Source: Thermodesulfobacteriota bacterium
GTDB taxonomy: Bacteria > Desulfobacterota > Desulfobaccia > Desulfobaccales > 0-14-0-80-60-11
Length of the DNA: 64,000 bases
Reading direction: 5' to 3'
Assembly (NCBI GenBank): GCA_049322315.1
Contig: JBMORF010000076.1
Coordinates: 73,221 to 137,220, forward strand
In this document: positions 1-64,000 of the stretch, one piece after another
Layout: the number at the start of each line of letters is the position of its first letter
Numbering within the stretch: the stretch's first letter is position 1
Program-made: the position numbers and the translations under genes
Notes under the pieces: model-generated
Seen by the model: the letters and a program-made list of their open reading frames with translations, nothing else
Database searches by the model: none
What the model was told of the DNA's origin: nothing

Positions 1-152
1 CGGATGCCCTCTTCGATATCAATTTCGCCTTTGGCGGCCCGCTTCATCTCTGCGGCAACGTCTGGAGGCACTTCAAGCCCTTCGAGCCGTTGCTGAGCAA
101 TGGCATTCTCGACGGCATGCAAATTCTGGTTGATTTTTTGTTCGTCTGTCAT
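1..152 (-). CDS. VbhA-like antitoxin (inhibitor of a Fic toxin); 3' end cut by the window edge
   Basis: Absent from the ORF track because no stop lies inside the window. ATG at 152-150. My translation MTDEQKINQNLHAVENAIAQQRLEGLEVPPDVAAEMKRAAKGEIDIEEGI resembles Bartonella VbhA (..NALASQRLEGLEP..). The Fic toxin partner would lie left of the window. Confidence 0.55.
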   Translation of the reverse strand, partial: MTDEQKINQNLHAVENAIAQQRLEGLEVPPDVAAEMKRAAKGEIDIEEGI

Positions 153-200
153 AAGCAAAATTCTGTATTCTTTATAGATACCTTCTATAAATCCGGCCAA

Positions 201-515
201 TTAGCACGGGGCCACTTCCAAATGAATGCCTTCCCGGGTTTGCAGGTGTTTAATGATCTGAAACAGGTTGTCCGCACGCGGGTTTCCCTTGGGGCCAAAC
301 ATGCGCCTCAGGCTTTTGGCCGGTATGTGGGTAGCTTCGGACAAAAGACCAAAACCCACAGCCGCGTTGATGTAGTCGCGCAAAATAGCTTTGCCGGTTT
401 CCACGTCACCGGCAAGCATGGCGTCGATGCCCTCTTTGAGCATGGCCTTGCGGAACTCGGCGTCCTTCTGGGCACGTTCCAGCAAGGTGGTGCGAAATCC
501 TCTGGTAAGAGCCAT
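201..515 (-). CDS. HigA-family addiction-module antidote / HTH DNA-binding protein
   Basis: Inner ATG of ORF 201..659 (MALTRGFRTTLLERAQKD..). The C-terminal 'LSEATHIPAKSLRRMFGPKGNPRADNLFQIIKHL' is typical of COG3636-type antidotes. No killer gene lies directly upstream. Confidence 0.6.
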   Translation of the reverse strand: MALTRGFRTTLLERAQKDAEFRKAMLKEGIDAMLAGDVETGKAILRDYINAAVGFGLLSEATHIPAKSLRRMFGPKGNPRADNLFQIIKHLQTREGIHLEVAPC

Positions 516-519
516 AACG

Positions 520-903
520 TCACTTAAGCAGCAGTGCGGCGATTTCGGTCGGCGCACGAGCAATAACGGCGAGGAATGCCTGAGCCGGCTGATCGGGCTG
601 GGATCGCCCTTGTTCCCAGTCACGAAGCGTTCCCAGGGGAATATGATAGCGAGCCGCAAATTCTTTCTGGGTCAGCCCCAGGGCTCGACGGAGCGTTTTT
701 ACACGCGGTACAGGTCTTAATTGGGCCTCCCGTTCCGGGGTGAGTGGTGGATTATCAGAATCGCTGGCCGCGGCAGCTTCTATGTCAGCATCGCGCATCG
801 GAGCAACCGGCATAACGGGGACAACCTCTTCGCTGCCATCCGGTCGGCGCTTCGCAAGCTTCCCATCATGTTGCATTCTGGCGATAGTATTTGTCTTTTT
901 CAT
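520..903 (-). CDS. Antitoxin partner of BrnT: DUF4415-like N-terminal region plus XRE-type HTH
   Basis: Start moved to MKKTNT (aa 22 of ORF 520..966). 'DADIEAAAASDSDNPPLTPE' is DUF4415/BrnA-like and 'LGLTQKEFAARYHIPLGTLRDWEQGRSQP' is an HTH. Overlaps the 3' end of brnT, as expected for a TA operon. Confidence 0.6.
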   Translation of the reverse strand: MKKTNTIARMQHDGKLAKRRPDGSEEVVPVMPVAPMRDADIEAAAASDSDNPPLTPEREAQLRPVPRVKTLRRALGLTQKEFAARYHIPLGTLRDWEQGRSQPDQPAQAFLAVIARAPTEIAALLLK

Positions 904-1147
904 ATCTTGTTGCCCTGCGTGCGGAGATGATACGGATGCGATCGTGGCGCTCTGTGTACACCACACTCAGAATCTGACCGCTGCTTATGCCGAGAAGAAT
1001 GACTCTTTCCTCACAATATGAGGCTCTTTCGTCTAACCACTCAACCCCGAACGGATCAAGAAAAGCATAGGCGGCCTGCTCAAAAGTAACGCCATGCTTG
1101 CGAAAATTCAGGGCGGCCTTGGCGTCATCCCATTCAAAATTTAACAT
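866..1147 (-). CDS. brnT: BrnT-family ribonuclease toxin (DUF497)
   Basis: 'FEWDDAKAALNFRKHGVTFEQAAYAFLDP' is the DUF497 N-terminal signature. 93 aa, directly upstream of the antitoxin. Confidence 0.8.
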   Translation of the reverse strand: MLNFEWDDAKAALNFRKHGVTFEQAAYAFLDPFGVEWLDERASYCEERVILLGISSGQILSVVYTERHDRIRIISARRATRYEKDKYYRQNAT

Positions 1148-1700
1148 AACAAACTACTGATTACCAGTATTTTTGTGAAACAGGGCAGCGGGTATAAAAA
1201 ATATAAGTCTACATGAGGCGGGATGCGCTTCCCCTTCCTGTCCTACCTTGCTAAGAATGATAAGAATAATAAGAAAGAAGATCTTTGTAAAATTCTCTTT
1301 TTGAAGCAAGGGTATAATTTCATATTTAAATATAATATTTGTGAAAACGTTCATTTATTTTTTCTGTATTGATTTTAGTTAAAATAGAAGCTTTAATGTA
1401 TTACGGATTAGATGGCGGAAATTATTATGATAAGTTAAAATATTTATCAAAATATTCAAAGAAAGATATTATTAATAATATACTAGGAAAAGCTGTAGCA
1501 CGTAAAATATGTTTTCAAATGGGAATTAATCAATTAAAAAAAGATGGCATTGAATTAGACTCTCTTTAGTAAAGTTAATTTATATAAATTCTTTAATAAT
1601 TAACGAAGTGTGTCATGCTCTCTATTTGAATATTTTTTAAGATTTTCAGGCCAGATAACTTTCCTGAAGATAAGCAAAAGTTCCCCATCCTCTGCAAATT

Positions 1701-3395
1701 TCACAACGTCAAAATCAACGGCAGAATCATGGGCCGGCGTTCCAGGGCCTTGAAGAAGAGTTTGCGCAGGGCCTTGCCGGCCTGGGCCTGGATTTCCAGC
1801 CAGTCTTGATTGGGTTCGCTTAAGCCGCGCTCCACGATCTCCCGGAAGACCTTTAGGGCCTGTTCCAGCAGGGGGGCCTGTTCATCTTCCAGGGCGAAGC
1901 CCCGGGTAATGAGGTCCGGCTCGGAGACGATCTGGGCGGCCACCGGGTCCACGGCCACCAGGGCGATGACCAGGCCGTCCCCGGCCAGGTGGCGCCGGTC
2001 CCGGAGCACCATCCGGCTCACGTCGCCCACCCCTTTGCCGTCCACGAAGACCCGTCCCACCTCAATGCCGCCGTTGATGGCGGCCTCTCCGTCCTCAAAG
2101 CGCACCTGATCCCCATCTTTGGCCAGGAGCAGGCTCTCTTCCGGGAGGCCCACGGCCCGGGCCAGGTGGGTGTGTTTGATGAGGTGGCGGAACTCCCCGT
2201 GAATGGGGATGAAATAGCGGGGCCGGGTCAGGTTCAGCAGCAGTTTCAGCTCCTCCTGGGAAGCGTGGCCGGAGACGTGGATGTCCGCCACCTGCTGGTA
2301 GACCACCTCTGCGCCCAGGCGGTAGAGATTGTTGATGACGTTGGTGATGGCCCGCTCATTGCCGGGGATGAACTTGGAGGAGAGGATCACCAGATCACCT
2401 TTTTGAATATGGATGTGCTTGTGGGCCTCCAAGGCGATGCGGGCCAGGGCGCTCATGGGCTCCCCCTGGCTGCCGGTGGTGACGATGATGGTTTTTTCGG
2501 GGGGCAAATTTTTCAAGTCCCCCACGTTGATCTCCATCCCCGTGGGGATCTCCAGGTAGCCCAGTTCTTTGGCCAACCGGGTATTGGTGAGCATGGACTT
2601 GCCGTTAAAGAGGATCTTGCGCCCATGTTTGGCGGCTAAGGTGACGATTTGATGCAAGCGGGGGATATGGGAGGCAAAGACCGCGACAATGACCCGGCCC
2701 GGGGCTCCCCGGATGAATTCCTCCAGGGTGGCGCTGATTTCCCGCTCGCTCAGGGTGTAGCCGGGGCGCTCGGCATTGGTGGAATCGGAGAGCAGCGCCA
2801 GCACGCCCTGTTCCCCGTAATGGGCGAAGCGGTCCAGGTCCATGGCTGGACCCAGCACCGGGTTCCGGTCCACCTTAAAATCCCCGGAGTGGATCAGCAC
2901 CCCCTGGGGGGTGCGCAGGGCAAAGCCCACGCCGTCGACGATGGAATGGGGCACGGGGATGAACTCAAACTCAAATGGCCCCAAGACCAGGGGTTCCCGG
3001 AGGTGAATCTCCCGGAGATCGGTGGCCTCCAGGAGGCCGTGCTCCCGGAGTTTCTCCCGGAGCAGAGCCAGGGTCAAAGGCGTGCCGTACACCGGCAGGT
3101 CCATCTCCTTGAGGAGGAAGGGCACTGCGCCGATGTGGTCTTCGTGGCCGTGGGTCAGGATCAAGGCGCAAAGCTTGTTCTGACGTTCCCGGAGATAGGT
3201 AAAATCGGGAATGACGATGTCAATTCCCAACATGTGGTCTTCCGGGAACATGAGGCCCGCGTCCACCACCACCAGGTGCTCCGGGGTCTCCACGGTCATC
3301 AGGTTGAGGCCGATCTCCCCCAGCCCCCCCAGAAAAGTCAAATCAACCCAGTTAGCCGTGGCCGCCTCCCGGACCATAGGGGTAATAGGGGTCAT
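1701..3395 (-). CDS. rnj: Ribonuclease J (beta-CASP metallo-beta-lactamase)
   Basis: 564 aa with the 'ILTHGHEDHIGAVPFLL' HxHxDH motif, a beta-CASP region and an RNase J C-terminal domain. The start may be the inner Met (MVREA). Confidence 0.9.
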   Translation of the reverse strand: MTPITPMVREAATANWVDLTFLGGLGEIGLNLMTVETPEHLVVVDAGLMFPEDHMLGIDIVIPDFTYLRERQNKLCALILTHGHEDHIGAVPFLLKEMDLPVYGTPLTLALLREKLREHGLLEATDLREIHLREPLVLGPFEFEFIPVPHSIVDGVGFALRTPQGVLIHSGDFKVDRNPVLGPAMDLDRFAHYGEQGVLALLSDSTNAERPGYTLSEREISATLEEFIRGAPGRVIVAVFASHIPRLHQIVTLAAKHGRKILFNGKSMLTNTRLAKELGYLEIPTGMEINVGDLKNLPPEKTIIVTTGSQGEPMSALARIALEAHKHIHIQKGDLVILSSKFIPGNERAITNVINNLYRLGAEVVYQQVADIHVSGHASQEELKLLLNLTRPRYFIPIHGEFRHLIKHTHLARAVGLPEESLLLAKDGDQVRFEDGEAAINGGIEVGRVFVDGKGVGDVSRMVLRDRRHLAGDGLVIALVAVDPVAAQIVSEPDLITRGFALEDEQAPLLEQALKVFREIVERGLSEPNQDWLEIQAQAGKALRKLFFKALERRPMILPLILTL

Positions 3396-4113
3396 AGCCC
3401 GCGGCCATGCTGGCGTGCACTGCGGCCATCAACTCTTCCTTGCGGCGGTATTTTTGGGGGAAAATAGGGGGATGAACCACTATTTTTACGGGTCCGGGCT
3501 GCACCCGGATGGTGCCCCGGGGCTGAATGAAGCGGGTGCCGCTGATGGACACCGGCACCACCGGCTGCCCGGACCTCTGGGCCATGATGAAAACCCCTTT
3601 CTTAAAGGGTATCAGCTCCGGAGAGGTCGTCCGGGTCCCTTCGGGAAAGATGGCGATGGAGTTGCCCTCCTTGACCCGGGCCGCGGCCAGGTTGAGGGAG
3701 CGGATGGCCTGCTGAATGTTTTCCCGATCCACAGGCACGCAACCCATGCGGTAAATGGCCTGGCCGAAAAGAGGAATATTAAACAGGGATTTTTTAGCCA
3801 CAAAGGCAATGTCACTGGGCAGGAAGGCCAGCAGCAGGTAGATATCGAAGTTGCTGCGATGATTGGCGGCGAAAACGTAAGTCTGGCCTGGCGCCAGGTT
3901 TTCCAAACCCTCTACCTGAACCGTTACCCGGCCCAAAGCTAACAGGCTCTGGCCCCACCAGCGGGCGATCCGGTGCAGCATCCAGCCGCCCCGGTCCAGG
4001 AAGCTGAAGAGAATCGTCAAGGTTCCGCCGATAATGGTGACGGGCACCAGCCAGAAATGGAACCAGAGACCAAAGGCCAGAGAAAAATTTCCGCGTGAAC
4101 GGGGCATGGGCAT
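3352..4113 (-). CDS. plsC: 1-acyl-sn-glycerol-3-phosphate acyltransferase
   Basis: N-terminal TM helix, HX4D motif 'NHRSNFD' and 'FPEGTR' motif. Confidence 0.8.
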   Translation of the reverse strand: MPMPRSRGNFSLAFGLWFHFWLVPVTIIGGTLTILFSFLDRGGWMLHRIARWWGQSLLALGRVTVQVEGLENLAPGQTYVFAANHRSNFDIYLLLAFLPSDIAFVAKKSLFNIPLFGQAIYRMGCVPVDRENIQQAIRSLNLAAARVKEGNSIAIFPEGTRTTSPELIPFKKGVFIMAQRSGQPVVPVSISGTRFIQPRGTIRVQPGPVKIVVHPPIFPQKYRRKEELMAAVHASMAAGYDPYYPYGPGGGHG

Positions 4114-4465
4114 ATGATTAACCTAAAAATGGCAAGTTCGTCAACCGGGATAAATTTTTACCACAGCAGGGAAGGAGTATCAGGGCAAAAAAGCCTGGGC
4201 TTCCTTTCTCCGGCAAGCTGAACGAAATCGGTATCCCCGTGATTGGTATCCTGGCGCTGCACCGGGATATTCAAATGGCGTGTCTTGAGGGAAAACGCCT
4301 GGATAATCGTTTTGCCGCAACAGAAATGGATAAGATCGTCAACCTGTTGCAAGAGCCTGTTATTGCCCCTTCCTCATAATTACTCGCGGCAAATTCACAA
4401 TTTTTTGGATCTCCATCACGCCGGAGGTCCCGGGTTCGAGTCTCGTCGTCCCCGCCCGCACAAAT

Positions 4466-4503
4466 AAAAAGGGATTAGCCGCAGGGCTAACCCCTTTTTC
4501 TTT
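4466..4503. terminator. Bidirectional rho-independent terminator
   Basis: aaaaa-gggattagcc-gcag-ggctaacccc-tttttcttt: a 10-bp stem with one mismatch, with A-run and T-run flanks. Lies 37 nt past the stop of the minus-strand gene 4540..5880. Confidence 0.6.
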
Positions 4504-4539
4504 GTGGCGCAGGGGCGTTGTGCGGATTTGGTCTGATTC

Positions 4540-5880
4540 CTAATCAGTCAGGAGGAGGTTGGTAGTAAGGGGCATGACCGTGGTTTTCTCCGGTTCCACG
4601 ATAAGCAATTGGCCGCCGGAGCGTTGGGGGATAGTCAACAACCCGGCGGGGCTGGCGGTGATGGCAGTGCCGGGACCGGTCTTACTAGTTATCCAGTAAC
4701 GGTAACGCCGATTCGGCAATACGCGGAATCGCTGCAGGCGTCTCAGGGTGACATCGGCCGTGCCGCTGCCCACCAGGAGCACCTCATAGTGATTGGTTTG
4801 ATCGACAATGCTGGCCGGGTCCCAACTGAAGGCATACAGGTCGTTGACCATACCGGTAGCCGGCGGTTCCACGCCATAGCCGCTGCGGTTGGTGAAGGCC
4901 AGGAAGCTCTGGTTGCGCCGGAAATTGGCCAACCAGTTCATCTGCACAAAGCACTCATCCGAATGTCCCCAGGGATGGCGTAAGTAAAAAAATCCCCTCT
5001 TCTGGGTGTCAAACACCGGCTGCATCAGGTCCCCTCCCGAGGCGGCGGGTACGACGTCATCGGCCATCCCGGCGGTAATGGCCACAAAAGGCGTCTCCCA
5101 GGCCGGTTGCCGATAATTACTGAGCCACCAGGCCAGGTTGGCATAATCCCGGGCCGGATAAGGATGGCCGCCTGGATCCCGGATAATTATGCCGTCACCG
5201 GGGCCGCCCACGATATCGTTCTCGAATTGTTCCTGAAAGGGGCCCACCGGCGGGGTAAACCGGGCAAACCCCGAGTGGGCGTGAACCGCCGCAAAGACCT
5301 CGGGATTGCGCACTCCCAGTTGCCAGGCGCCGGTGCCGCCGATGCTGCTGCCGAACAGATAGACCCGGTTGGGGTCAACGGTGACGCCGGGGAGGTGGTC
5401 GGGAATCAGAGAAGTGTTCACCGCCTCCCGGACAATGTTCATCACCGCCTGATGCGCCCACAGGCGGCACTCCCCGCCCCAGCGGGTGCCGAACCACCAA
5501 TCATCTTCATTGCCGGTGGCGGGCTTGTATTGGAAAGAAAGCATGACAAAGGAGTATGCCCGGGGCACATAGGAGGCAATATCCTCCTGCCGCTGGAAGT
5601 TGCCCCCCCATTCATGCACCTGGACCAGCAGGGGCAGATCGGCGCCCGGGGCGCCGTAAAGATTCAACCGAAAAGACAAGGTTTCATTCAGACCCAGGTG
5701 CCCCGCAATGGTGCGGTCCTCTTCATAGACGAGACTGGGGCGATAATCCCCATCTGCATGCTCATAACTATTAAAAATACCGGCTCCCTGTGCCGAGGGC
5801 AGCCCGAGGAAGGCCCCCAACAAAAGATAGCAGAGGCTGACTTTTAAGGCCAGGATGGCAGACTTTACCACGGTCTTCAT
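4540..5880 (-). CDS. Secreted alpha/beta-hydrolase (esterase/depolymerase-like)
   Basis: Signal peptide (..LGLPSAQGAG), a GxSxG nucleophile elbow 'LFGSSIGGTGAW' and 'AVHAHSGF'. Ends in ..TTNLLLTD. Confidence 0.55.
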   Translation of the reverse strand: MKTVVKSAILALKVSLCYLLLGAFLGLPSAQGAGIFNSYEHADGDYRPSLVYEEDRTIAGHLGLNETLSFRLNLYGAPGADLPLLVQVHEWGGNFQRQEDIASYVPRAYSFVMLSFQYKPATGNEDDWWFGTRWGGECRLWAHQAVMNIVREAVNTSLIPDHLPGVTVDPNRVYLFGSSIGGTGAWQLGVRNPEVFAAVHAHSGFARFTPPVGPFQEQFENDIVGGPGDGIIIRDPGGHPYPARDYANLAWWLSNYRQPAWETPFVAITAGMADDVVPAASGGDLMQPVFDTQKRGFFYLRHPWGHSDECFVQMNWLANFRRNQSFLAFTNRSGYGVEPPATGMVNDLYAFSWDPASIVDQTNHYEVLLVGSGTADVTLRRLQRFRVLPNRRYRYWITSKTGPGTAITASPAGLLTIPQRSGGQLLIVEPEKTTVMPLTTNLLLTD

Positions 5881-5994
5881 AGACTCCCTCCAAGTCTTGA
5901 GAGGAAAGGAGTAGGGTTATCTACTTCGTTTCGTTACCAAAATGCAGAGGTGACACGCCTGGCAACCGGTCATTAATTAATCGGGGTAAAAAAA

Positions 5995-7254
5995 TTAGTC
6001 ACTCAGTAAAAGCAGGGTGGAGGGAACCAAAGCGCCTGAAGATTTAAACTCATCTGCGCCGATATCGATGCCGGCGCCCCGGGGCCGGGGATCGCCATCG
6101 AAGTCGGTGGCCAGGCCGGCAATGATTCTCCCCTGGTCGACCACGGTTTTGATAACTGACTTCAGGTGCAAATCTCCGGCCGGGGGATTTACGAACCAGC
6201 TTGCCTGGGCATTGGTCACATTGTCAGACACCGTGCCGGTGGCGCCATCACGCGGGCTGATGGCTTTGTTGGTGAGATTGTTGGCTATGAGGACACCGGT
6301 GGTGGCGGGGAAACGATACTCAATGGCATGGGGATAACTATGTTCCTGGTAGATGGTGTTATTATAAACCTGGGCCCCGGGAGCCGATTCCACCGCGATG
6401 CCCACATCCGCGAACCCTTCCACCGCATTGTGGTAGATCATATTGTTGCGCACAATCCCTCGCTGATGCCCCCGATCCCCCAGGCCCAGGCCGATGGCGC
6501 GATCACAGTTGATGATGATGTTCCTTTCCACCAGGGTGTCCTCGGAACCGGACCAGAAATGGATGGCGAATTCGGCCACGTCTTCGCTGGGACTTCTAAT
6601 TCCCCGGAAAATATTGCGCCGCACGATCCAATTGCGGGCATTATGAGCGTCGACGCCGCCGATGTACCACTGGGGACCGATACCGGCGCTGTATTCCAAG
6701 AGACAGTCTTCCACCACCCCGTTGTCCGCTCTTTTGCCCAGGTCGGCGGGGTCGTAGGAGACCTTGATCATTTGTTCGTAGGTGTCCAGGATGTGGACGT
6801 TTCTGATAGTGGGAGCGGTGGCGTTGTAGTTGCCATGTATCTGAATGGCATGGTTACATACCCCCTTTAAGGTGACGTCCCGCACGGTGAAGTTGGCTCC
6901 CGGGACGTTGAAAATGTGGGACACGTCTCCGGCCATGCCCTGGCCCTGAATGATCACCGCGCTGCGGTTTCCCGACAAGCTGCGCACGGTGACCCCTGCG
7001 GCCTCCACCCACAACCCGTCATCAAGAGTATAAGTCCCATCCCGGATCAGGATGGTTTTCGGCCCGCCCAGGTTGGCCTGAACCACGGCCTCGGCCAGTT
7101 CCGCGGCCGTGCCGACAATGACCTCGCCCGGGTCCGTCTCCAAGGAATTTTCTACAACCTGTTTTTGCTTATTAACAATGCCGGCTGAAGAAGTGGCGGG
7201 AAGAAGAAAATAAGGCAGCAACAGGAGAAAGGTGACAGAAACCCGTAGGGCCAT
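5995..7254 (-). CDS. Secreted right-handed parallel beta-helix protein (polysaccharide lyase/hydrolase-like)
   Basis: Signal peptide (..PATSSAG), repeated NxxI/V beta-helix turns (NHAIQIHGN, NIIINCDRAIGLG, NNMIYHN, NNTIYQE), and a 'GDPRPRGAGIDIGADEF' tail like choice-of-anchor-Q regions. Ends in ..STLLLLSD. Confidence 0.65.
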   Translation of the reverse strand: MALRVSVTFLLLLPYFLLPATSSAGIVNKQKQVVENSLETDPGEVIVGTAAELAEAVVQANLGGPKTILIRDGTYTLDDGLWVEAAGVTVRSLSGNRSAVIIQGQGMAGDVSHIFNVPGANFTVRDVTLKGVCNHAIQIHGNYNATAPTIRNVHILDTYEQMIKVSYDPADLGKRADNGVVEDCLLEYSAGIGPQWYIGGVDAHNARNWIVRRNIFRGIRSPSEDVAEFAIHFWSGSEDTLVERNIIINCDRAIGLGLGDRGHQRGIVRNNMIYHNAVEGFADVGIAVESAPGAQVYNNTIYQEHSYPHAIEYRFPATTGVLIANNLTNKAISPRDGATGTVSDNVTNAQASWFVNPPAGDLHLKSVIKTVVDQGRIIAGLATDFDGDPRPRGAGIDIGADEFKSSGALVPSTLLLLSD

Positions 7255-7911
7255 GGAAGGTCCTCCCCGCCGTCATCTGGGTTACTGCTAAATTATCTGG
7301 GGTTAGGCGGCAACCTGGCCGCCGCCCTCGAAAAATGGTCTTGTAACCTTTTGGTTCCAGGAAAATCTCCCAAAGTTTCTGTCCTGGAAGCCGAATCCTG
7401 GCCGCGCTGTTATGATACTATAATTTTCCCTGAATTTATCAACTCACTAGTGGGATAGTTAAATTTTCGGAAATTTTGGCCCACTTACCCCTCAGCCCCC
7501 TGATACCTGACGGTGAAAGAGACCAGGGACCTGCATCTCAAACCGTTCGTAATTAAGCGCCAGTAAGAATGATGCGAGATGAAGGCGAGAATTACCTGCC
7601 AGCTTAGGTAGTTATCATCTGATAGGGAAGAATTCCTGATATGCTCTGAATATAAAAATGGTAACCATGGAAGGAACGGAGCGGAGATGCTGCAGATAGC
7701 AACACTCCACTTCAGCCTGGCTAATCAAGCGTTTGAACAGATTTGGCATGGAGCCTTACTGCATTCGAAAATTGTATCTAGGGCCTCAACCTCCCCTCTA
7801 TCTCACTATTACCGGGTGCATTTTTTTACTGTGGGTGCCAGGGGTCACCACCTGGTATCTTCGTGGTTTTTTTTTAAAGCGACTGAGCTGCTCGTTTAGC
7901 CAAGATGTTTT

Positions 7912-8027
7912 ATACCGAGTTGCAGTCAAAAAGATACTATACAAGGGGCGAACCTTGTGTTCGCCCCGGAGCCACGGGCGAACACAAGGTTCGCTACAGT
8001 TCAACGTCCTTTGAATGCGAATTGGTA
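7912..8027 (+). repeat. GEPCVRP-hairpin element, long (about 116 bp) MITE-like form, copy A1
   Basis: Core ggggcgaaccttgtgttcgcccc-N8-gggcgaacacaaggttcgc (7945-7994). Flanked by ataccgagttgc...gcgaattggtat imperfect terminal inverted repeats. Reverse-complement copy at 15198-15312. Confidence 0.85.
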
Positions 8028-8122
8028 TTAGGTGGCGTAAGCTGGTATGGACGCGGCAGAAATGATAGGACCCCGAGGGGATCAACCCACGGGGTCTCAA
8101 GTTAATTTAAGAAGGGCTGAAG

Positions 8123-8704
8123 TCAGAGCGTTTCACCGGTGCAGGACCACATCGTGAAGCTCTGCGCCGGCAGGAAATCGAAAGAATTAGATAGTTGGTA
8201 TCCTGCTGACTCCATCGCTTTATGGATCACCTCAACAGGCGTGAAGTGTTTGAATATGTTTACAAAACCGAATCCTCGCGAGGGCACGTGGTCTATTACC
8301 ACGACAATTCCCTCAGGTGTCAGCGCTCTTTTGAGGCTGCGGAAATAGCCTGCTGGATCAGTTAAATGGTGGAAAACATTTCGCGAAAAAATCAAGTCTA
8401 AAGCAGCCTCCGGCAGAGCGACCGCTTCATTCCCCGCCTCCACGGAGACGATATTACTCAATCCCGCCTTTTCTGCCTGGCGTTTCACGAAGTCCAAGTG
8501 ATTTGGTTTGTTATCAACCGCATATACCTTTCCGTTCTTACCTACCTTCTGCGCAAAAAGGAGCGAAAAATAGCCGCCTCCTGACCCAATATCCGCTACT
8601 GTCTTGCCCTCGGTCAGGTGCAGGCTTTCGATGATGCGCTGGGCTCCGCTTTTAGGCGAAGATGCTTCGCGGTTAAGAATTGTTAGAAAGATATTTGTTA
8701 GCAT
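8123..8704 (-). CDS. Class I SAM-dependent methyltransferase
   Basis: Motif I 'VADIGSGGGYFSLLFA' and motif post-I 'VYAVD'. Start set at the inner Met (MLTNIF), so it overlaps the marR stop by 32 nt. The alternative start is 8812. Confidence 0.7.
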   Translation of the reverse strand: MLTNIFLTILNREASSPKSGAQRIIESLHLTEGKTVADIGSGGGYFSLLFAQKVGKNGKVYAVDNKPNHLDFVKRQAEKAGLSNIVSVEAGNEAVALPEAALDLIFSRNVFHHLTDPAGYFRSLKRALTPEGIVVVIDHVPSRGFGFVNIFKHFTPVEVIHKAMESAGYQLSNSFDFLPAQSFTMWSCTGETL

Positions 8705-9194
8705 TTGCTCCTCCTGTATCTGCAGTTCCTTGTCGGCTTTTCCTCCGGTGAGAGGTATCAAAGCTATCTCTGACCTTTTGCAGCACTGATACGGCAAATT
8801 GCAAATCCCCATCGCCCGCGTCGATTTTCAACCTTGATATGAAGTCTCCCTCTTTTTCGGCCACGGCAGTCATCAATTCCTCTCCCTTAGGTGTTAGTCT
8901 TATGAGACCGGATCGTCTGTGCGCAGGATTAGAAATTACTTCCACTAAACCTTCTTGGCTGAGCTGGTTGACAATCGTTTGGATGTACTGCCGGGAAACC
9001 GGTCTGGCCCGGGCCATTTGCGGCACCGTTTGGGGACCATGCCGTTCAATGCCCTTTAGGACGCCGCGCTGTGCCGGAGTAAGCCCGATATCAGCGTGAA
9101 CCCGAGCCGCAACAACCTGCAAGAGATGGTATAAGGCCACCACTTCATCGATGAGCTCTTCAATAACCGGCCTTTTATGTTGAAGTGCATACAT
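8673..9194 (-). CDS. MarR-family transcriptional regulator
   Basis: Winged-helix region 'LTPAQRGVLKGIERHGPQTVPQMARARPVSRQYIQTIVNQLSQEGLVE..NPAHRRSGLIRLTPKG'. Confidence 0.8.
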   Translation of the reverse strand: MYALQHKRPVIEELIDEVVALYHLLQVVAARVHADIGLTPAQRGVLKGIERHGPQTVPQMARARPVSRQYIQTIVNQLSQEGLVEVISNPAHRRSGLIRLTPKGEELMTAVAEKEGDFISRLKIDAGDGDLQFAVSVLQKVRDSFDTSHRRKSRQGTADTGGANANKYLSNNS

Positions 9195-9229
9195 GACAAC
9201 TATATTGTCATAATGACAATGTAGTTGTC
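9195..9229. promoter_or_regulatory. Palindromic operator candidate at the marR start
   Basis: gacaactatattgtcat-a-atgacaatgtagttgtc: a 17-bp inverted repeat with one mismatch, starting at the base next to the marR ATG (9194). Confidence 0.45.
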
Positions 9230-9549
9230 AAGAAAATTTTCCATAACTAGGCCGTTTTTCTCCAGGTTGCGAAACCCCGTCTCTTCATGGAAGAACAGCA
9301 GGGTGGGGGCCTGGGGTCCCGCGGCGTAAAAGCGTCCGCCGGCGGCCACCCCGGGTGCCACCGGGATGAACATCTCTTGGGCAGTGGTGGGCGGATTAAA
9401 TAAGGCTAACTCCGGCCGGGGGTGAAAAAGGGGCAGAAGAACCTCGGGACATCCAGGGCGGCATAATCTTGCGGAAGGGCGGTCATCATCTGGGATACTC
9501 ATCATGGCTGGAATATTTACTGGTCATCTTGCTGGCCAGAATGGCAAAC

Positions 9550-12234
9550 TCAAAATGAACTTGAAGCACTATCCAGCACTTCCCTGACTTTTTGCACGAG
9601 GGCCAGCATCCTGAAAGGCTTGGGAATGAAATTGACATCAGAATTTAATACCCCATGATGGACGATGGCGTCTTCGGTATAACCCGACATAAATAGCACC
9701 TGCATTTCCGGGTGCAGCAGCTTTAGCCGTTGGGCCAGGGCGCCACCGCTCATCTGGGGCATCACCACATCGGTGAGCATTAAATGGATGGGGGCCTCTT
9801 CTCTCTCACAGAGCAGCAGGGCCTCCCCTCCTTGGGCAGCCTCCAACACCTTAAACCCATACTGGCGCAGGGCCTTGGAAATCAACTCCCGTAACCCGAC
9901 GTCGTCTTCCACCAGGAGGATGGTCTCTTTTCCTTCCAAAGAAATAACCGGGGCTGTCTTCGGTTTGACCATTTCCAGGCTTTCTTCCACCCGGGGGAGA
10001 TATACTTTGAAAGTTGTGCCCTGTCCGGGCTCACTGTATACCCAGATATTGCCGCCACTTTGTTTGATCACCCCGTAAACGGTGGCCAAACCCAGACCGG
10101 TGCCTTTGCCGCTCTCCTTGGTGGTAAAAAAAGGCTCAAAAATGTGGGACAAGGTTTCCGCATCCATCCCGGTGCCATTATCGCTCACCGCCAGCATCAC
10201 ATGGGGACCAGGGGTAGCGTCTGCCCGCCCCTGGACATAAGCCTGGTCTAAATAGACGTTGGCGGTTTCAATGGTCAGTTTGCCCCCCCGGGGCATGGCA
10301 TCCCGGGCATTTACCACCAGATTCATGATGATCTGTTCGATCTGGCCGGGATCAGCCTTGACCAAACCCAACTCCTGGTCAATGAAGGTGACCAGTTCTA
10401 TGTCTTCGCCGATCAGCCGCTGCAACATCTTGTCCATATCCTTGACCACGTCGTTGAGGTTGATCACCCGGGGCTGGAGAATCTGCTTGCGGCTGAAGGC
10501 GAGGAGCTGATTGGTCAGGGAGGCCCCCCGGTTCACCGCCTTGGTGATCTCTTCCACATATGAGTGGAAAGGGTCTTCTGGGCGGAGGTCCAGCATCATC
10601 ATTTCGCTGTAGCCCATGATGGCGGTAAGCAGGTTGTTAAAATCGTGGGCCACGCCTCCCGCCAGCCGCCCCACCGCTTCCATCTTTTGGGACTTGAGAA
10701 GTTGTTCCTCCAATTTCTTGCGGTCGGTAACATCAAAAATTACCCCGTTGATAAAGTCAATCCTGCCGGCGTCATCCAGGAAGATCTGCCCATGGACTTG
10801 CACCCAGATAATCTCCCCGGACTTTTTGCGGATGCGGTATTCTTTTTCATAGGACCCCGTGGTCTTCAGGCCTTCCAGTAATTCGTTTTTGGCTTCGGGG
10901 AGGTCGTCTGCCAAAATCAGATCGGACCATTTGCGGCGGCGGGAGTCAAAATCTTCTTTGGGATACCCGGTGAGGGTCTCAATTTTCCGATCGAAAATAT
11001 CTAGGCTCCCGTCGGCATAGCCCCTAAACACCACCGCCGGAATCTGGTCGACCAACAACCGGTACTTTTTTTCGCTCTCCCGCAGGGCCAATTCGGCGGC
11101 CTTGCGTTGGGAAATATCCCGGCACACGCAAAATATCAGCTTCTGTCCCCCCAATACGGCTCCATTAGTACTGATTTCAACGTCAAAAATCGTGCCGTCC
11201 TGGCGCCGGTGGCGGGTCTCGAAGTGATCCCCGGTTTCATCGATGGTTTGTATCATTTCTAATAATTTTTCCCGGGTCCATTGCGCGTCCCAATCCCAAA
11301 CGTATAGTTGGCGTAATTCCTCGGCCGAATATCCCAACATCTCGGCATAGCTTTGGTTTGCCTCGTAGACCTTGCCGGTTTGGTCGAGGACGACGATCCC
11401 GTCTCGCGACTGCTCCACCAGGATGCGGCGCCGGATCGCTTCTTCCGCCAGCTCCGCCTCGGCCTGTTTGCACGCGGTGATATCGGTGGCGATGTGAATG
11501 ATTTTCTCAAGCCGCCCGGCCTCATCCAAGACCGGCGTGCAGGAAACCAGGAACGTCCCGCCCAAGGCATCCATTTCCATTTCCATGGCTTCCAGCCGGC
11601 CGGTTCGCAGCATTTTCTTCAGAGGACAGTTATCGGGAGGCTGTTGGCTGTCGTGAAAGAATTCGTAGCATTTTTTGCCCCGCAGTTCCCCTTCCCAAAG
11701 CCCCACTGCCTGGCACGCCGCGCGGTTGGCGTTGATGATGTGATACTCCGGGTCTAAGATAAGGGTGGGATGGCCGATGGCTTGAAAGATTTCCTCCCAA
11801 TCCCGGCGAGCCTCCTGCAGTGCCGCCACTGACCGCGCCTTTTCGGCCTTGAGTTGACGCCTCTCCAAAACCTTGTGAATGGTGATGGGTAAGCGTTGAA
11901 TATGGCTGGGGGTCTTGATGATGTAGTCCGAAGCTCCGGCGCGCATGGCCTCCACCGCGATTTCCTCAGAGCCGGTGCCGGTGACGATAATCACCGGCAG
12001 GTACGGGTCCTTGGCCTTCACCGCTTTAATGACCTGCAACCCCTCGTAGCCCAGGATGTTGAAATCGCTCAGCACCAGGTCGAACCCGCCCTCCTGCAAG
12101 CGGGCTTCAAACTCCTGGCGGGAGGCCGCCTCCGTGATGTGGAACCCTTCCTGCTCCTTCTCCAGGGCGTCCCGCACCAGCTCCCGGTCCAGGGGATTGT
12201 CGTCCACATAAAGCACTCGAATAAGGGGATTCAT
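9550..12234 (-). CDS. Hybrid sensor histidine kinase (REC, 3x PAS, HisKA, HATPase_c, REC)
   Basis: N-terminal REC '[20 protein letters not shown]'. H-box '[17 protein letters not shown]'. N/G boxes '[11 protein letters not shown]','DNGTGMD','[11 protein letters not shown]'. C-terminal REC '[16 protein letters not shown]'. A ggagga SD precedes the ATG. Confidence 0.9.
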
Positions 12235-12237
12235 TGG

Positions 12238-12684
12238 TTATCCTCCATGGGGGGGAGCCACGTTGAGGATGAGCCAGTAGCTCTGCACCTGTTCCACCAC
12301 CTTCAGAAAACCTTCGAAAGACACGGGTTTGACCAGGTAACTGTTGGCCCCGCAATCGTAAGATAAGGCCAAATCGCCTTCTTCTCTGGAGGAGGTGAGA
12401 ATGATTACGATGAGGCGTTTCAGTTCCGGCGCACTCTTAACCTGACGCAGGACTTCGAACCCGTCAAGGCCCGGCATCTTCAGGTCCAGGAGAATAATAT
12501 CCGGCAGGGGATACTGCTGACGGTCGGCATATTCCCCCTGGCCAAAGAGGTATGCCAAAGCCTCCTCGCCGTTTTTGGACACGTGAATCGTATTGCCCAG
12601 GCGGGCTTCCCTGAAGGCGTCCAGGGTTAACTCGATGTCCAGGCGATTGTCCTCCACCAGTAAGATATGCGCAGGTCTGGGCAT
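12238..12684 (-). CDS. Single-domain response regulator (CheY-like)
   Basis: 'ILLVEDNRLD...IILLDLKMPGLDG...SYLVKP'. Tightly packed between the two kinases. Confidence 0.9.
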   Translation of the reverse strand: MPRPAHILLVEDNRLDIELTLDAFREARLGNTIHVSKNGEEALAYLFGQGEYADRQQYPLPDIILLDLKMPGLDGFEVLRQVKSAPELKRLIVIILTSSREEGDLALSYDCGANSYLVKPVSFEGFLKVVEQVQSYWLILNVAPPHGG

Positions 12685-12687
12685 GGT

Positions 12688-14697
12688 TCACTCCTTGGGT
12701 ATTTTCAGGTAAAAGGTGCTGCCCTTGCCTAATTCAGACTCCACCCAAACCTGGCCCCCCAACATGATCACCGACTTTTTGACGATGGCCAGGCCGATGC
12801 CGGTGCCGGGATATTCATCCTCGCTGTGCAGGCGCTGGAAGACGCTAAAGATCTTCTCGTGGTAGGCGGGGTCGATACCGATGCCGTTATCGCTCACCCT
12901 TAAGACAATTTGGTCCTCTTCGAGGCGCCAGGTAATCTGGATCCGGGGAGGGACCCCGGCCTGACGATAGGTGAGAGCGTTGTCCAATAGATTAGTGAAG
13001 ATCTGCCGTAAGAGGGTGGGATCGCCGGGCACCCAAGGCAAATCCTCGGCCACCTGTACTGCCGCCCCCAAGGTGGCAACCCGGGAGTCCAGGTCATCCA
13101 GTACCTGCCGGAGGACTTCTTTTAAGTCCAAGTTCCTGATCTTAAGAGCCTGGCGCCCCAGACGGGAGTAAGTCAACAGATCATCGATGAGATGCGCCAT
13201 GCGTTCCGCGGCCAGGACGATGTTATCCACATAGTGCCGGCCTTCCTCGTTGAGCGCCGCCTTGTGGCGGCGGGCGATAATCTGGGCAAAGCCGCTCACC
13301 GCCCTGAGCGGGGCCCGCAGATCGTGGGAGATGGAATAGGCGAAGGCTTCCAGTTCCTTGTTGACGACCTGCAGTTGGAGAGTGCGCTCCCGCACCCGAT
13401 GGTCCAATTCCCTGGCGTGATCTTGCAGTTCCCGGTACAACAGGGCGTTGTGTAGGCCCATGGCGATCTCCCCGGCGACGGTTTCCAGAAACCTCGCCTG
13501 GCCCTGCAGGTCTTGCACTTCGGCCCAGGCCAGCCCCAGCACCCCCAGGATCTGCTCGCCGCTGACCAGCGTCAGGGCCGCAAAGGACCGGACCCCGGCC
13601 TCTTTGCAGGCCGTCAGGGAACACCGGGTATCAGCATGGATATTAGGAGAATAGATCGACTTCTCCTCCTGTAAAGCCAAACCGCACAGGCATTCCCCGA
13701 TCCGCAGCCGCCCTTGGTTACAGCTCAGGAGAAGCCGGTCCGGCCTGGTTCCCTGCAGGGCCAAATGGTCGGCTTCTCTCACATAGAGCAAAGTTTGGTC
13801 GGGCATAACGGTATAAACCGTCGGGTCCAGGGCCGCAGCCACCAGCTCTTCCAGGGAGAGGCAGGCCCCCACCCGGTGGGCCAAGGCATTGAGGCCTGTC
13901 AGTTCTTCGGTGCGTTGCTCCAGCGCCTCTTCGGCCCGTTTGCGTTCGGTGATGTCGGAACCGATACTCAGAATCTCCGCCAACTGCCCCTGGTTATCGA
14001 GAATCATCTTGTTGGTCCAGGCAACCCAGACTCGCTCACCATTACGGCGAATGTTTTCGTTAACGTTATTCTCAAATTTCTTAGGGTCGGCGCAGATCTC
14101 AGTCATCATCGGCTTGAGATTGCGGCCGGTGCTCTCGTTCTCGGGAACAATGGTGCCTATCACATGGCGCCCGATAATTTCCTCTTCGGTGTAGCCGAAA
14201 AATTTCTGGCCAAACTCGTTAATAAACGTTATCTTGCCGTCTTTGGTCAAGCGCAGGATGATGCTGTTGGCATTTTCCACCAGTTCCCGATACTTATGTT
14301 CACTCTCCTTTAGCGCCTCCTCGGCGCGCTTGCGCATGGTGATATCCATGAAGTAGGCTAAAGTTGCCCTCTCCCCCTGGTAAAGAGTGGAGGCCACGGT
14401 CCCCATGGCCCACCCTTCCTCGCCGCTCTTGGTGATAAAGGGGAATTCATAAGGTAAAGAGCATTCCCCTTTTAAGGTGCGAATGGCTTTTTCCCTGACC
14501 TGATCTTTAAATTCAGGGACAACCATGGTCAGAGGCTCCATAGCCATCAACTCGGCTTCACTATAGCCGGTGATTTGCTGGAACCCTGGATTAACCAGTT
14601 CGATTTTTTTCCCTTTTGCAATGAAGATGCCAATGGGGGCGTGGGTAAACAGTTTCTCGAAGGCCTCGTCTTCCAACCGGCGGGTTGTTATGTTCAT
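12688..14697 (-). CDS. Sensor histidine kinase (PAS, PAS, GAF, HisKA, HATPase_c)
   Basis: H-box 'FAYSISHDLRAPLR', 'NLLDNALTY', 'DNGIGID', 'GTGIGLAIV'. Start set at MNITTRR (aagagg SD 8 nt upstream). The ORF stays open up to 14856. Confidence 0.85.
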   Translation of the reverse strand: MNITTRRLEDEAFEKLFTHAPIGIFIAKGKKIELVNPGFQQITGYSEAELMAMEPLTMVVPEFKDQVREKAIRTLKGECSLPYEFPFITKSGEEGWAMGTVASTLYQGERATLAYFMDITMRKRAEEALKESEHKYRELVENANSIILRLTKDGKITFINEFGQKFFGYTEEEIIGRHVIGTIVPENESTGRNLKPMMTEICADPKKFENNVNENIRRNGERVWVAWTNKMILDNQGQLAEILSIGSDITERKRAEEALEQRTEELTGLNALAHRVGACLSLEELVAAALDPTVYTVMPDQTLLYVREADHLALQGTRPDRLLLSCNQGRLRIGECLCGLALQEEKSIYSPNIHADTRCSLTACKEAGVRSFAALTLVSGEQILGVLGLAWAEVQDLQGQARFLETVAGEIAMGLHNALLYRELQDHARELDHRVRERTLQLQVVNKELEAFAYSISHDLRAPLRAVSGFAQIIARRHKAALNEEGRHYVDNIVLAAERMAHLIDDLLTYSRLGRQALKIRNLDLKEVLRQVLDDLDSRVATLGAAVQVAEDLPWVPGDPTLLRQIFTNLLDNALTYRQAGVPPRIQITWRLEEDQIVLRVSDNGIGIDPAYHEKIFSVFQRLHSEDEYPGTGIGLAIVKKSVIMLGGQVWVESELGKGSTFYLKIPKE

Positions 14698-15197
14698 GGC
14701 CACTACCTCTTTTACGATCCGGCCTAGAGCGTCGGCAAAGGGGAAGGCTGAGAAGTTGAGGAATAAAGGCGTCTTTTCTTTATTGATAAACACTTTTCTC
14801 CCGGAAGCCAGTGGCTTGCGGCTCCGGAACAGCAGTTCCGGACCCTGGTGGGCCACCCCCGGGGCAAACCGCTAGTGATGATTTCATCCAGGACCTTAAT
14901 AACGGCAGGTGATTTGGCTAACTGACTGAATTGCAGCTCTTTCTGCTTTTTTCGCTGGACCATGGATGTCACTGCCTCCTTTTCTCAAGGCAATCAAAAC
15001 CGTCTCAGATGATCAGCGAATAATGCTTTATATACCTAATCGTCAAAGTTAAAACCCAAATTAATCTCAGCTAGTTATTTTTTTTAATATCTCCATATTC
15101 TTAATCGCTTTTAACGGAGATCACCCTAAACGGAGAGGAGTAAATGCCATGGAAAGTCAAGTTCCCGGTCCTTATGGCCTGGAAAAGCACGGTATTT

Positions 15198-15312
15198 ATA
15201 CCAATTCGCATTCAAAGGACGTTGAACTGTAGGGGCGAACCTTGTGTTCGCCCGTGGCTCCGGGGCGAACACAAGGTTCGCCCGTATAGTATCTTTTAAC
15301 TGCAACTCGGTA
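15198..15312 (-). repeat. GEPCVRP-hairpin element, long form, copy A2 (inverted relative to A1)
   Basis: ataccaattcgcattcaaaggacgttgaactgtaggggcgaaccttgtgttcgccc..gggcgaacacaaggttcgccc..gcaactcggtat is the near-exact reverse complement of 7912-8027. Confidence 0.85.
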
Positions 15313-15468
15313 TTAGAATACCGGGGTTATCTACTGGAATCTCTCTATCCCGCTGTTGTACGAAGAGGCCATCTCCCTGGGGAACCGCTAAAGGCTAAAT
15401 TTTATTAAAAAGAAGTTGGATTAAAGCAAAGGGGGTAACCGGAGGGCTAACCGCTTCTTCTTGGTGGT

Positions 15469-16446
15469 CTACAGCCAGCCTGCAGCCTTATACCAGGCTG
15501 CGGCGTCGGCCAGGCCGGTTAACAGGTCCATGGACGGCTGGAAGCCGATCTCGGCCTTGGCCCGGGCATTACTGCATAGCCATTGGGCCTGCCGTATGTC
15601 CCGGAGCTTGTCAAGACTCATTAAGGTGGGAGTGGAGGTGAACTGGGAGGTGAGAGAGCCACCCAGGGCTACCAGACGCATGAGCCACCAGGGCACATAA
15701 AAGGTCAGGTAGCGTTTGCCCAGCGCCCGGCCCGTATATTCCCCGATGGTCCGCCAATCATAATGCCCTTCGCCGCAGATAAAATAGATGCGCCCCTGGC
15801 TCCGGGGGGAGGCCGCGGCCAGCAAGATCCCGGTCACCAGATCGTGGACGTGCGCCAGGCTCACTTTTTGCCCGGGACCGCCGGGAATAACGTGGAGGCC
15901 CCGATTAATGCTTTTGATCAGCAAAAAAGTGTCCCGGTCCCGGGGGCCATAGACCACAGGAGGGCGGATGATGGTGGCGCCGCGGCTTTGGCTGTACTCC
16001 AGGACGGCTTTCTCCGCGGCCAGCTTAGAGGCGCCGTAGGCGGATACGGGTTGCGGCTCCTGGTCCTCGGATAGGGGGGCGCCGGAGCTGGGACCGGCGG
16101 CAGAGAGACTGGAAATTAATACGAATTTTTGCTCTGGAGGACCATAATGCTCACAGGCCTGGAGCAGGTTGAGGGTAGCCTCGAAGTTGGCCCGGAAAAA
16201 GGCGGCCCGGTCCCGGGCCCGGGTGGCGCCGGCCACGTGGAACACCACTTCGGTGTCCGCCACCGCCGGGGCCAGGGAGGCCGGGTCCTGGAAATCCCCG
16301 GTCACCAGAGTTACCGGCAGATTTTTGAGCCAGATAAGGTTGCTGCCCCGGCGCACCAGGCACTTGACCGCGGCGCCTGCGGCCAGCAAGCGATCCACCA
16401 GGTTGCTGCCGATAAAGCCGCTGGCTCCGGTAACCAAGGCGCGCAT
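15469..16446 (-). CDS. Extended-SDR NAD(P)-dependent reductase/epimerase (HpnA / cinnamoyl-CoA-reductase-like)
   Basis: Start at MRALVTGASGFIGSNLV (GxxGxxG). Catalytic 'YGASKLAAE' (YxxxK). Begins 4 nt after the PPTase stop. Confidence 0.8.
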   Translation of the reverse strand: MRALVTGASGFIGSNLVDRLLAAGAAVKCLVRRGSNLIWLKNLPVTLVTGDFQDPASLAPAVADTEVVFHVAGATRARDRAAFFRANFEATLNLLQACEHYGPPEQKFVLISSLSAAGPSSGAPLSEDQEPQPVSAYGASKLAAEKAVLEYSQSRGATIIRPPVVYGPRDRDTFLLIKSINRGLHVIPGGPGQKVSLAHVHDLVTGILLAAASPRSQGRIYFICGEGHYDWRTIGEYTGRALGKRYLTFYVPWWLMRLVALGGSLTSQFTSTPTLMSLDKLRDIRQAQWLCSNARAKAEIGFQPSMDLLTGLADAAAWYKAAGWL

Positions 16447-16450
16447 GGGC

Positions 16451-17218
16451 TTATCCCCCCGGGGCCGGAGTCTTAGGGGCGGCAAGGCGCATCCAGGCCA
16501 CCGAGAGCCAAACCTGGTGCAGGCGGATGGAGGCTACCGCCAAGACTTCTTGACTCCCCCAAGGAGCCGGGTCCGGACCGGGAGCCTCCAAATAGCCGCG
16601 CCAGCAGGGGCCGTGGTCCCCTTTACCGGTGCTTTCCACCCGGATCTGGCGGGGGCCGCAGAAATGGTAGCCGCAGCCCCGGGCTTTCACCACCGCTTCC
16701 TTGGCCGACCAGAGGAGGGCCGCGGCTTCTTCCCGGTCCCCTCCCGTCAGGGAGGTGGCCGCCTGCCACTCCCCGGTCCGAAAGACCTTGTGCACGGGAT
16801 AGGCCCCGGTAAACTCATAAGGTGAGGCCGCGTCCAAGCCGATCCAGGAACTGGTGGTGCCCAGGGCCGCCCACCATGCCCCCGCGCTCCAACTGAAAGA
16901 AACCCCGGGTCCGGGAGCGCCGTCCAGCAGAAGATGGGGTTTGCCCCAGCGGTTTTGCACCAGGGACAATTCCCGAGTCCTGCCGGAGGGGTAGTGTTCC
17001 TGGAGCAGGGCCGACAGGAATTCTTGTTTCATTTGCAAGCTAAAGGACCTGGGCCAAAGACGCCTGGAATTACTCCCGTTCTCCGGCAGTAAGGCCAGAT
17101 AAGCAGGCTCCCCATAGGGAGAATAGAGCGCCCCGCGGCTCACCCCTGGATGGTGGAGGTTCCAGGCCAGAGGGCCATAACTGTCCTGCTCCCTGATTGT
17201 TCCCGATACCTGCATCAT
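16451..17218 (-). CDS. Sfp-type 4'-phosphopantetheinyl transferase
   Basis: 'WIGLDAAS' (the GxD metal site) and 'LWSAKEAVVKARGCG' (the W..KEA..K motif). The start overlaps the PKS stop by 4 nt (atga). Confidence 0.75.
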   Translation of the reverse strand: MMQVSGTIREQDSYGPLAWNLHHPGVSRGALYSPYGEPAYLALLPENGSNSRRLWPRSFSLQMKQEFLSALLQEHYPSGRTRELSLVQNRWGKPHLLLDGAPGPGVSFSWSAGAWWAALGTTSSWIGLDAASPYEFTGAYPVHKVFRTGEWQAATSLTGGDREEAAALLWSAKEAVVKARGCGYHFCGPRQIRVESTGKGDHGPCWRGYLEAPGPDPAPWGSQEVLAVASIRLHQVWLSVAWMRLAAPKTPAPGG

Positions 17219-20200
17219 CCGGAAAACCAGCGCATCTGGAGGTTCCTTACCTGCATCAGGGGCTGGCCGTCGGCGTCGCTGGCTTGGGCGTCCCAGACCA
17301 TGCCCTTATCGTCATCGACGCGCAACCGGGCCTCCAGAATAATTTGCTCCTGATCCCGGCACTGACGGCCAATAACCATCTCCCCAATGGCCACGGGGAT
17401 AAAGGTGCGGTCATCCTCCTCATTTCTCATCTTCAGGTAAAAGCTGGTCATCTGCATCAGGCTTTCCAAGAGATAGGGAGCGTATTGGAGGCTGGGCGCT
17501 TGCAGGTGAGAAAAGTCCGGGTTGATCCGGTAGATGCCCGCGCCTCGCACTACTCCTGGCCCGGAGCCGTCCAAATGGCCCACCACCCTATATCGGCCTT
17601 GCATTTCCGTGTGCTCATCATACCATTCAATGATTTCTTCTAAATCCGCGGGACGAGTGTCCAACTCTTCCAGCTTCACGGGAAAATCCGGGAGATCGAG
17701 CCAGGGTAGTGCGCCTTCTCCCCCCATAAGCACTTGGGCCTGGTAATTGAGGGCTTTCTTCTCCAGTACCCTGCCCGTGGGAGAGATAAGCGGGGTTTCC
17801 ATGGTGAGGTCGCATACCGTCAACCCACCTTGATGTCGGCAACTTTGGCAGGTGATGTAGGAATCGATGGCCACTTCCACCGGGACCTCGATGACCTCGG
17901 TAAACTTTGCCTCTCTTACTCCCAACACCCGCAGGTAGGGATACAGGAGGCGGGATGCTTCCATAAAGGTCTCCAGGGCCATGATGGTGGAGACCAGGGG
18001 ATATTTTAAAAATTTGAAGGGTTTATGGTCGGCGATCCACAGGTCTTTTTCCTGGGAAAACGTCCGGTTCGCCCGTAACCACCCCTGGCGCAGGGAGAGC
18101 TGGGAAACGGCGTCGATCATGGGGAACTGTTCCGGGGCAAAGACCAGACTGCCCGTGGTGACGCCCGGCGAGGGCTGGGGTGCGCTTTCCGTATCCAGCC
18201 GGACGCTCTTGATCTCCGGGAGCCGGGACATGAACATCACCCAGACCTCGTCAGGCTCTCCCAGGAGCAGCTCCCGGCAGAAGAGTTCCGCGAGTTCCAC
18301 CGGCTCAAAATAACCGACCCCCATCTTTTCCAGGAAACGGCGCACCTCTTCGTTGTCGGCCATGCCGCTGCCGCTGATGGGGGGCAGCATCAGGGCCTTG
18401 CACCGGATTTCCGGATGGTTCTCCTTTATCTGACTCAGGAGGCCGGACATCATGCGGTTGGCCGCGGTATAGTTGGACTGCCCCCGGTTGCCCTGAATGG
18501 CCGCCGCGGAAGACAGGGCCACCAGGAAGCGCAAGCCGCTGGACCTGGCGGTGGTGAACAGGTTCCAGAGGCCCCGGAACTTGACGTCCAGGACGCTGGC
18601 GATATCATCGGCAGACAAGTCCGGTAGTAACCGGTCCCGTACCAGGCCGGCGGCGTGCACGATGCCATCGAGCCGGCCGTACTTGTCGAGGATTGCCCGG
18701 ACTGCGGCCTGCACCTGGGCCGGGTCCGTCACGTCGCAGGAGAGATAAGTGACCTCCAGGCCTGAGGCCCGCAGGTCTGCCAGGGTCTTCAGGACCTGCC
18801 GGGCCTGCAAGAGACGGGTAATCTCCCGGCCTAAATTATCCTGGGAGATGTCCGGCTGCTGCTGCATAATCTCCCAGCGCAGGGCTTTTTCCGCAGGCTC
18901 GTCTTCCTGGAGCAGTTCCACCAGCTTCGGCTCCAGGTCGATGGCGGTGCGGCCCAGGATGACCACCCTGGGTTTTAAGGGGGCCAGACCCTTGACCAAA
19001 TGGGGGGTGATGCCGTAACCGCCCCCGGAGAAGACCACCACGTCTTCCCGGTTCAAGGTCAGGCGCGGTTCCCCAGAAACCAAGGACAAAGCCATCCGGC
19101 CTTCCCTGGTCAGGAGCTGCCCTTGCTGATAGATGGTCTCCACCACCGGCTGTCGGGGGTCCAGGGCCTGGCGCAACGCCCGGGTCAGGTCCGCGTCCCG
19201 GTCCAGCCGCAGGGTGCGGCACAATACGGAGGGGTACTCTAAAGCGCTGCTCAGGAAGAGGCCCAGAAGCCCCTGGGCCAGCAGGCCCAACCCGCCGGTT
19301 TCCTCCCCGGAGCAATTAAGGGTGAGGGCAAATTTCTTCCGGGGCGCGGCCACCAAGGTCTGCATCAGGGAGAAAAAGCCCTGGACCAGGTGGGGCAGGT
19401 CCACCATTTCGTGGAGTTCTGGGGTCAGGCTGTCGTCCAGGAGAAAGACCACCCCGGCCAGGGAGTCATCTTCCTTAATCTTGGCCGCGGCCCGGGCGGC
19501 CTCTTCCGGCTGGCGCAGGTCGAAACCCGCCCCCTCCTGGCCCGGGTGAGACTCCAGGAAGGCGAAGGTCTTCGGAGTGACGCCAAAAATCTGGCGGAAG
19601 TGGTCGTTAATCCGTTCCCGCCATTCCGACTTCAGAGTGGGGCAGAACAGGGCCACGGTGTCGGCTGAGGTCAATTCCAGGGGTTGGGGCTCGAAGTCCG
19701 CCAGGGGCGCCGGATGGAAGGTCAGCCGCTTGAGCTTCTCCTCCTCAGGGACCTGGGGCTCCGGAGACTCCCGGCCGGGGGCGGCTGCAGCTTTGGCCGC
19801 CTGGGTCACGGCCCCCGGTTCTCCGCCCCGGGCCGCCACTTCGGCAATCTGGGTGGCCAGTTCCCGGACGGTGCGGACATCCATGAAGTCTTCCAGGCGG
19901 ATTTCAATGCCGAACTTGGTTTCGGCCGCGTCCATGATCACCGGCAGGCGGCTGGAGCGGATGGCCAGGTCGGTCCGCAGGTCCATGTCCGGCTCAATCT
20001 CATCCCGATCATAGCCGGTGGCCTCCATGATGAGGAGGATCACCTCTTCCAGATAGTCGGAGACCGGCTGGGCTCCGGCCGGGACGGGCACAGCCGTTGC
20101 GGCTGCCGGGGTTGGCAGGGCCGCCGCGGCGGCAAAAGCCGAGGTGAGGGCCGAGGCCTGGCTTCCGGCCATCTGCCGGGCTTGCAGCCACTGTTCCAGA

Positions 20201-23200
20201 CTGTCCTCGGAGAAATGGGGATCGTGCTCCCGGCGGATGGCCGCCAGCAGGCCCGGTTTCAAGAAGCGTCCGAAGCTTTCCAGGACAAAGGCGTTGATCT
20301 CCCGCTGGACAATGCGCTCCATAGGGTCCATCGGCGTTATCGGCGTCAGACCGGAGCGCGCCGTGCCGGACGTCGCCGGCGCCGAGGCCGGGCGCTGGCC
20401 CGGAACCGTGGGGAAGGAGATGAACTTCAATGGCTTAGGCGCGGTCAGATGACCACCGGCCACCAGTTGGGCGGTGGCCGTTTTCAGGGTCTGGCCTTCC
20501 GCTTCCGCCAGGCAGGTGGCAATACATCGGGGCGATTCCAGGGTTTCGGTGATGAGATTGCTGAGCGCGTCTCCCGGCCCCACTTCCAAAAAGACCCGGA
20601 TGCCGAAATCCTGCCATAAGGTGCGGACATTGCTGATCCACTGCACCGGAGATTCCAGGTGGGCCATGACGATCTTTTTGATGGCCTCCGGGTCATCGGG
20701 GAAGGGCTCCTTGGTGGTGTTGGAGATCACCGGGATCTTGGGAGCGTGGAAGGGCAAAGGCGTGATGAACGCCAACATATCGTCATGGATCACCCGCATA
20801 ATGGGAGAATGGAAGGACATGCTCACCTTCAGCTGGGTGGCCCGGTAACCTTCGGACTTGATCTCCAGCCGCAGGGCCTGGACGGTGTTAGTCTCTCCTC
20901 CCACCACTATCTGGTTGGGGGCGTTATAGTTGGTGATAAAGACGTCCTTTAAGGCCTTCACCTTCGCTTCCACCAACTCCAGGGGCATGTCGGTGGCGAT
21001 CATGATGCCGGGGTCCAGGTTCAGCAGGCAGGCCTTGTCCATGCAGATGGCCCGCTGGTTCACCAACCGGAAGCCGTCCTCAAAGGAAAATACTCCGGAG
21101 ATAGCCAGGGCCGTGAGTTCTCCCAGGCTGTGGCCGGCCATGGCCTTAGGCCTAATGCCCAGGGAGAGGAGGTACTGCACCATGGCGTATTCCAGGGTGA
21201 AGGTGGCGGGTTGCTGCCAGCGGGTCTTCTGGAGGTCCTCTTCCCGGTTATTAAAGATTAAATCCAAAAGATCGAAATCGGCGAAGGACGCGGCCTGGTC
21301 CATATACTCCCGGATGATGGGGAAGTTTTCATAGAGTTCCCGGCCCATGCCGGAGTATTGGGCCCCCTGTCCGGGAAAGACCAGGGCGAGGGGCGGGGGC
21401 GTGACGTTTTCCGGCCCCAGAAAGACTCCTTTGCGCCCCAAAACCCGCAGGGTCTTCTCCGGGAGAGGACCGTTAGGTGAGAGGGGTTCCAGTTCCTGAA
21501 TCCGGTCTAAGGCCTCCTTTTCGGAGTCGGCCGGCAGGGCCACCCGGTAGGGATGCCCGTCTAACGTAGTGCGGCCGCAAATGACGCCAATGGGGGGGGC
21601 GACTTCCGGGCCGGAAGCCTCAGCCCCGGTGGACTCCGGCGGCAGAGAGACCAAGACGGTGTCCCGGCTGTCCAGTGACTCCTCCAGATGCATGACATAG
21701 TTGGAGCCGCCGAATCCGAAAGAATTTACCTGGAGCCTACGGGGGCGTCCATTGGCGGCGGGCCAGTCCAGGGGCTCGGTGGCCACCATGAGCCCGGATT
21801 CCTCGATGCCCATGGCGGGATCATGGTTCCGGTAGTTGAGGGTGGGGGGAAAGACCCCGGCCTGCATGCCCGAGACGCCCCGGATGAGGCTGTTGATACC
21901 GGAGGCGCCCAGAGTGTGGCCGATTTGGGATTTAAAAGAGGATAACACGGTGCGGCTGTTGCCCTGGTAAAAGGTCTGGAGGGCCTTGACCTCTTCCACG
22001 TCCCCCTGGAAAGTAGCGGTAGCATGGCATTCAATCAGATCCACCGCCTCCGGGCCGTAAGGCAGGTCCTCAAAGGAGGTCCGGATGGCGATCTCCTGGG
22101 TGTCCCGGGAGGATTCCACCAGCCCCAGGTTGTTGTTGGAGGCGCCGGTGCCGGTGAGGTAGGCGTGCACCCGGGCGCCCCGGCGCCGGGCCACCGACTC
22201 CGACTCGATGACGATCATGCCTCCGCCTTCCCCCAGCACCATGCCGTCCCGGGTGAGGTCAAAGGGACGGCTGCCCTCTTCCGGGGGATGCTGCTTTCCG
22301 GAGATGCCCGCCAAGGCCCCCAGCGCCGAAAATTCCAGGAAGTGCATGGGGGTGAGATTCTCTTCGCCGCCGCCGACGATGGCCGCGTCGATGATGCCGT
22401 TGTTAATCATCTGGATGGCGCTGTACAGAGCCACCAGGGAGGTGGCGCAGGCCGCGGACACCGCAAAACTGGGACCTTGAAAGCCGTATTTATTGGAAAT
22501 GAAACCGCCGGCGGTGCAGTTGAGCCTCCCCAGCAGGGTGGTATCGTCAATGGCCAGCCGCCCGTCTTTCACCTCATTGGTGATGGCCTCAGCCAATTCC
22601 GGGGACAGGGAAACCACCCGCTGAATGGTGTGCAGGATTTCATCCCAGGCGCCCCGCACCAACAAGTCCATGAGGGTACCCGCGGCCTCGCCGGAATTCT
22701 GGGAGATAAGCACGCCGATGCGCTCCGGGGGGATGCCGGCGGAGAGGATGCCGGATTCCTCAATGGCCTTGGCCGCCAGCCACAGGGTAAGCCTGGTGGC
22801 GTGGGTCATGGTGCGGAAGTCCTGGGGCGCGATATCCAGGTCCTTCCGGGTGATGACTAAATGATGGAAGGCCCCCACCTGGCAATAGGTTTTCTCCGGG
22901 GTCCGGGGCCGGGGATGGAAAAAGAGTTGATGGTTCCAGCGCTCCGGCGGCACCAGGGTGATGCCGCTTTTCAAAGCCAGGCTGGCAGCCCACACCTCGG
23001 TGGGGGAGTTCCCCAGGGCGTTCACCAGGCTCATGCCGGTGATGGCGATCCTCTCCCCTTCGTCCCTCCGGGAGGTGGAGCCCCGATGCCGGGGTCCCGG
23101 GGTGGCGGTTTTTCGGGGGGCCCCCAATTCCGGCTGCTCTAAGCTAAGGGGACCCTCGGCCAACTCCCGGTGCAGCTCCGCCACGGATTGGACCTGGGTG

Positions 23201-25167
23201 ATGGCGCCGGCGCAGGCCCCGCTCATAAACTGGCCCTGGTCCAGGCACGCGGCCTCCGGCAACCGGGGGCCTTGAGGCCCGGCCGTGCCCCGGGCGGCTA
23301 CCAGCAGGCTGCCGGCGGCCAGGGTTTCCATGTCCCGGCGAAAGGAGGCTTCGTCCTGGCGGCCACACCTAAAATCTTGTTCCAGGGCGGCGATGCGGTC
23401 CATGGCCGGAGTTTTTAAAGACCGCACCCGGAGTCCGGAACATTCCCCGCTGATCACCGTGGACCCGGGGGCGGATTCCAGAATGAGCCGCTGATAGAGG
23501 GCGGATAAGGCCCCGGTGCTGACTATTTCCCGGGTGGCCAGGTAAGCGGTGCCCATTTGCAGGGCGTCGGCTCCCAGCATGGCGGCCATGGAGGCCGTCT
23601 CCCGGTGATAGATGCCCCCGGCCAGGATCAGCCGCCGTCCTTCCAGGAGTTGCGGTTCTTTACGCTTCAGTTCCAGGAGGATTTGGGCCAGGGTAAAGGT
23701 GGTGTGCTGGCCCACGTGGCCGCCGGCTTCATTGCCCTCCAGGATGAGGTAGCGCACCCCGGCCCCGCAGGCCAGGCGCAGCAGGTCCTCGTTGGGGGCG
23801 ATATAGATGGCTTCGATGCCCTGCTTTTGCAGCTCGGCCGCAAAGGATGGCTCCCCCGCGGCAATGACCGCGAAGCGGGGGCGATTTTGGGTAATCCAGG
23901 CCAGTTGGCTGTCCCGATGGGGATTTTCCGCCAGGGCAATGACATTGACCGCGTAAGGCAAATCCCCCATGACTTCTGGCAGGCGCTGAAGTTTTTGGGC
24001 CAAAGCCTCCCGGTCCATGAGCCCCAAAGCCACGGTGGGCAGGCCTCCGGCCTCGGCCACCGCCCGGGCGAATTCCGGGACATCGGTGATCCAGGACATG
24101 GCCCCTTGAATGAGGGGGTATTTACAGCCCATTTCCCGGGCCACGGGGCTTCTGCCCAAAATTTCCGCCTTTTCCTGGGCCTGGGCCAGTTGCCCCTTGA
24201 TGGCGGCCAGGAAGCCTGCCAGCGCTTGCTGGGTTCTTGAGCCGTAGTGGGCGGCAAAATCCTGGGCAAAGGCCGCCTCCACTCCCAGGGGAATGAGTTC
24301 CTCCCGGTGAAACCGGCTTTCCTGGACGGGGACGGCCATCCGGGCGACTTCCCGGGCAAAGGCCCGGCGGGATTCTCCAGTTAACTCGCCCCCGGCGGCC
24401 GCGGCCGCGTCCTGAACCTTCTTTACCGCCTGGGAGTTGCCCCGATTGAAAAAGCGGTGGGGAACTCCCAGATCGAGGCCCACCAATTGGGTGTGATCGG
24501 GACGCAAGCGGGCCAGCCCCTGGCGGGGGGCCTCTCCCAGGCCCACCAGGTCCGTCAGCCAATGGAGACTTTCCAAAACGATGCCCCGGGCGCCGGTGGC
24601 CAAAAAGGCCGCGGCTGCTTCCGGAGTAGCCACCCCTCCCCGGATTACCAGGGAAGGAGCGGACTGCCGCTGACGCAACCGGTCCCGGACCGCGGCATAC
24701 ATGGTGAAGATGGATTCACTGCCCACCCAGCCTGCGGCTTCACAACCTTTAAGGACCAGATGGGGGAGCTGGGGAAGATGGTCCAAGGTCTCCAGGATAA
24801 AAGGGGTATCGCTGAGAATGGGAAAGACTTCCACGTCAGGGCTGAAGGCCAGGAGCCTCTCCAGGGCCAGTGGAGGGGATTCATCCAGCACCAGGGGCTG
24901 AAATTCCACCCACAGCCCTTTGAGGGCCAGAGATTCCAGAAGCTCGGGAAGTAAGGGGTCTTTCAAGACCTCCGGGGCCACCTGGAGATGGACCGCTTCC
25001 CCAGGAAATTCAGCCTGCTTTAAGGCCGGAACTGCGGCGCTCAAAGTCAAGTGAGATATATCGACCAGGGCGATAGTCCCTGTATCCCGGGCCATTTGTG
25101 CCACTGCCGGCGAGAACTCTTCCAGCCGCCAGACCGTGGCAATTATCGGACGCATGGGTGCCAACAC
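17215..25167 (-). CDS. Single-module type I PKS / PUFA-synthase-like enzyme (TIM-like, ER(NPD), KS, AT, ACP, KR, DH)
   Basis: 2650 aa. Domain motifs are listed in the seven domain features that follow. No thioesterase, reductase or condensation release domain was recognised. Confidence 0.9.
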   Translation of the reverse strand: MLAPMRPIIATVWRLEEFSPAVAQMARDTGTIALVDISHLTLSAAVPALKQAEFPGEAVHLQVAPEVLKDPLLPELLESLALKGLWVEFQPLVLDESPPLALERLLAFSPDVEVFPILSDTPFILETLDHLPQLPHLVLKGCEAAGWVGSESIFTMYAAVRDRLRQRQSAPSLVIRGGVATPEAAAAFLATGARGIVLESLHWLTDLVGLGEAPRQGLARLRPDHTQLVGLDLGVPHRFFNRGNSQAVKKVQDAAAAAGGELTGESRRAFAREVARMAVPVQESRFHREELIPLGVEAAFAQDFAAHYGSRTQQALAGFLAAIKGQLAQAQEKAEILGRSPVAREMGCKYPLIQGAMSWITDVPEFARAVAEAGGLPTVALGLMDREALAQKLQRLPEVMGDLPYAVNVIALAENPHRDSQLAWITQNRPRFAVIAAGEPSFAAELQKQGIEAIYIAPNEDLLRLACGAGVRYLILEGNEAGGHVGQHTTFTLAQILLELKRKEPQLLEGRRLILAGGIYHRETASMAAMLGADALQMGTAYLATREIVSTGALSALYQRLILESAPGSTVISGECSGLRVRSLKTPAMDRIAALEQDFRCGRQDEASFRRDMETLAAGSLLVAARGTAGPQGPRLPEAACLDQGQFMSGACAGAITQVQSVAELHRELAEGPLSLEQPELGAPRKTATPGPRHRGSTSRRDEGERIAITGMSLVNALGNSPTEVWAASLALKSGITLVPPERWNHQLFFHPRPRTPEKTYCQVGAFHHLVITRKDLDIAPQDFRTMTHATRLTLWLAAKAIEESGILSAGIPPERIGVLISQNSGEAAGTLMDLLVRGAWDEILHTIQRVVSLSPELAEAITNEVKDGRLAIDDTTLLGRLNCTAGGFISNKYGFQGPSFAVSAACATSLVALYSAIQMINNGIIDAAIVGGGEENLTPMHFLEFSALGALAGISGKQHPPEEGSRPFDLTRDGMVLGEGGGMIVIESESVARRRGARVHAYLTGTGASNNNLGLVESSRDTQEIAIRTSFEDLPYGPEAVDLIECHATATFQGDVEEVKALQTFYQGNSRTVLSSFKSQIGHTLGASGINSLIRGVSGMQAGVFPPTLNYRNHDPAMGIEESGLMVATEPLDWPAANGRPRRLQVNSFGFGGSNYVMHLEESLDSRDTVLVSLPPESTGAEASGPEVAPPIGVICGRTTLDGHPYRVALPADSEKEALDRIQELEPLSPNGPLPEKTLRVLGRKGVFLGPENVTPPPLALVFPGQGAQYSGMGRELYENFPIIREYMDQAASFADFDLLDLIFNNREEDLQKTRWQQPATFTLEYAMVQYLLSLGIRPKAMAGHSLGELTALAISGVFSFEDGFRLVNQRAICMDKACLLNLDPGIMIATDMPLELVEAKVKALKDVFITNYNAPNQIVVGGETNTVQALRLEIKSEGYRATQLKVSMSFHSPIMRVIHDDMLAFITPLPFHAPKIPVISNTTKEPFPDDPEAIKKIVMAHLESPVQWISNVRTLWQDFGIRVFLEVGPGDALSNLITETLESPRCIATCLAEAEGQTLKTATAQLVAGGHLTAPKPLKFISFPTVPGQRPASAPATSGTARSGLTPITPMDPMERIVQREINAFVLESFGRFLKPGLLAAIRREHDPHFSEDSLEQWLQARQMAGSQASALTSAFAAAAALPTPAAATAVPVPAGAQPVSDYLEEVILLIMEATGYDRDEIEPDMDLRTDLAIRSSRLPVIMDAAETKFGIEIRLEDFMDVRTVRELATQIAEVAARGGEPGAVTQAAKAAAAPGRESPEPQVPEEEKLKRLTFHPAPLADFEPQPLELTSADTVALFCPTLKSEWRERINDHFRQIFGVTPKTFAFLESHPGQEGAGFDLRQPEEAARAAAKIKEDDSLAGVVFLLDDSLTPELHEMVDLPHLVQGFFSLMQTLVAAPRKKFALTLNCSGEETGGLGLLAQGLLGLFLSSALEYPSVLCRTLRLDRDADLTRALRQALDPRQPVVETIYQQGQLLTREGRMALSLVSGEPRLTLNREDVVVFSGGGYGITPHLVKGLAPLKPRVVILGRTAIDLEPKLVELLQEDEPAEKALRWEIMQQQPDISQDNLGREITRLLQARQVLKTLADLRASGLEVTYLSCDVTDPAQVQAAVRAILDKYGRLDGIVHAAGLVRDRLLPDLSADDIASVLDVKFRGLWNLFTTARSSGLRFLVALSSAAAIQGNRGQSNYTAANRMMSGLLSQIKENHPEIRCKALMLPPISGSGMADNEEVRRFLEKMGVGYFEPVELAELFCRELLLGEPDEVWVMFMSRLPEIKSVRLDTESAPQPSPGVTTGSLVFAPEQFPMIDAVSQLSLRQGWLRANRTFSQEKDLWIADHKPFKFLKYPLVSTIMALETFMEASRLLYPYLRVLGVREAKFTEVIEVPVEVAIDSYITCQSCRHQGGLTVCDLTMETPLISPTGRVLEKKALNYQAQVLMGGEGALPWLDLPDFPVKLEELDTRPADLEEIIEWYDEHTEMQGRYRVVGHLDGSGPGVVRGAGIYRINPDFSHLQAPSLQYAPYLLESLMQMTSFYLKMRNEEDDRTFIPVAIGEMVIGRQCRDQEQIILEARLRVDDDKGMVWDAQASDADGQPLMQVRNLQMRWFSG
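17218..18135 (-). other. PKS dehydratase (double hot-dog) domain, aa ~2345-2650
   Basis: 'LWIADHKPFKFLKYPLVS' has His2381 with Pro at +9, i.e. HxxxGxxxxP spacing with G replaced by K. It is the C-terminal domain of the protein. Confidence 0.6.
18235..19044 (-). other. PKS ketoreductase catalytic subdomain, aa ~2042-2311
   Basis: 'VVVFSGGGYGITPHLVKGLA' Rossmann motif, 'CDVTD', 'GIVHAAG' and 'SSAAAIQGNRGQSNYTAAN' (S..Y..N). A putative structural subdomain lies upstream, from about 19662. Confidence 0.75.
19825..20064 (-). other. PKS acyl carrier protein domain (single copy), aa ~1702-1781
   Basis: 'EPDMDLRTDLAIRSSRLPVIMDAAETKFGIEI'. Ser1738 occupies the DSL position, but the motif reads I-R-S-S rather than (G)xDS(L/I). 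Confidence 0.65.
20551..21390 (-). other. PKS acyltransferase domain, aa ~1260-1539
   Basis: 'LVFPGQGAQYSGMG', the active-site 'AGHSLGE' (Ser1347), 'SFHSPIM' and 'FLEVGPG'. Confidence 0.85.
21679..23055 (-). other. PKS ketosynthase domain, aa 705-1163
   Basis: 'ERIAITGMS'. Active-site Cys907 in 'AVSAACATSLVA' (codon 22447-22449). 'ECHATAT' and 'KSQIGHTLGASG' His motifs. 'NSFGFGGSNYVMHLEE'. Confidence 0.85.
23158..24141 (-). other. PKS enoyl-reductase domain, PfaD/PksE-type (nitronate monooxygenase fold), aa ~343-670
   Basis: 'CKYPLIQGAMSWITDVPEFARAVAEAGGLPTVALG', 'EGNEAGGHVG', 'LQMGTAYLATRE'. Confidence 0.75.
24178..25167 (-). other. PKS N-terminal degenerate TIM-barrel/NPD-like region (aa 1-330)
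   Basis: 'LVLKGCEAAGWVGSESIFTMY' parallels 'LILEGNEAGGHVGQHTTFTL' of the next domain, but the FMN/His motif is degenerate. Confidence 0.4.
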
Positions 25168-25374
25168 CGAAACCTCGCTTATAAATTACTTAATGGTTTA
25201 ATATCACTTTTTCCAGGAATAGAGGAAAAAATGAAGGATATAAGCCCTTTTCCAAAGAAGCAATCCCCTCTAGCCGTCAAGCGCTGAGCTTTTTCAGCCT
25301 GAGGGAGGCATTATTATCACCGGTCAAACTCCAGGTCTGCCTGCCGCGGGTAAGGGGCGGTTATGCATGGCCGT

Positions 25375-26484
25375 TTATAAGCAGTCGGGGCAGTGGAGGT
25401 CGTAGCCGTAACGTTCAAAGGTTGGCCCCCAATGCTGACGTACTTTGGCGATGGTGGCGGCGTCCAGTCTATAGGTGTTTTTCCGGTAATTTTTCTGGGA
25501 TTCCAAATAGGGAACCACCCGGCGCCAACATTCCTCAAACCCAGGCAGGCCGAGGGCGGCATAGATGTTTTGCAAAGTCTCCCGGGGATTGCTTACCAGG
25601 TCTTCGTATCTTACTTCCACCAGGGACCCGGCCGGAATTAACCCCCGATCCCGCTCGTACAGTGAATAAAGCTCGGTATACCAGGATAAAATATTCTTTT
25701 CCACGGCCTCCGGATCGGGAATCTGGAGATGAGTGTAGCTGAAGCCGGTCTGCCACAAATGTTTCATGGAAAGATAGACTTTATAAGGATTGCGGTAAAT
25801 ATGAATAAATTTGGCCTGGGGAAATAATTCCAACAAGAGGCGCACGCGGCCTAAATGGGGGGGTGATTTGAAGACAATCCTCTTGCCTTTGGAAAAGGTA
25901 AGTTTCTCCACAAAATACAAAAAAGCGGCCTTCCATTCATCCAGGTCCTCCTTCTCCAAATGGGCAGGGTCCAGGGCCCCAAAACCATTATCGCCGCTGC
26001 CGGGGAAAAGCACGCGCATATAGGGGGAGACGGTGGCCAGCGCCGCCAGGGCGAATTCATCTTCATGGGGCACTTTGGCGGCAATGGTCATGTTGTCCAT
26101 GGGTCTTTTCGACGGAGAGAAATAGTTGAAGATGGTCATGGCCCAGGGCTGGGTATAGACAAAATGGTGCGGAAACATGACCTGGTAATAAGTAGGCGTG
26201 GTGAAGTTTTCATCCTGATTCAGGAGGTTGTGCAGATGGGTCGTGCCGCTGCGCCAACAACCGATGATAAAAATCGGGGGGGCCACGGGCTTGGTACCCT
26301 TGATCTTATAATCGTTGCAACGGCGTTCGAAGCAGGCCAAAACCGAATTAACACCGGCCATACCAAATAAATAAAGAAGCCGCTGCCAATAGCGGGGAGC
26401 CACCTGAAACCGGTTACGCCACAATACCCGCCAAAGAGTTGTCAAATTCATGCCAGGAATTGCTTGCCAAAATAGTTTTTTCAA
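25375..26484 (-). CDS. PAPS-dependent sulfotransferase (Sulfotransfer_3-like), stand-alone
   Basis: 5'-PSB loop 'IIGCWRSGTTHLHNLL' and a 3'-PB-like 'FIHIYRNPYKVYLS'. 369 aa. Confidence 0.75.
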   Translation of the reverse strand: MKKLFWQAIPGMNLTTLWRVLWRNRFQVAPRYWQRLLYLFGMAGVNSVLACFERRCNDYKIKGTKPVAPPIFIIGCWRSGTTHLHNLLNQDENFTTPTYYQVMFPHHFVYTQPWAMTIFNYFSPSKRPMDNMTIAAKVPHEDEFALAALATVSPYMRVLFPGSGDNGFGALDPAHLEKEDLDEWKAAFLYFVEKLTFSKGKRIVFKSPPHLGRVRLLLELFPQAKFIHIYRNPYKVYLSMKHLWQTGFSYTHLQIPDPEAVEKNILSWYTELYSLYERDRGLIPAGSLVEVRYEDLVSNPRETLQNIYAALGLPGFEECWRRVVPYLESQKNYRKNTYRLDAATIAKVRQHWGPTFERYGYDLHCPDCL

Positions 26485-26784
26485 AGTTTTTAGGACCCCT
26501 ATTACTTCGCATCACCAGGAGCGAGCTTGTATGTTTGCAGGATGATGATTTTTGATGCTTGAGGTTCCTGAAAAAAAACGTCCAGATAAAAGGAAAATTT
26601 AGCCACATCAGAGGCAGCCGGTTTTCCCCGGATATTTCTGGGCCCCTCCGTGGTTAAGAGTTTCTCCCCAGGCGAGTACTTCTTCAATTATACTTAAAGA
26701 TTACCAAAAACCAAAGTTGGCAGGCTGTGGGGGCCAGGGTTGTACCTCTTTTTCCGGGTGATCAATGCCGACGGCAGCATCCCT

Positions 26785-27306
26785 TTAGGAGATATAGCCG
26801 CATTTCTCCAGATAAGTCAGTATCTTGGCCATACTGTCATCAATAGTTTCCTGAGCCGTCTGGACCATAATCTCCGGTGACTCGGGAGGCTCGTAGGGAT
26901 CGGAGACACCCGTGAAATTCGAGATTTCTCCTGCCAGGGCCTTGGCATATAGTCCTTTGGGGTCCCGGGTTTTGGCGACCTCTACAGGACAGTCGCAAAA
27001 GACCTCCAGGTAATGGTCGATAATCTGGCGGTTTTTCGCTCTGGTAGCCGCGTACGGGGAAATCGCGCCGACGATGGCGATTACCTCATTCTTGTTTAAC
27101 AACTGGGAAATGAGGCCCAGGCGGCGCACCTGAATGTCCCGGTCCCGCTGGCTGAATCCCAAATCCTGGTTAAAGGCGGTGCGTATCAGATCGCCATCCA
27201 GTAATTCGACTTTGAGACCCCGGGATTTTAAATGAAAATATATCCCTTGCGACAAAGTTGTTTTTCCAGACGCAGGAATGCCGGTGAACCACAAAGTAAA
27301 GCTCAT
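26785..27306 (-). CDS. cysC: Adenylyl-sulfate (APS) kinase
   Basis: 'LWFTGIPASGKTTLS' P-loop, 'LLDGDLIRTAFNQDLGFSQRDRDIQVRRLG' and 'AISPY'. Confidence 0.85.
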   Translation of the reverse strand: MSFTLWFTGIPASGKTTLSQGIYFHLKSRGLKVELLDGDLIRTAFNQDLGFSQRDRDIQVRRLGLISQLLNKNEVIAIVGAISPYAATRAKNRQIIDHYLEVFCDCPVEVAKTRDPKGLYAKALAGEISNFTGVSDPYEPPESPEIMVQTAQETIDDSMAKILTYLEKCGYIS

Positions 27307-27403
27307 AAGAATATTTAGGTGATGTAAGGATAAAATCTTACGTAGTAAATGTTAATCAACCTGCCGTAGTTTGATCGGGCAGCAGGAAGGCGCAGCACCT
27401 GGG

Positions 27404-28540
27404 TTAGGCGGCCAATTCCTTGCGGTATAACCTGAATCTTTTGTTCACCTTGGCGCCGCCATCAAGATACCATTGGTTGATCAAATCATTGTCTTCCAGG
27501 TTCCAGCCTAATTCAATGTACTGATATCTAGCATACTTTGGATTATCCATCAACAACCGGAACAGGTAATCGAAGGCCACCAGGGGCAGCCCCTGTTGCT
27601 GGTACTTTTTTCTGATGCCAAAGATCATCCCCCGCCAGCCGTTGATCTCTCTTTTGTAAAGGAGATACTTGAGCAAACCCAGGAGTCCCACTTTGCCGTT
27701 GAGCCTTTTTAGCAGGGGATAGATATCGTCGACCACCATCCCCACGCCCACCGGTTCCTCCCCGTCCACCAGGAAGAAACAGAGATCCGGGTCCACGATG
27801 CGCGCCAGGTGGCGGCCCATATCCTCGACTTCGGCGTCGGTCATGGGCACAAACCCCCAGTTGTCGAACCAGGCCTCATGATAGATCTCCTTCACATAAT
27901 TCATTTCCGTGTGGATATCTTTGAGGCGAAAGGGCCGCATCTGGATATTACTCTTGTTGATGATGCGCCGGGCCAGACGATTCACCCAGGGCGGCGGCTG
28001 CCAGCCGCGATCCACCCGGAAGGCCAGCAGATCCTTTTCTTTGGTGAAGCCCTGGGCTTCCACCAACCCCGGATAATAGGAAGGATTATAGCTCATCATA
28101 AATACCGGGGGTTGGGCAAATCCCTCCACCAGCATGCCGCTTTCGTAATTGGTGGAAGGGTTCAAGGGGCCCCGGATAAAGGTCATGCCCCGGCTCCGAA
28201 CCCAGTCCCCGGCCGCGGCCAAGAGGGCTCCCGCAACCTCAACGTCGTCGGCGCATTCAAAAAAACCCCAGATGCCCATGCGCTCATCGTGAAACCGGTT
28301 GTAATTATGGTCCACGATGGCGGCGATGCGCCCCACAATCTCTGAACCGCGCTGAGCCAGAAAGAGTTGGCGCTGGGCGAACTTCCAGAAAGGATGAGCC
28401 TGGGGGTCGAGAAGCCGGGCCACCTCCTTTTTTAAAGGGGGCACCCATTGGGGGTCCCGGGCGTAAATCTTCCAGGGCAGGTCCACAAAGGCCCGTATCT
28501 GCCCGGGTTGCTCCACGGGGATGACTTTCACTTGTTCCAT
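27404..28540 (-). CDS. Large (378 aa) GNAT-fold acyltransferase of unknown substrate
   Basis: 'FVDLPWKIYARDPQWVPPL' N-terminal signature of an uncharacterised GNAT family. Acyl-CoA loop 'IFGIRKKYQQQGLPLVAF'. Confidence 0.5.
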   Translation of the reverse strand: MEQVKVIPVEQPGQIRAFVDLPWKIYARDPQWVPPLKKEVARLLDPQAHPFWKFAQRQLFLAQRGSEIVGRIAAIVDHNYNRFHDERMGIWGFFECADDVEVAGALLAAAGDWVRSRGMTFIRGPLNPSTNYESGMLVEGFAQPPVFMMSYNPSYYPGLVEAQGFTKEKDLLAFRVDRGWQPPPWVNRLARRIINKSNIQMRPFRLKDIHTEMNYVKEIYHEAWFDNWGFVPMTDAEVEDMGRHLARIVDPDLCFFLVDGEEPVGVGMVVDDIYPLLKRLNGKVGLLGLLKYLLYKREINGWRGMIFGIRKKYQQQGLPLVAFDYLFRLLMDNPKYARYQYIELGWNLEDNDLINQWYLDGGAKVNKRFRLYRKELAA

Positions 28541-28605
28541 ATATTCCTAATAACTTTATGGGTATAAGCTTAACTTTGAGCTGTAAGGCTTGAACCTGAA
28601 AAATA

Positions 28606-30177
28606 TCATATCTGAGGATGATATTCTTTCCTAATCTTGAGCATGAATTCCCGGAAAATATACATATCCTCGCCCATAGCCAGTGTTTGCAAGTACTTGA
28701 TCAGACGGGAAGGATTCTGACGATATACTGCCAGTAACTGGCGCCAGAATTGTCCCCGGTAAGAGGCTAAAACTCCCCGGCGCCAACAGAGGGTCACTAA
28801 GGCAAGGAGGGCGTAAAGCTGTGCGGTCAAGGGAGCTTTCGTCCGGGGGCGACTTGGGTTCGGGGGCGCTCCCCGCTTTTTGGCCAGGGCCGCCCGGGTG
28901 GGCCTGATCCTGAGAGCAAACCGGTAAGCCCGTTCCAAAAAATGGCGGGGCTCATAAAGGTCTTCCCATAAATTAAAGTATTCCGCCATGATTTCGGCTT
29001 CCGGCCTGGTGGGCACATAGCTGAGGGTCTTATCCACCAGATCGCTGTTAAATCGGTCTTCCAGCAGGCGTCCTTCCTGCCGGAGGCGATGCTGCAACTT
29101 GGTCCCGGGCAGAGGCACCAGGAAACTGACTTGGAGAAGAGGGGTGGCGGTCTCCTCCACCAGGGCGCGGATACGCTCGCCGGTTCCCGGTTTTTCCCCG
29201 TCCAGGCCGACAATAAAGCTGGCCAACACCCCCAGACCGTTGGCGGTGATGGTGTTAAGGCTATCTGAGAGGGGATTGCGCAGGTTATGATATTTATGGG
29301 CCGCGGCCAGGGCTTCCGGGTCCGGAGACTCAACGCCGATGAAGACCATACTGAAGTTGGCCCGGGTCATGAGATCGATCATTTCCAGATCCTGGGCCAG
29401 GTCCAGCGAGGTTTGCGTCCAGAAAGTAAAAGGCTCCCCCCGCTCCTCTATCCAAGGGATCAAGCGTTGCAGCAAGTCCACGGCATGATTTCGGTTGCCG
29501 ATGAAATTGTCGTCACAAACGAAAACTTCTTTCCTCCAACCCAGGCGGTAAATGGCCTCCAGTTCGGCCATAACCTGAGAGCTGTCCTTGATCCGACACT
29601 TACGCCCAAAGAGGCTGGAGACATTGCAGAACTCACAGGCATAAGGACATCCCCGGGTAGTCTGGATCCCCATGGTCAGATAATGGTGGATCTTGAGGAG
29701 ATCGAAGCGGGGAATCGGCGAGGCGGAAAGCTCAGGTTTTTGCCCCTTATCCAGGACCAACCCCCGGCGGCCTTCTTCAAGAGCGGCAAAGAATAACGGC
29801 AAGGTGTTTTCCGCTTCCCCTTTGATCAGGAGATCACAACCCGCCGCCATCAGTGCCTCAGGCTCGGAACTGGCATAGGGACCTCCCGCCACTACTATTT
29901 TGCCCCGCTGTTTTGCTTCTCGCACCAAATCCAGAAAAGGCAAACGATGGACCACCATGCCGGAAATCATCACCATCTCGGCCCATTCCCAATCCTCGGG
30001 AGTGAGAGTTTCTATTTCCAGATCCACCAGGCGCAATTCCCATTCCGGGGGGAGCAGGGCTGCCACCGTAATCAGGCCCAGGGGCGGGAAAAGGGCTTTT
30101 TTGCCGCTCAATCGGCATAATTCCGGCAACTTCCAGTACAACATCGGGGCCTGCGGTTGGATTAACAAGACCTTCAT
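28606..30177 (-). CDS. B12-binding radical SAM enzyme with a DUF4070-like C-terminal region
   Basis: N-terminal cobalamin-binding Rossmann region (MKVLLIQP..ISGMV..VVAGGP) and the radical SAM cluster 'TTRGCPYACEFCNV' (CxxxCxxC). 523 aa. Confidence 0.85.
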   Translation of the reverse strand: MKVLLIQPQAPMLYWKLPELCRLSGKKALFPPLGLITVAALLPPEWELRLVDLEIETLTPEDWEWAEMVMISGMVVHRLPFLDLVREAKQRGKIVVAGGPYASSEPEALMAAGCDLLIKGEAENTLPLFFAALEEGRRGLVLDKGQKPELSASPIPRFDLLKIHHYLTMGIQTTRGCPYACEFCNVSSLFGRKCRIKDSSQVMAELEAIYRLGWRKEVFVCDDNFIGNRNHAVDLLQRLIPWIEERGEPFTFWTQTSLDLAQDLEMIDLMTRANFSMVFIGVESPDPEALAAAHKYHNLRNPLSDSLNTITANGLGVLASFIVGLDGEKPGTGERIRALVEETATPLLQVSFLVPLPGTKLQHRLRQEGRLLEDRFNSDLVDKTLSYVPTRPEAEIMAEYFNLWEDLYEPRHFLERAYRFALRIRPTRAALAKKRGAPPNPSRPRTKAPLTAQLYALLALVTLCWRRGVLASYRGQFWRQLLAVYRQNPSRLIKYLQTLAMGEDMYIFREFMLKIRKEYHPQI

Positions 30178-30554
30178 CTTTTTCCTGTCTTAAGGGACGC
30201 TATTAACTTAGTCTGTTCCGAGTGGGGGCAGGCTGATTGTGTAGGCTGCAGTTTAGAGGATAACTGCTATTTTCCCCAAACTTTTATTTTAACAAATATT
30301 TTTGCAAAACCACCTAATTTCTGCGGGGGGCAGACAATATCCAACCATCCCGGCCCCTTGCGGCTGCACTCCTGTTGCTCCAGCCTGAAAAACTGCGGGC
30401 GGTTAGGTCAGGGAGAAGGCCCCTGGGAAGAATTTTTCTCCTGCCCACGGAGCATGAAGTGCTTTTGATGAACCTGTTAGAAAGGGGAGCTAGGTGAGGT
30501 TGAGAAGTTAAGGCCCAGGGCCCGGGCGTATAATTTCACAGGTTTTATGGCCAG

Positions 30555-31997
30555 TTAGGCGTTTATCCCCCGCCAGCCTTTGGCATAGTGATTATAGATA
30601 AACAACAGGAGGGCGGCTGCCAGGGCGGCCAGGGCAAAGGGCACCCAGACCCAGGAGGGGTCGTACTGATCCCACAGGATTTGCGTCACCGCGGCCGGGG
30701 ATTGGCCCAGCATCTCCGTTAACCTGGCAAAGGCCTGGGGGCGAGGCGGCAGCTTCTGGACCTGTAATACTTCGGACATATATTTCAGGGCCAGCCCTGC
30801 CTTTTCCCCGGCGCGCTCATAAATCCGCCCGGCCACCAAAGCCCCGAAGCCCCAGCCGATGGCATTGGGGATGTTGGCATAGCCCATGTACAGGGCCTTC
30901 TTATCCGGGGGCGCGATCACGCCCAGGTACTCGTTCAACTTCGGGGAGCAGAGCATCTCTCCCATCGAAAAGCAGGCGATGCCGCCCAGGCAGATGTAGA
31001 TGGACCTGCTTGACCCGGCCAGGTAAAGCCCCGCTCCGGCGATGACAAAACCCCAGAATATGGAAGTGAGGCGGCGCATCTGCCGGTTGACCAGCCAGGA
31101 TAGGGGCGCCACCAAAAGGATGATGAGGAAGGGGTTAAAATTGATCACCCATTCCTGGGCGATCTGGGGACCCCGGGAGACGTCCCGGGAGAGCATGAAG
31201 CCCGGGAGGTGGCGGGCCAGCGCGCTGCTGTCCACCCAGTCGACAATAAAGTTGGGCAGCATATCCCATAGCTGCGTGAACACGGCCCAAAAGAGAGAGG
31301 CAATCAGCAAGAAGGCCAGCAGGCGGAGGTCGAGGAGTTGTCGCACCGTCGTCACCGCTACCTGCAGGGCGCTGGTGGTTTTATCCGCGCCGGAATCCAC
31401 GCGGCGGTAGGACAGGAGCCAGAAGAAGTTCAAGCTGACCATCGCGGCACAGCCAGAAAAGACCAGGGGCCAGGAGTAACCGCAGAGAAAATGGGCCAGG
31501 GGCGCCCCCAAAAAACCGCCCAAATTGACCAACATATAAAAAATGCCCCAGCCCACTCCCGAGGTCTCCCGGGAGAGCATCTTGACAAAGGTCCCCTGCA
31601 CCGGGGGTTTGAAGATGGCGGTCCCCGCGGCCAACAGCAGGCAACCGGCAAAGAACGGCCAGAACTGGCGCTGGGTGGCCATGGTCAAGTAGCCCAGTAT
31701 TTTTAAGAAAATGGCTAGGACAATCTGTCTTTTATAGCCGTAACGATCGGCGCTGCCCCCGGTAAACACCGGCAGGGCGGATTGCACCAGGGCCCACCAC
31801 AAGAAGATGAAACCCTTATCTCCCTGGGTGAAGTGGAGGCCGCCGATTTCATCGGCCTGGGCGATATAAATGGGAATGACCACCCGCACGCCGTAGTAGG
31901 CCAGGCGTTCGGTCATTTCCATGATATTGGCGGCCCAGAAAGGCCAGGCCAGGCCTCGGATCTGGGCCCAGAAGGAGGAGGTATCCCGTTGGCTCAT
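30555..31997 (-). CDS. MFS transporter, POT/PTR2-like
   Basis: ExxERxxYYG-type motif 'EMTERLAYYGVR'. About 12 hydrophobic segments, 480 aa. Confidence 0.7.
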   Translation of the reverse strand: MSQRDTSSFWAQIRGLAWPFWAANIMEMTERLAYYGVRVVIPIYIAQADEIGGLHFTQGDKGFIFLWWALVQSALPVFTGGSADRYGYKRQIVLAIFLKILGYLTMATQRQFWPFFAGCLLLAAGTAIFKPPVQGTFVKMLSRETSGVGWGIFYMLVNLGGFLGAPLAHFLCGYSWPLVFSGCAAMVSLNFFWLLSYRRVDSGADKTTSALQVAVTTVRQLLDLRLLAFLLIASLFWAVFTQLWDMLPNFIVDWVDSSALARHLPGFMLSRDVSRGPQIAQEWVINFNPFLIILLVAPLSWLVNRQMRRLTSIFWGFVIAGAGLYLAGSSRSIYICLGGIACFSMGEMLCSPKLNEYLGVIAPPDKKALYMGYANIPNAIGWGFGALVAGRIYERAGEKAGLALKYMSEVLQVQKLPPRPQAFARLTEMLGQSPAAVTQILWDQYDPSWVWVPFALAALAAALLLFIYNHYAKGWRGINA

Positions 31998-32198
31998 GGG
32001 CTTTTAAGGGGACTATCTTACGCCATGCCGCCGTTATCTGCAATTTATTACTCGGAGGGTAAATGGAGGTTGATTTAGTCAATTTGATAAAGAAGTTAAA
32101 AATCAGTTTAACTTTGTTAATGTTTTTCTGTTTCCTGCCTCTAATAGCTAAGAATCATCGATTGCTGCCGCAATGTGGGTGATAAATGGGGGGAGAAA

Positions 32199-32429
32199 AT
32201 GAGAAAAGCAACGGTAGTTTTACTTCTCTTATTGGTGGTAAGCGGTTGTGCCGGTATGACTCCCACTGAGCAGCGGGTTTTGAGTGGCGGGGCCCTAGGC
32301 GCGAGCAGTGGCGCGGTCATCGGCGCGGTCGCGGGTTCTCCGGCCATAGGTGCGGCTGTGGGCGGTGGCGCCGGCCTGCTCGGCGGCTTGGTCTATGATC
32401 AGTACCAGAAATCTCAGGGAAGACCCTGA
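32199..32429 (+). CDS. Glycine-zipper lipoprotein (YMGG / 17-kDa-antigen-like)
   Basis: Start at MRKATVV. Lipobox 'LVVSGC'. 'GGALGASSGAVIGAVAGSPAIGAAVGGGAGLLGG' glycine zipper. Confidence 0.6.
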   Translation: MRKATVVLLLLLVVSGCAGMTPTEQRVLSGGALGASSGAVIGAVAGSPAIGAAVGGGAGLLGGLVYDQYQKSQGRP

Positions 32430-32565
32430 ACTATCACCATCAGCCGGTGCCCGGCCTAGTCCTGGGCCTGGTAATCCCGGTGGCCCCAGCCTGCCGGCTA
32501 AGGCCACTGGGATTAGTTTTTTGAGAGCGGCAGCGCCAAGGCGTACCTGCCGGCTTTTTCCCCAT

Positions 32566-32793
32566 TCACTGCGTCGAGCATTTATCCTGCTCTGCGGCTA
32601 CCGACCCTGGTCCGGCCAGGGGTTTGAACATCTTTTTGCTGGCGCCGCAACAAGGGCATTGCCAATCTTCCGGCAGGTCTTCAAACCTGGTGCCCGGGGG
32701 AATCTTCCCCTTTTTATCCCCTCGGGCCGGATCGTAGATATAGCCGCAGTTGCTCATCTGGCATTGCCACATATCTTCGAGTTTAGTAGCCAT
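32566..32793 (-). CDS. Rubredoxin with a C-terminal extension
   Basis: '[14 protein letters not shown]' (CxxC) and '[11 protein letters not shown]' (CPxCG). An aggag SD lies 5 nt upstream of the ATG. Confidence 0.8.
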
Positions 32794-33270
32794 TGTCTCC
32801 TTTCTTTCGGTCAGCTGGAGTCGGCTGCCCTAAAATAAAATGGTAATCATTATTGATTGGTAATAACCATGATATATCGGGAATCAAGGGCCGCCGGCGA
32901 TAAAAATATACTTCCCGGGTGTTCCGGCATCCCCCTTTTTTTCTTGACATTAAGCTGGCTTGGCTAAAAAATTTAAGTATTTGGAGCAAATTGCCGTATC
33001 TTATCAGTGAGCCGAATAAGTTTCATATACATGCCGACACCAGATCTGACGTAAGCTGATAAACTACTGTCATGTCTACTAAGATTGGGCTCCACGAAAA
33101 GGCAAATCTGAATAAAGAGAGGCTAAGCTGGGGGTGGATCCTCCAGTCAATCTTCCCCAATAGACCTTCCTCAATATGTTCTCACCTTAAAATCCCCGGG
33201 GAATACACTTCTAGATCCAGGCGGAAGATGGAGGCGAAGTTCGTCGGCAATTTAGGCTTTGAGGTCCATA

Positions 33271-35241
33271 ATGAAGGATGAGGATAAGAGCAGAGAGCAA
33301 CTCTTGCAGGAGGTAAAAGAGTTGCGCCGGCAACTGTGGGAATCGGAACAGTCGGAAAAAAGCCGCAGTTTGATGGCTCAGAACTTGCTGAAGGAGAAAA
33401 TCCTCTCCGAAGCGGTAATAGAAAGCCTGCCAGGTATCTTTTATCTTTTTGATACCCAGGGAAAAATGATCCGTTGGAATGAAACCTTTGAGACTGTTAC
33501 CCGTTATTCCACGGAAGAAATTGCCAACATGGGACCCCTGGATTTCTTTGCAGATGCAGACCGAAAAAAAACCGAAACCGCCATTAGCCAGGCTTTTATC
33601 GAGGGCAAGGCCACGGTGGAAGCAGATCTGGTATCGAGAGATAACAGCCCCATCCCCTATCTGCTTTCCGGCAAACGGATAACCTTGGAAGGCCTGGATT
33701 ACGTGGTGGGCCTGGGCATCGATATCACCAAGCGCCGGCGTTTGGAAGAGGCTTTTCGGGACCTCTTTTTTTATGCCCCCATCGGCATCTATATTGTTCA
33801 GAAACGCAAATTGAGATTGGTTAATCCCGGATTCCTAAAAATTACCGGCTACAGCGAGAAGGAATTGCTGGGCAATGATTGTTTAGATCTGGCCACCTCC
33901 GAATACAAAGAAAGGATCAGAGTCTCGGCGGTGGATATGCTGAAAGGCAAAACCACCACCCCCTATGAATATCAATTCCAGACCAAGGGAGGAGAGATCA
34001 GGTGGGCCATGGAGTCGGTGACCACCACTTCTTTTAACGGCAAGAAAGCCACCATCGGCTACTTCATGGACATTACGGAGGTCAAGCGTCTGGAAAATCA
34101 GTTGACCCAGGCCCAGAGAATGGAGGCCGTGGGGATTTTGGCCGGAGGCATCGCCCACGACTTCAATAACCTGCTCACTGCCATCATGGGGTATGGGGAA
34201 CTCATGAAGATGGATCTGGATAAGAATGATCCCCATTACCACTATACCGACGAGATTATGAAAACCGCGACGCGGGGCTCCACCCTCACCCATCAGCTCT
34301 TGGCCTTCAGTCGCAAACAGATTCTCCAACCCAGCGTCCTCAGCATCAACAACCTGGTCAACAACATGGAAAAGCTGCTCCGGCGTCTCATCGGGGAAGA
34401 TGTCGAACTGGTGACGATTATTGACCCTGAGTTAGGAGCGGTGCGGGCCGATAAAGGCCAGATTGAACAGATCATCATGAACCTGGCGGTCAACGCCCGG
34501 GACGCCATGCCCTACGGAGGGAAGCTTACCATTGAAACAGCCAACGCCCTCCTGGATGAAGACTATGGACGCAGCCACCTGGACGTGGTCCCAGGCCCCT
34601 ACGTGATGCTGGCGGTAAGCGATAATGGCATGGGGATGGATACGCCGACCCAAGCCCATATTTTTGAACCCTTTTTCACCACTAAGACTTTAGGGCAGGG
34701 GACCGGACTGGGCCTGGCCACCGTTTATGGCATCGTCAAACAAAGCGGCGGCCATATATGGGTTTATAGCGAGAAAGGGCAGGGGACCACCTTTAAGATC
34801 TATCTACCCCGGGTGGAAAAGGCCGTGAGCGGCGCCGAGCCGAAGGCGGTGGTAGTCACCCAGCTTAAAGGTGCGGAAACCATTTTGGTGGTGGAAGACG
34901 ATGATACCCTGAGACAAGTAATTGCCAGGGGTTTGAAGAGGTTTGGCTATAAAGTGCTGACTGCCGCCAATGGCGGTGAAGCCCTGCTGACTTGCGAAAG
35001 AAGGAAGAGCCCCATCCATCTGCTGCTGACCGACGTCATCTTGCCCCAGATGGGGGGCCGGGAACTGGCCGAACGTCTCACCTCTCTGCGGCCCGATCTG
35101 AAGGTCCTGTACATGTCCGGCTACACCGAAAACGCCATCGTCCATCATGGGATTCTCAACGATGACATAGGCTTCCTGCAAAAGCCCTTCAAGGTCAACG
35201 TCATGGTCGAAAAAATCCGGGAGATCTTGGACTCCCCTTAA
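33271..35241 (+). CDS. Hybrid sensor histidine kinase (coiled coil, 2x PAS, HisKA, HATPase_c, REC)
   Basis: ATG at 33271 (the track uses TTG at 33259). '[19 protein letters not shown]', '[11 protein letters not shown]', '[11 protein letters not shown]', '[16 protein letters not shown]'. The C-terminal half is paralogous to 9550..12234. Confidence 0.9.
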
Positions 35242-35341
35242 GAAGGTGCTTCTGTGTCTCCGCCAAGGTAAGGTCGAGACGCCTTTTCTTCTGACCAGAC
35301 GATTTATGGTAAACGCCGGTGACAGAGGAAATACACTTCTC

Positions 35342-35578
35342 TCATTTTTCCCGAAGATAGTCCCCAAGAAGTCCCCGGCTATGCTCATCCTCGTGGCAGT
35401 AGACGCAGAGATTCTCCCAGTTGGAGCCGTCCGGGGGGTTGTTTAAGGGATTGCCGTCCTTGTGGTGCACCGTCAACAACTGCCGATTGCGGTGGGTGAA
35501 TTCCCGGCCGCACTTGGCGCAGATCATCCCGTGGATCTTCAGGGAACGCTCCCGGTAGTTACCTGTTGGTGATTTCAT
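35342..35578 (-). CDS. yajD: YajD-type HNH nuclease
   Basis: 'YRERSLKIHGMICAKCGREF..LTVHHKDGNPLNNPPDGSNWENLCVYCHEDEHSR' is collinear with E. coli YajD. Confidence 0.8.
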   Translation of the reverse strand: MKSPTGNYRERSLKIHGMICAKCGREFTHRNRQLLTVHHKDGNPLNNPPDGSNWENLCVYCHEDEHSRGLLGDYLREK

Positions 35579-35623
35579 TGGATTATTCCTTTGTTGCTAA
35601 TTTGTTATCTCATATATATTTTT

Positions 35624-35680
35624 GGGCGAACCTTGTGTTCGCCCCGGAGTTCCAAGGGCGAACACAAGGTTCGCCCCTAC
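35624..35680. repeat. GEPCVRP-hairpin element, short form, copy A3
   Basis: gggcgaaccttgtgttcgcccc-N10-gggcgaacacaaggttcgcccctac, in the intergenic space. Confidence 0.85.
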
Positions 35681-35694
35681 GCTTGAATACCTTT

Positions 35695-36033
35695 TTATCT
35701 GCAACTCATTATAATCGAGGGTAAAGAGGTGAGCAATCCCTCCAAAAACCCATCAAATGCCGCGGCCGCCTCTTCGCTGGCGTATAAGACCACCCCGTAT
35801 TTCTCCAAAACCCCGTTGCCCAGGTATTCCTTTAGTTCCTTACCCTTCTCGAAGCCCAGGAATACGGTGCCCAGCTTGCAGCCCATCTGCTCCTTGGTGA
35901 GGAACAAGCTCCGTCCTTCCCCGGCCAGCTCCAGGGACAAATAATTGGTTGCCGGGAAAATTTTGGAGTAAAGGTGGCCTTGCCGGAGAAGGTCTGGTAT
36001 CTTATTTTTAATAAAATTTACCCAACCGCACAA
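35695..36033 (-). CDS. Hypothetical protein (start uncertain)
   Basis: ORF 35695..36126 overlaps the divergent rSAM gene, so a TTG at 36033 is proposed as the start. No motif was recognised (..GTVFLGFEKGKELKEYLGNGVLEKYGVVLYASEEAAAAF..). Confidence 0.3.
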   Translation of the reverse strand: MCGWVNFIKNKIPDLLRQGHLYSKIFPATNYLSLELAGEGRSLFLTKEQMGCKLGTVFLGFEKGKELKEYLGNGVLEKYGVVLYASEEAAAAFDGFLEGLLTSLPSIIMSCR

Positions 36034-36043
36034 ACAGCCATCA

Positions 36044-37114
36044 ATGATGAAACCTGGAAGTCCTTCCCCGGAACCTAAAATTCCGCCTCTCCGCCTCCTG
36101 GCCTGGGAGACCACCCGGCGCTGCAACCTGGCCTGCCTCCATTGCCGGGCGGCCGCGGGCTCCGGGCCTTACCCCGGGGAACTGAGCACTGCCGAAGGGA
36201 GCAAACTCCTGGACGACCTGGCCACCATGGGCCAGGTGGTGGTTATCTTGACCGGGGGCGAGCCTCTGCTCCGGGAGGATATTTTCGACCTCACGGCCCA
36301 CGGCCACAGATTAGGCCACCGCATGGTGATGGCGGTGAACGGCACGCTCCTCACCCCGGCCATTGCCGCGCGCTTAAAAGAGGTGGGCATTCAACGCTTA
36401 AGCATCTCCTTAGACGGGGCCACCGCGGCCGGCCATGACGCGCTCCGGGCCGTGCCCGGCGCGTACACCGGCGCGCTGGCGGGTATTGCCGCGTGTAAGG
36501 AAGCGGGCCTGCCTTTCCAGATCAATACCACCGTCACCCGGGCCAACCGGAGCGAACTCCCGGCCATCCATGAACTGGCCATTTCTCTGGGGGCCGCGGC
36601 CCACCACGTCTTCATCCTGGTGCCCACGGGCCGGGGCGAGGAGATCCGGGACCAACTGGTGCACCCGGAAGAATACGAAGAGACCCTGGGCTGGCTGCTG
36701 GCGCGCCAGAAGGAAGGCAAACTCTTCATCAAGCCCACTTGCGCGCCCCAGTATTACCGCCTCTGGCGCCAGGACGCGGCCGCCCGGGGGGAGAAGATCA
36801 CCCCCGCCAGCCACGGTATGGAGGCCATGACCAAGGGCTGTTTAGGGGGCCAGGGGTTCGCGTTCGTCTCTTATAAAGGGGAGGTGCAGCCCTGTGGCTA
36901 TCTGGAGTTGGTGGCCGGGAATATCCGGGAGACGCCCTTCCCGGAAATCTGGGCTAATTCCGAACTATTTCAGCAACTTCGCCGGGTGGACGACTACCAC
37001 GGCAAGTGCCATGCCTGCCAGTACCGCAAGGTCTGCGGCGGCTGCCGGGCCCGGGCCTATGCCCTGAGCGGCGACGTCCTGGGGGAAGACCCTATCTGCC
37101 CATATGAGGGCTGA
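36044..37114 (+). CDS. Radical SAM/SPASM haem-pathway enzyme (AhbC/AhbD/NirJ family)
   Basis: 'ETTRRCNLACLHCR' CxxxCxxC cluster. C-terminal SPASM cysteines 'CGYLE..GKCHACQYRKVCGGCRARAY..DPICPY'. Adjacent to an AhbA/B-like gene. Confidence 0.75.
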   Translation: MMKPGSPSPEPKIPPLRLLAWETTRRCNLACLHCRAAAGSGPYPGELSTAEGSKLLDDLATMGQVVVILTGGEPLLREDIFDLTAHGHRLGHRMVMAVNGTLLTPAIAARLKEVGIQRLSISLDGATAAGHDALRAVPGAYTGALAGIAACKEAGLPFQINTTVTRANRSELPAIHELAISLGAAAHHVFILVPTGRGEEIRDQLVHPEEYEETLGWLLARQKEGKLFIKPTCAPQYYRLWRQDAAARGEKITPASHGMEAMTKGCLGGQGFAFVSYKGEVQPCGYLELVAGNIRETPFPEIWANSELFQQLRRVDDYHGKCHACQYRKVCGGCRARAYALSGDVLGEDPICPYEG

Positions 37115-37161
37115 AAAATAAAAAATTTCTCGCAAAGGCGCAAAGACGCAAGAAATTGTCA

Positions 37162-37647
37162 ATGACTACGGAAAACGGAAAACGGAAAACGGAAAACGGT
37201 CCTTTAGACGACTTGGACAAGGCTATTTTGAACGAAATACAGTCCCACTTCCCCATAGTCTCCCAGCCCTATGCGGCGATGGGGGAAAGGGTAGGGGCCC
37301 CGGAGGCGGAGGTGCTGGGCCGGGTGCAGGCCATGGTGGACGCCGGCATTATCCGCCGCATCGGCGCCAATTTCACCTCCCGGAAACTGGGCTACACCAG
37401 CACCCTGTGCGCCGCCAGCGTGCCCCCTAACGAGGTGGAGCGCTTCGCGGAGACGGTGAACCATTACCCCGGCGTGACCCATAATTACCTGCGCCGCCAC
37501 CGGTTCAACGTCTGGTTCACCCTCATCGCCGAATCAACGGCGCGGCTGGAGGAGATTTTAGCCGAGATATCCAGGGTTACGGGTATCCAGGTCTTGAGCC
37601 TGCCGGCCTCTGAGATCTTTAAAATCAAAGTGGATTTCCCGGTGTAA
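37162..37647 (+). CDS. Siroheme decarboxylase subunit (AhbA/AhbB, NirD/L/G/H-like Lrp/AsnC fold)
   Basis: 'LDKAILNEIQSHFPIVSQPYAAMGERVG..EVLGRVQAMVDAGIIRRIGANF..GVTHNYLRRHRFNVWFTL'. N-terminal codons 3-12 are encoded by the acggaaa x4 heptamer tract. Confidence 0.75.
   Translation: MTTENGKRKTENGPLDDLDKAILNEIQSHFPIVSQPYAAMGERVGAPEAEVLGRVQAMVDAGIIRRIGANFTSRKLGYTSTLCAASVPPNEVERFAETVNHYPGVTHNYLRRHRFNVWFTLIAESTARLEEILAEISRVTGIQVLSLPASEIFKIKVDFPV
37168..37199 (+). repeat. Heptanucleotide tandem tract, acggaaa x4.5
   Basis: The perfect run acggaaaacggaaaacggaaaacggaaaacgg lies inside the 5' end of the ahbA/B-like ORF. Confidence 0.9.
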
Positions 37648-37657
37648 GAAAAAAATA

Positions 37658-37773
37658 ACCGCAGAGGCGCAGAGGACGCAGAGGGTCACAGAGAAAAGAT
37701 TTTGTATTTGGCGCTTTGCGCCAATACAAAATTATTATCTTTGCGGAACTCTGCGCTCTCTGCGTCTCTGCGG
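37658..37773. repeat. 'cacagag/gcagagg' nested long hairpin, copy D1
   Basis: ccgcagaggcgcagaggacgcagagggtcacagag ... ttttgtatttggcgc-tt-gcgccaatacaaaa ... ctctgcgctctctgcgtctctgcgg. Outer arms and inner palindrome are both self-complementary. Confidence 0.85.
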
Positions 37774-37786
37774 TGAGGTTTTCATT

Positions 37787-38320
37787 ATGGCGGATAAAAC
37801 CCCCAAAAATGCTTTACGCCAGGAATTGGCCGCCCACCTGGAGGCCCTGGCCCAACGGCTCCGCCAGGGAGAAGCGGGTGAAGATATTAATCTCGCTCCG
37901 GGCATTGAAGCTTACGTCCATATCAAAGAGAAAAAAGGGCGCCTGGCCGCCAAGGTTAGCATTAAATGGCTGCCTCCGGCCTACGCCACCCCGGATTTGG
38001 TTCCCTGCAAGGATGAGGGGTTGCAACAACTGGCGAGTTTTAAAGAGGTGAAGAAACGGTTGAACGGGCTTTTCCGGGAGTTGCAGAAAATCGCCAGCCG
38101 GGGGAATTTCCCGGAAGAAACCAAGCTACAGGATTTTATGGCGATTTCCCGGGAATTCAACCGCTTCGCCGAACCGGAGTGGCAGACGGAAATGCAGGTA
38201 TACTTGGACCACGTGGCCAACCTGGAACTGGCCTGGAAGAACCGGCAGTTGGAGATGTGGCAACATGAGTTGCAGGATTTGCAGAAGCAGATGATGACTT
38301 GCCATCGGGAGTATAAATGA
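37787..38320 (+). CDS. Amphi-Trp-like N-terminal domain plus XXXCH-type C-terminal domain ('GAK system' XXXCH-like)
   Basis: The N-terminal half 'LRQELAAHLEALAQRLRQGE..VHIKEKKGRLAAKVSIKWLP' resembles amphi-Trp domains. The C-terminus 'LQKQMMTCHREYK' carries the xxxCH motif. Assignment is from memory of the TIGRFAM descriptions, not from a search. Confidence 0.45.
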   Translation: MADKTPKNALRQELAAHLEALAQRLRQGEAGEDINLAPGIEAYVHIKEKKGRLAAKVSIKWLPPAYATPDLVPCKDEGLQQLASFKEVKKRLNGLFRELQKIASRGNFPEETKLQDFMAISREFNRFAEPEWQTEMQVYLDHVANLELAWKNRQLEMWQHELQDLQKQMMTCHREYK

Positions 38321-38321
38321 T

Positions 38322-38777
38322 TTATTCTTTTCCCAGGGGCACGCAGAGGACGGGGCAGGGAAGGAGGCGCACCACTTTCTCGGCGGTGGAGCCGAAAAAG
38401 ACCTCTTCCAGGGGGGCCTGCCCCCGATTGCCATGTCCTCCCAGGACCACCAAATCCACCGCCAAGTCCCGGGCCAACACGGAAATCTGTTGAAAGGGGA
38501 CTCCCACCGTCACCATGCTCTCGATTTGCAGGGTTTCCGGGTCGCAATATTTGATAAAGGACTGCAGTTGCTCGTTGGCCCGTTCCCTTAGTTCCGGGAT
38601 CAGGGTTTCGGGCGCCACCTTCATGTGGTCCGCCAGAATTGCCACCCGGCGTTCATTAATGACATGGAGGAGGATAATCTTGGCGCGAAAAGGCCGGCCC
38701 AACTTTTTTGCGGTCTGAAAGGCGGAGCAGGCGCATTCGGAAAAATCGGTGGCTAATAGAATGGATTGCAGGTCCAT
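38322..38777 (-). CDS. Universal stress protein (UspA family)
   Basis: 'ILLATDFSE', 'ILLHVIN' and the ATP-binding 'LVVLGGHGNRGQAPLEEVFFGSTAEKVVRLLPCPVLCV'. Confidence 0.8.
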   Translation of the reverse strand: MDLQSILLATDFSECACSAFQTAKKLGRPFRAKIILLHVINERRVAILADHMKVAPETLIPELRERANEQLQSFIKYCDPETLQIESMVTVGVPFQQISVLARDLAVDLVVLGGHGNRGQAPLEEVFFGSTAEKVVRLLPCPVLCVPLGKE

Positions 38778-38795
38778 TTCTCGCGTTCCAAAAAA

Positions 38796-38917
38796 TTAAC
38801 CACAGAGATACACAGAACACAGAGATACACAGAGACAATAACTTTGCTTTGGCGCTTTGCGCCGAAGCAAAAATTTTCCTCTGTGAAACTCTGTGTCCTC
38901 TGGGTTTCCGTGGTTAA
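38796..38917. repeat. 'cacagag' nested long hairpin, copy D2
   Basis: ttaaccacagagatacacagaacacagagatacacagaga ... tttggcgctttgcgccgaa ... ctctgtgaaactctgtgtcctctgggtttccgtggttaa. Confidence 0.85.
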
Positions 38918-38926
38918 TCTTTCTTT

Positions 38927-39490
38927 TTACTTCACTTTGCCCTTAATCTCCTTCAGGGCCTCGTCCGCGTTTTCAAAAGAGCCGATGTGGACCCAGAGAA
39001 TCTTGCCGGATTTATCCAGCAGCACGCTCACCGGATAGGGATGGAATTTCAGGGCATCCCCGAAGACGCTCTTGGGATCTGCAATAACCGGAAAGGGGAT
39101 CTTTTGAAAAGCTTTCCACATTTTTGCGGCATTGGCATCATTTCCCTGGGCCAGTGACATGAACTTCACTTTGTCTTTAAGGGCGGCATCGTTCTGGACC
39201 TGGGAGAAAAGCTGATTCATGATGGGAGCCTGGGCCAGACAATGGGGACAGGTGGTGCTGAACTGCTCCACCAGGATATAGGGAGCTTTAATGTCCTTTA
39301 AAGTGAATTCCCCGGCCTTGGCCAGGCCGAAATACTTGGCGTCCTCATCGGTCATGGGTTTAGGGAATTTTACGTTGCCTACGGACTGCCCCGCTGTGGG
39401 TTCCTTCTCCTGAGCAGAGGAAACGGCGGTGCAGAAGACTAACAACGCCAGACAGCACCCCAAGGCTAACCACCGGCTTTTCCGGTTCAT
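38927..39490 (-). CDS. TlpA/ResA-like periplasmic thiol:disulfide oxidoreductase
   Basis: Start at MNRKSRWLALGCCLALLVF (signal or lipoprotein-like). Thioredoxin motif 'STTCPHC'. Confidence 0.7.
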   Translation of the reverse strand: MNRKSRWLALGCCLALLVFCTAVSSAQEKEPTAGQSVGNVKFPKPMTDEDAKYFGLAKAGEFTLKDIKAPYILVEQFSTTCPHCLAQAPIMNQLFSQVQNDAALKDKVKFMSLAQGNDANAAKMWKAFQKIPFPVIADPKSVFGDALKFHPYPVSVLLDKSGKILWVHIGSFENADEALKEIKGKVK

Positions 39491-39726
39491 TGCATACCCC
39501 TTTCGCGGTTTTTGGCAAAATATAGAATAACCGCGGCCAAAGGGCAAGCAAAGAATAAGAGGGTTTGTGAATGTAAGCAGTGGAAGTCTGCATCACTTGC
39601 CCCTTACCCACCTAAATTTTTCCTAACATCCACCAGTTACTCTAAGGTTCTGTCATTTTTTTAACGATAAGAAACTTATATTGAACCGTGCTGCAAATCC
39701 TGAATTCGAAAGTGAGACCTCGGACC

Positions 39727-41523
39727 ATGGACTCGGTCATCAAAATCATCGTCATCACCTCAGTTGCAGTACAATTTACCGCGGCCATCCTGGCTTTCCG
39801 GCTAATTTCCATCACCGGCAGGAGAATTGCCTGGATTTTCATCGCCTCGGCCACTTTACTCATGGCCCTCAGACGTTGCCTGACCTATTATGGTTGGCTT
39901 CTCGATTCCCCATCGCTTTCCGCCGACCTTGCCTCGGCCATCGCCTCCCTGGCGATTTCCATATCCATGCTACTGGGCGTGGCCCTGATCGTGCCTTTAT
40001 TTTCAGCCATCGATAAAGACAAAAAGCGGCTGGCCCAGAGCCAGCAGGAATTTCAATCGCTGGTCAACAACATCCCGGCCATAGTCTTTACGTGGGATAA
40101 GGATGAAACCGTAAGGTTTTATGACAATAAAGTCCTGGAGCTAACCGGTTATCCTCGGGATATGTTCGAGAAGAATATCATAAAATGGCCGGATATTGTG
40201 GTGGCGGCAGATTGGGAAAAAGGCAAGAAAGTCCTCATCAATGCCTGGAAAACTGATTTGTCTTATGTCCGGGAGTACAGAATAATCCATAAAAACGGAC
40301 ACCATGTCTGCCTCCAGGAAAGGAGCCGGATTATTTGTGATGCTGATCATAACATCAAGTATATCAACGGGGTATTCTTCGATATTACGGAAAAACGGCA
40401 GATTGAAGACACCTTGCAAGGAGCCATGGCCAAACTTGAGAATACGGTTACGGAAATAAACAAACATAACCAACAGATCTCCTTGCTGAATGAAATGGGG
40501 GAATTGCTTCAGGCGTGCCTCACTTGTCAAGAAGCCTACCAAAGTATTGCCCAGGTGCTCCCTAAATTCTTTCCCGAACTGGCAGGCATTCTCTTTATGG
40601 TCACCCCTCGGCAAAGCAAATTTATCCAGGCCGTCATTAGCTGGGGAGGCATCTCCGCTAATGAAGATGTATTCACGGTAAACGGGTGTTGGGCCTTGCG
40701 GCGTGGCGGGGTGCATCTCGGCAATAATTATGCATCCGGTTTAATTTGCACACATATTCCGGCGGCAACCACCGATTATATGTGTGTTCCTTTAATCGCC
40801 CAGAGCGAAATTTTAGGCCTGATTTATCTGCAGCCCGCCGACCTTAGCTCCCAAAATATCCCGGAAGCATCGGCAGATTCTTGGTTAGCCCAGAATCAGC
40901 ATTTGGCCACCACCGTGGCCAAGCAAATCTCCATGGCCCTGGCCAACCTGAACTTGCGGGAAAGCCTGCATATGCAGGCCATTATCGATCCCTTAACGGG
41001 TCTGTACAATCGGCGCTATATGGAAGAGACCCTGGAACGGGAAATACACCGGGGCCGGAGAAGGAAAGCTCCCTTAGGGATCATTCTGATGGACCTCGAT
41101 TATTTTAAACGGGTTAACGACACCTATGGCCATGAAGCCGGCGATACTTTACTGGCGGCCATCGGCAGGTTTCTCAAGAAGCATATCCGCCGGGAGGATG
41201 TCCCCTGCCGCTATGGGGGAGAGGAATTTTTACTGATATTACCGGATGCCTCTTTGGAAAATTCTTATAAGCGGGCGGAAGAATTGCGCCACTTATTGGG
41301 CCGGCTTGATATCAAGCATCAGGGACAATCTTTGGGCAAGATCACCGCTTCCTTGGGGGTAGCCAACTGCCCCGGACATGGTGACAATGTGGAGGAAGTC
41401 ATGCGCGCCGCCGATGCCGCGCTCTATCAGGCGAAAACAGGGGGAAGAAACCAGGTGGTGGTCCACAAGGGGGCTATTACCTATGAGGGGCCGCAAGATA
41501 TTGGCCTTACCGCCACTAATTGA
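39727..41523 (+). CDS. Membrane-anchored PAS-GAF-GGDEF diguanylate cyclase
   Basis: ATG at 39727 (the track uses GTG at 39688). Two to three N-terminal TM helices. The active site 'RYGGEEFLLIL' has an RxxD I-site (RRED) 5 aa upstream. Confidence 0.85.
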   Translation: MDSVIKIIVITSVAVQFTAAILAFRLISITGRRIAWIFIASATLLMALRRCLTYYGWLLDSPSLSADLASAIASLAISISMLLGVALIVPLFSAIDKDKKRLAQSQQEFQSLVNNIPAIVFTWDKDETVRFYDNKVLELTGYPRDMFEKNIIKWPDIVVAADWEKGKKVLINAWKTDLSYVREYRIIHKNGHHVCLQERSRIICDADHNIKYINGVFFDITEKRQIEDTLQGAMAKLENTVTEINKHNQQISLLNEMGELLQACLTCQEAYQSIAQVLPKFFPELAGILFMVTPRQSKFIQAVISWGGISANEDVFTVNGCWALRRGGVHLGNNYASGLICTHIPAATTDYMCVPLIAQSEILGLIYLQPADLSSQNIPEASADSWLAQNQHLATTVAKQISMALANLNLRESLHMQAIIDPLTGLYNRRYMEETLEREIHRGRRRKAPLGIILMDLDYFKRVNDTYGHEAGDTLLAAIGRFLKKHIRREDVPCRYGGEEFLLILPDASLENSYKRAEELRHLLGRLDIKHQGQSLGKITASLGVANCPGHGDNVEEVMRAADAALYQAKTGGRNQVVVHKGAITYEGPQDIGLTATN

Positions 41524-41542
41524 CCGAATGCAGAGGGATGAT

Positions 41543-41666
41543 TTCACCACCGGGACACGGAGATCACAGAGGTTCACAGAGATAATAATTTTGGCTTGGC
41601 GCTTAGCGCCCAGCCAGAAATCTTCTCCTCCGTGCTCCTCTGTGTCTTCTGCGTTTCTGTGGTGAA
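41543..41666. repeat. 'cacagag' nested long hairpin, copy D3
   Basis: ttcaccaccgggacacggagatcacagaggttcacagag ... ttggcttggcgcttagcgcccagccag ... ctcctccgtgctcctctgtgtcttctgcgtttctgtggtgaa. Fills the gap between convergent genes. Confidence 0.85.
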
Positions 41667-41669
41667 TCC

Positions 41670-44561
41670 TTACTCTTTCCCGCCGAAAAACCGCTCTTCC
41701 CGCCAATCCACGGGGACCCGCACCAGCGGGCCCTGGCGGTGCTGGTAGAGGAGGTAGCCCTTCTCCGCGCCGAAGGTAAAGAGCCGTTGGGTGAGCAGCA
41801 CGTCCTGGCGGCAGTAGGACTCCAACTCCTCCCATTTGCCCGCGGCGTAAAGCTCCAGGGCCAACAGGCCGTCCCCGGTCTTGGCCTCCCCCAGGGTCTT
41901 TTCCGCCAGGTGGCCCAGGGAAAGGCGATGCCCCAGGTTTTTTTGGATGTCCTCCAGGATGTCCAGGGTGGGCAGGGAGGCCAGGTCAATGTTGGTGTAA
42001 GGCTGGAGCACCCGGTAGTCGAAGCGCTTGATATTGAAGCCCACTACCAGGTCCAGTTCCTGGAGGCGGCGGCCCAGATCCTCCAAATTCCCTTCCCGGT
42101 AGGTGGCCATCCGGGGCGGGTTAGACTCCCCCAGGACCGCCAGGGAGACCCCCATGCGGTGGCACTGGCCCCAGCCGCCCACGTCCGCGGCGGAGCAGCA
42201 GGTCTCCAGGTCTAAAAATCCCACTTTCCGGCCCTTGATCCAGGTTTCCGGTTCAGGTTCGGGTTTAGGAGAGGGTAGGGGGCCTACCAAAAATTCCGAC
42301 GGGGCCTCGGCCACTGCCGGAGTTTCCAACCCCAGGAGCAACCCCGCGGTGAGGACCGCGGCCTCCTTGTCCAGGGGTTTATTGCCGGAGCCGCATTTGG
42401 GGGAATGGACGCAGGAAGGGCAGCCGTCTTCGCAGGGGCAGGCGTCGATGACCTCCCGGGTGCGGATAAGCAAGTCCTCCAGGATCTCAAAGGCCCGCTC
42501 CGCCAGGCCCACACCCCCGGGGTAGCCGTCATAAATGAAAATCGCGGCGCGGCCCACCTGGGGGTGCGCCGGGTGCGAGATGCCGCCGATGTCGTAGCGG
42601 TCCGCCAGGGTGAAGAGGGGGAACATGCTGATAAGCACGTGCTCCAGAGCATGGATGCCCCCCATGAAATGGCGGCCCGCCGCGTAGACCGCGTTCTTCA
42701 CCTCGTCCGGAATCTCCAGCCACATGCCCACGGTCTCAAAGATGGAAGGCGGCAGGTCCAGGGGCGCCACGCCCATAAGCTCCTGGCCCGGCAGCCGCCG
42801 TTTTTCGTAGCTCAGCAGGCGCTCGGTGACTTTGAGCCGCCCGGTGCAGGCGGTAAATTGGGCGATACGGCGCTTCTCCCGCACCTCCAGGATTTCCGTC
42901 TCTTTATCCGACTGGATGCGGGTGAAATAATTGGGTTCGATGGGCTCCACCCAGATATTGCGGCGCTCCAGGTCCAATCTCTGCACCGTATAGGTCTTGG
43001 CCTTGTGGAGATAAACCGCGCCGGGGTGGCACTCCCTAAAAGCCCGGTGTCCGTCCACGGAACCCAAAGGTTTTTTGCGGCCTTCCAGAAAGATGGGAAA
43101 GCTGTCCCCCACCCCCCGGATATTCACTTCCTTTTGGGGAAAACGGGCCCGGGCGAACCAGGCGTCGGCGCCGTGCCCCTGGAGGAGGTGGTTGGTCCGG
43201 GCCAGTTCCTGGACCACCGCGTCATAAGCCTTGAGGTCAAAGAAAGCATCATCCTCCCGCAAAGGCAGTTCCTGGGCGGCGCAGGGGAGGTGTTCTTTGA
43301 CTACGTAAATGTTATCCGGGTCCACCACCGCGGTCTCCAGCGGCCTCCCGAAGAACTGGTCCGGGTATTTAATAAAATACTGGTCCAGGGCGTCGGCCTG
43401 GGCCACCAGGACGATGAGGGAGTCCCGGCCCTGGCGGCCCACCCGGCCGGCCCGCTGCCAGGTGGTGACCATGGTGCCGGGGTAGCCCACCAGGATACAG
43501 ACGTCCAGGCCGCCGATATCGATGCCCATCTCCAGGGCGCTGGTGGAAATCACCCCCCGCATACGGCCGGAGGCCAGGGCCTGTTCGATCTCCCGGCGCT
43601 CCTCCGGCAGGAACCCTGCGCGATACGAGCTGATATAGCGGCGCAGCTCCGGCGCCAGGCGCTGGGACCAGAGGTGGATCAATTCCGTGAGCTTCCGGGC
43701 CTGGGTGAAGCAAATAGTGGCCAGACCCTCCCGGATGGCCTGGGCGAAGATTTGAGCGGCCACGTTGGGCGCGCCCTGGGGCGGATTCAAAAAAAGAAAA
43801 TGCCGGCCCGACAGGGGCGCGCCGCTCTCAGCAATGGTCTCCACCTCCAGGCCCGTGAGTTTAAAAATAAAATCCGCGGGCTTGGCAATGGTGGCCGAAG
43901 AAAAGATGAATTGGGGCGAGGCGCCGTAGTGGGCGCAGATGCGCCTGAGGCGTCTGAGCACCTGGGCCATGTGGCTGCCCATGATGCCCCGGTAGGTGTG
44001 GACCTCGTCCACCACCACGAATTTCAGGCCCTTGAAGAAATCCACCCAGGTGCCGTGGTAGGGCATGATCCCCAGGTGCAGCATGTCGGGGTTGCTGATG
44101 AGCACGTGCGGAGGCCGGGCTTTCAAGGCCTGGCGGTCCCCGGGGGGCGTGTCGCCGTCATAAATCCCGGCCCGTAGGAAAGGGGAGGGCAGGGCCGCGT
44201 CCAGTTCCTTCAACGCCTTAAGCTGGTCCTGCTCCAGGGCTTTCAAGGGAAAGAGATAGAGAGCGTGGCCCCGGGGGTCTTTAAAAAGGGCCTCCAGCAC
44301 CGGCAGATTATAGATCAAGGTCTTGCCGCTGGCCGTGGGCGTGGCCACCAGGATATTTTGTCGTGCCCGGATATGGGCCAACGCCTGAGCCTGATGGCAG
44401 TAAAGCCGGGGAATGCCCAACTTCTTCAAAGCCGCCACCAGGGAAGGGGCCAGGCTGGTCTCCCCATACTCCGCGGGCTTATCCGGCAGGTAATGATAAT
44501 GGGTGAGAATATCCCGGTGTTCCGCGCCGGTTTTCAGGGAGTGGATGAAGTCGGTTAGCAT
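41670..44561 (-). CDS. MrfA/YprA-like DEAD/DEAH helicase (DUF1998 Zn domain) fused to a YprB/MrfB-like RNase-H-fold exonuclease
   Basis: Walker A 'ATPTASGKT', 'DEVH', 'SATI' and helicase C motifs. Cys4 cluster 'CPCEDGCPSCVHSPKCGSGN' (42387-42446). The C-terminal region is listed as the next feature. Confidence 0.85.
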   Translation of the reverse strand: MLTDFIHSLKTGAEHRDILTHYHYLPDKPAEYGETSLAPSLVAALKKLGIPRLYCHQAQALAHIRARQNILVATPTASGKTLIYNLPVLEALFKDPRGHALYLFPLKALEQDQLKALKELDAALPSPFLRAGIYDGDTPPGDRQALKARPPHVLISNPDMLHLGIMPYHGTWVDFFKGLKFVVVDEVHTYRGIMGSHMAQVLRRLRRICAHYGASPQFIFSSATIAKPADFIFKLTGLEVETIAESGAPLSGRHFLFLNPPQGAPNVAAQIFAQAIREGLATICFTQARKLTELIHLWSQRLAPELRRYISSYRAGFLPEERREIEQALASGRMRGVISTSALEMGIDIGGLDVCILVGYPGTMVTTWQRAGRVGRQGRDSLIVLVAQADALDQYFIKYPDQFFGRPLETAVVDPDNIYVVKEHLPCAAQELPLREDDAFFDLKAYDAVVQELARTNHLLQGHGADAWFARARFPQKEVNIRGVGDSFPIFLEGRKKPLGSVDGHRAFRECHPGAVYLHKAKTYTVQRLDLERRNIWVEPIEPNYFTRIQSDKETEILEVREKRRIAQFTACTGRLKVTERLLSYEKRRLPGQELMGVAPLDLPPSIFETVGMWLEIPDEVKNAVYAAGRHFMGGIHALEHVLISMFPLFTLADRYDIGGISHPAHPQVGRAAIFIYDGYPGGVGLAERAFEILEDLLIRTREVIDACPCEDGCPSCVHSPKCGSGNKPLDKEAAVLTAGLLLGLETPAVAEAPSEFLVGPLPSPKPEPEPETWIKGRKVGFLDLETCCSAADVGGWGQCHRMGVSLAVLGESNPPRMATYREGNLEDLGRRLQELDLVVGFNIKRFDYRVLQPYTNIDLASLPTLDILEDIQKNLGHRLSLGHLAEKTLGEAKTGDGLLALELYAAGKWEELESYCRQDVLLTQRLFTFGAEKGYLLYQHRQGPLVRVPVDWREERFFGGKE
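41711..42254 (-). other. C-terminal RNase-H-like (YprB/MrfB-type) exonuclease domain of the helicase
   Basis: 'VGFLDLETCC' (DxE), 'LVVGFNIKRFDYRVL' and 'YCRQDVLLT' (an H/Y-x3-D-like motif), about aa 770-950. Confidence 0.6.
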
Positions 44562-44577
44562 AGTGGTCAGTGGTCAG
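44562..44577 (+). repeat. Heptamer tract, agtggtc/agtggtc
   Basis: agtggtcagtggtcag abuts the helicase ATG (44561) and contains the stop of ORF 44574..44933. Confidence 0.7.
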
Positions 44578-44933
44578 AATGTAGGGCGGGCACTGCCCGC
44601 CATTTCTTCTCGCTCGTCAGGTTGAACGCTTGGTGAAGCTTTATTTCTTGAGCGGATCAAGTCCAATTCTTGGCGAAGATCGTTTACCTTGCCGCGTACA
44701 GGGCTTTCAAAATGGTTGTCAAAAATGTTAGCGTGCCTATCTATCAGGGCTCTCTTGTTGCTGGGTGATTCCGTGCAGAGAAAATTATAAAAATACAAAT
44801 ACTCCTTAATCATGCCGGCACGTTCGAATTTCTGGCGGACAGTTAATTTTTTGTATCCACGCGTTTTTGGGTCTTGGAGTTCCCTCTCTTGCTCTGAAAT
44901 GATGTCAGAATGAAGGCGGGCAGTGCCCGCCAT
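44574..44933 (-). CDS. Small hypothetical protein in an AT-rich cassette; both termini encoded by GC hairpins
   Basis: 119-aa ORF. The core (44640-44880) is visibly AT-rich. The first 6 and last 8 codons derive from the ggcgggca(c/g)tgcccgcc hairpins. No family was recognised. Confidence 0.3.
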   Translation of the reverse strand: MAGTARLHSDIISEQERELQDPKTRGYKKLTVRQKFERAGMIKEYLYFYNFLCTESPSNKRALIDRHANIFDNHFESPVRGKVNDLRQELDLIRSRNKASPSVQPDEREEMAGSARPTF

Positions 44934-45037
44934 ACATTAAAATCGGTGGCACAGGCGTCTCGCCTATGCCCGCGCCGACGCAGGCTAAAGCCTGCGGCTA
45001 CCAAAAATTTTGCGGAGGGCGGGCGAGGACGCCCACC

Positions 45038-45082
45038 CTACTGACCACTGATTACTGATCCCTGGCCCCTAATCCCTAACCC
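45038..45082 (+). repeat. Mixed heptamer tract (ctgacca/ctgatta/ctgatcc, cccctaa-type)
   Basis: ctgaccactgattactgatccctggcccctaatccctaacccc. Confidence 0.7.
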
Positions 45083-45279
45083 CAATACGGTTCACTTAAG
45101 AGGTTAGGAATCGGTGGGCAGTGCCCACCCTACGTTATGTCATTCTGAACGGAGCGAAGCGGAGGGAAGAATCTCTGCTTCTCCAGGAAGTTAGAAATTA
45201 TTCGGTTGCCTCCGGCTCCCTGAGAATGACATTTTAAATGACTTCCTTTCATCTTGATACGCCTAAGTGAACAGCATTG
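45083..45279 (+). mobile_element. 197-bp MITE, copy B1
   Basis: TIRs are caatacggttcacttaag ... c(c/t)taagtgaacagcattg. It contains an internal ggtgggcagtgcccaccc hairpin and a gtcattctgaacggagcgaagcgg...gctccctgagaatgac inverted pair. Near-identical copy at 62051-62247. Confidence 0.8.
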
Positions 45280-45340
45280 CCCCTAACCCCTAACCCCTAA
45301 CCCCTGCCCACTGGCTACTGACTACTGGCTACTGGCTACT
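45280..45340 (+). repeat. Heptamer tracts, cccctaa x3 then ctggcta/ctgacta x4
   Basis: cccctaacccctaacccctaacccctgcccactggctactgactactggctactggctact. Overlaps the stop codon of 45340..46413. Confidence 0.85.
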
Positions 45341-46413
45341 CACTTCGTGCCCACGTCCACGTGCTCCCAGTCCGTGGTGTTGAAGTTATAGTAGAACCAT
45401 TCCTGGGGCAGGCGGCAGCCCAGCCATTTGGCCGTGGTGTAGACCCAGCCGGGCATGTTCCGGGCATCGAGTTTATGCATGGCGTCCCGGTTGAACTGGC
45501 GGATGGAATCGCTGATGGGATTGGGGGAGCCGTCCTTGACGCCGTTACCCCGGAAATTATAGTCATTCAGGTCCAGGGCCAGTCCTAAGCGGTGGTTGGA
45601 GCCGGGAGAATGGCGGCCGTGGTACATGGCGGCCCAATCCGGGAATTGGCACAGGGCCACGGTGGCGGCCAGAGAAGCGCCTTTCTCGTCCGGGAAGCTC
45701 AGGCACTCCGCAATAACCGGGGCGCCGCCGGCCTTGGCCGAGAAGGTGTCTTCTCCTCCTCTTACCACTAACAGGGGCACCCGGCGGTTGACGTCGTAGT
45801 AGCCCTCCCGGAAGATGTATTCCAGGAGCAGGCCCACCAGGGGCGCGAATTTGCTGTTGATTTCGATCTGCAATCGCTCTATCCGGTAATGGGCCTTATC
45901 GTTAATGGCCCTCATTTTCCCCACGTGCCAGACATAGCCGCAGGGCCGGTGCGGGTTCGCCGCCACGGTCTGCCATTTCTTCTCGAAGCCGCAGTAAGTC
46001 TTGATCTTTTTGGCCCCGGCGGGCACCCAGACGGGAACACTCAAAGTCACCCCCACCTGGTCGCCCTGGGGAAAGCGGCGGCGGCGCAGGTCCTCCCAGG
46101 AGACTTCCCCGCATAAGGGCCTTAAGTTCAGGGTTTGATGGCGCAGTTCCACCAGGCGCCCAACGCCCAACAGCCTTTTGGCTAGGCGCACCTTGGTGAG
46201 AAAGTCCCGATCCCGGTCCCGGGGCGTCATCTGGGGGTCATATTTCAGGGCCACCTGGCGCATAACCCTAACGGCCTGGGGGGCCTGGGAAGTTTCCAGA
46301 ATATCAGGTGGGGAAGGGGCGACGCCGGCGCCCCGTGCTGCGGCCGGCCAGCCCGGGGTGAGGCAGATCGCCAGGACCAATAACGCCAGGACGGACCGGG
46401 ATCGCATGGCCAT
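45340..46413 (-). CDS. Secreted peptidase-M15-like (VanY / D-Ala-D-Ala carboxypeptidase fold) protein
   Basis: Start at MAMRSRSVLALLVLAICL (signal peptide). Zn motif 'SNHRLGLALDL' (Hx6D). C-terminal 'DWEHVDVG' supplies the second His. Confidence 0.55.
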   Translation of the reverse strand: MAMRSRSVLALLVLAICLTPGWPAAARGAGVAPSPPDILETSQAPQAVRVMRQVALKYDPQMTPRDRDRDFLTKVRLAKRLLGVGRLVELRHQTLNLRPLCGEVSWEDLRRRRFPQGDQVGVTLSVPVWVPAGAKKIKTYCGFEKKWQTVAANPHRPCGYVWHVGKMRAINDKAHYRIERLQIEINSKFAPLVGLLLEYIFREGYYDVNRRVPLLVVRGGEDTFSAKAGGAPVIAECLSFPDEKGASLAATVALCQFPDWAAMYHGRHSPGSNHRLGLALDLNDYNFRGNGVKDGSPNPISDSIRQFNRDAMHKLDARNMPGWVYTTAKWLGCRLPQEWFYYNFNTTDWEHVDVGTK

Positions 46414-46492
46414 TATTGTATGTGAGCCGGGGAGGGCAGTCAACGCGAGAATGACTTGGCCCCGGAAGAAGAAGATAAAGCACCTGATGGTG

Positions 46493-46672
46493 TTAGGATT
46501 TTTCTTTCTTCGCGTATTTCTGGGGCTCCGCCGCGAACTTCTCTTTACAGAGTTTGGAGCAGAAATAATAAACCTCATCTTCAAAATCGTACATGTGCTT
46601 GCCGTGGATTTCGCTCAGTTCCATATTGCAGACCGGGTCGATGTCACACTTGGGTTTTTCTACCGCAGACAT
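46493..46672 (-). CDS. YHS/TRASH-domain metal-binding protein
   Basis: Start at MSAVEKPK (a ggggagga SD lies upstream). 'DPVCNMEL...YYFCSKLCKEKF'. Confidence 0.7.
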   Translation of the reverse strand: MSAVEKPKCDIDPVCNMELSEIHGKHMYDFEDEVYYFCSKLCKEKFAAEPQKYAKKEKS

Positions 46673-46828
46673 TTTCTTCCTCCCCTGGTGATTATTCATT
46701 TATAAGTTAATGGTTCTGACCCCGGCCGTCATCGGCCTGGGGGGAGATTTCTTAAAAAACTAGCGAAATTTCACGAATTGAATAGTGGTGTATTTCAGAA
46801 TTAAAGCGACATCTGTAAGGAAGGTCTT

Positions 46829-46915
46829 TTAACCCCCCTTTCCTAAAGGGGGGGCAGGGGGGATTCTTGTAAGCCTTTAAAATCCCCCTAAATCCCCCTT
46901 TAGAAAAGGGGGACT
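46829..46915. repeat. ccccc/ggggg-box repeat, inverted dimer, copy C1
   Basis: aacccccctttcctaaagggggggcaggggggatt ... aaatccccctaaatccccctttagaaaagggggac. Confidence 0.8.
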
Positions 46916-46979
46916 TTAGAAGGTCTTGGAAGGACCAAATATATTAGCTGACATACAATATATCAAATATAACAGCAGG

Positions 46980-48152
46980 TTATTGGGCCTCAAGGATGAA
47001 GCACTTGAGGTAGAGACTTTCCGGCAAAGACAGCAGCGCCGGGTGGTCTCTAGACGCGCCCCGGCGTTCAATGAGCCGGGCCTGGCGGTGGGCGTCGGCC
47101 GCGGCCTGGCGGACGATCTCCAGGAATTCCGGTTCGCTCAGGTTGTAGGAGCAGGAGCAGGTGATGAGCACCCCCCCGGGATTGAGGAGTTGGAAGGCCC
47201 GGCGGTTGATCTCAAGGTAGCCTTTGATGGCGCTCTCCCGGTCCCGGCGGCTCTTGGCGAACGCCGGGGGATCAAGCACAATGCAGTCAAAGCGCCGCCC
47301 CTGGGCCACCGCCTCTTTCAGGAAGGCGAAGACGTTTTCTTTCACCGGCTCCAGATTATCTAGATGATTAAGCCTGGCGTTCTCCTGAGCCCGGCTGAGC
47401 GCGGCCCCGGAGCTTTCCACCAGAGTTACTTTTTTACATTGCCGGGCCAGATGCAGGGCAAAGCCTCCCTGGTAGCTGAAGCAATCCAGGGCTTCACCTT
47501 GGGCATAAGTCGCCGCGGCCAGGTGGTTTTCCCGCTGGTCCAGGAAAAGGCCGGTCTTCTGGCCCCCCCTAAGGTCCACCAGGAAGCGCACCCCGCCTGC
47601 GGCCACCTCCACCAGGGGGGGCAGCTCCCCCCGGACGGTGGCTACTTCCCGGGGCAGACCCTCCAGACGCCGCACCTCCACGTCATTCCTTAAGGTGATA
47701 GATAGGGGAGTAAGATATTCTGTAAGAATATCAATCATTTCCGGCAGCACGGCCTCCATTCCCGGGTGCAGGACCTGGAGGGCCAGATGCCCGGCGTAAT
47801 GGTCAACGATCAGCCCCGGAAAGCCGTCCGCTTCTCCGTAAATCAAGCGGTAAGCCTCGGTGTCCGCCACCACCTGTTGCCGGTAGGCCCAAGCCTGCTT
47901 CAGGCGCTTTTCCCAGAAGCCCCGGTCGAGGGCTTCATCCTGATAAGTGACAAATCTCAAGGCGATACGGGATTTGGCGCTGTAGCAGGCCCGGCCCAGA
48001 AAGCGGCCTTGATGGTCCAGGACCCGCACCCAGGCCCCTCCAGGCAGCTCCGGGGGGGACACCGCCAGGTCATTCAAGTAGATCCAGGGGTGCCCGGTGC
48101 GCTGCCAGCGCCAACCCTTGGCCGTGAGACGCACCTCCGGCAACTGCGACAT
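46980..48152 (-). CDS. rlmI: 23S rRNA m5C methyltransferase RlmI-like (PUA plus class I MTase)
   Basis: 'GHPWIYLNDL' PUA/EEHEE N-terminus, 'ALDCFSYQGGFALHLA' motif I and 'IVLDPPAFAKS' motif IV. Confidence 0.8.
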   Translation of the reverse strand: MSQLPEVRLTAKGWRWQRTGHPWIYLNDLAVSPPELPGGAWVRVLDHQGRFLGRACYSAKSRIALRFVTYQDEALDRGFWEKRLKQAWAYRQQVVADTEAYRLIYGEADGFPGLIVDHYAGHLALQVLHPGMEAVLPEMIDILTEYLTPLSITLRNDVEVRRLEGLPREVATVRGELPPLVEVAAGGVRFLVDLRGGQKTGLFLDQRENHLAAATYAQGEALDCFSYQGGFALHLARQCKKVTLVESSGAALSRAQENARLNHLDNLEPVKENVFAFLKEAVAQGRRFDCIVLDPPAFAKSRRDRESAIKGYLEINRRAFQLLNPGGVLITCSCSYNLSEPEFLEIVRQAAADAHRQARLIERRGASRDHPALLSLPESLYLKCFILEAQ

Positions 48153-48170
48153 GATGACTCCGTTTTGTGT

Positions 48171-48201
48171 CAGTAGTCAGTGGTCAGTGGCCAGTGGCCA
48201 G
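48171..48201 (+). repeat. Heptamer tract, cagtagt/cagtggt/cagtggc
   Basis: cagtagtcagtggtcagtggccagtggccag begins 19 nt upstream of the rlmI start codon. Confidence 0.85.
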
Positions 48202-48295
48202 AAAAAAAGCAAGGGTAATTGGTCGCGGGATAATGGGTAGGGAAGGGGGGAGGGAAACCAATAGTTTGGGGACTCTAACCCCTGACCCCTGATTT

Positions 48296-48682
48296 TTATG
48301 GCCGCTTATTCTTTATTTCCTGATGGTCCGCATACTTTTTGCGGATAAACCTGGGGGCAAACTCCGGGTGTCCCAAATAGGCAGCCAGGGAGGACCGCAG
48401 TTGTTCCTGGAGCTGCGCCACGAGGGCGGGGATCTCCCCGGCTTCCACGAATATCCGCTCTTCCTGTTTGACAAACACCACTTTCTCGCCCAGGGCGGCG
48501 TTGACCTTATCCCCTTGGGATTGCAGTTCCGGAGGCAGGTTCTCGGGGGTAACGGCCACCGGCACCCTAATTTCCACCGCCACCTGCCAGCGGTCTCCGG
48601 TAAGGAGCCGGGACCGGTCCCAGAATTCCAGGATCAAGCCGTTCTTTAAGTTCTCCCGGGAGAGTAATTTCTCAGGTTCCAT
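48296..48682 (-). CDS. Hypothetical protein
   Basis: 128-aa ORF with normal composition and no overlap with a better ORF. No motif was recognised. Confidence 0.45.
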   Translation of the reverse strand: MEPEKLLSRENLKNGLILEFWDRSRLLTGDRWQVAVEIRVPVAVTPENLPPELQSQGDKVNAALGEKVVFVKQEERIFVEAGEIPALVAQLQEQLRSSLAAYLGHPEFAPRFIRKKYADHQEIKNKRP

Positions 48683-48895
48683 CTCGATTTTCCTTCAGTC
48701 TGTATTATACTATAAAAAATTAGGGCGCCTCGCCAATCCTCCTGCGATCCTGCCGCGCCCGGCGCGTAAGTCTCATGTCAAGATTAGGCGTTTGCTTCGC
48801 TTCCTGGGAAGGACATTATACCCGACTTTTTCAGGGTTCTTATAAAGTTCAGGCTTTTTTAACCTCTAGGCCATAATTTATTTTAAGGAGAGTGC

Positions 48896-49471
48896 ATGCG
48901 TAAACCGGTCATTTTTGCGATTATTGTGGCCCTCCTGGCCGGGAGCGCCATCCTGGGCGGCTACCTTTACCATCAGTACCAGCAATCCCCCCGCTACGCC
49001 CTGCAGCAGATGGTCCTGGCTTTGAAGGCCAAGGACATGGATAAGTTGTTTAACTACCTGGATATAAAGGAAATATTCCAGAACCTGGTGGATTCCTCCA
49101 CCAAGGCAAGCAATAATCCCCAGGACCAGCCAGCCGACGATTGGACCCGCTTCAGCCGCCAACTGGGACGTAAATTCGCCCGCCAGATCTTCCCCAAACT
49201 CTACGATAATTTTGAGACCCAGATTAAGCAGGCCATTGCTGCATATCTTCAAGACCTGAACCATACCCAAGTCCTGGCCCTGACCGCGGCCGTAGCCACT
49301 GCCAAAATCGAGGTGCAGGGGGAGGAGGCCCGGGTCACCATCTATGATCCCAAAAACCACCGGCCCATGCGCTTTCGCCTGCGCCGTTCCCCGGAGTCTG
49401 GCGCCTGGCGGGTGGTGTCCCTGAACTATAACGACTTTAAACATTTACTAAAAAGAGAATTATTCGGTTAA
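48896..49471 (+). CDS. Membrane-anchored hypothetical protein (DUF2939-like)
   Basis: aaggag SD. N-terminal TM helix 'VIFAIIVALLAGSAILGGYL' followed by 'SPRYALQQMVLALKAKDMDKLFNYLD'. The antisense ORF 48878..49444 is rejected. Confidence 0.55.
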   Translation: MRKPVIFAIIVALLAGSAILGGYLYHQYQQSPRYALQQMVLALKAKDMDKLFNYLDIKEIFQNLVDSSTKASNNPQDQPADDWTRFSRQLGRKFARQIFPKLYDNFETQIKQAIAAYLQDLNHTQVLALTAAVATAKIEVQGEEARVTIYDPKNHRPMRFRLRRSPESGAWRVVSLNYNDFKHLLKRELFG

Positions 49472-49517
49472 ACGCTCCAAAAGATAACGTCTGATAATAT
49501 ATATTATGTAAACTAAG

Positions 49518-49976
49518 ATGATAGTGGAAGAAGTCTGTCCCCAATGCGGTTACCGCACCCGGCGTTACCGCAATCCCATCCCCACCGTGGATCTAATTAT
49601 TGAATTGCCGGATCAGGGTCTGGTATTGATTGAGCGCGGCCGGCCTCCCTGGGGCTGGGCCTTGCCCGGAGGCTTCGTGGACTACGGCGAGTCCCTGGAG
49701 GACGCCGCCCGCCGGGAGGCCCGGGAAGAAACCAATCTAGAGGTGAAACTTTTAGGTCAGTTCCAGACGTATTCCGACCCCGGCCGGGACCCCCGGCAGC
49801 ATACCATCACCACCGTGTACGTGGCTTTAGGCCACGGCGTCCCCCAGGCCGCGGACGACGCCCGGGCCCTGGCGGTCTTTCCCCCGGAGAAAATCCCTGA
49901 AGTCCTGGCCTTCGACCACGCCCGGATACTGGCGGATTACCTCAAGGTTCGCCGGGAATGGCTGGCGAAAATCTGA
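49518..49976 (+). CDS. NUDIX hydrolase with an N-terminal zinc ribbon
   Basis: 'CPQCGYRT' and the Nudix box '[24 protein letters not shown]'. Confidence 0.85.
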
Positions 49977-50044
49977 GAAAAACTCTAAGTAAATTCCTTA
50001 ACCGAAAAAATTTAAAATTGTGATCTCTGCGAAGTGCCTCTTTT

Positions 50045-50178
50045 GCCATTCTGAACGGAGCGCAGCGCAAGAATCTCGTTTTTGGCAGCACAGCTTTTCC
50101 GCCACATACTGATAATTACTACCTGATTGGGATTCCTGGGCGCTAACATGCGAGATCCTTCACTGCGTTCAGGATGAC
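50045..50178. repeat. 'cattctgaacggagcg' hairpin element (related to the MITE B core)
   Basis: gccattctgaacggagcgcagcgcaagaatctcg ... cgagatccttcactgcgttcaggatgac. Confidence 0.7.
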
Positions 50179-50228
50179 AGAAAAACAGATTCTGTCATTA
50201 TCTTGCCCCTGGTAAAAATAACTTCTTG

Positions 50229-50265
50229 AAAATCCCCCTAAATCCCCCTTTAATAAAGGGGGACT
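50229..50265 (+). repeat. ccccc/ggggg-box repeat unit, copy C2
   Basis: aaatccccctaaatccccctttaataaagggggac. Confidence 0.8.
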
Positions 50266-50270
50266 TTTAA

Positions 50271-50349
50271 GGCTTGGTTATAGGCCCGAAGGCTTGGTTA
50301 TAGGCCCGAAGGCTTGGTTATAGGCCCGAAGGCTTGGTTATAGGCCCGG
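50271..50349 (+). repeat. Perfect 20-bp tandem repeat x4
   Basis: (ggcttggttataggcccgaa) x4; only the last base of the fourth unit differs. Confidence 0.95.
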
Positions 50350-50415
50350 AAGTTGGCGGGAACAAAGGTCTCTTTTTTACATATTCGAAATTATTAAAGA
50401 AATGGCGGTATTTTG

Positions 50416-50454
50416 ATCCCCCCCTTTTCTAAAGGGGGGCCAGGGGGGATTTTT
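50416..50454 (-). repeat. ccccc/ggggg-box repeat unit, copy C3 (inverted relative to C2)
   Basis: atcccccccttttctaaaggggggccaggggggattttt ends 17 nt before the methyltransferase ATG. Confidence 0.8.
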
Positions 50455-50471
50455 CCCCGGCAGGAGAGCCC

Positions 50472-52097
50472 ATGGCCGACTGGAAAAACCAGCTCTTTTT
50501 CGGGGACAACCTGGAGATACTCCGGGAGCACATCCCCGTGAACAGCGTGGACCTGATCTACCTGGACCCGCCTTTTAACTCCAAGGCCACCTACAACGTC
50601 CTGTTCGCGGAAAAAAGCGGCGAGAAGTCCGCGGCCCAGATCACCGCGTTCGAGGACACCTGGCACTGGGGCCGGGAGTCCGAGGCCGCCTACCACGAAG
50701 TGGTGACCCTGGGTCCCCGGAAGCTCTCCGACCTTCTCCAGGCCCTGCGCAGCTTTTTGGGCGCCAACGACATGATGGCCTACCTCACCATGATGGCCGT
50801 GCGCCTGGTGGAACTCCACCGGGTCCTGAAGGCCACGGGGAGTATTTATCTGCATTGTGATCCCACGGCGAGCCATTATCTGAAACTTGTCTTGGATTCA
50901 ATTTTTTCACCTTATAATTTTAGAAATGAAATTACATGGCGAAGATCCCACCCGAAAGGCCATGCCTTCAAAAGATTTGCTCGGAACCATGATATAATTT
51001 TTGCTTATGCAAAAGAATTTCGCAATGTTACGTGGAATCCCCAATTTAAACAACATGATATTGAAAAAGTATCTAAACAATATACTCTTAAAGATGCAGA
51101 TGGAAGGCTCTATCAATTAACAAGTTTATTAAACCCAAACCCTGACCGCCCAAATCTTACTTATGAATTTTTGGGAGTGACAAAAGTATGGCGTTGGACC
51201 AAAGATCGCATGTTAGAAGAGCTTTTAAAAGGTCGGATAATTGTCCCTAAAGGAGGGAGAGGAATTCCTCGTTATAAAAGGTATCTAGATGAACAAGAAG
51301 GAGTTCCTATTGATGACTTTTGGTACGATATTGAATTCCCTGCCGGAAGTGAACGCCTCGGCTACCCCACCCAAAAACCCGAAGCCCTGCTAGAACGTAT
51401 CATCCAGGCCGGTAGCAATGAAGGGGACGTAGTCTTGGACCCCTTCTGCGGTTGCGGCACCGCGCTCATCGCCGCGGAACGCTTAAAGCGCCGCTGGCTG
51501 GGCATCGACATCACCCACCTGGCCATCACCCTCATAAAGAACCGCCTGCACGACACCTTCGGCCCGGACCTGGCGTCTTTCGAGGTCATCGGCGAGCCCG
51601 CGGACTTGACCAGCGCCCAGGCCCTGGCCCAGGAAAACCGCCATCAGTTCGAATATTGGGCCTTGGGCCTGGTGGACGCCCGCCCCGCCCAGGATAAGAA
51701 AAAGGGCGCGGACTCCGGCGTGGACGGCATTATAGACTTTAACGACGACAACAGCGGCATCTATAAAAAATTGGTTATCCAGGTGAAGAGCGGCCACGTG
51801 GCGGCAGCCCAAATCCGGGACCTGAAAGGGGTGCGGGAGCGGGAGAAGGCACCCATCGCCGCGTTTATCACCCTTAACCCCCCTACCCGGCCCATGAAGG
51901 AGGAGGCCGCGGCCGCGGGCTTCTATGAGCCGGAACACTTCCCCGGCCATCGCTACCCCCGGGTGCAGATTCTCACCATCGCCGAAATTTTCGGGGGCAA
52001 GACCCTGGAGTACCCCCGCTTCGCCCTCCCCGGCACCTTCAAAAAGGCGGTCCGCCGCCGCCGGGACCCGGGGGACAAGCAGGATAAGCTGCTATGA
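50472..52097 (+). CDS. Beta-class N4/N6 DNA methyltransferase with a C-terminal Mrr-like nuclease-fold domain
   Basis: Motif IV '[11 protein letters not shown]' comes first, and motif I '[28 protein letters not shown]' comes later (beta order). The tail is listed as the next feature. No separate REase gene is adjacent. Confidence 0.85.
51640..51890 (+). other. Mrr_cat-like (PD-(D/E)xK) domain in the methyltransferase tail
   Basis: '[31 protein letters not shown]' matches the D...(E/Q)xK pattern of Mrr-type restriction endonuclease domains. Confidence 0.5.
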
Positions 52098-52113
52098 TTT
52101 TCCCGTTGCCTTT

Positions 52114-52191
52114 GTCATTCTGAGGGAGCCGCAGGCGACAAGAATCTCTAAAGGCGAGATTCTTCACTCCGCTGCGCTCCGTTCAGAATGA
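52114..52191. repeat. 'gtcattctga...tcagaatgac' hairpin element
   Basis: gtcattctgagggagccgcaggcgacaagaatctc-taaaggc-gagattcttcactccgctgcgctccgttcagaatgac. Confidence 0.8.
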
Positions 52192-52214
52192 CAAAATGAC
52201 CAATAATGCCAGAT

Positions 52215-52412
52215 ACCTAAAACCTAAAACCTAAAACCTAAAACCAAGACCCAAGAACCAAGACCCAAGACCCAAGACCCAAGAACCAAGACCCAAGAAC
52301 CAAGACCCAAGAACCAAGAACCAAGAACCAAGACCCAAGAACCAAGAACCAAGACCCAAGAACCAAGAACCAAGAACCAAGAACCAAGAACCAAGAACCA
52401 AGAACCTAAAAA
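52215..52412 (+). repeat. Long heptanucleotide tandem array (acctaaa x4, then ccaagaa/ccaagac for about 24 units)
   Basis: 198 nt of uninterrupted 7-nt periodicity, ending 10 nt upstream of the waaA ATG. ORF 52231..52491 (LGSWF repeats) is its translation artefact. Confidence 0.95.
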
Positions 52413-52422
52413 CCGCCTCTAA

Positions 52423-53730
52423 ATGATTCCTTTCTATAAAACCGTCAGCACCCTGGCCGGCCTCCTGGGCTGGCCATATTTCTATTGGCATCTGAAGCGC
52501 CGGGGCTTAGGCGAGAGTTTTTTGCCCCGCCTGGGGGTGGCACTACCCCCCCCTCCCCCGCCGGGCCAGCCCCGCCTCTGGCTCCATGGCGTTTCCGTGG
52601 GGGAAATCCTGGCGGCTGCGCCCCTGTTTCAGGAAATAAAGCGCCTCCTGCCCCAGGCGGCCCTTACCATCACCACGGGCACGGAAACCGGCCAGGCCGT
52701 GGCCCGGAAGAATTATGCACCCTTAGGCGCGCAGGTCTGCTACTTCCCCCTGGATATTCCCTGGGCCGTGGCTCGCTACCTGCGGCATCTTCAGCCCCGG
52801 GTCTTTGTCACCCTGGAATCGGAGCTTTGGCCCAACTTCCTGACCCAGGCCCATGAGGCGGGGGTGCGCCTGGCCTTGGTCAATGGCCGGCTGTCCGATA
52901 AATCCTTCAGAAGGTTTATTAAATATAGGCGGTATGTTATTGATATATTAGATTATATTGAAGTATATGCCGCGGGTTCTCCCCAGGATTACGAACGCTA
53001 TCAGGCCTTGGGGCTGGACCCCGGCAAGCTCCATCTCACCGGCAACCTCAAGATCGACCGCCTCCTGATGGCCCGGGAACCGCAAAAAGTGGCGGAATTT
53101 CGCGGGATTTTGCACCTGGACAGGGATTTATCGCCGCCGCCCCCCGTCTTCCTGGCCGCGTCCACCCACCCCGGAGAAGAAGACGTGGTCCTGGAGGCTT
53201 ATCAGGAATTACGGGCCCCCTACCCTGCTCTACTCCTCCTTTTGGCCCCCCGCCATCCGGAACGGGCCCCGGAGTTGGGCCGTCTGCTGCAAGAATTCCA
53301 TCTGCCCTGCCATTACTTCAGCCGCCTGAAAGAAGGCCGGGAAAGCCGGGTGCACCCGGTGGTCATCATCGACACCATCGGCGACCTTTTCACTCTTTAC
53401 GGCCTGGCGACCGCGGCCCTGGTGGGCGGCAGCCTGGTGCCCCACGGCGGCCAGAATATCCTGGAACCCGCGGCCTGGGGACTGTCTCCCATTTACGGCC
53501 GGCACCTGGATAATTTCCGTTGGGCCGAAGCCATCCTTAGGGAAGCCCAAGCCGGGACCCTGATCCGGGACGTGTCTTCCCTGACAGAAGCCCTCCGCCG
53601 CCATCTGGACCACCCGGAGGAAGTCCGGGCGGCAGGGTTACGGGCCCAAAACGCGCTCAGCCTCCACCAGGGCGCGGCCCGACGCCAGGCGGAGTTGATT
53701 GTTAAGTTAGCAGTAAGCAGTGAGCAGTAA
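52423..53730 (+). CDS. waaA: 3-deoxy-D-manno-octulosonic acid (Kdo) transferase
   Basis: 'LWLHGVSVGEILAAAPLFQEIK', 'TTGTETG' and a GT-B C-terminal half. The last codons and stop lie inside the gcagtaa heptamers. Confidence 0.9.
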   Translation: MIPFYKTVSTLAGLLGWPYFYWHLKRRGLGESFLPRLGVALPPPPPPGQPRLWLHGVSVGEILAAAPLFQEIKRLLPQAALTITTGTETGQAVARKNYAPLGAQVCYFPLDIPWAVARYLRHLQPRVFVTLESELWPNFLTQAHEAGVRLALVNGRLSDKSFRRFIKYRRYVIDILDYIEVYAAGSPQDYERYQALGLDPGKLHLTGNLKIDRLLMAREPQKVAEFRGILHLDRDLSPPPPVFLAASTHPGEEDVVLEAYQELRAPYPALLLLLAPRHPERAPELGRLLQEFHLPCHYFSRLKEGRESRVHPVVIIDTIGDLFTLYGLATAALVGGSLVPHGGQNILEPAAWGLSPIYGRHLDNFRWAEAILREAQAGTLIRDVSSLTEALRRHLDHPEEVRAAGLRAQNALSLHQGAARRQAELIVKLAVSSEQ

Positions 53731-53734
53731 GCAG
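53710..53734 (+). repeat. Heptamer tract gcagtaa/gcagtga (left arm)
   Basis: gcagtaagcagtgagcagtaagcag is the reverse complement of the tract at 53896-53941. Confidence 0.85.
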
Positions 53735-53895
53735 TTATGCCTGAGTCTGGGGGGTAACCGTGAACCGGAAGAAGCTCTCCCCCCTCACCCCGGCCCTCTC
53801 CCCCCAGCAGGGGAAGAGGGAGTAATAACTCCTCAACTAAACTTTCAGGGCGGTAAGTACAGAATATCCCCAAAGTAATTTTATGGCCGCCGCCC

Positions 53896-53941
53896 ACTGC
53901 TTACTGCTTACTGCTTACTGCTTACTGCTTACTGCTCACTG
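53896..53941 (-). repeat. Heptamer tract ctgctta x5.5 (right arm, inverted)
   Basis: cactgcttactgcttactgcttactgcttactgctcactg. Confidence 0.9.
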
Positions 53942-54020
53942 TCCCCCCCTTTCCACTGGAAAAGTTCTGGGTTATAGGTTATATATTGAAAAAATAAAGG
54001 AAAATACCCATCTTTCTCTG

Positions 54021-55820
54021 ATGAAACGAGATCTGCAATTATATTTCCGGCTTTTACGGTATTTAAAACCCATGTGGCTGCGTTTTGTGGTGGCCACCGT
54101 AGCCATGCTGACGGTCTCCGCCATCACCGCCCTCCTGGCCTTCCTGGTGAAGCCGGTGTTGGACGACGTCTTTTTCGCCAAACGCGTGGAAATGCTCTAT
54201 CTGCTCCCTCTCCTGGTGGTGGTGCTCTATTTTGTCAAAGGAGTGATGACCTATACCCATCAATATCAGATGAGCTATATCGGCAACGGCACCATTAACC
54301 GCCTGCGGGACGAGCTTTTCTCCCATATCCAGCGCCAGTCCCTGTCCTTTTTCGACCACCAGCCCTCCGGGGAACTGATGAGCCGTATCGCCTATGACGT
54401 CAACCTCCTCCAGGAGTCGGTGACCCGGGTGGTCACCGGCTTTTTTAAGGACGCGTTCACGGCTGCCGGCCTCATTACCATCATTTTCTACCGGGAATGG
54501 CGCCTGGCTCTGATGGCCATCGTCGCCTTCCCCCTGGCGGTTTGGGTCATCGTCCGGGTGGGCAAACGCCTCCGCCGCATTTCCATCCATACCCAGGAGG
54601 CCATGGCCCGGCTCTATATCGTCCTCCAGGAGAGCATCGCCGGCCAACGCATCGTTAAGGCCTTCACCCGGGAAGACTATGAAAGCCGGCGGTTCGCCCG
54701 CCAAAACCTGGAGTATTTCCAGGCCCGGGTGAGACAGACCGCCACCCGGGAGCTGACGCCGCCCACCATGGAGATGCTGGGGGCTTTGGGCATGGCCGGC
54801 ATCATCTTTTACGGCGGTTATAACGTCATCCAGGGGACTTCCACCCCCGGCACCTTCTTTTCATTTCTGGCCGCCTTGTTGATGCTCTATCAGCCCGTCA
54901 AGGGGCTAAGCGGCGTGCATAACACCATCCAGGAAGGGCTGGCTGCGGCCCAGCGGGTCTTCGGCCTCCTGGATTTGGAGCCCTCCATCCAGGACCGCCC
55001 CGGGGCCCGGACCCTGCCGCCCATTTCCCGGGATATCGTCTATCAGGGGGTCTCCTTTACCTATGATGACCGTCCGGTGCTCCGGGAGATCGACCTGACG
55101 GTGCGCCGGGGAGAGATGCTGGCCCTGGTGGGTCCCAGCGGCGCCGGGAAAACCACGCTACTTAACCTTCTGCCCCGCTTCTATGAGGTGACCCAGGGGG
55201 CCATCCTGATCGACGGCCAGGACCTCCGGGAGGTGACCCTGGACTCGCTGCGGGCCCAGATGGGGCTGGTGACCCAGCAGACCATCCTCTTCAACGACAC
55301 GGTGCGCTACAACGTGGCCTACGGCCGCATCGAGGCCGGGGAAGAGGAAATCATCGACGCGCTCAAAGCGGCGTATGCTTATGATTTTGTCATGCAGCTC
55401 CCTAAAGGCCTGGATACCATGATCGGCGAGCAGGGGGTGCGGCTGTCCGGCGGTGAACGCCAGCGCCTGGCCATCGCCCGGGCCTTGCTCAAGGACCCCC
55501 CCATCCTCATTTTGGATGAAGCCACCTCGTCTCTCGACTCCGAAGCCGAACGGGAGGTGCAACAAGCCCTGGACCAGCTCATCAAAGGCCGCACCACCCT
55601 GGTCATCGCCCATCGCCTCTCCACCGTCCGCAATGCCGACCGTATCATCGTCCTGGCCGAGGGCCGCATTGTCGAAGTGGGCTCCCACGGGGAACTGATG
55701 CAACAGGACGGCCTCTATAAGCGCCTCTACGAGATGCAGTTTAGGGAAGAAGAGGTGGAGGAGGCGGAGGAAGAGCTAAAGGATAGTTCAAGGTTCAAGG
55801 TTCAAAGTTCAAGGTTATAG
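54021..55820 (+). CDS. msbA: Lipid A export ABC transporter (MsbA)
   Basis: Start at MKRDLQLYFRLLRY (the track ORF starts at 53883, inside the heptamers). Six TM segments, Walker A 'GPSGAGKTT', 'LSGGERQR' and 'ILILDEATS'. The last ~10 codons are encoded by aaggttc heptamers. Confidence 0.9.
   Translation: MKRDLQLYFRLLRYLKPMWLRFVVATVAMLTVSAITALLAFLVKPVLDDVFFAKRVEMLYLLPLLVVVLYFVKGVMTYTHQYQMSYIGNGTINRLRDELFSHIQRQSLSFFDHQPSGELMSRIAYDVNLLQESVTRVVTGFFKDAFTAAGLITIIFYREWRLALMAIVAFPLAVWVIVRVGKRLRRISIHTQEAMARLYIVLQESIAGQRIVKAFTREDYESRRFARQNLEYFQARVRQTATRELTPPTMEMLGALGMAGIIFYGGYNVIQGTSTPGTFFSFLAALLMLYQPVKGLSGVHNTIQEGLAAAQRVFGLLDLEPSIQDRPGARTLPPISRDIVYQGVSFTYDDRPVLREIDLTVRRGEMLALVGPSGAGKTTLLNLLPRFYEVTQGAILIDGQDLREVTLDSLRAQMGLVTQQTILFNDTVRYNVAYGRIEAGEEEIIDALKAAYAYDFVMQLPKGLDTMIGEQGVRLSGGERQRLAIARALLKDPPILILDEATSSLDSEAEREVQQALDQLIKGRTTLVIAHRLSTVRNADRIIVLAEGRIVEVGSHGELMQQDGLYKRLYEMQFREEEVEEAEEELKDSSRFKVQSSRL
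55786..55816 (+). repeat. Heptamer tract, gttcaag/gttcaaa
   Basis: gttcaaggttcaaggttcaaagttcaaggtt covers the msbA 3' end. Confidence 0.85.
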
Positions 55821-55904
55821 CCCTTGTGTGACAATGTCCGTTTCATTAGCGACTCCTTGTATGATACCTATCTATGACAAAATAATTAAACCGGGTGTTC
55901 ACAT

Positions 55905-56387
55905 ATGGATATGGCAAGTGTGGAAAAGGATCTCCGGCGTCGAATAAACCAATCAAGCGAATGGATAGAATCCGGTAGGACAAGCTTGATTTCGGATTTA
56001 CAAATTAGAAAGTTCCCTTGTAAAGCCGAACCGGTTAAATTTCTTGATTATAGGAATAGGGTTGAAAGATATGGAATTAGGTTTCGCCTTGAATTTATCA
56101 CGTCGCAAGGTTCATATGAATCCTTCGTCGATATCTTGATAAAAGATACTCGATCTATGTCTAAGGACGAGAAATCAATTGCTAACCCTCCATATATTGT
56201 TATCTATGCCTTAAACCATGAAACTCAAAAGACCGAGCTTATTTCTTATGAATATTTGGAAAACACACAGGTCTATAAAAAAAGTTTATCCCAATCTATT
56301 GAGGAATGGTACAAAGATTGGCTTTTTAAAACATTACGCCATGATAAAAATGTCTCGAAGATAATCAAATTCAAGAAGAAAACATGA
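55905..56387 (+). CDS. Hypothetical protein in an AT-rich insert between msbA and lpxK
   Basis: 160-aa ORF that is visibly AT-rich against GC-rich neighbours. Lys/Ile/Tyr-rich with no recognised motif. Followed by a hairpin and T-run. Confidence 0.45.
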   Translation: MDMASVEKDLRRRINQSSEWIESGRTSLISDLQIRKFPCKAEPVKFLDYRNRVERYGIRFRLEFITSQGSYESFVDILIKDTRSMSKDEKSIANPPYIVIYALNHETQKTELISYEYLENTQVYKKSLSQSIEEWYKDWLFKTLRHDKNVSKIIKFKKKT

Positions 56388-56400
56388 TGCATTTCTAACT

Positions 56401-56435
56401 CGTTCCCAAGCTCTCCTTGGGAACGCAATTTTTTT
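56401..56435 (+). terminator. Rho-independent terminator candidate
   Basis: cgttcccaag-ctctc-cttgggaacg, then gcaattttttt. A second hairpin, ttgccgaagctctgcttcggcaa, follows (56434-56456). Confidence 0.55.
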
Positions 56436-56505
56436 GCCGAAGCTCTGCTTCGGCAACGCCGGAAACCGCTTGCGCCCTGTAATTCAGGAAATAATTTAGC
56501 GAAAC

Positions 56506-57591
56506 ATGCGCGTCCCCCTTCAAAACCTTTTTGACCGCCTCCAGGATCAGAACGCGGTCTCCCCTCCCGGCTTACCTCTAAAGGCCCTGGCCGCGGCCCT
56601 GGCGGGGTTTTACGGTCTCGGGGCCAGAACCCGCCGGGCCCTCTATACCCAAGGCTGGTTGAAGGTGAAACGCCTGCCTGCGCCCGTAATCAGCGTGGGC
56701 AACCTCACCGTGGGGGGCACGGGGAAGACCCCCATGGCGGCCTGCCTGGCCCGGCTCTTACAGGGCCAGGGGCAAAAAGTGGCCATTCTCAGCCGGGGTT
56801 ACGGGGGCGCAGCAAAAAACGTCATCTGCATTTCTGACGGACGGCAGATCTACCAAAAACCTCCGGAAGTGGGGGAAGAGGCTTACTGGCTGGCCAAGAG
56901 CCTCCCCGGCGTGGCGGTGTATACCGGATTGTCACGCTATGCCGCGGGCCTGGCGGCCTGGCGGGAGATCCAGCCGGATTTTTTTATATTGGATGATGGC
57001 TTTCAGCACTTTCAACTGCATCGAGACCTGGACGTGGCGCTCCTGGACGCTCAAGCGCCTTTTGGCAACGGCTATCTCCTGCCCCGGGGTCCCTTAAGGG
57101 AGCCTAGGGCCACGCTGAAGACCGCCGGGGTGCTGGTCCTCACCCGTTTCCAGGCCGAGGCGCATCAGGACCGGCTGGCTTTCCTGCAACGGCAATTTCC
57201 CGGCAAAACCGTGCTCACTGCGGCCATCTTGCCCACCGGCGCCCGGATTTATTCGGAAGGCCGGGGCATTTCTCTGCCCAGTCTTAAGAACCAAAAACTC
57301 CTGGCCTTCGCGGGTCTGGCCCGGCCCCAAGTCTTTTCTGACACCCTCCGGGACCTGGGGGTGAATCTTTTAGGCTGCCGGGACTTCCCGGACCATTACG
57401 CCTTTCAAGCCCGCGACCTGGAGAGCCTGGTAAAAGAGGGCCAAACCCTGGGGGCCGCGGGTCTCATCACCACTGCCAAAGACTGGGCTCGCCTGGGGGA
57501 CAGATGGGATTGGCCCACGCCGCTTTATGTCCTGGAGGTGGAAGCGCGGCTGGATGGGGAGGGGGAAGAGAAAATATTAGAAATTTTGGGG
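56506..57591 (+). other. lpxK: Tetraacyldisaccharide 4'-kinase portion
   Basis: 'VISVGNLTVGGTGKTP' P-loop, 'ILSRGYGG' and 'ILDDGFQH'. About 362 aa, the normal LpxK length. Confidence 0.85.
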
Positions 57592-58938
57592 GATGCTGCC
57601 GGTTTCGGCTACGGGAAAGAAGCCTGTTCCTCTGGAAAGGGACATTCTTCTCGTAGGGGCGAACCTGGTGTTCGCCCCGGGCCTGGGCGAACACCAGGTT
57701 CGCCCCTACAAATTAACAGATGTTTAACTGTAACAAAGCATAATGCCTCGTATCCTAACATTGTGGCCGGGTTTGACTGCTTTCCCCGGCAGATACCTGA
57801 CATCACCTCCCCTGAACAACCCCTCCCTCTCCCCCCGGAGGTCAAGCAACGCTTTGGGGAATTGCGGGTGAGGGGCCAGGGGAAAATTGATCCGCAAAAG
57901 GTGCGGCGCCTCCTGGTCCGGGTCCCCAACTGGGTGGGGGACGCGGTCATGAGCCTGCCCACCCTGGCCGGGGTGCAGGCGCTCTTCCCCCAGGCGGAGA
58001 TTACGGTGCTGGCCGCACCCCGGGTGGCGCCCCTTTTTGCTGGCATCCCCGGAGTGTTCCAGGTGGTAGTCTATCCCGACGGAGGAGAAAAATGGCGTAT
58101 TCTTTGGCGTATGCGCCAGGGGCAGACAATTTACGAAAAACGAAAAACGAAAAACGAAAAACTTTCTTTCGATTTAGGTCTATCTCTCCCCAATTCCTGG
58201 GAAGCGGCCTTGGGCCTGTGGCTGGCCGGGGCCGAAACCCGGCTGGGCTACGCCACCCAGGGGCGGGGGCTTTTGCTCAACTTGGCGGTAACGGGGATGG
58301 ATTCTCTGGCGGGCCTGCACACGGTTTATTATCTCCTGGGGGTGCTCCAGGGCCTGGGCGGAGTGGATTTTATTGTCAGTCCCCGGCTTTATCTCCGGGA
58401 TGATGAAGTGCAGGAGGCGGCCGCGCTCTTAAAGACTAGTCAAGGGCAGGGACCCTGGGTGGGGCTGAGCCCGGGCGCGGCTTTCGGCCCGGCCAAACGC
58501 TGGCCCCCGGAGCGTTTCGCCGCTTTGGGTCAAGAGCTGCAAGCTGAATTCGGGGCCCGCCTGGTGCTGTTGGGCGGTCCGGAGGACCGGGAGACGGCCG
58601 CGAAGGTTAAGGAGCGGCTCCCCGGCGCCCTGGACCTGGTGGGCCGCACCACCTTGCGCCAGGCCCTGGGCGTGTTGACCCGGCTTTCCCTGTTAATCAC
58701 CAATGATTCCGGATTGATGCACGCGGCTGCGGCCTTGGGCGCCCCCCAGGTGGCCCTCTTCGGCTCCACCGACCCCACGGCCACCGGGCCGTTTACTGAT
58801 CGGGCCACGGTGCTCCGGCACCCCCTGCCTTGCAGCCCTTGTTTTAAGCGCACCTGTGACCTGGATTACCGGTGCCTGCTGGATATCAGCGTGCCGGAAG
58901 TCCTGGACGCGGCTAAGGGATGGCTGAAGGAAGGATAA
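56506..58938 (+). CDS. Continuous 810-aa ORF encoding LpxK then WaaF, joined by a ~100-codon non-conserved linker
   Basis: One open frame in the track. The two conserved halves are listed as the next two features. The linker contains the GEPCVRP hairpin A4. Confidence 0.7.
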   Translation: MRVPLQNLFDRLQDQNAVSPPGLPLKALAAALAGFYGLGARTRRALYTQGWLKVKRLPAPVISVGNLTVGGTGKTPMAACLARLLQGQGQKVAILSRGYGGAAKNVICISDGRQIYQKPPEVGEEAYWLAKSLPGVAVYTGLSRYAAGLAAWREIQPDFFILDDGFQHFQLHRDLDVALLDAQAPFGNGYLLPRGPLREPRATLKTAGVLVLTRFQAEAHQDRLAFLQRQFPGKTVLTAAILPTGARIYSEGRGISLPSLKNQKLLAFAGLARPQVFSDTLRDLGVNLLGCRDFPDHYAFQARDLESLVKEGQTLGAAGLITTAKDWARLGDRWDWPTPLYVLEVEARLDGEGEEKILEILGDAAGFGYGKEACSSGKGHSSRRGEPGVRPGPGRTPGSPLQINRCLTVTKHNASYPNIVAGFDCFPRQIPDITSPEQPLPLPPEVKQRFGELRVRGQGKIDPQKVRRLLVRVPNWVGDAVMSLPTLAGVQALFPQAEITVLAAPRVAPLFAGIPGVFQVVVYPDGGEKWRILWRMRQGQTIYEKRKTKNEKLSFDLGLSLPNSWEAALGLWLAGAETRLGYATQGRGLLLNLAVTGMDSLAGLHTVYYLLGVLQGLGGVDFIVSPRLYLRDDEVQEAAALLKTSQGQGPWVGLSPGAAFGPAKRWPPERFAALGQELQAEFGARLVLLGGPEDRETAAKVKERLPGALDLVGRTTLRQALGVLTRLSLLITNDSGLMHAAAALGAPQVALFGSTDPTATGPFTDRATVLRHPLPCSPCFKRTCDLDYRCLLDISVPEVLDAAKGWLKEG
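57653..57709. repeat. GEPCVRP-hairpin element, copy A4 (intragenic, compensated variant)
   Basis: gtaggggcgaacctggtgttcgcccc-N8-gggcgaacaccaggttcgcccctac. Both arms carry the matching change (ccttgtg to cctggtg, cacaagg to caccagg). Translated as RRGEPGVRPGPGRTPGSPLQ. Confidence 0.85.
57901..58938 (+). other. waaF: ADP-heptose:LPS heptosyltransferase II (GT9) portion
   Basis: From the GTG at 57901. 'LLVRVPNWVGDAVMSLPTL', 'LPNSWEAAL', 'GLSPGAAFGPAKRWPPERFAAL' and 'TNDSGLMHAAAALG' are collinear with E. coli WaaF. Confidence 0.8.
58133..58162 (+). repeat. Heptamer tract acgaaaa x4, inside the waaF coding sequence
   Basis: acgaaaaacgaaaaacgaaaaacgaaaaac is translated as ..YEKRKTKNEKL.., an insertion relative to E. 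coli WaaF between 'LREK' and 'RYDRAYVLPNSF'. Confidence 0.9.
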
Positions 58939-59498
58939 TGAAAGAGATTGCGGTCTTTCTCGATCGGGACGGGACCATCAATGAACAGATGGGATATATC
59001 AACCACCTGAGCCGTTTTGTACTACTGCCCCGGAGCGCGGCGGCCATCAAGCTGCTCAATGATGCGGGGCTCAAGGTAGTGGTGGTTACCAACCAAGCCG
59101 GCGCGGCCCGGGGTTACTACCCTCCATCCCTGGTGCAGGAAGTCCATGCCCTCATGCAAAATCTACTGGCCGCGGCGGGAGCGCGGCTGGACGCCATATA
59201 CGCCTGCACCCACGGCCCCCGTGATGACTGCGCCTGCCGCAAACCCCAGCCAGGCTTGATTTTACAGGCCGCAAAGGAACTTAATCTGGATCTCTCCCGG
59301 TCCTACCTGGTGGGGGACCGGTATAATGATATCGAAACCGGGGCCAGGGCCGGGGTCCAGGGAATTTTGGTGCTCACCGGCTATGGCCGGGGGGAATACG
59401 AGCATTTTGCACCCACTTGGGACATCAGTCCGGTGCACGTGGCCGCGGACCTTTGGGACGCAGCGGCGTGGATCATCAAGGAACTGGATAAAGCTTAA
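58938..59498 (+). CDS. gmhB: D-glycero-beta-D-manno-heptose-1,7-bisphosphate 7-phosphatase
   Basis: Start at MKEIAVFLDRDGTIN (DxDxT), overlapping the upstream stop (ataatg). 'VVVTNQAG' and the Zn-site 'CTHGPRDDCACRKP'. Confidence 0.85.
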   Translation: MKEIAVFLDRDGTINEQMGYINHLSRFVLLPRSAAAIKLLNDAGLKVVVVTNQAGAARGYYPPSLVQEVHALMQNLLAAAGARLDAIYACTHGPRDDCACRKPQPGLILQAAKELNLDLSRSYLVGDRYNDIETGARAGVQGILVLTGYGRGEYEHFAPTWDISPVHVAADLWDAAAWIIKELDKA

Positions 59499-59562
59499 CT
59501 GCCGGGGATGAGAGAAAGACCTAAAAACAGTAAGGAGTCCAGGCGAAGAATTGCTGTATTTA

Positions 59563-59646
59563 AGTCCCCCTTTATAAAGGGGGATTAGGGGGATTTTTCG
59601 AGGACTTATAAAATCCCCCCTACCCCCCTTTAGAAAAGGGGGGAAT
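59563..59646. repeat. ccccc/ggggg-box repeat, inverted dimer, copy C4
   Basis: agtccccctttataaagggggattagggggattttt ... aaaatcccccctacccccctttagaaaagggggga. Confidence 0.8.
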
Positions 59647-59676
59647 TTTTGTCGTTGCTTTTTTTCGACTATTACT

Positions 59677-60756
59677 ATGATTAGGCATCAACCCCGCATT
59701 TTAATGATCAAACTCAGCGCCTTCGGGGACGTGCTCCATACCCTGCCGACGCTGGAGGCCCTCAGGGCCGCGTTTCCGGAAGGGGACATCACCTGGCTGG
59801 TGGAAGCCCAATTTGCGCCGCTCTTAGAGGGACACCCGGCCTTGGATGCAGTCTGGGCCGTGCCCCGGGTGCGCCTGGGGCAAAAGGTCTCCCGGCGGGA
59901 GTTGCAGGACCTGTTCCGGCTGGCGCGCCGGGTGCGGACCACCCCCTTCGACCTGGTTATCGACCTCCAGGGGCTGCTGAAGAGCGCCCTGTGGACGTCC
60001 CTGGCCAAAAGCCCCCGGAAAGTGGGCTACGACCGCACCCGGGAAATGAGCTATCTGGCCCTGACGGAGCGGCTGCCGCCCTACGCCCGGGAGGCCCATG
60101 CGGTCTGGCGCTACCTGAACGTGGCCCGCTACCTGGGCGCCCCCCCTGCCCTGCCCAAGTTTAGATTGGGATTGAGGCCGGTTTTTCCTGATGCCTTATT
60201 CCAGACAGTCAATGTAGGGGCGAATCTTGTATTCGCCCAAACCCCAGGGCGAACACAAGGTTCGCCCCTACGAGGAAATACCTCTTTGGTGGCGCTTCAC
60301 CCCGGGGCGCGTTGGCCCACCAAAATCTGGCCGCCTTCGTCCTGGGCGCATTTGGCGGATTGGCTCATCCGGGAAAAAGGTTTGAGGGTGGTCCTCACCG
60401 GCAGCGGTGCCGACCGGGAACTGGCGGATCAAATTTGTGCGCAGATGCATGAGAAAGCCCTGAACCTGGCGGGACGAATGACCCTGGCGGAATTAGCCGG
60501 GGTCCTGCAACTAGCCAGGCTAGCCGTCACCGCGGACACCGGCCCCATGCACCTGGCCGCGGCTTTAGGCACCCCGGTGGTGGCCATCTTCGGCCCCACC
60601 GCGCCGGGGCGCAGCGGCCCCTTCGGGGCAGGACACCGGGTGGTGCGCTTAGGCGTGGCCTGCAGCCCCTGCTTTAAAAGACGCTGCCAGGAACCCCGGT
60701 GCCTGACGGACCTGGCCCCGGAGGCGGTGCAGGCGGTAGTGGAGAAATCCTTGTGA
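59677..60756 (+). CDS. waaC: ADP-heptose:LPS heptosyltransferase I (GT9) carrying an in-frame hairpin-repeat insertion
   Basis: 'ILMIKLSAFGDVLHTLPTLEALR', 'DLQGLLKSALWTSL', 'TADTGPMHLAAALGTPVVAIFGPT'. It is collinear with E. coli WaaC except for ..VNVGANLVFAQTPGRTQGSPLRGNTS.. (repeat A5). Confidence 0.8.
   Translation: MIRHQPRILMIKLSAFGDVLHTLPTLEALRAAFPEGDITWLVEAQFAPLLEGHPALDAVWAVPRVRLGQKVSRRELQDLFRLARRVRTTPFDLVIDLQGLLKSALWTSLAKSPRKVGYDRTREMSYLALTERLPPYAREAHAVWRYLNVARYLGAPPALPKFRLGLRPVFPDALFQTVNVGANLVFAQTPGRTQGSPLRGNTSLVALHPGARWPTKIWPPSSWAHLADWLIREKGLRVVLTGSGADRELADQICAQMHEKALNLAGRMTLAELAGVLQLARLAVTADTGPMHLAAALGTPVVAIFGPTAPGRSGPFGAGHRVVRLGVACSPCFKRRCQEPRCLTDLAPEAVQAVVEKSL
60214..60271. repeat. 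GEPCVRP-hairpin element, copy A5 (intragenic in waaC)
   Basis: gtaggggcgaatcttgtattcgccc-N8-gggcgaacacaaggttcgcccctac. The left arm has two substitutions. Confidence 0.85.
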
Positions 60757-60789
60757 CCCTCCGCCAATAATTGGTAAGATGCAAAATAG

Positions 60790-60861
60790 TACAGCCTGGC
60801 TATAAACGGCTATATCACCGGCCAGACCTTGAACGTCAACGGCGGCTGGTACATGAGTTAG
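60790..60861 (+). pseudogene. C-terminal remnant of a FabG-like short-chain dehydrogenase
   Basis: My translation of the 23-codon open frame after a TAG is YSLAINGYITGQTLNVNGGWYMS*. 'ITGQTLxVNGG.YM' is the characteristic SDR/FabG C-terminus. No upstream body exists. Confidence 0.45.
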
Positions 60862-60866
60862 AGACA

Positions 60867-60946
60867 GTTTTCCGTTTACCGTTTTCAGTTTTCCGCCAAA
60901 AGCAGGAATGAAAGCTCTACGGAAAACGGAAAACGGATGAAAACGG
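60867..60946. repeat. Inverted heptamer-arm hairpin (ttttccg / cggaaaa)
   Basis: gttttccgtttaccgttttcagttttccg ... cggaaaacggaaaacggatgaaaacgg ends 7 nt before the trm112-like ATG. Confidence 0.75.
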
Positions 60947-60953
60947 AGGCGTT

Positions 60954-61124
60954 ATGGCCATCAGTAAAGAGCTTCTGGAGATTTTAGCCTGCCCCCAATG
61001 CAAGGGGGACATCCACTTGAATGACAAGGGCGACGGCCTCATCTGCGACAAGTGCAAATTGCTTTACGAAATCAAGGATGACATCCCCATCATGCTCATC
61101 GACGAGGCCAAACCCTTTAAATAA
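60954..61124 (+). CDS. Trm112/YcaR-family small zinc-ribbon protein (UPF0434)
   Basis: 56 aa, so below the track cut-off. My translation is MAISKELLEILACPQCKGDIHLNDKGDGLICDKCKLLYEIKDDIPIMLIDEAKPFK, with the CPxC...CxxC and 'IPIML.DEA' signature. E. coli ycaR lies near lpxK and kdsB. Confidence 0.75.
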   Translation: MAISKELLEILACPQCKGDIHLNDKGDGLICDKCKLLYEIKDDIPIMLIDEAKPFK

Positions 61125-61125
61125 T

Positions 61126-61213
61126 CGTTTTTCGTTTTTCGTTTTGCGTTTCCCGTAAATGAAAAAAGACCTTCCGGGAAGCACGAAAAACGAAAAACGA
61201 AAAACGAAAAACG
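61126..61213. repeat. Inverted heptamer-arm hairpin (cgttttt / acgaaaa x4)
   Basis: cgtttttcgtttttcgttttgcgtttcccg-loop-cgggaagcacgaaaaacgaaaaacgaaaaacgaaaaacg. The right arm ends 4 nt before the GT2 ATG. Confidence 0.85.
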
Positions 61214-61217
61214 TACC

Positions 61218-61982
61218 ATGCGGCTTTCAGTTACCGTCATCGCCCTCAATGAAGAGGCCAACATCGTCCCCTGCCTGGAGTCGGTGCGCTTTGCCGATGA
61301 GATCATCGTGGTGGATTCCGGCAGTACGGACCGGACCCTGGAGTTGGCCCGAAACTTCACGGACCGTATCTTTACCACCGATTGGCGGGGATTTGCGGGC
61401 GCCAAAAACTTCGCCCTGGACCAGGCCCGGATGGAGTGGGTCTTTTCCCTGGACCTGGATGAGCGGGTGCCGCCTGACTTGCAACAGGAAATACTAGAGG
61501 TGGTGCAAGCCGACGGACCCCTGGCCGCCTACAAAGTCCCCCGGAAAAACTATGTGGGCCGCCGCTGGATCAGGCATCTGGGCTGGTACCCGGATCATAC
61601 CTTGCGGCTCTTCCGCCGCGACCAGGGGCGCTTCCGGGAGCGGGAGGTGCACGAGGAAGTGGTGGTGCCCGGGCCGGTGGGTTTATTGCGCACTCCCCTG
61701 GAGCATTATTCTTATAACAACCTGGAGGAATATGCGGCGCGCCAGGACCGCTACGCCCGCCTGGCCGCGGGGGAGATGCGTAAAGCCGGACGCCGTCCCT
61801 TGCCCGGGGAACTCCTGTGGCGGCCGGCCCTCACTTTCTTGAATCTTTTTGTGCTGAAGCGGGGTTTCCTGGAAGGCAATTTGGGGTTAAAGCTGACGCT
61901 GCAAGCCAGCCGCTATAATTTCTTGAAATACCATTACCTGCGGGAATTCTTTCGTAGGGGCGAACCTTGTGTTCGCCCGTAA
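61218..61982 (+). CDS. Family 2 glycosyltransferase (LPS core, WaaE/KdtX-like)
   Basis: 'LSVTVIALNEEANIVPCLESVRFADEIIVVDSGSTDRT' and the 'SLDLDE' DxD-type motif. The last 7 codons and stop (..RRGEPCVRP*) come from repeat A6. Confidence 0.8.
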   Translation: MRLSVTVIALNEEANIVPCLESVRFADEIIVVDSGSTDRTLELARNFTDRIFTTDWRGFAGAKNFALDQARMEWVFSLDLDERVPPDLQQEILEVVQADGPLAAYKVPRKNYVGRRWIRHLGWYPDHTLRLFRRDQGRFREREVHEEVVVPGPVGLLRTPLEHYSYNNLEEYAARQDRYARLAAGEMRKAGRRPLPGELLWRPALTFLNLFVLKRGFLEGNLGLKLTLQASRYNFLKYHYLREFFRRGEPCVRP

Positions 61983-62013
61983 TCGTCCAGGGCGAACACA
62001 AGGTTCGCCCCCA
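61954..62013. repeat. GEPCVRP-hairpin element, copy A6
   Basis: gtaggggcgaaccttgtgttcgccc-gtaatcgtcca-gggcgaacacaaggttcgcccccac. The spacer supplies the GT2 stop codon. Confidence 0.85.
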
Positions 62014-62050
62014 CGAAAATAACTATTTTGATGAAAAATCGGCCTAATAC

Positions 62051-62247
62051 CAATACGGTTCACTTAAGCGGTTAGGAATCGGTGGGCAGTGCCCACCCTA
62101 CGTTATGTCATTCTGAACGGAGCGAAGCGGAGGGAAGAATCTCTGCTTTTCCAGGAAGTTAAAGATTCTGTGTTTGCCTCCGGCTCCCTCAGAATGACAT
62201 GTTAATTGACTTCCCTTCATTTTGATACGCTTAAGTGAACAGCATTG
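62051..62247 (+). mobile_element. 197-bp MITE, copy B2
   Basis: Same length, TIRs and internal hairpins as 45083-45279, with only scattered substitutions. Confidence 0.8.
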
Positions 62248-62281
62248 GGTCTAAGAACGCATCCCGAGGAACAGACTTTTA

Positions 62282-62362
62282 AGTCCCCCTTTTTTAAAGG
62301 GGGATTTAGGGGGATTTTCAGGCGCTTAGAAAATCCCCCCGGCCCCCTTTAGAAAAGGGGGA
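62282..62362. repeat. ccccc/ggggg-box repeat, inverted dimer, copy C5
   Basis: agtcccccttttttaaagggggatttagggggatttt ... aaaatccccccggccccctttagaaaaggggga. Confidence 0.8.
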
Positions 62363-62432
62363 GAAGATACCTCCTGTTACCAGGCCTCATGCTCTAAACG
62401 GAAGGCATTAAACTACGGAACTCAGGCAAATT

Positions 62433-63239
62433 ATGACAATCGATCCCAGCGCCAAAATCGCCCCGGACGTGGAACTGGCGCCGGACGTGGAGGTGGGTCC
62501 CGGAGTGATCATCGAGGGTCCCAGCCGCATCGGGCCGGGAAGCCGCATCCAGGCTCATGCCTATATCGGTCCTTATACCACCCTGGGCGCCAACAACCTC
62601 ATCGGCTTCGGGGCCATCATCGGCCATGAGCCCCAGGATTACGCCTTCAAAGGGGAAGAGAGCTATACCCTCATCGGTGACCACAACCTCATCCGGGAAT
62701 ACGTCACCATTCACCGGGGCACCAAGCCGGGGAGCGCCACCCGGGTGGGAAACCACTGTTTCCTCATGGGCTTAAGCCACATGGCCCACAACGCGGTCTT
62801 GGGAGACCATGTCATCGTGGTCAACGGCGCTTTGGTGGGGGGTTACGTGGAAGTGGCGGACCGGGCCTTCATCTCCGCCAACTGCCTGCTGCACCAGTTC
62901 ATCCGGGTGGGCACCCTGGTGATGATGCGGGGCGGAGCCCGGGCCTCCCGGGACCTGCCGCCCTATAGCAATATTGATGACACCCACGTGGTCAAGGGCG
63001 TCAACCTGGTGGGCCTGCGCCGGGCCGGTTTTAGCAGAGACCAGATCGGGCCGTTGCGCCAGGCCTTCCGGATCCTGTTCGGGCGGCGCACCAATCTGAA
63101 GCAAGCCCTGGAACAGGTGGAGGCCGAGGCGCCCATGACCAAGGAAGTGGCGCATCTGCTGGCATTTATCCGCGCCTCTAAACGGGGCGTGGCCATGGGT
63201 CCCAGGCAGGTCAGGACCAACGACGAAGATGAGTTTTAA
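62433..63239 (+). CDS. lpxA: Acyl-ACP:UDP-N-acetylglucosamine O-acyltransferase
   Basis: Left-handed beta-helix hexapeptide repeats, then the LpxA C-terminal helical region 'VKGVNLVGLRRAGFSRDQIGPLRQAFRILF'. Confidence 0.9.
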   Translation: MTIDPSAKIAPDVELAPDVEVGPGVIIEGPSRIGPGSRIQAHAYIGPYTTLGANNLIGFGAIIGHEPQDYAFKGEESYTLIGDHNLIREYVTIHRGTKPGSATRVGNHCFLMGLSHMAHNAVLGDHVIVVNGALVGGYVEVADRAFISANCLLHQFIRVGTLVMMRGGARASRDLPPYSNIDDTHVVKGVNLVGLRRAGFSRDQIGPLRQAFRILFGRRTNLKQALEQVEAEAPMTKEVAHLLAFIRASKRGVAMGPRQVRTNDEDEF

Positions 63240-63263
63240 TACTTTATGTAATTAGTATAAGTT

Positions 63264-64000
63264 ATGTATTTTAATAATGAAAAACGAAAAACGGAAAACG
63301 ACAAACAGTTTCAGAACATCCTGGTGATCAAACTGAAACAGCCCGGGGACGTGCTGGTGAGCAGCCCGGTGCTGGCTGCCTTGAAAGAGGCCTGGCCCCA
63401 AGCCCGCGTCAGTTATCTGGTGCCCCGGGGCACGGAAGAGATGATCACTGAGCACCCTTTGCTGGACCGGGTCTATGTGGCGAAGCGACGGGGTGCGACC
63501 CTCAGGGGCACTTTGGCATTTCTCCGGGAATTGCGCCGGGGCCGCTTCGATCTGGTGCTGGAACTCTCCGGGGGGGACCGGGGGGCTTTTTTGTCCTGGG
63601 TAACCGGAGCCAGAGAACGTTTGGGGTTTAACTACGGCGGCCGGGCCTTTTGGCACCGGTTCTGCTTTTCCCGGCTGCTGCCGGCGCCGCCTCTGAAAAT
63701 GCATCTGGTGGAGCACAACCTGGAGATGGTGCGGGCCTTGGGGATTTCGCCCCGGGCTCCCCGGCTGCAATTCTTCTGGCAGCCGGAAGTGGAGGCCGGG
63801 GTTCGGAATCTCCTGGCGGCTCATTCCCTTACCCCCGGCGGCTTCGTGGTCCTGCACCCCGGCGCGGGCTGGCGCTTCAAGTGCTGGACCCCTGAAGGAT
63901 ATGCCCGGATCATCGACTTTCTTCAAAAAGAAAAACATCTGCCCGTGATCCTCACCGGCTCCCAGGCCGCTCATGAGCAAGAACTGGTGGCCGCGCTGCT
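63264..64000 (+). CDS. Third GT9 heptosyltransferase (WaaQ-like), 3' end cut by the window
   Basis: Absent from the track because it has no stop. My translation from the ATG at 63264 is MYFNNEKRKTENDKQFQNILVIKLKQPGDVLVSSPVLAALKEAWPQARVSYLV...FVVLHPGAGWRFKCW. Codons 6-14 are heptamer-encoded. Confidence 0.75.
   Translation, partial: MYFNNEKRKTENDKQFQNILVIKLKQPGDVLVSSPVLAALKEAWPQARVSYLVPRGTEEMITEHPLLDRVYVAKRRGATLRGTLAFLRELRRGRFDLVLELSGGDRGAFLSWVTGARERLGFNYGGRAFWHRFCFSRLLPAPPLKMHLVEHNLEMVRALGISPRAPRLQFFWQPEVEAGVRNLLAAHSLTPGGFVVLHPGAGWRFKCWTPEGYARIIDFLQKEKHLPVILTGSQAAHEQELVAAL
63279..63306 (+). repeat. Heptamer tract gaaaaac/gaaaaac/ggaaaac/gacaaac in the 5' coding end of the GT9 gene
   Basis: Four units, two of them perfect. 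A second ATG (63277) lies in another frame just upstream of the tract. Confidence 0.85.

Follow-up and report, generated by a model that had tools for sequence, protein, structure and literature searches.

In the stretch of Thermodesulfobacteriota DNA analysed here (64,000 nt, hereafter the window), a gene for a waaC-like heptosyltransferase contains a strong palindrome that is read through in frame, which raises the question of what this palindrome is, how it came to lie within a coding sequence, and whether anything keeps it there. An initial annotation had described a 58-nt hairpin repeat at 60214-60271 that preserves the reading frame, sits between the two lobes of the enzyme just before LVALHPGARW, and adds a peptide that E. 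coli WaaC lacks; it was regarded as a tolerated insertion of a REP/MITE-like element. As part of the overall explanation developed below, we consider it likely (probability about 0.78) that the element is mobile but non-autonomous and of the REP/REPIN type, with the 58-nt palindrome as its core.

The host gene (59677..60756, + strand) is an intact ORF of 359 aa that crosses the element without a stop codon, as originally proposed (reading ..TVNVGANLVFAQTPGRTQGSPLRGNTSLVALHPGARW..), and encodes a GT9 ADP-heptose:LPS heptosyltransferase (waaC-like). Pfam Glyco_transf_9 (PF01075) matches it at 2.3e-53, and the best-scoring NCBIfam model is TIGR02193 (heptosyltransferase I; 186.9 bits, cut-off 185.3), which along with the GT-B fold is what characterizes heptosyltransferase I (WaaC; GT9); the I vs. 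II call is nevertheless marginal, because TIGR02195 (heptosyltransferase II) passes its cut-off as well (156.9 vs. 134.6). Foldseek top matches of the host model were 3TOV, 1PSW and WaaC 6DFE/2H1H (TM about 0.7 to GT9 structures), so that the fold agrees with those of WaaC, WaaF and 3TOV. WaaC-like sequence is indeed present on both sides of the element: E. coli WaaC (2GT1, 6DFE) aligns solely to query residues 7-148 and 204-324, and the intervening residues 149-203, opposite chain positions 147-180 of the E. coli enzyme, include approximately 21 extra residues that have no counterpart there. In an AlphaFold2 model of modest quality (mean pLDDT 79), the REP-encoded peptide corresponds to residues 179-199 (pLDDT < 50), which directly precede strand 204-208 (LVALH), the first strand of the C-terminal lobe, and it is predicted to form a disordered surface loop of about 20 residues at the hinge between the two lobes, in agreement with both the position and the loop structure initially suggested. 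A full-length translation across 60214-60271 would include the peptides ...NVGANLVFAQTPGR and TQGSPLR. Values of dN/dS are low in both lobes, both between the window and its closest relative L001 (0.15-0.16, at dS about 0.45, the same insert being present in both) and in other insert-bearing pairs (0.12-0.35), and on the strength of these ratios the gene appears to be still functional and under purifying selection. A split or inactivated gene was rejected given the intact ORF and the low dN/dS. The label "essential-type" that had been attached to the gene was an overstatement, as waaC is conditionally dispensable in E. coli K-12.

The palindrome has exactly the extent first reported, 58 nt (60214-60271), and consists of two 25-nt arms (60214-60238, GTAGGGGCGAATCTTGTATTCGCCC, and 60247-60271, GGGCGAACACAAGGTTCGCCCCTAC), 92% complementary to each other, and an 8-nt spacer. 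Its predicted RNA fold (-50.7 kcal/mol vs. -19.2 +/- 2.9 for shuffled sequences, z = -11) was equaled by none of 200 shuffles. Each arm is composed of GTAG followed by its own 8-bp stem and a 5-nt loop and, therefore, represents a GTAG-type REP unit, so that the pair is a REPIN-like doublet. The left unit (60214..60238, + strand; stem and loop GGGCGAAT-CTTGT-ATTCGCCC) encodes VGANLVFA and bears a compensated C>T/G>A pair; the spacer, or loop of the doublet (60239..60246, + strand), reads AAACCCCA; the right unit (60247..60271, - strand) is an inverted copy, whose reverse complement GTAGGGGCGAACCTTGTGTTCGCCC equals the family consensus and which encodes GRTQGSPL. Both arms fit the pattern GTAG + GGGCGAAY-N5-RTTCGCCC and have the properties by which GTAG-type REPs are recognized, namely a GTAG-tagged short imperfect palindrome of 20-40 nt with a maintained single-unit stem-loop and, for the doublet, two inverted units that can fold into one hairpin.

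This doublet is, in turn, the core of an imperfect palindrome of ~120 nt, the outer arms of which (ATACCAATTCGCA.. and ..TGCAACTCGGTAT) are imperfect inverted repeats of the kind expected for the termini of a MITE. Remnants of both are retained in the window. The left one (60202..60213, + strand; CAGACAGTCAAT, encoding QTVN) is without counterpart in the empty-site orthologue L002, and both the longer left flanks in L161 and L165 (..CAAACAGGGATTAAAT) and the outer arm in intergenic copies are homologous to it; the right one (60272..60285, + strand) reads GAGGAAATACCTCT. The window insert, thus, comprises 12 + 58 + 14 nt (84 nt) with a net gain of 23 codons, and the window copy is a trimmed derivative of the ~120-nt element that has also lost native xPPDRP codons. 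The remainder of the right outer arm and these linker codons have been deleted, with TTG.TG microhomology as the probable mechanism. The 58-nt hairpin stands as the core, while the unit originally inserted was the ~120-nt imperfect palindrome, later trimmed.

The arm motif (repeat unit GTAGGGGCGAAYNNNNNRTTCGCCC) occurs 11 times in the 64-kb window, corresponding to six elements, with no occurrence in 100 dinucleotide-preserving shuffles. The arms of the waaC copy match the other five copies exactly or with at most three mismatches; all six copies are doublets, and GTAG is kept in 9 of their 12 units. Half of the copies (three of six) are intergenic: a full-length copy of ~116 nt at 15198..15313 (+ strand; outer arm, REP doublet, outer arm), a full-length copy in the opposite orientation at 7911..8031 (- strand; one GTAG and one stem degraded), and a copy with an 11-nt spacer at 35620..35680 (+ strand; left GTAG lost). 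The outer arms are common to intergenic copies and waaC inserts. The family also enters other ORFs of the window. A second in-frame read-through copy (57653..57709, + strand; ..RRGEPGVRPGPGRTPGSPLQ..) forms part of the linker of an LpxK-heptosyltransferase II fusion ORF (56506-58938), which is conserved uninterrupted in five lineages and in which the LpxK-fused GT9 neighbour scores as heptosyltransferase type II; a third copy (61954..62014, + strand) replaces the last codons of a GT2 gene (..FFRRGEPCVRP*), its spacer providing the GT2 stop codon, and the native GT2-lpxA overlap is broken. In L001 and L003, the LpxK-heptosyltransferase II linker is occupied by a different repeat.

Neither the waaC junctions nor the surroundings of the two full-length copies display a convincing direct repeat indicative of target-site duplication (TA being possible at 15198/15313). 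A RAYT transposase (Y1_Tnp, PF01797) was found neither in the 64-kb window or fetched loci (by motif search and a Pfam scan of 30 ORFs of 93-446 aa) nor in the gene tables of related loci. Rfam at the gathering threshold returned no family match anywhere in the window, hairpin included. A word-indexed protein search with the 43-aa two-frame REP-encoded peptide gave no candidates, the 30-aa window peptide yielded just 4 weak, repetitive matches among 1.84 billion representative proteins, and searches of the literature for the element's DNA or peptide sequence were likewise negative.

Comparison with orthologues reveals the empty site. The linker FRLGL..LHPGARW is 87 nt long without an insert in orthologues of 70-81% identity (L002, L168 and L169, i.e., P0010, P0005 and P0038, with > 25 other empty-site orthologues), vs. 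156 nt in the window and 165-210 nt in nine other insert-bearing loci. At least ten other orthologues carry the element at the identical codon junction, with inserts of 22-46 aa; insert-bearing JGI contigs are among the loci compared. The left junction after P(D/E)A(L/F) and the orientation are the same in all inserts, and one locus (L170) retains an outer arm with the core absent. Since the insert is present in 12 independent assemblies, it is not an assembly artefact; the insertion is old, polymorphic and common to a clade rather than private to the window genome. Overall, the dispersed GTAG family, the empty sites and the loop location uphold the initial interpretation of a tolerated REP/MITE-like insertion.

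The individual parts of the insert are conserved to very different extents. Across orthologues, the arms have a mean pairwise identity of 91%, whereas the outer arms reach 55-59% and the spacer 36%; the host gene stands at 80% and its third codon positions at 68%. Among the ten aligned waaC copies used for arm and stem statistics, GTAG is kept in 18 of 20 arms, and the intra-arm stems are 98.8% paired (matched by 0 of 500 shuffles), with three stem pairs, in four cells of this comparison, altered on both sides; the long arm-to-arm helix is 94.4% paired, and 26 of 500 shuffles are as good. The two left-arm substitutions, initially taken for drift, are in fact a compensated pair: C->T and G->A affect partners in the arm's own 8-bp stem (GAAC/GTTC -> GAAT/ATTC), which rules out random decay. 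They are the sole differences from L001 in the 84-nt insert, whereas the rate for the whole gene predicts about 11 (Poisson P about 1e-3), and the insert is the least diverged part of the gene in this pair (2 mismatches per 60 nt vs. a mean of 7.7). The compensated pair is synonymous in the window (AAC>AAT, GTG>GTA) and non-synonymous in L003 and L167 (T>I, G>D). To judge from these substitution patterns, the constraint on the insert acts at the level of the nucleic acid and not at that of the peptide. The uniformity of the REP units is most likely caused by the family's own dynamics, with RAYT (TnpA-REP) recognition and/or conversion from other copies as the presumed agents. The spacer versions, despite their low same-strand identity, are related if strand inversion is allowed. 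In the comparison of the window with L001, hardly any change is seen in the spacer and the outer-arm remnants either, a similarity that homogenisation of REP units across the family leaves unexplained and that could be due to a recently recombined tract or to some function at this site.

With respect to the origin of the waaC inserts, a single event is favoured, because their spacers resemble each other (mean distance 2.8, inversion allowed) more than those of other copies (5.0). A hot spot with repeated insertions would likewise be compatible with the scattered distribution of the insert, with the occurrence of two core subtypes among the waaC inserts and with the low identity of their spacers on the same strand. 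Common flanks are weakened as proof of a single insertion, as they belong to the mobile unit, and the single-origin argument, therefore, rests on the junction, the orientation, the trimmed architectures and the relatedness of the spacers. Among these, common orientation cannot be taken as strong evidence: whichever way the core is oriented, two of its three frames are open, and full-length copies have just 1-2 open frames of six, so that one orientation could also have been imposed by selection for an open frame. The most plausible history would begin with an ancestor of an uncultured (Syntrophales-like) Thermodesulfobacteriota clade, which gained one copy, presumably mobilised by a RAYT, in the DNA encoding the hinge between the two Rossmann lobes of the GT9 heptosyltransferase. 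The copy would have persisted because it arrived in frame, its core was open in two of three frames and the hinge accepts additional residues, so that the element would simply be translated (as VGANLVFA-xxx-GRTQGSPL) into a disordered surface loop of an enzyme that stays under purifying selection. In-frame deletions, probably at microhomologies, would then have shortened the element differently in each lineage, and passage of the insert-bearing allele between lineages by homologous recombination would account for the scattered presence and absence on the gene tree.

The gene tree itself can be read in another way. Presence or absence of the insert requires at least 8 steps on all 100 bootstrap trees, and pairs just 0.066-0.074 apart differ in state, as would follow if the hinge-coding site were a hot spot for recurrent site-specific insertion and precise excision by a transposase, in the manner of IS200/IS605-type Y1 enzymes. 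Such a process, which we regard as unlikely, would also leave scar-free empty sites (all are exactly the ancestral 87 nt) and arms near the family consensus in every lineage; it could bring in the two core subtypes seen among waaC inserts (loop CTTGT/ACAAG vs. CTGGT/ACCAG, both found elsewhere in the window too), and a second occupied site exists at the GT2 3' end, where the junctions in the window and in L082 differ slightly. However, ten of ten waaC inserts agree in their junction codon and in the direction in which the asymmetric outer arms run, and sub-clades have derived trimmed architectures in common (P0006 with P0008; P0009 with P0013). Moreover, the empty-site relatives of P0006 keep the native SGDRPW codons that are lost in the P0006/P0008 allele and, hence, cannot derive from this allele by excision. 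P0006 is demonstrably a recombinant mosaic: its overall distance to the empty-site P0031 is 0.066, while in the region of the insert (about aa 160-245) its similarity is to the insert-bearing P0008 and not to P0031. The closer similarity among waaC spacers and the failure to find a transposase in the 64-kb window and fetched loci further speak against recurrent insertion. As to the more radical possibility that there is no real insertion at all, but a native hypervariable linker resembling the repeat by chance, an assembly artefact or a pseudogene, hinge length does vary naturally (17 to 20 residues among distant orthologues), and metagenome-assembled genomes can mis-join at repeats (L177 breaks at another repeat); given the arm matches to five other window copies where 0 are expected, the twelve independent assemblies with the insert at the same site, and the intact ORF with dN/dS of about 0.15-0.3 in both lobes, this possibility is effectively refuted.

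Conservation of the arms above that of the host gene (91% vs. 80%), compensatory and in part non-synonymous changes that keep the stems, the low divergence of the entire 84-nt insert (spacer and remnants included) from L001, the very stable fold of -50.7 kcal/mol and the grouping of three copies within 4.4 kb of one LPS gene cluster might all suggest that the intragenic hairpin, or the peptide itself, is functional and selected in place, e.g., as a candidate membrane-interface loop, a DNA site for protein binding, a translational pause where the two domains meet or an element governing mRNA stability or processing in the LPS operon. This appears quite improbable, considering that many close orthologues lack the insert with no visible compensation, that divergence of the spacer and outer arms in the wider set equals or exceeds the neutral rate, that trimming differs in each lineage, that the peptide is predicted by AlphaFold2 to be disordered, and that no Rfam family matches; homogenisation at the level of the family would equally lead to conserved REP units. 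An intrinsic terminator was rejected, the hairpin being followed by no T-run on either strand. A further, rather unlikely possibility is that the REP doublet is more than a passively tolerated passenger, being kept by selection on nucleic-acid structure inside the coding sequence and circulating among related lineages as a discrete allele via recombination, in which case it could provide the REP system with a place for docking or processing, or form a structured mRNA element where the enzyme's two folding units meet. If true, this would explain the conservation above the host gene, the compensatory and sometimes non-synonymous stem repair, and the invariance of spacer and remnants between species at dS about 0.45.

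The preferred reading, a translated core of a REP/REPIN-type element, finds close parallels in known systems. Pseudomonas REPINs have a spacer of roughly 60-70 nt between two terminal REPs; the REP pair described here is, unlike these, central in a ~120-nt imperfect palindrome with just 7-11 nt between units. In common with GTAG REPs and REPINs, it is built of 25-nt units in which GTAG is immediately followed by a short palindrome, the units form closely spaced inverted pairs able to fold into a larger hairpin, and the family is dispersed and multi-copy in the window; GTAG REPs lie predominantly outside genes, and three of the six window copies do so, with a fourth at the 3' end of the GT2 gene. 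The maintenance of its stems by compensatory change would be expected if the transposase reads the stem-loop and GTAG, as TnpA-REP enzymes do (PMC8266576). The partner that defines a REPIN is a cognate RAYT, a single-copy gene typically flanked by the same REPs; none was found within the 64 kb searched, a stretch too short to be informative for a single-copy gene. Di Nocera et al. 2013 (PMC3733652) described GTAG-tagged REPs and their dimers, including intragenic ones that encode 20-30 aa, and argued that the latter occupy flexible linkers or loops of known proteins; their examples emphasise DNA-repair genes, whereas the host here is an LPS glycosyltransferase, and both the host phylum and the present sequence family are absent from the REP literature searched. 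Rickettsia palindromic elements (RPEs) are likewise palindromic repeats found in frame in still-functional genes, adding a peptide on the protein surface, with insertions common to orthologues across species, and some correspond to CGTC-type repeats (PMC3733652). They differ in being about 100-150 bp long, in belonging to what are probably unrelated sequence families, confined to Rickettsia, and, for RPE-1, in a constraint thought to act on the peptide as opposed to the DNA/RNA stem; this resemblance is functional only, the two being set apart by host phylum. Bacterial MITEs with in-frame fusions (ERIC, Correia/NEMIS and Anabaena MITEs; PMC10969869) are also small non-coding palindromes with imperfect terminal inverted repeats that are read through or supply a new C-terminus and stop (cf. 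the copy at 61954), but a convincing target-site duplication is not evident here, and the GTAG stem-loop core points to a Y1 (HUH) enzyme rather than a MITE derived from a DDE transposase.

In-frame palindromic insertion is already known (Rickettsia RPEs, intragenic GTAG/CGTC REPs), and this type of event is not new; what is notable here is a hairpin that, in the aligned orthologues, is better conserved than its host gene. Most documented insertions of this kind lack a comparative series, whereas the waaC locus unites a demonstrable recombinant allele, clean empty sites and over ten filled sites that evolve independently and have been shortened in frame to various lengths, and can, therefore, be used to measure what is conserved within a translated REP, i.e., the unit stem-loop and GTAG tag, as opposed to the peptide, spacer and outer arms. 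In practical terms, the impact is modest, the result being a refinement of the existing picture rather than a new one. There is also a consequence for annotation: in these uncultured Thermodesulfobacteriota, several repeat families are read through in LPS genes, and strings such as VGANLVFA/GRTQGSPL, RGEPCVRP/GEHKVRPY and SPPFxKGDLGG in predicted proteins should be annotated as translated repeats, not as protein motifs.

The palindrome at 60214–60271, which the initial annotation had placed in frame inside waaC, is real: it comprises two 25-nt arms (92% complementary) around an 8-nt gap, and its RNA fold reaches −50.7 kcal/mol vs. −19.2 ± 2.9 in dinucleotide shuffles (z = −11). There are 11 instances of the arm motif in the window (0 in 100 shuffles), and they make up six elements within the 64 kb, at 7942, 15229 and 35620 (all intergenic), 57653, 60214 and 61954. 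Each arm begins with GTAG, directly followed by an 8-bp stem with a 5-nt loop (GGGCGAAC-CTTGT-GTTCGCCC); GTAG-type REP units are built in this way (PMC3733652; PMC8266576), and the inverted pair forms a REPIN-like doublet. The features of REP/REPIN membership found here are the GTAG tag, the palindrome, the doublet and stem maintenance. The repeat matched no Rfam family, and motif searches and Pfam scans revealed no RAYT (cognate Y1 transposase) gene in the window or any fetched locus, so that a mobilising transposase partner is presumed.

Imperfectly inverted outer arms of ~30 nt (ATACCAATTCGCATTCAAAGGACGTTGAACT ... AGTATCTTTTAACTGCAACTCGGTAT) are common to the intergenic copies 15198–15313 (+) and 7911–8031 (−) and can be recognised at the remaining window copies, as well as in waaC inserts from relatives. 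The doublet is, on this comparison, only the core of a larger mobile unit; the proposed REP-type nature of the inserted element stands, but not its extent of 58 nt. These two intergenic copies are near-identical, full-length (~120 nt) and oppositely oriented 7.2 kb apart, the spacer of one is the exact reverse complement of the other's (CGGAGCCAC and GTGGCTCCG), and the segment between them could be invertible by recombination. The exact 25-nt REP unit also occurs, once each, in six viral-classed contigs (IMG/VR, L171–L176), beside a truncated second arm in L172 and with identical flanks shared by at least L171, L174 and L175.

The host ORF (59677–60756, 359 aa) spans the element without a stop and encodes a GT9 heptosyltransferase (Pfam 2e-53) of an uncultured Thermodesulfobacteriota MAG (P0001, 100% identity). 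Its best NCBIfam model, heptosyltransferase I, scores 186.9 bits vs. a cut-off of 185.3, and the lower-scoring heptosyltransferase II model clears its own cut-off too; the name waaC is therefore reasonable but marginal. In the AlphaFold2 model (mean pLDDT 79, pTM 0.77), which matches 3TOV, WaaF 1PSW and WaaC 6DFE/2H1H/2GT1 at TM of about 0.7, pLDDT falls below 50 at residues 179–199, the doublet encoding residues 180–199, and strand 204–208 (LVALH) follows, opening the C-terminal Rossmann lobe. The surface loop suggested earlier is thus borne out by prediction, and the claimed lack of a counterpart in E. coli WaaC agrees with an alignment that covers residues 7–148 and 204–324 and leaves ~21 extra residues between. 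Among insert-bearing orthologues dN/dS is 0.12–0.35 in both lobes (0.15–0.16 at dS of about 0.45 for the window vs. locus L001, both with the same insert); these low values indicate that purifying selection was kept on the gene with the insert in place, and the encoded protein appears to tolerate it.

Orthologue alignments (31 sequences, then 65) supplied the empty sites that the insertion claim called for. The hinge RLGL-LHPGARW has 17 residues in most aligned orthologues (e.g., TPVLPESLAALDRDLVV), including some with up to 81% identity; in DNA, FRLGL..LHPGARW spans 87 nt where the site is empty (L002, L168 and L169) vs. 156 nt in the window and in L001 and L081, and 165–210 nt in L003 and L161–L167. 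In all filled sites the left junction directly follows P(D/E)A(L/F), the asymmetric outer arms have one orientation, and homologous AT-rich flanks encode ..KxxAFDDELV..; L170 keeps the right outer arm with the core absent. The waaC segment is accordingly an old insertion. The window copy has been cut down to 12 nt of the left outer arm and 14 nt of the right one, lacks the native xPPDRP codons and has TTG.TG at both deletion endpoints, which suggests trimming by microhomology-mediated deletion. In the insert of P0004 (L163, 1126–1142), tandem duplication (CTGAGTCTG CTGAGTCT) has produced a 17-nt spacer and a loop longer by three residues.

Over ten filled sites, pairwise identity averages 91% for the REP arms, 36% for the spacer and 55–59% for the outer arms, vs. 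80% for the host gene at all positions and 68% at third codon positions. Stems within arms are 98.8% paired, with changes on both sides of three stem pairs, in four cells (matched by 0 of 500 shuffles). In the long helix between the arms, pairing is 94.4%, a value equalled by 26 of 500 shuffles. The two left-arm substitutions, previously taken as drift, are instead partners in one stem: C>T and G>A occupy partner positions of the unit's own stem, synonymously in the window, and L003 and L167 have the same changes in their right unit, there non-synonymously (T>I, G>D); the same variant unit is also present at another locus in L082, and L166 has another, distinct compensated pair. The C>T/G>A pair constitutes the only two differences from L001 in the 84-nt insert, for which the gene-wide rate predicts ~11 (Poisson P about 1e-3). 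Conservation thus falls on the REP unit and not on the peptide. Such stem maintenance might be read as selection of the hairpin where it stands, for some role inside the coding sequence, and we consider this unlikely.

On every one of 100 bootstrap NJ trees, at least eight steps are needed to account for presence or absence of the insert, and two insert-bearing sequences have close empty-site neighbours: P0006 lies 0.066 from P0031, and P0007 lies 0.074 from P0038. Recurrent site-specific insertion and excision at the waaC site is one account of such patchiness, and in our judgement an unlikely one. P0006 is a mosaic whose residues ~160–245, around the insert, resemble insert-bearing P0008, the remainder being nearly identical to P0031, and the native codons lost from the P0006/P0008 allele persist in the empty relatives of P0006; at least here, allele transfer by homologous recombination is therefore indicated, and excision as the source of the contrast is ruled out. 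When inversion of the strand is taken into account, the waaC spacers are also similar among themselves (AAACCCCA vs. the reverse complement of CGGGGGTT), and less so to spacers of other copies, which mildly supports one origin with loop flipping. We favour a single old insertion, which would then have undergone trimming and recombination. Given three corrections (a larger unit of ~120 nt, left-arm changes forming a stem pair, and an insertion both old and polymorphic), the initial interpretation is essentially right.

Of the six REP copies, three are situated within 4.4 kb of the LPS core cluster, in contact with coding sequence. The doublet at 57653–57709 is read in frame within the linker joining the LpxK and heptosyltransferase II (WaaF-like) domains of a fusion, a single 810-aa ORF (56506–58938) in the window; the fusion is unbroken in five lineages (766–810+ aa) with a hypervariable linker, which is occupied in the window by the REP element and in L001 and L003 by a different repeat. 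Whichever way the REP core is oriented, two of its three frames are open, which makes read-through likely wherever selection demands an open frame. The 61954 copy substitutes for the last codons and stop of a GT2 gene and parts it from lpxA, these genes overlapping or abutting in relatives (L001, L003, L165, L167); with 491 nt of repeats (61948–62439; REP doublet plus a second family) between them, translational coupling is probably lost in the window. This second family (~85 nt, GTCCCCCTTTATAAAGGGGGATTAGGGGGATTTTT...AAAATCCCCCCTACCCCCCTTTAGAAAAGGGGGG) is intergenic at 59560–59645 and 62278–62361, recurs at L001 2037–2125 and 3881–3966 and L003 2154–2240, and in the L001/L003 LpxK-WaaF linker is translated in frame as ..LSPPFxKGDLGG...PPxPPLEKGG... 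A third repeat, GAAAAC(G) runs and their complement CGTTTTC, occurs at 58128–58165, ~37170, 60860–60940, 61126–61200 and 63272; one run is in frame inside the WaaF domain (..YEKRKTKNEKLS.., with ENRKQKTEN kept in relatives), and others border a small Trm112-like gene (60954–61124). Elsewhere, a 2650-aa ORF (17215–25167, −) adjoins phosphopantetheinyl transferase, epimerase, sulfotransferase and APS kinase genes; the locus may be a cluster for a polyketide or lipid synthase.

REPs of the GTAG and CGTC types are known from within genes, many as dimers encoding 20–30 aa in known proteins (Di Nocera et al., 2013; PMC3733652) and located, these authors argue, in flexible linkers, and Rickettsia RPEs are the classic palindromic elements in frame (PMC3733652). 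The waaC insert works in the same way as these cases but differs from them in sequence family, host phylum and host gene, all of which are new. What the comparative series adds is nucleic-acid-level constraint on translated REP units, together with the exchange of alleles via recombination.
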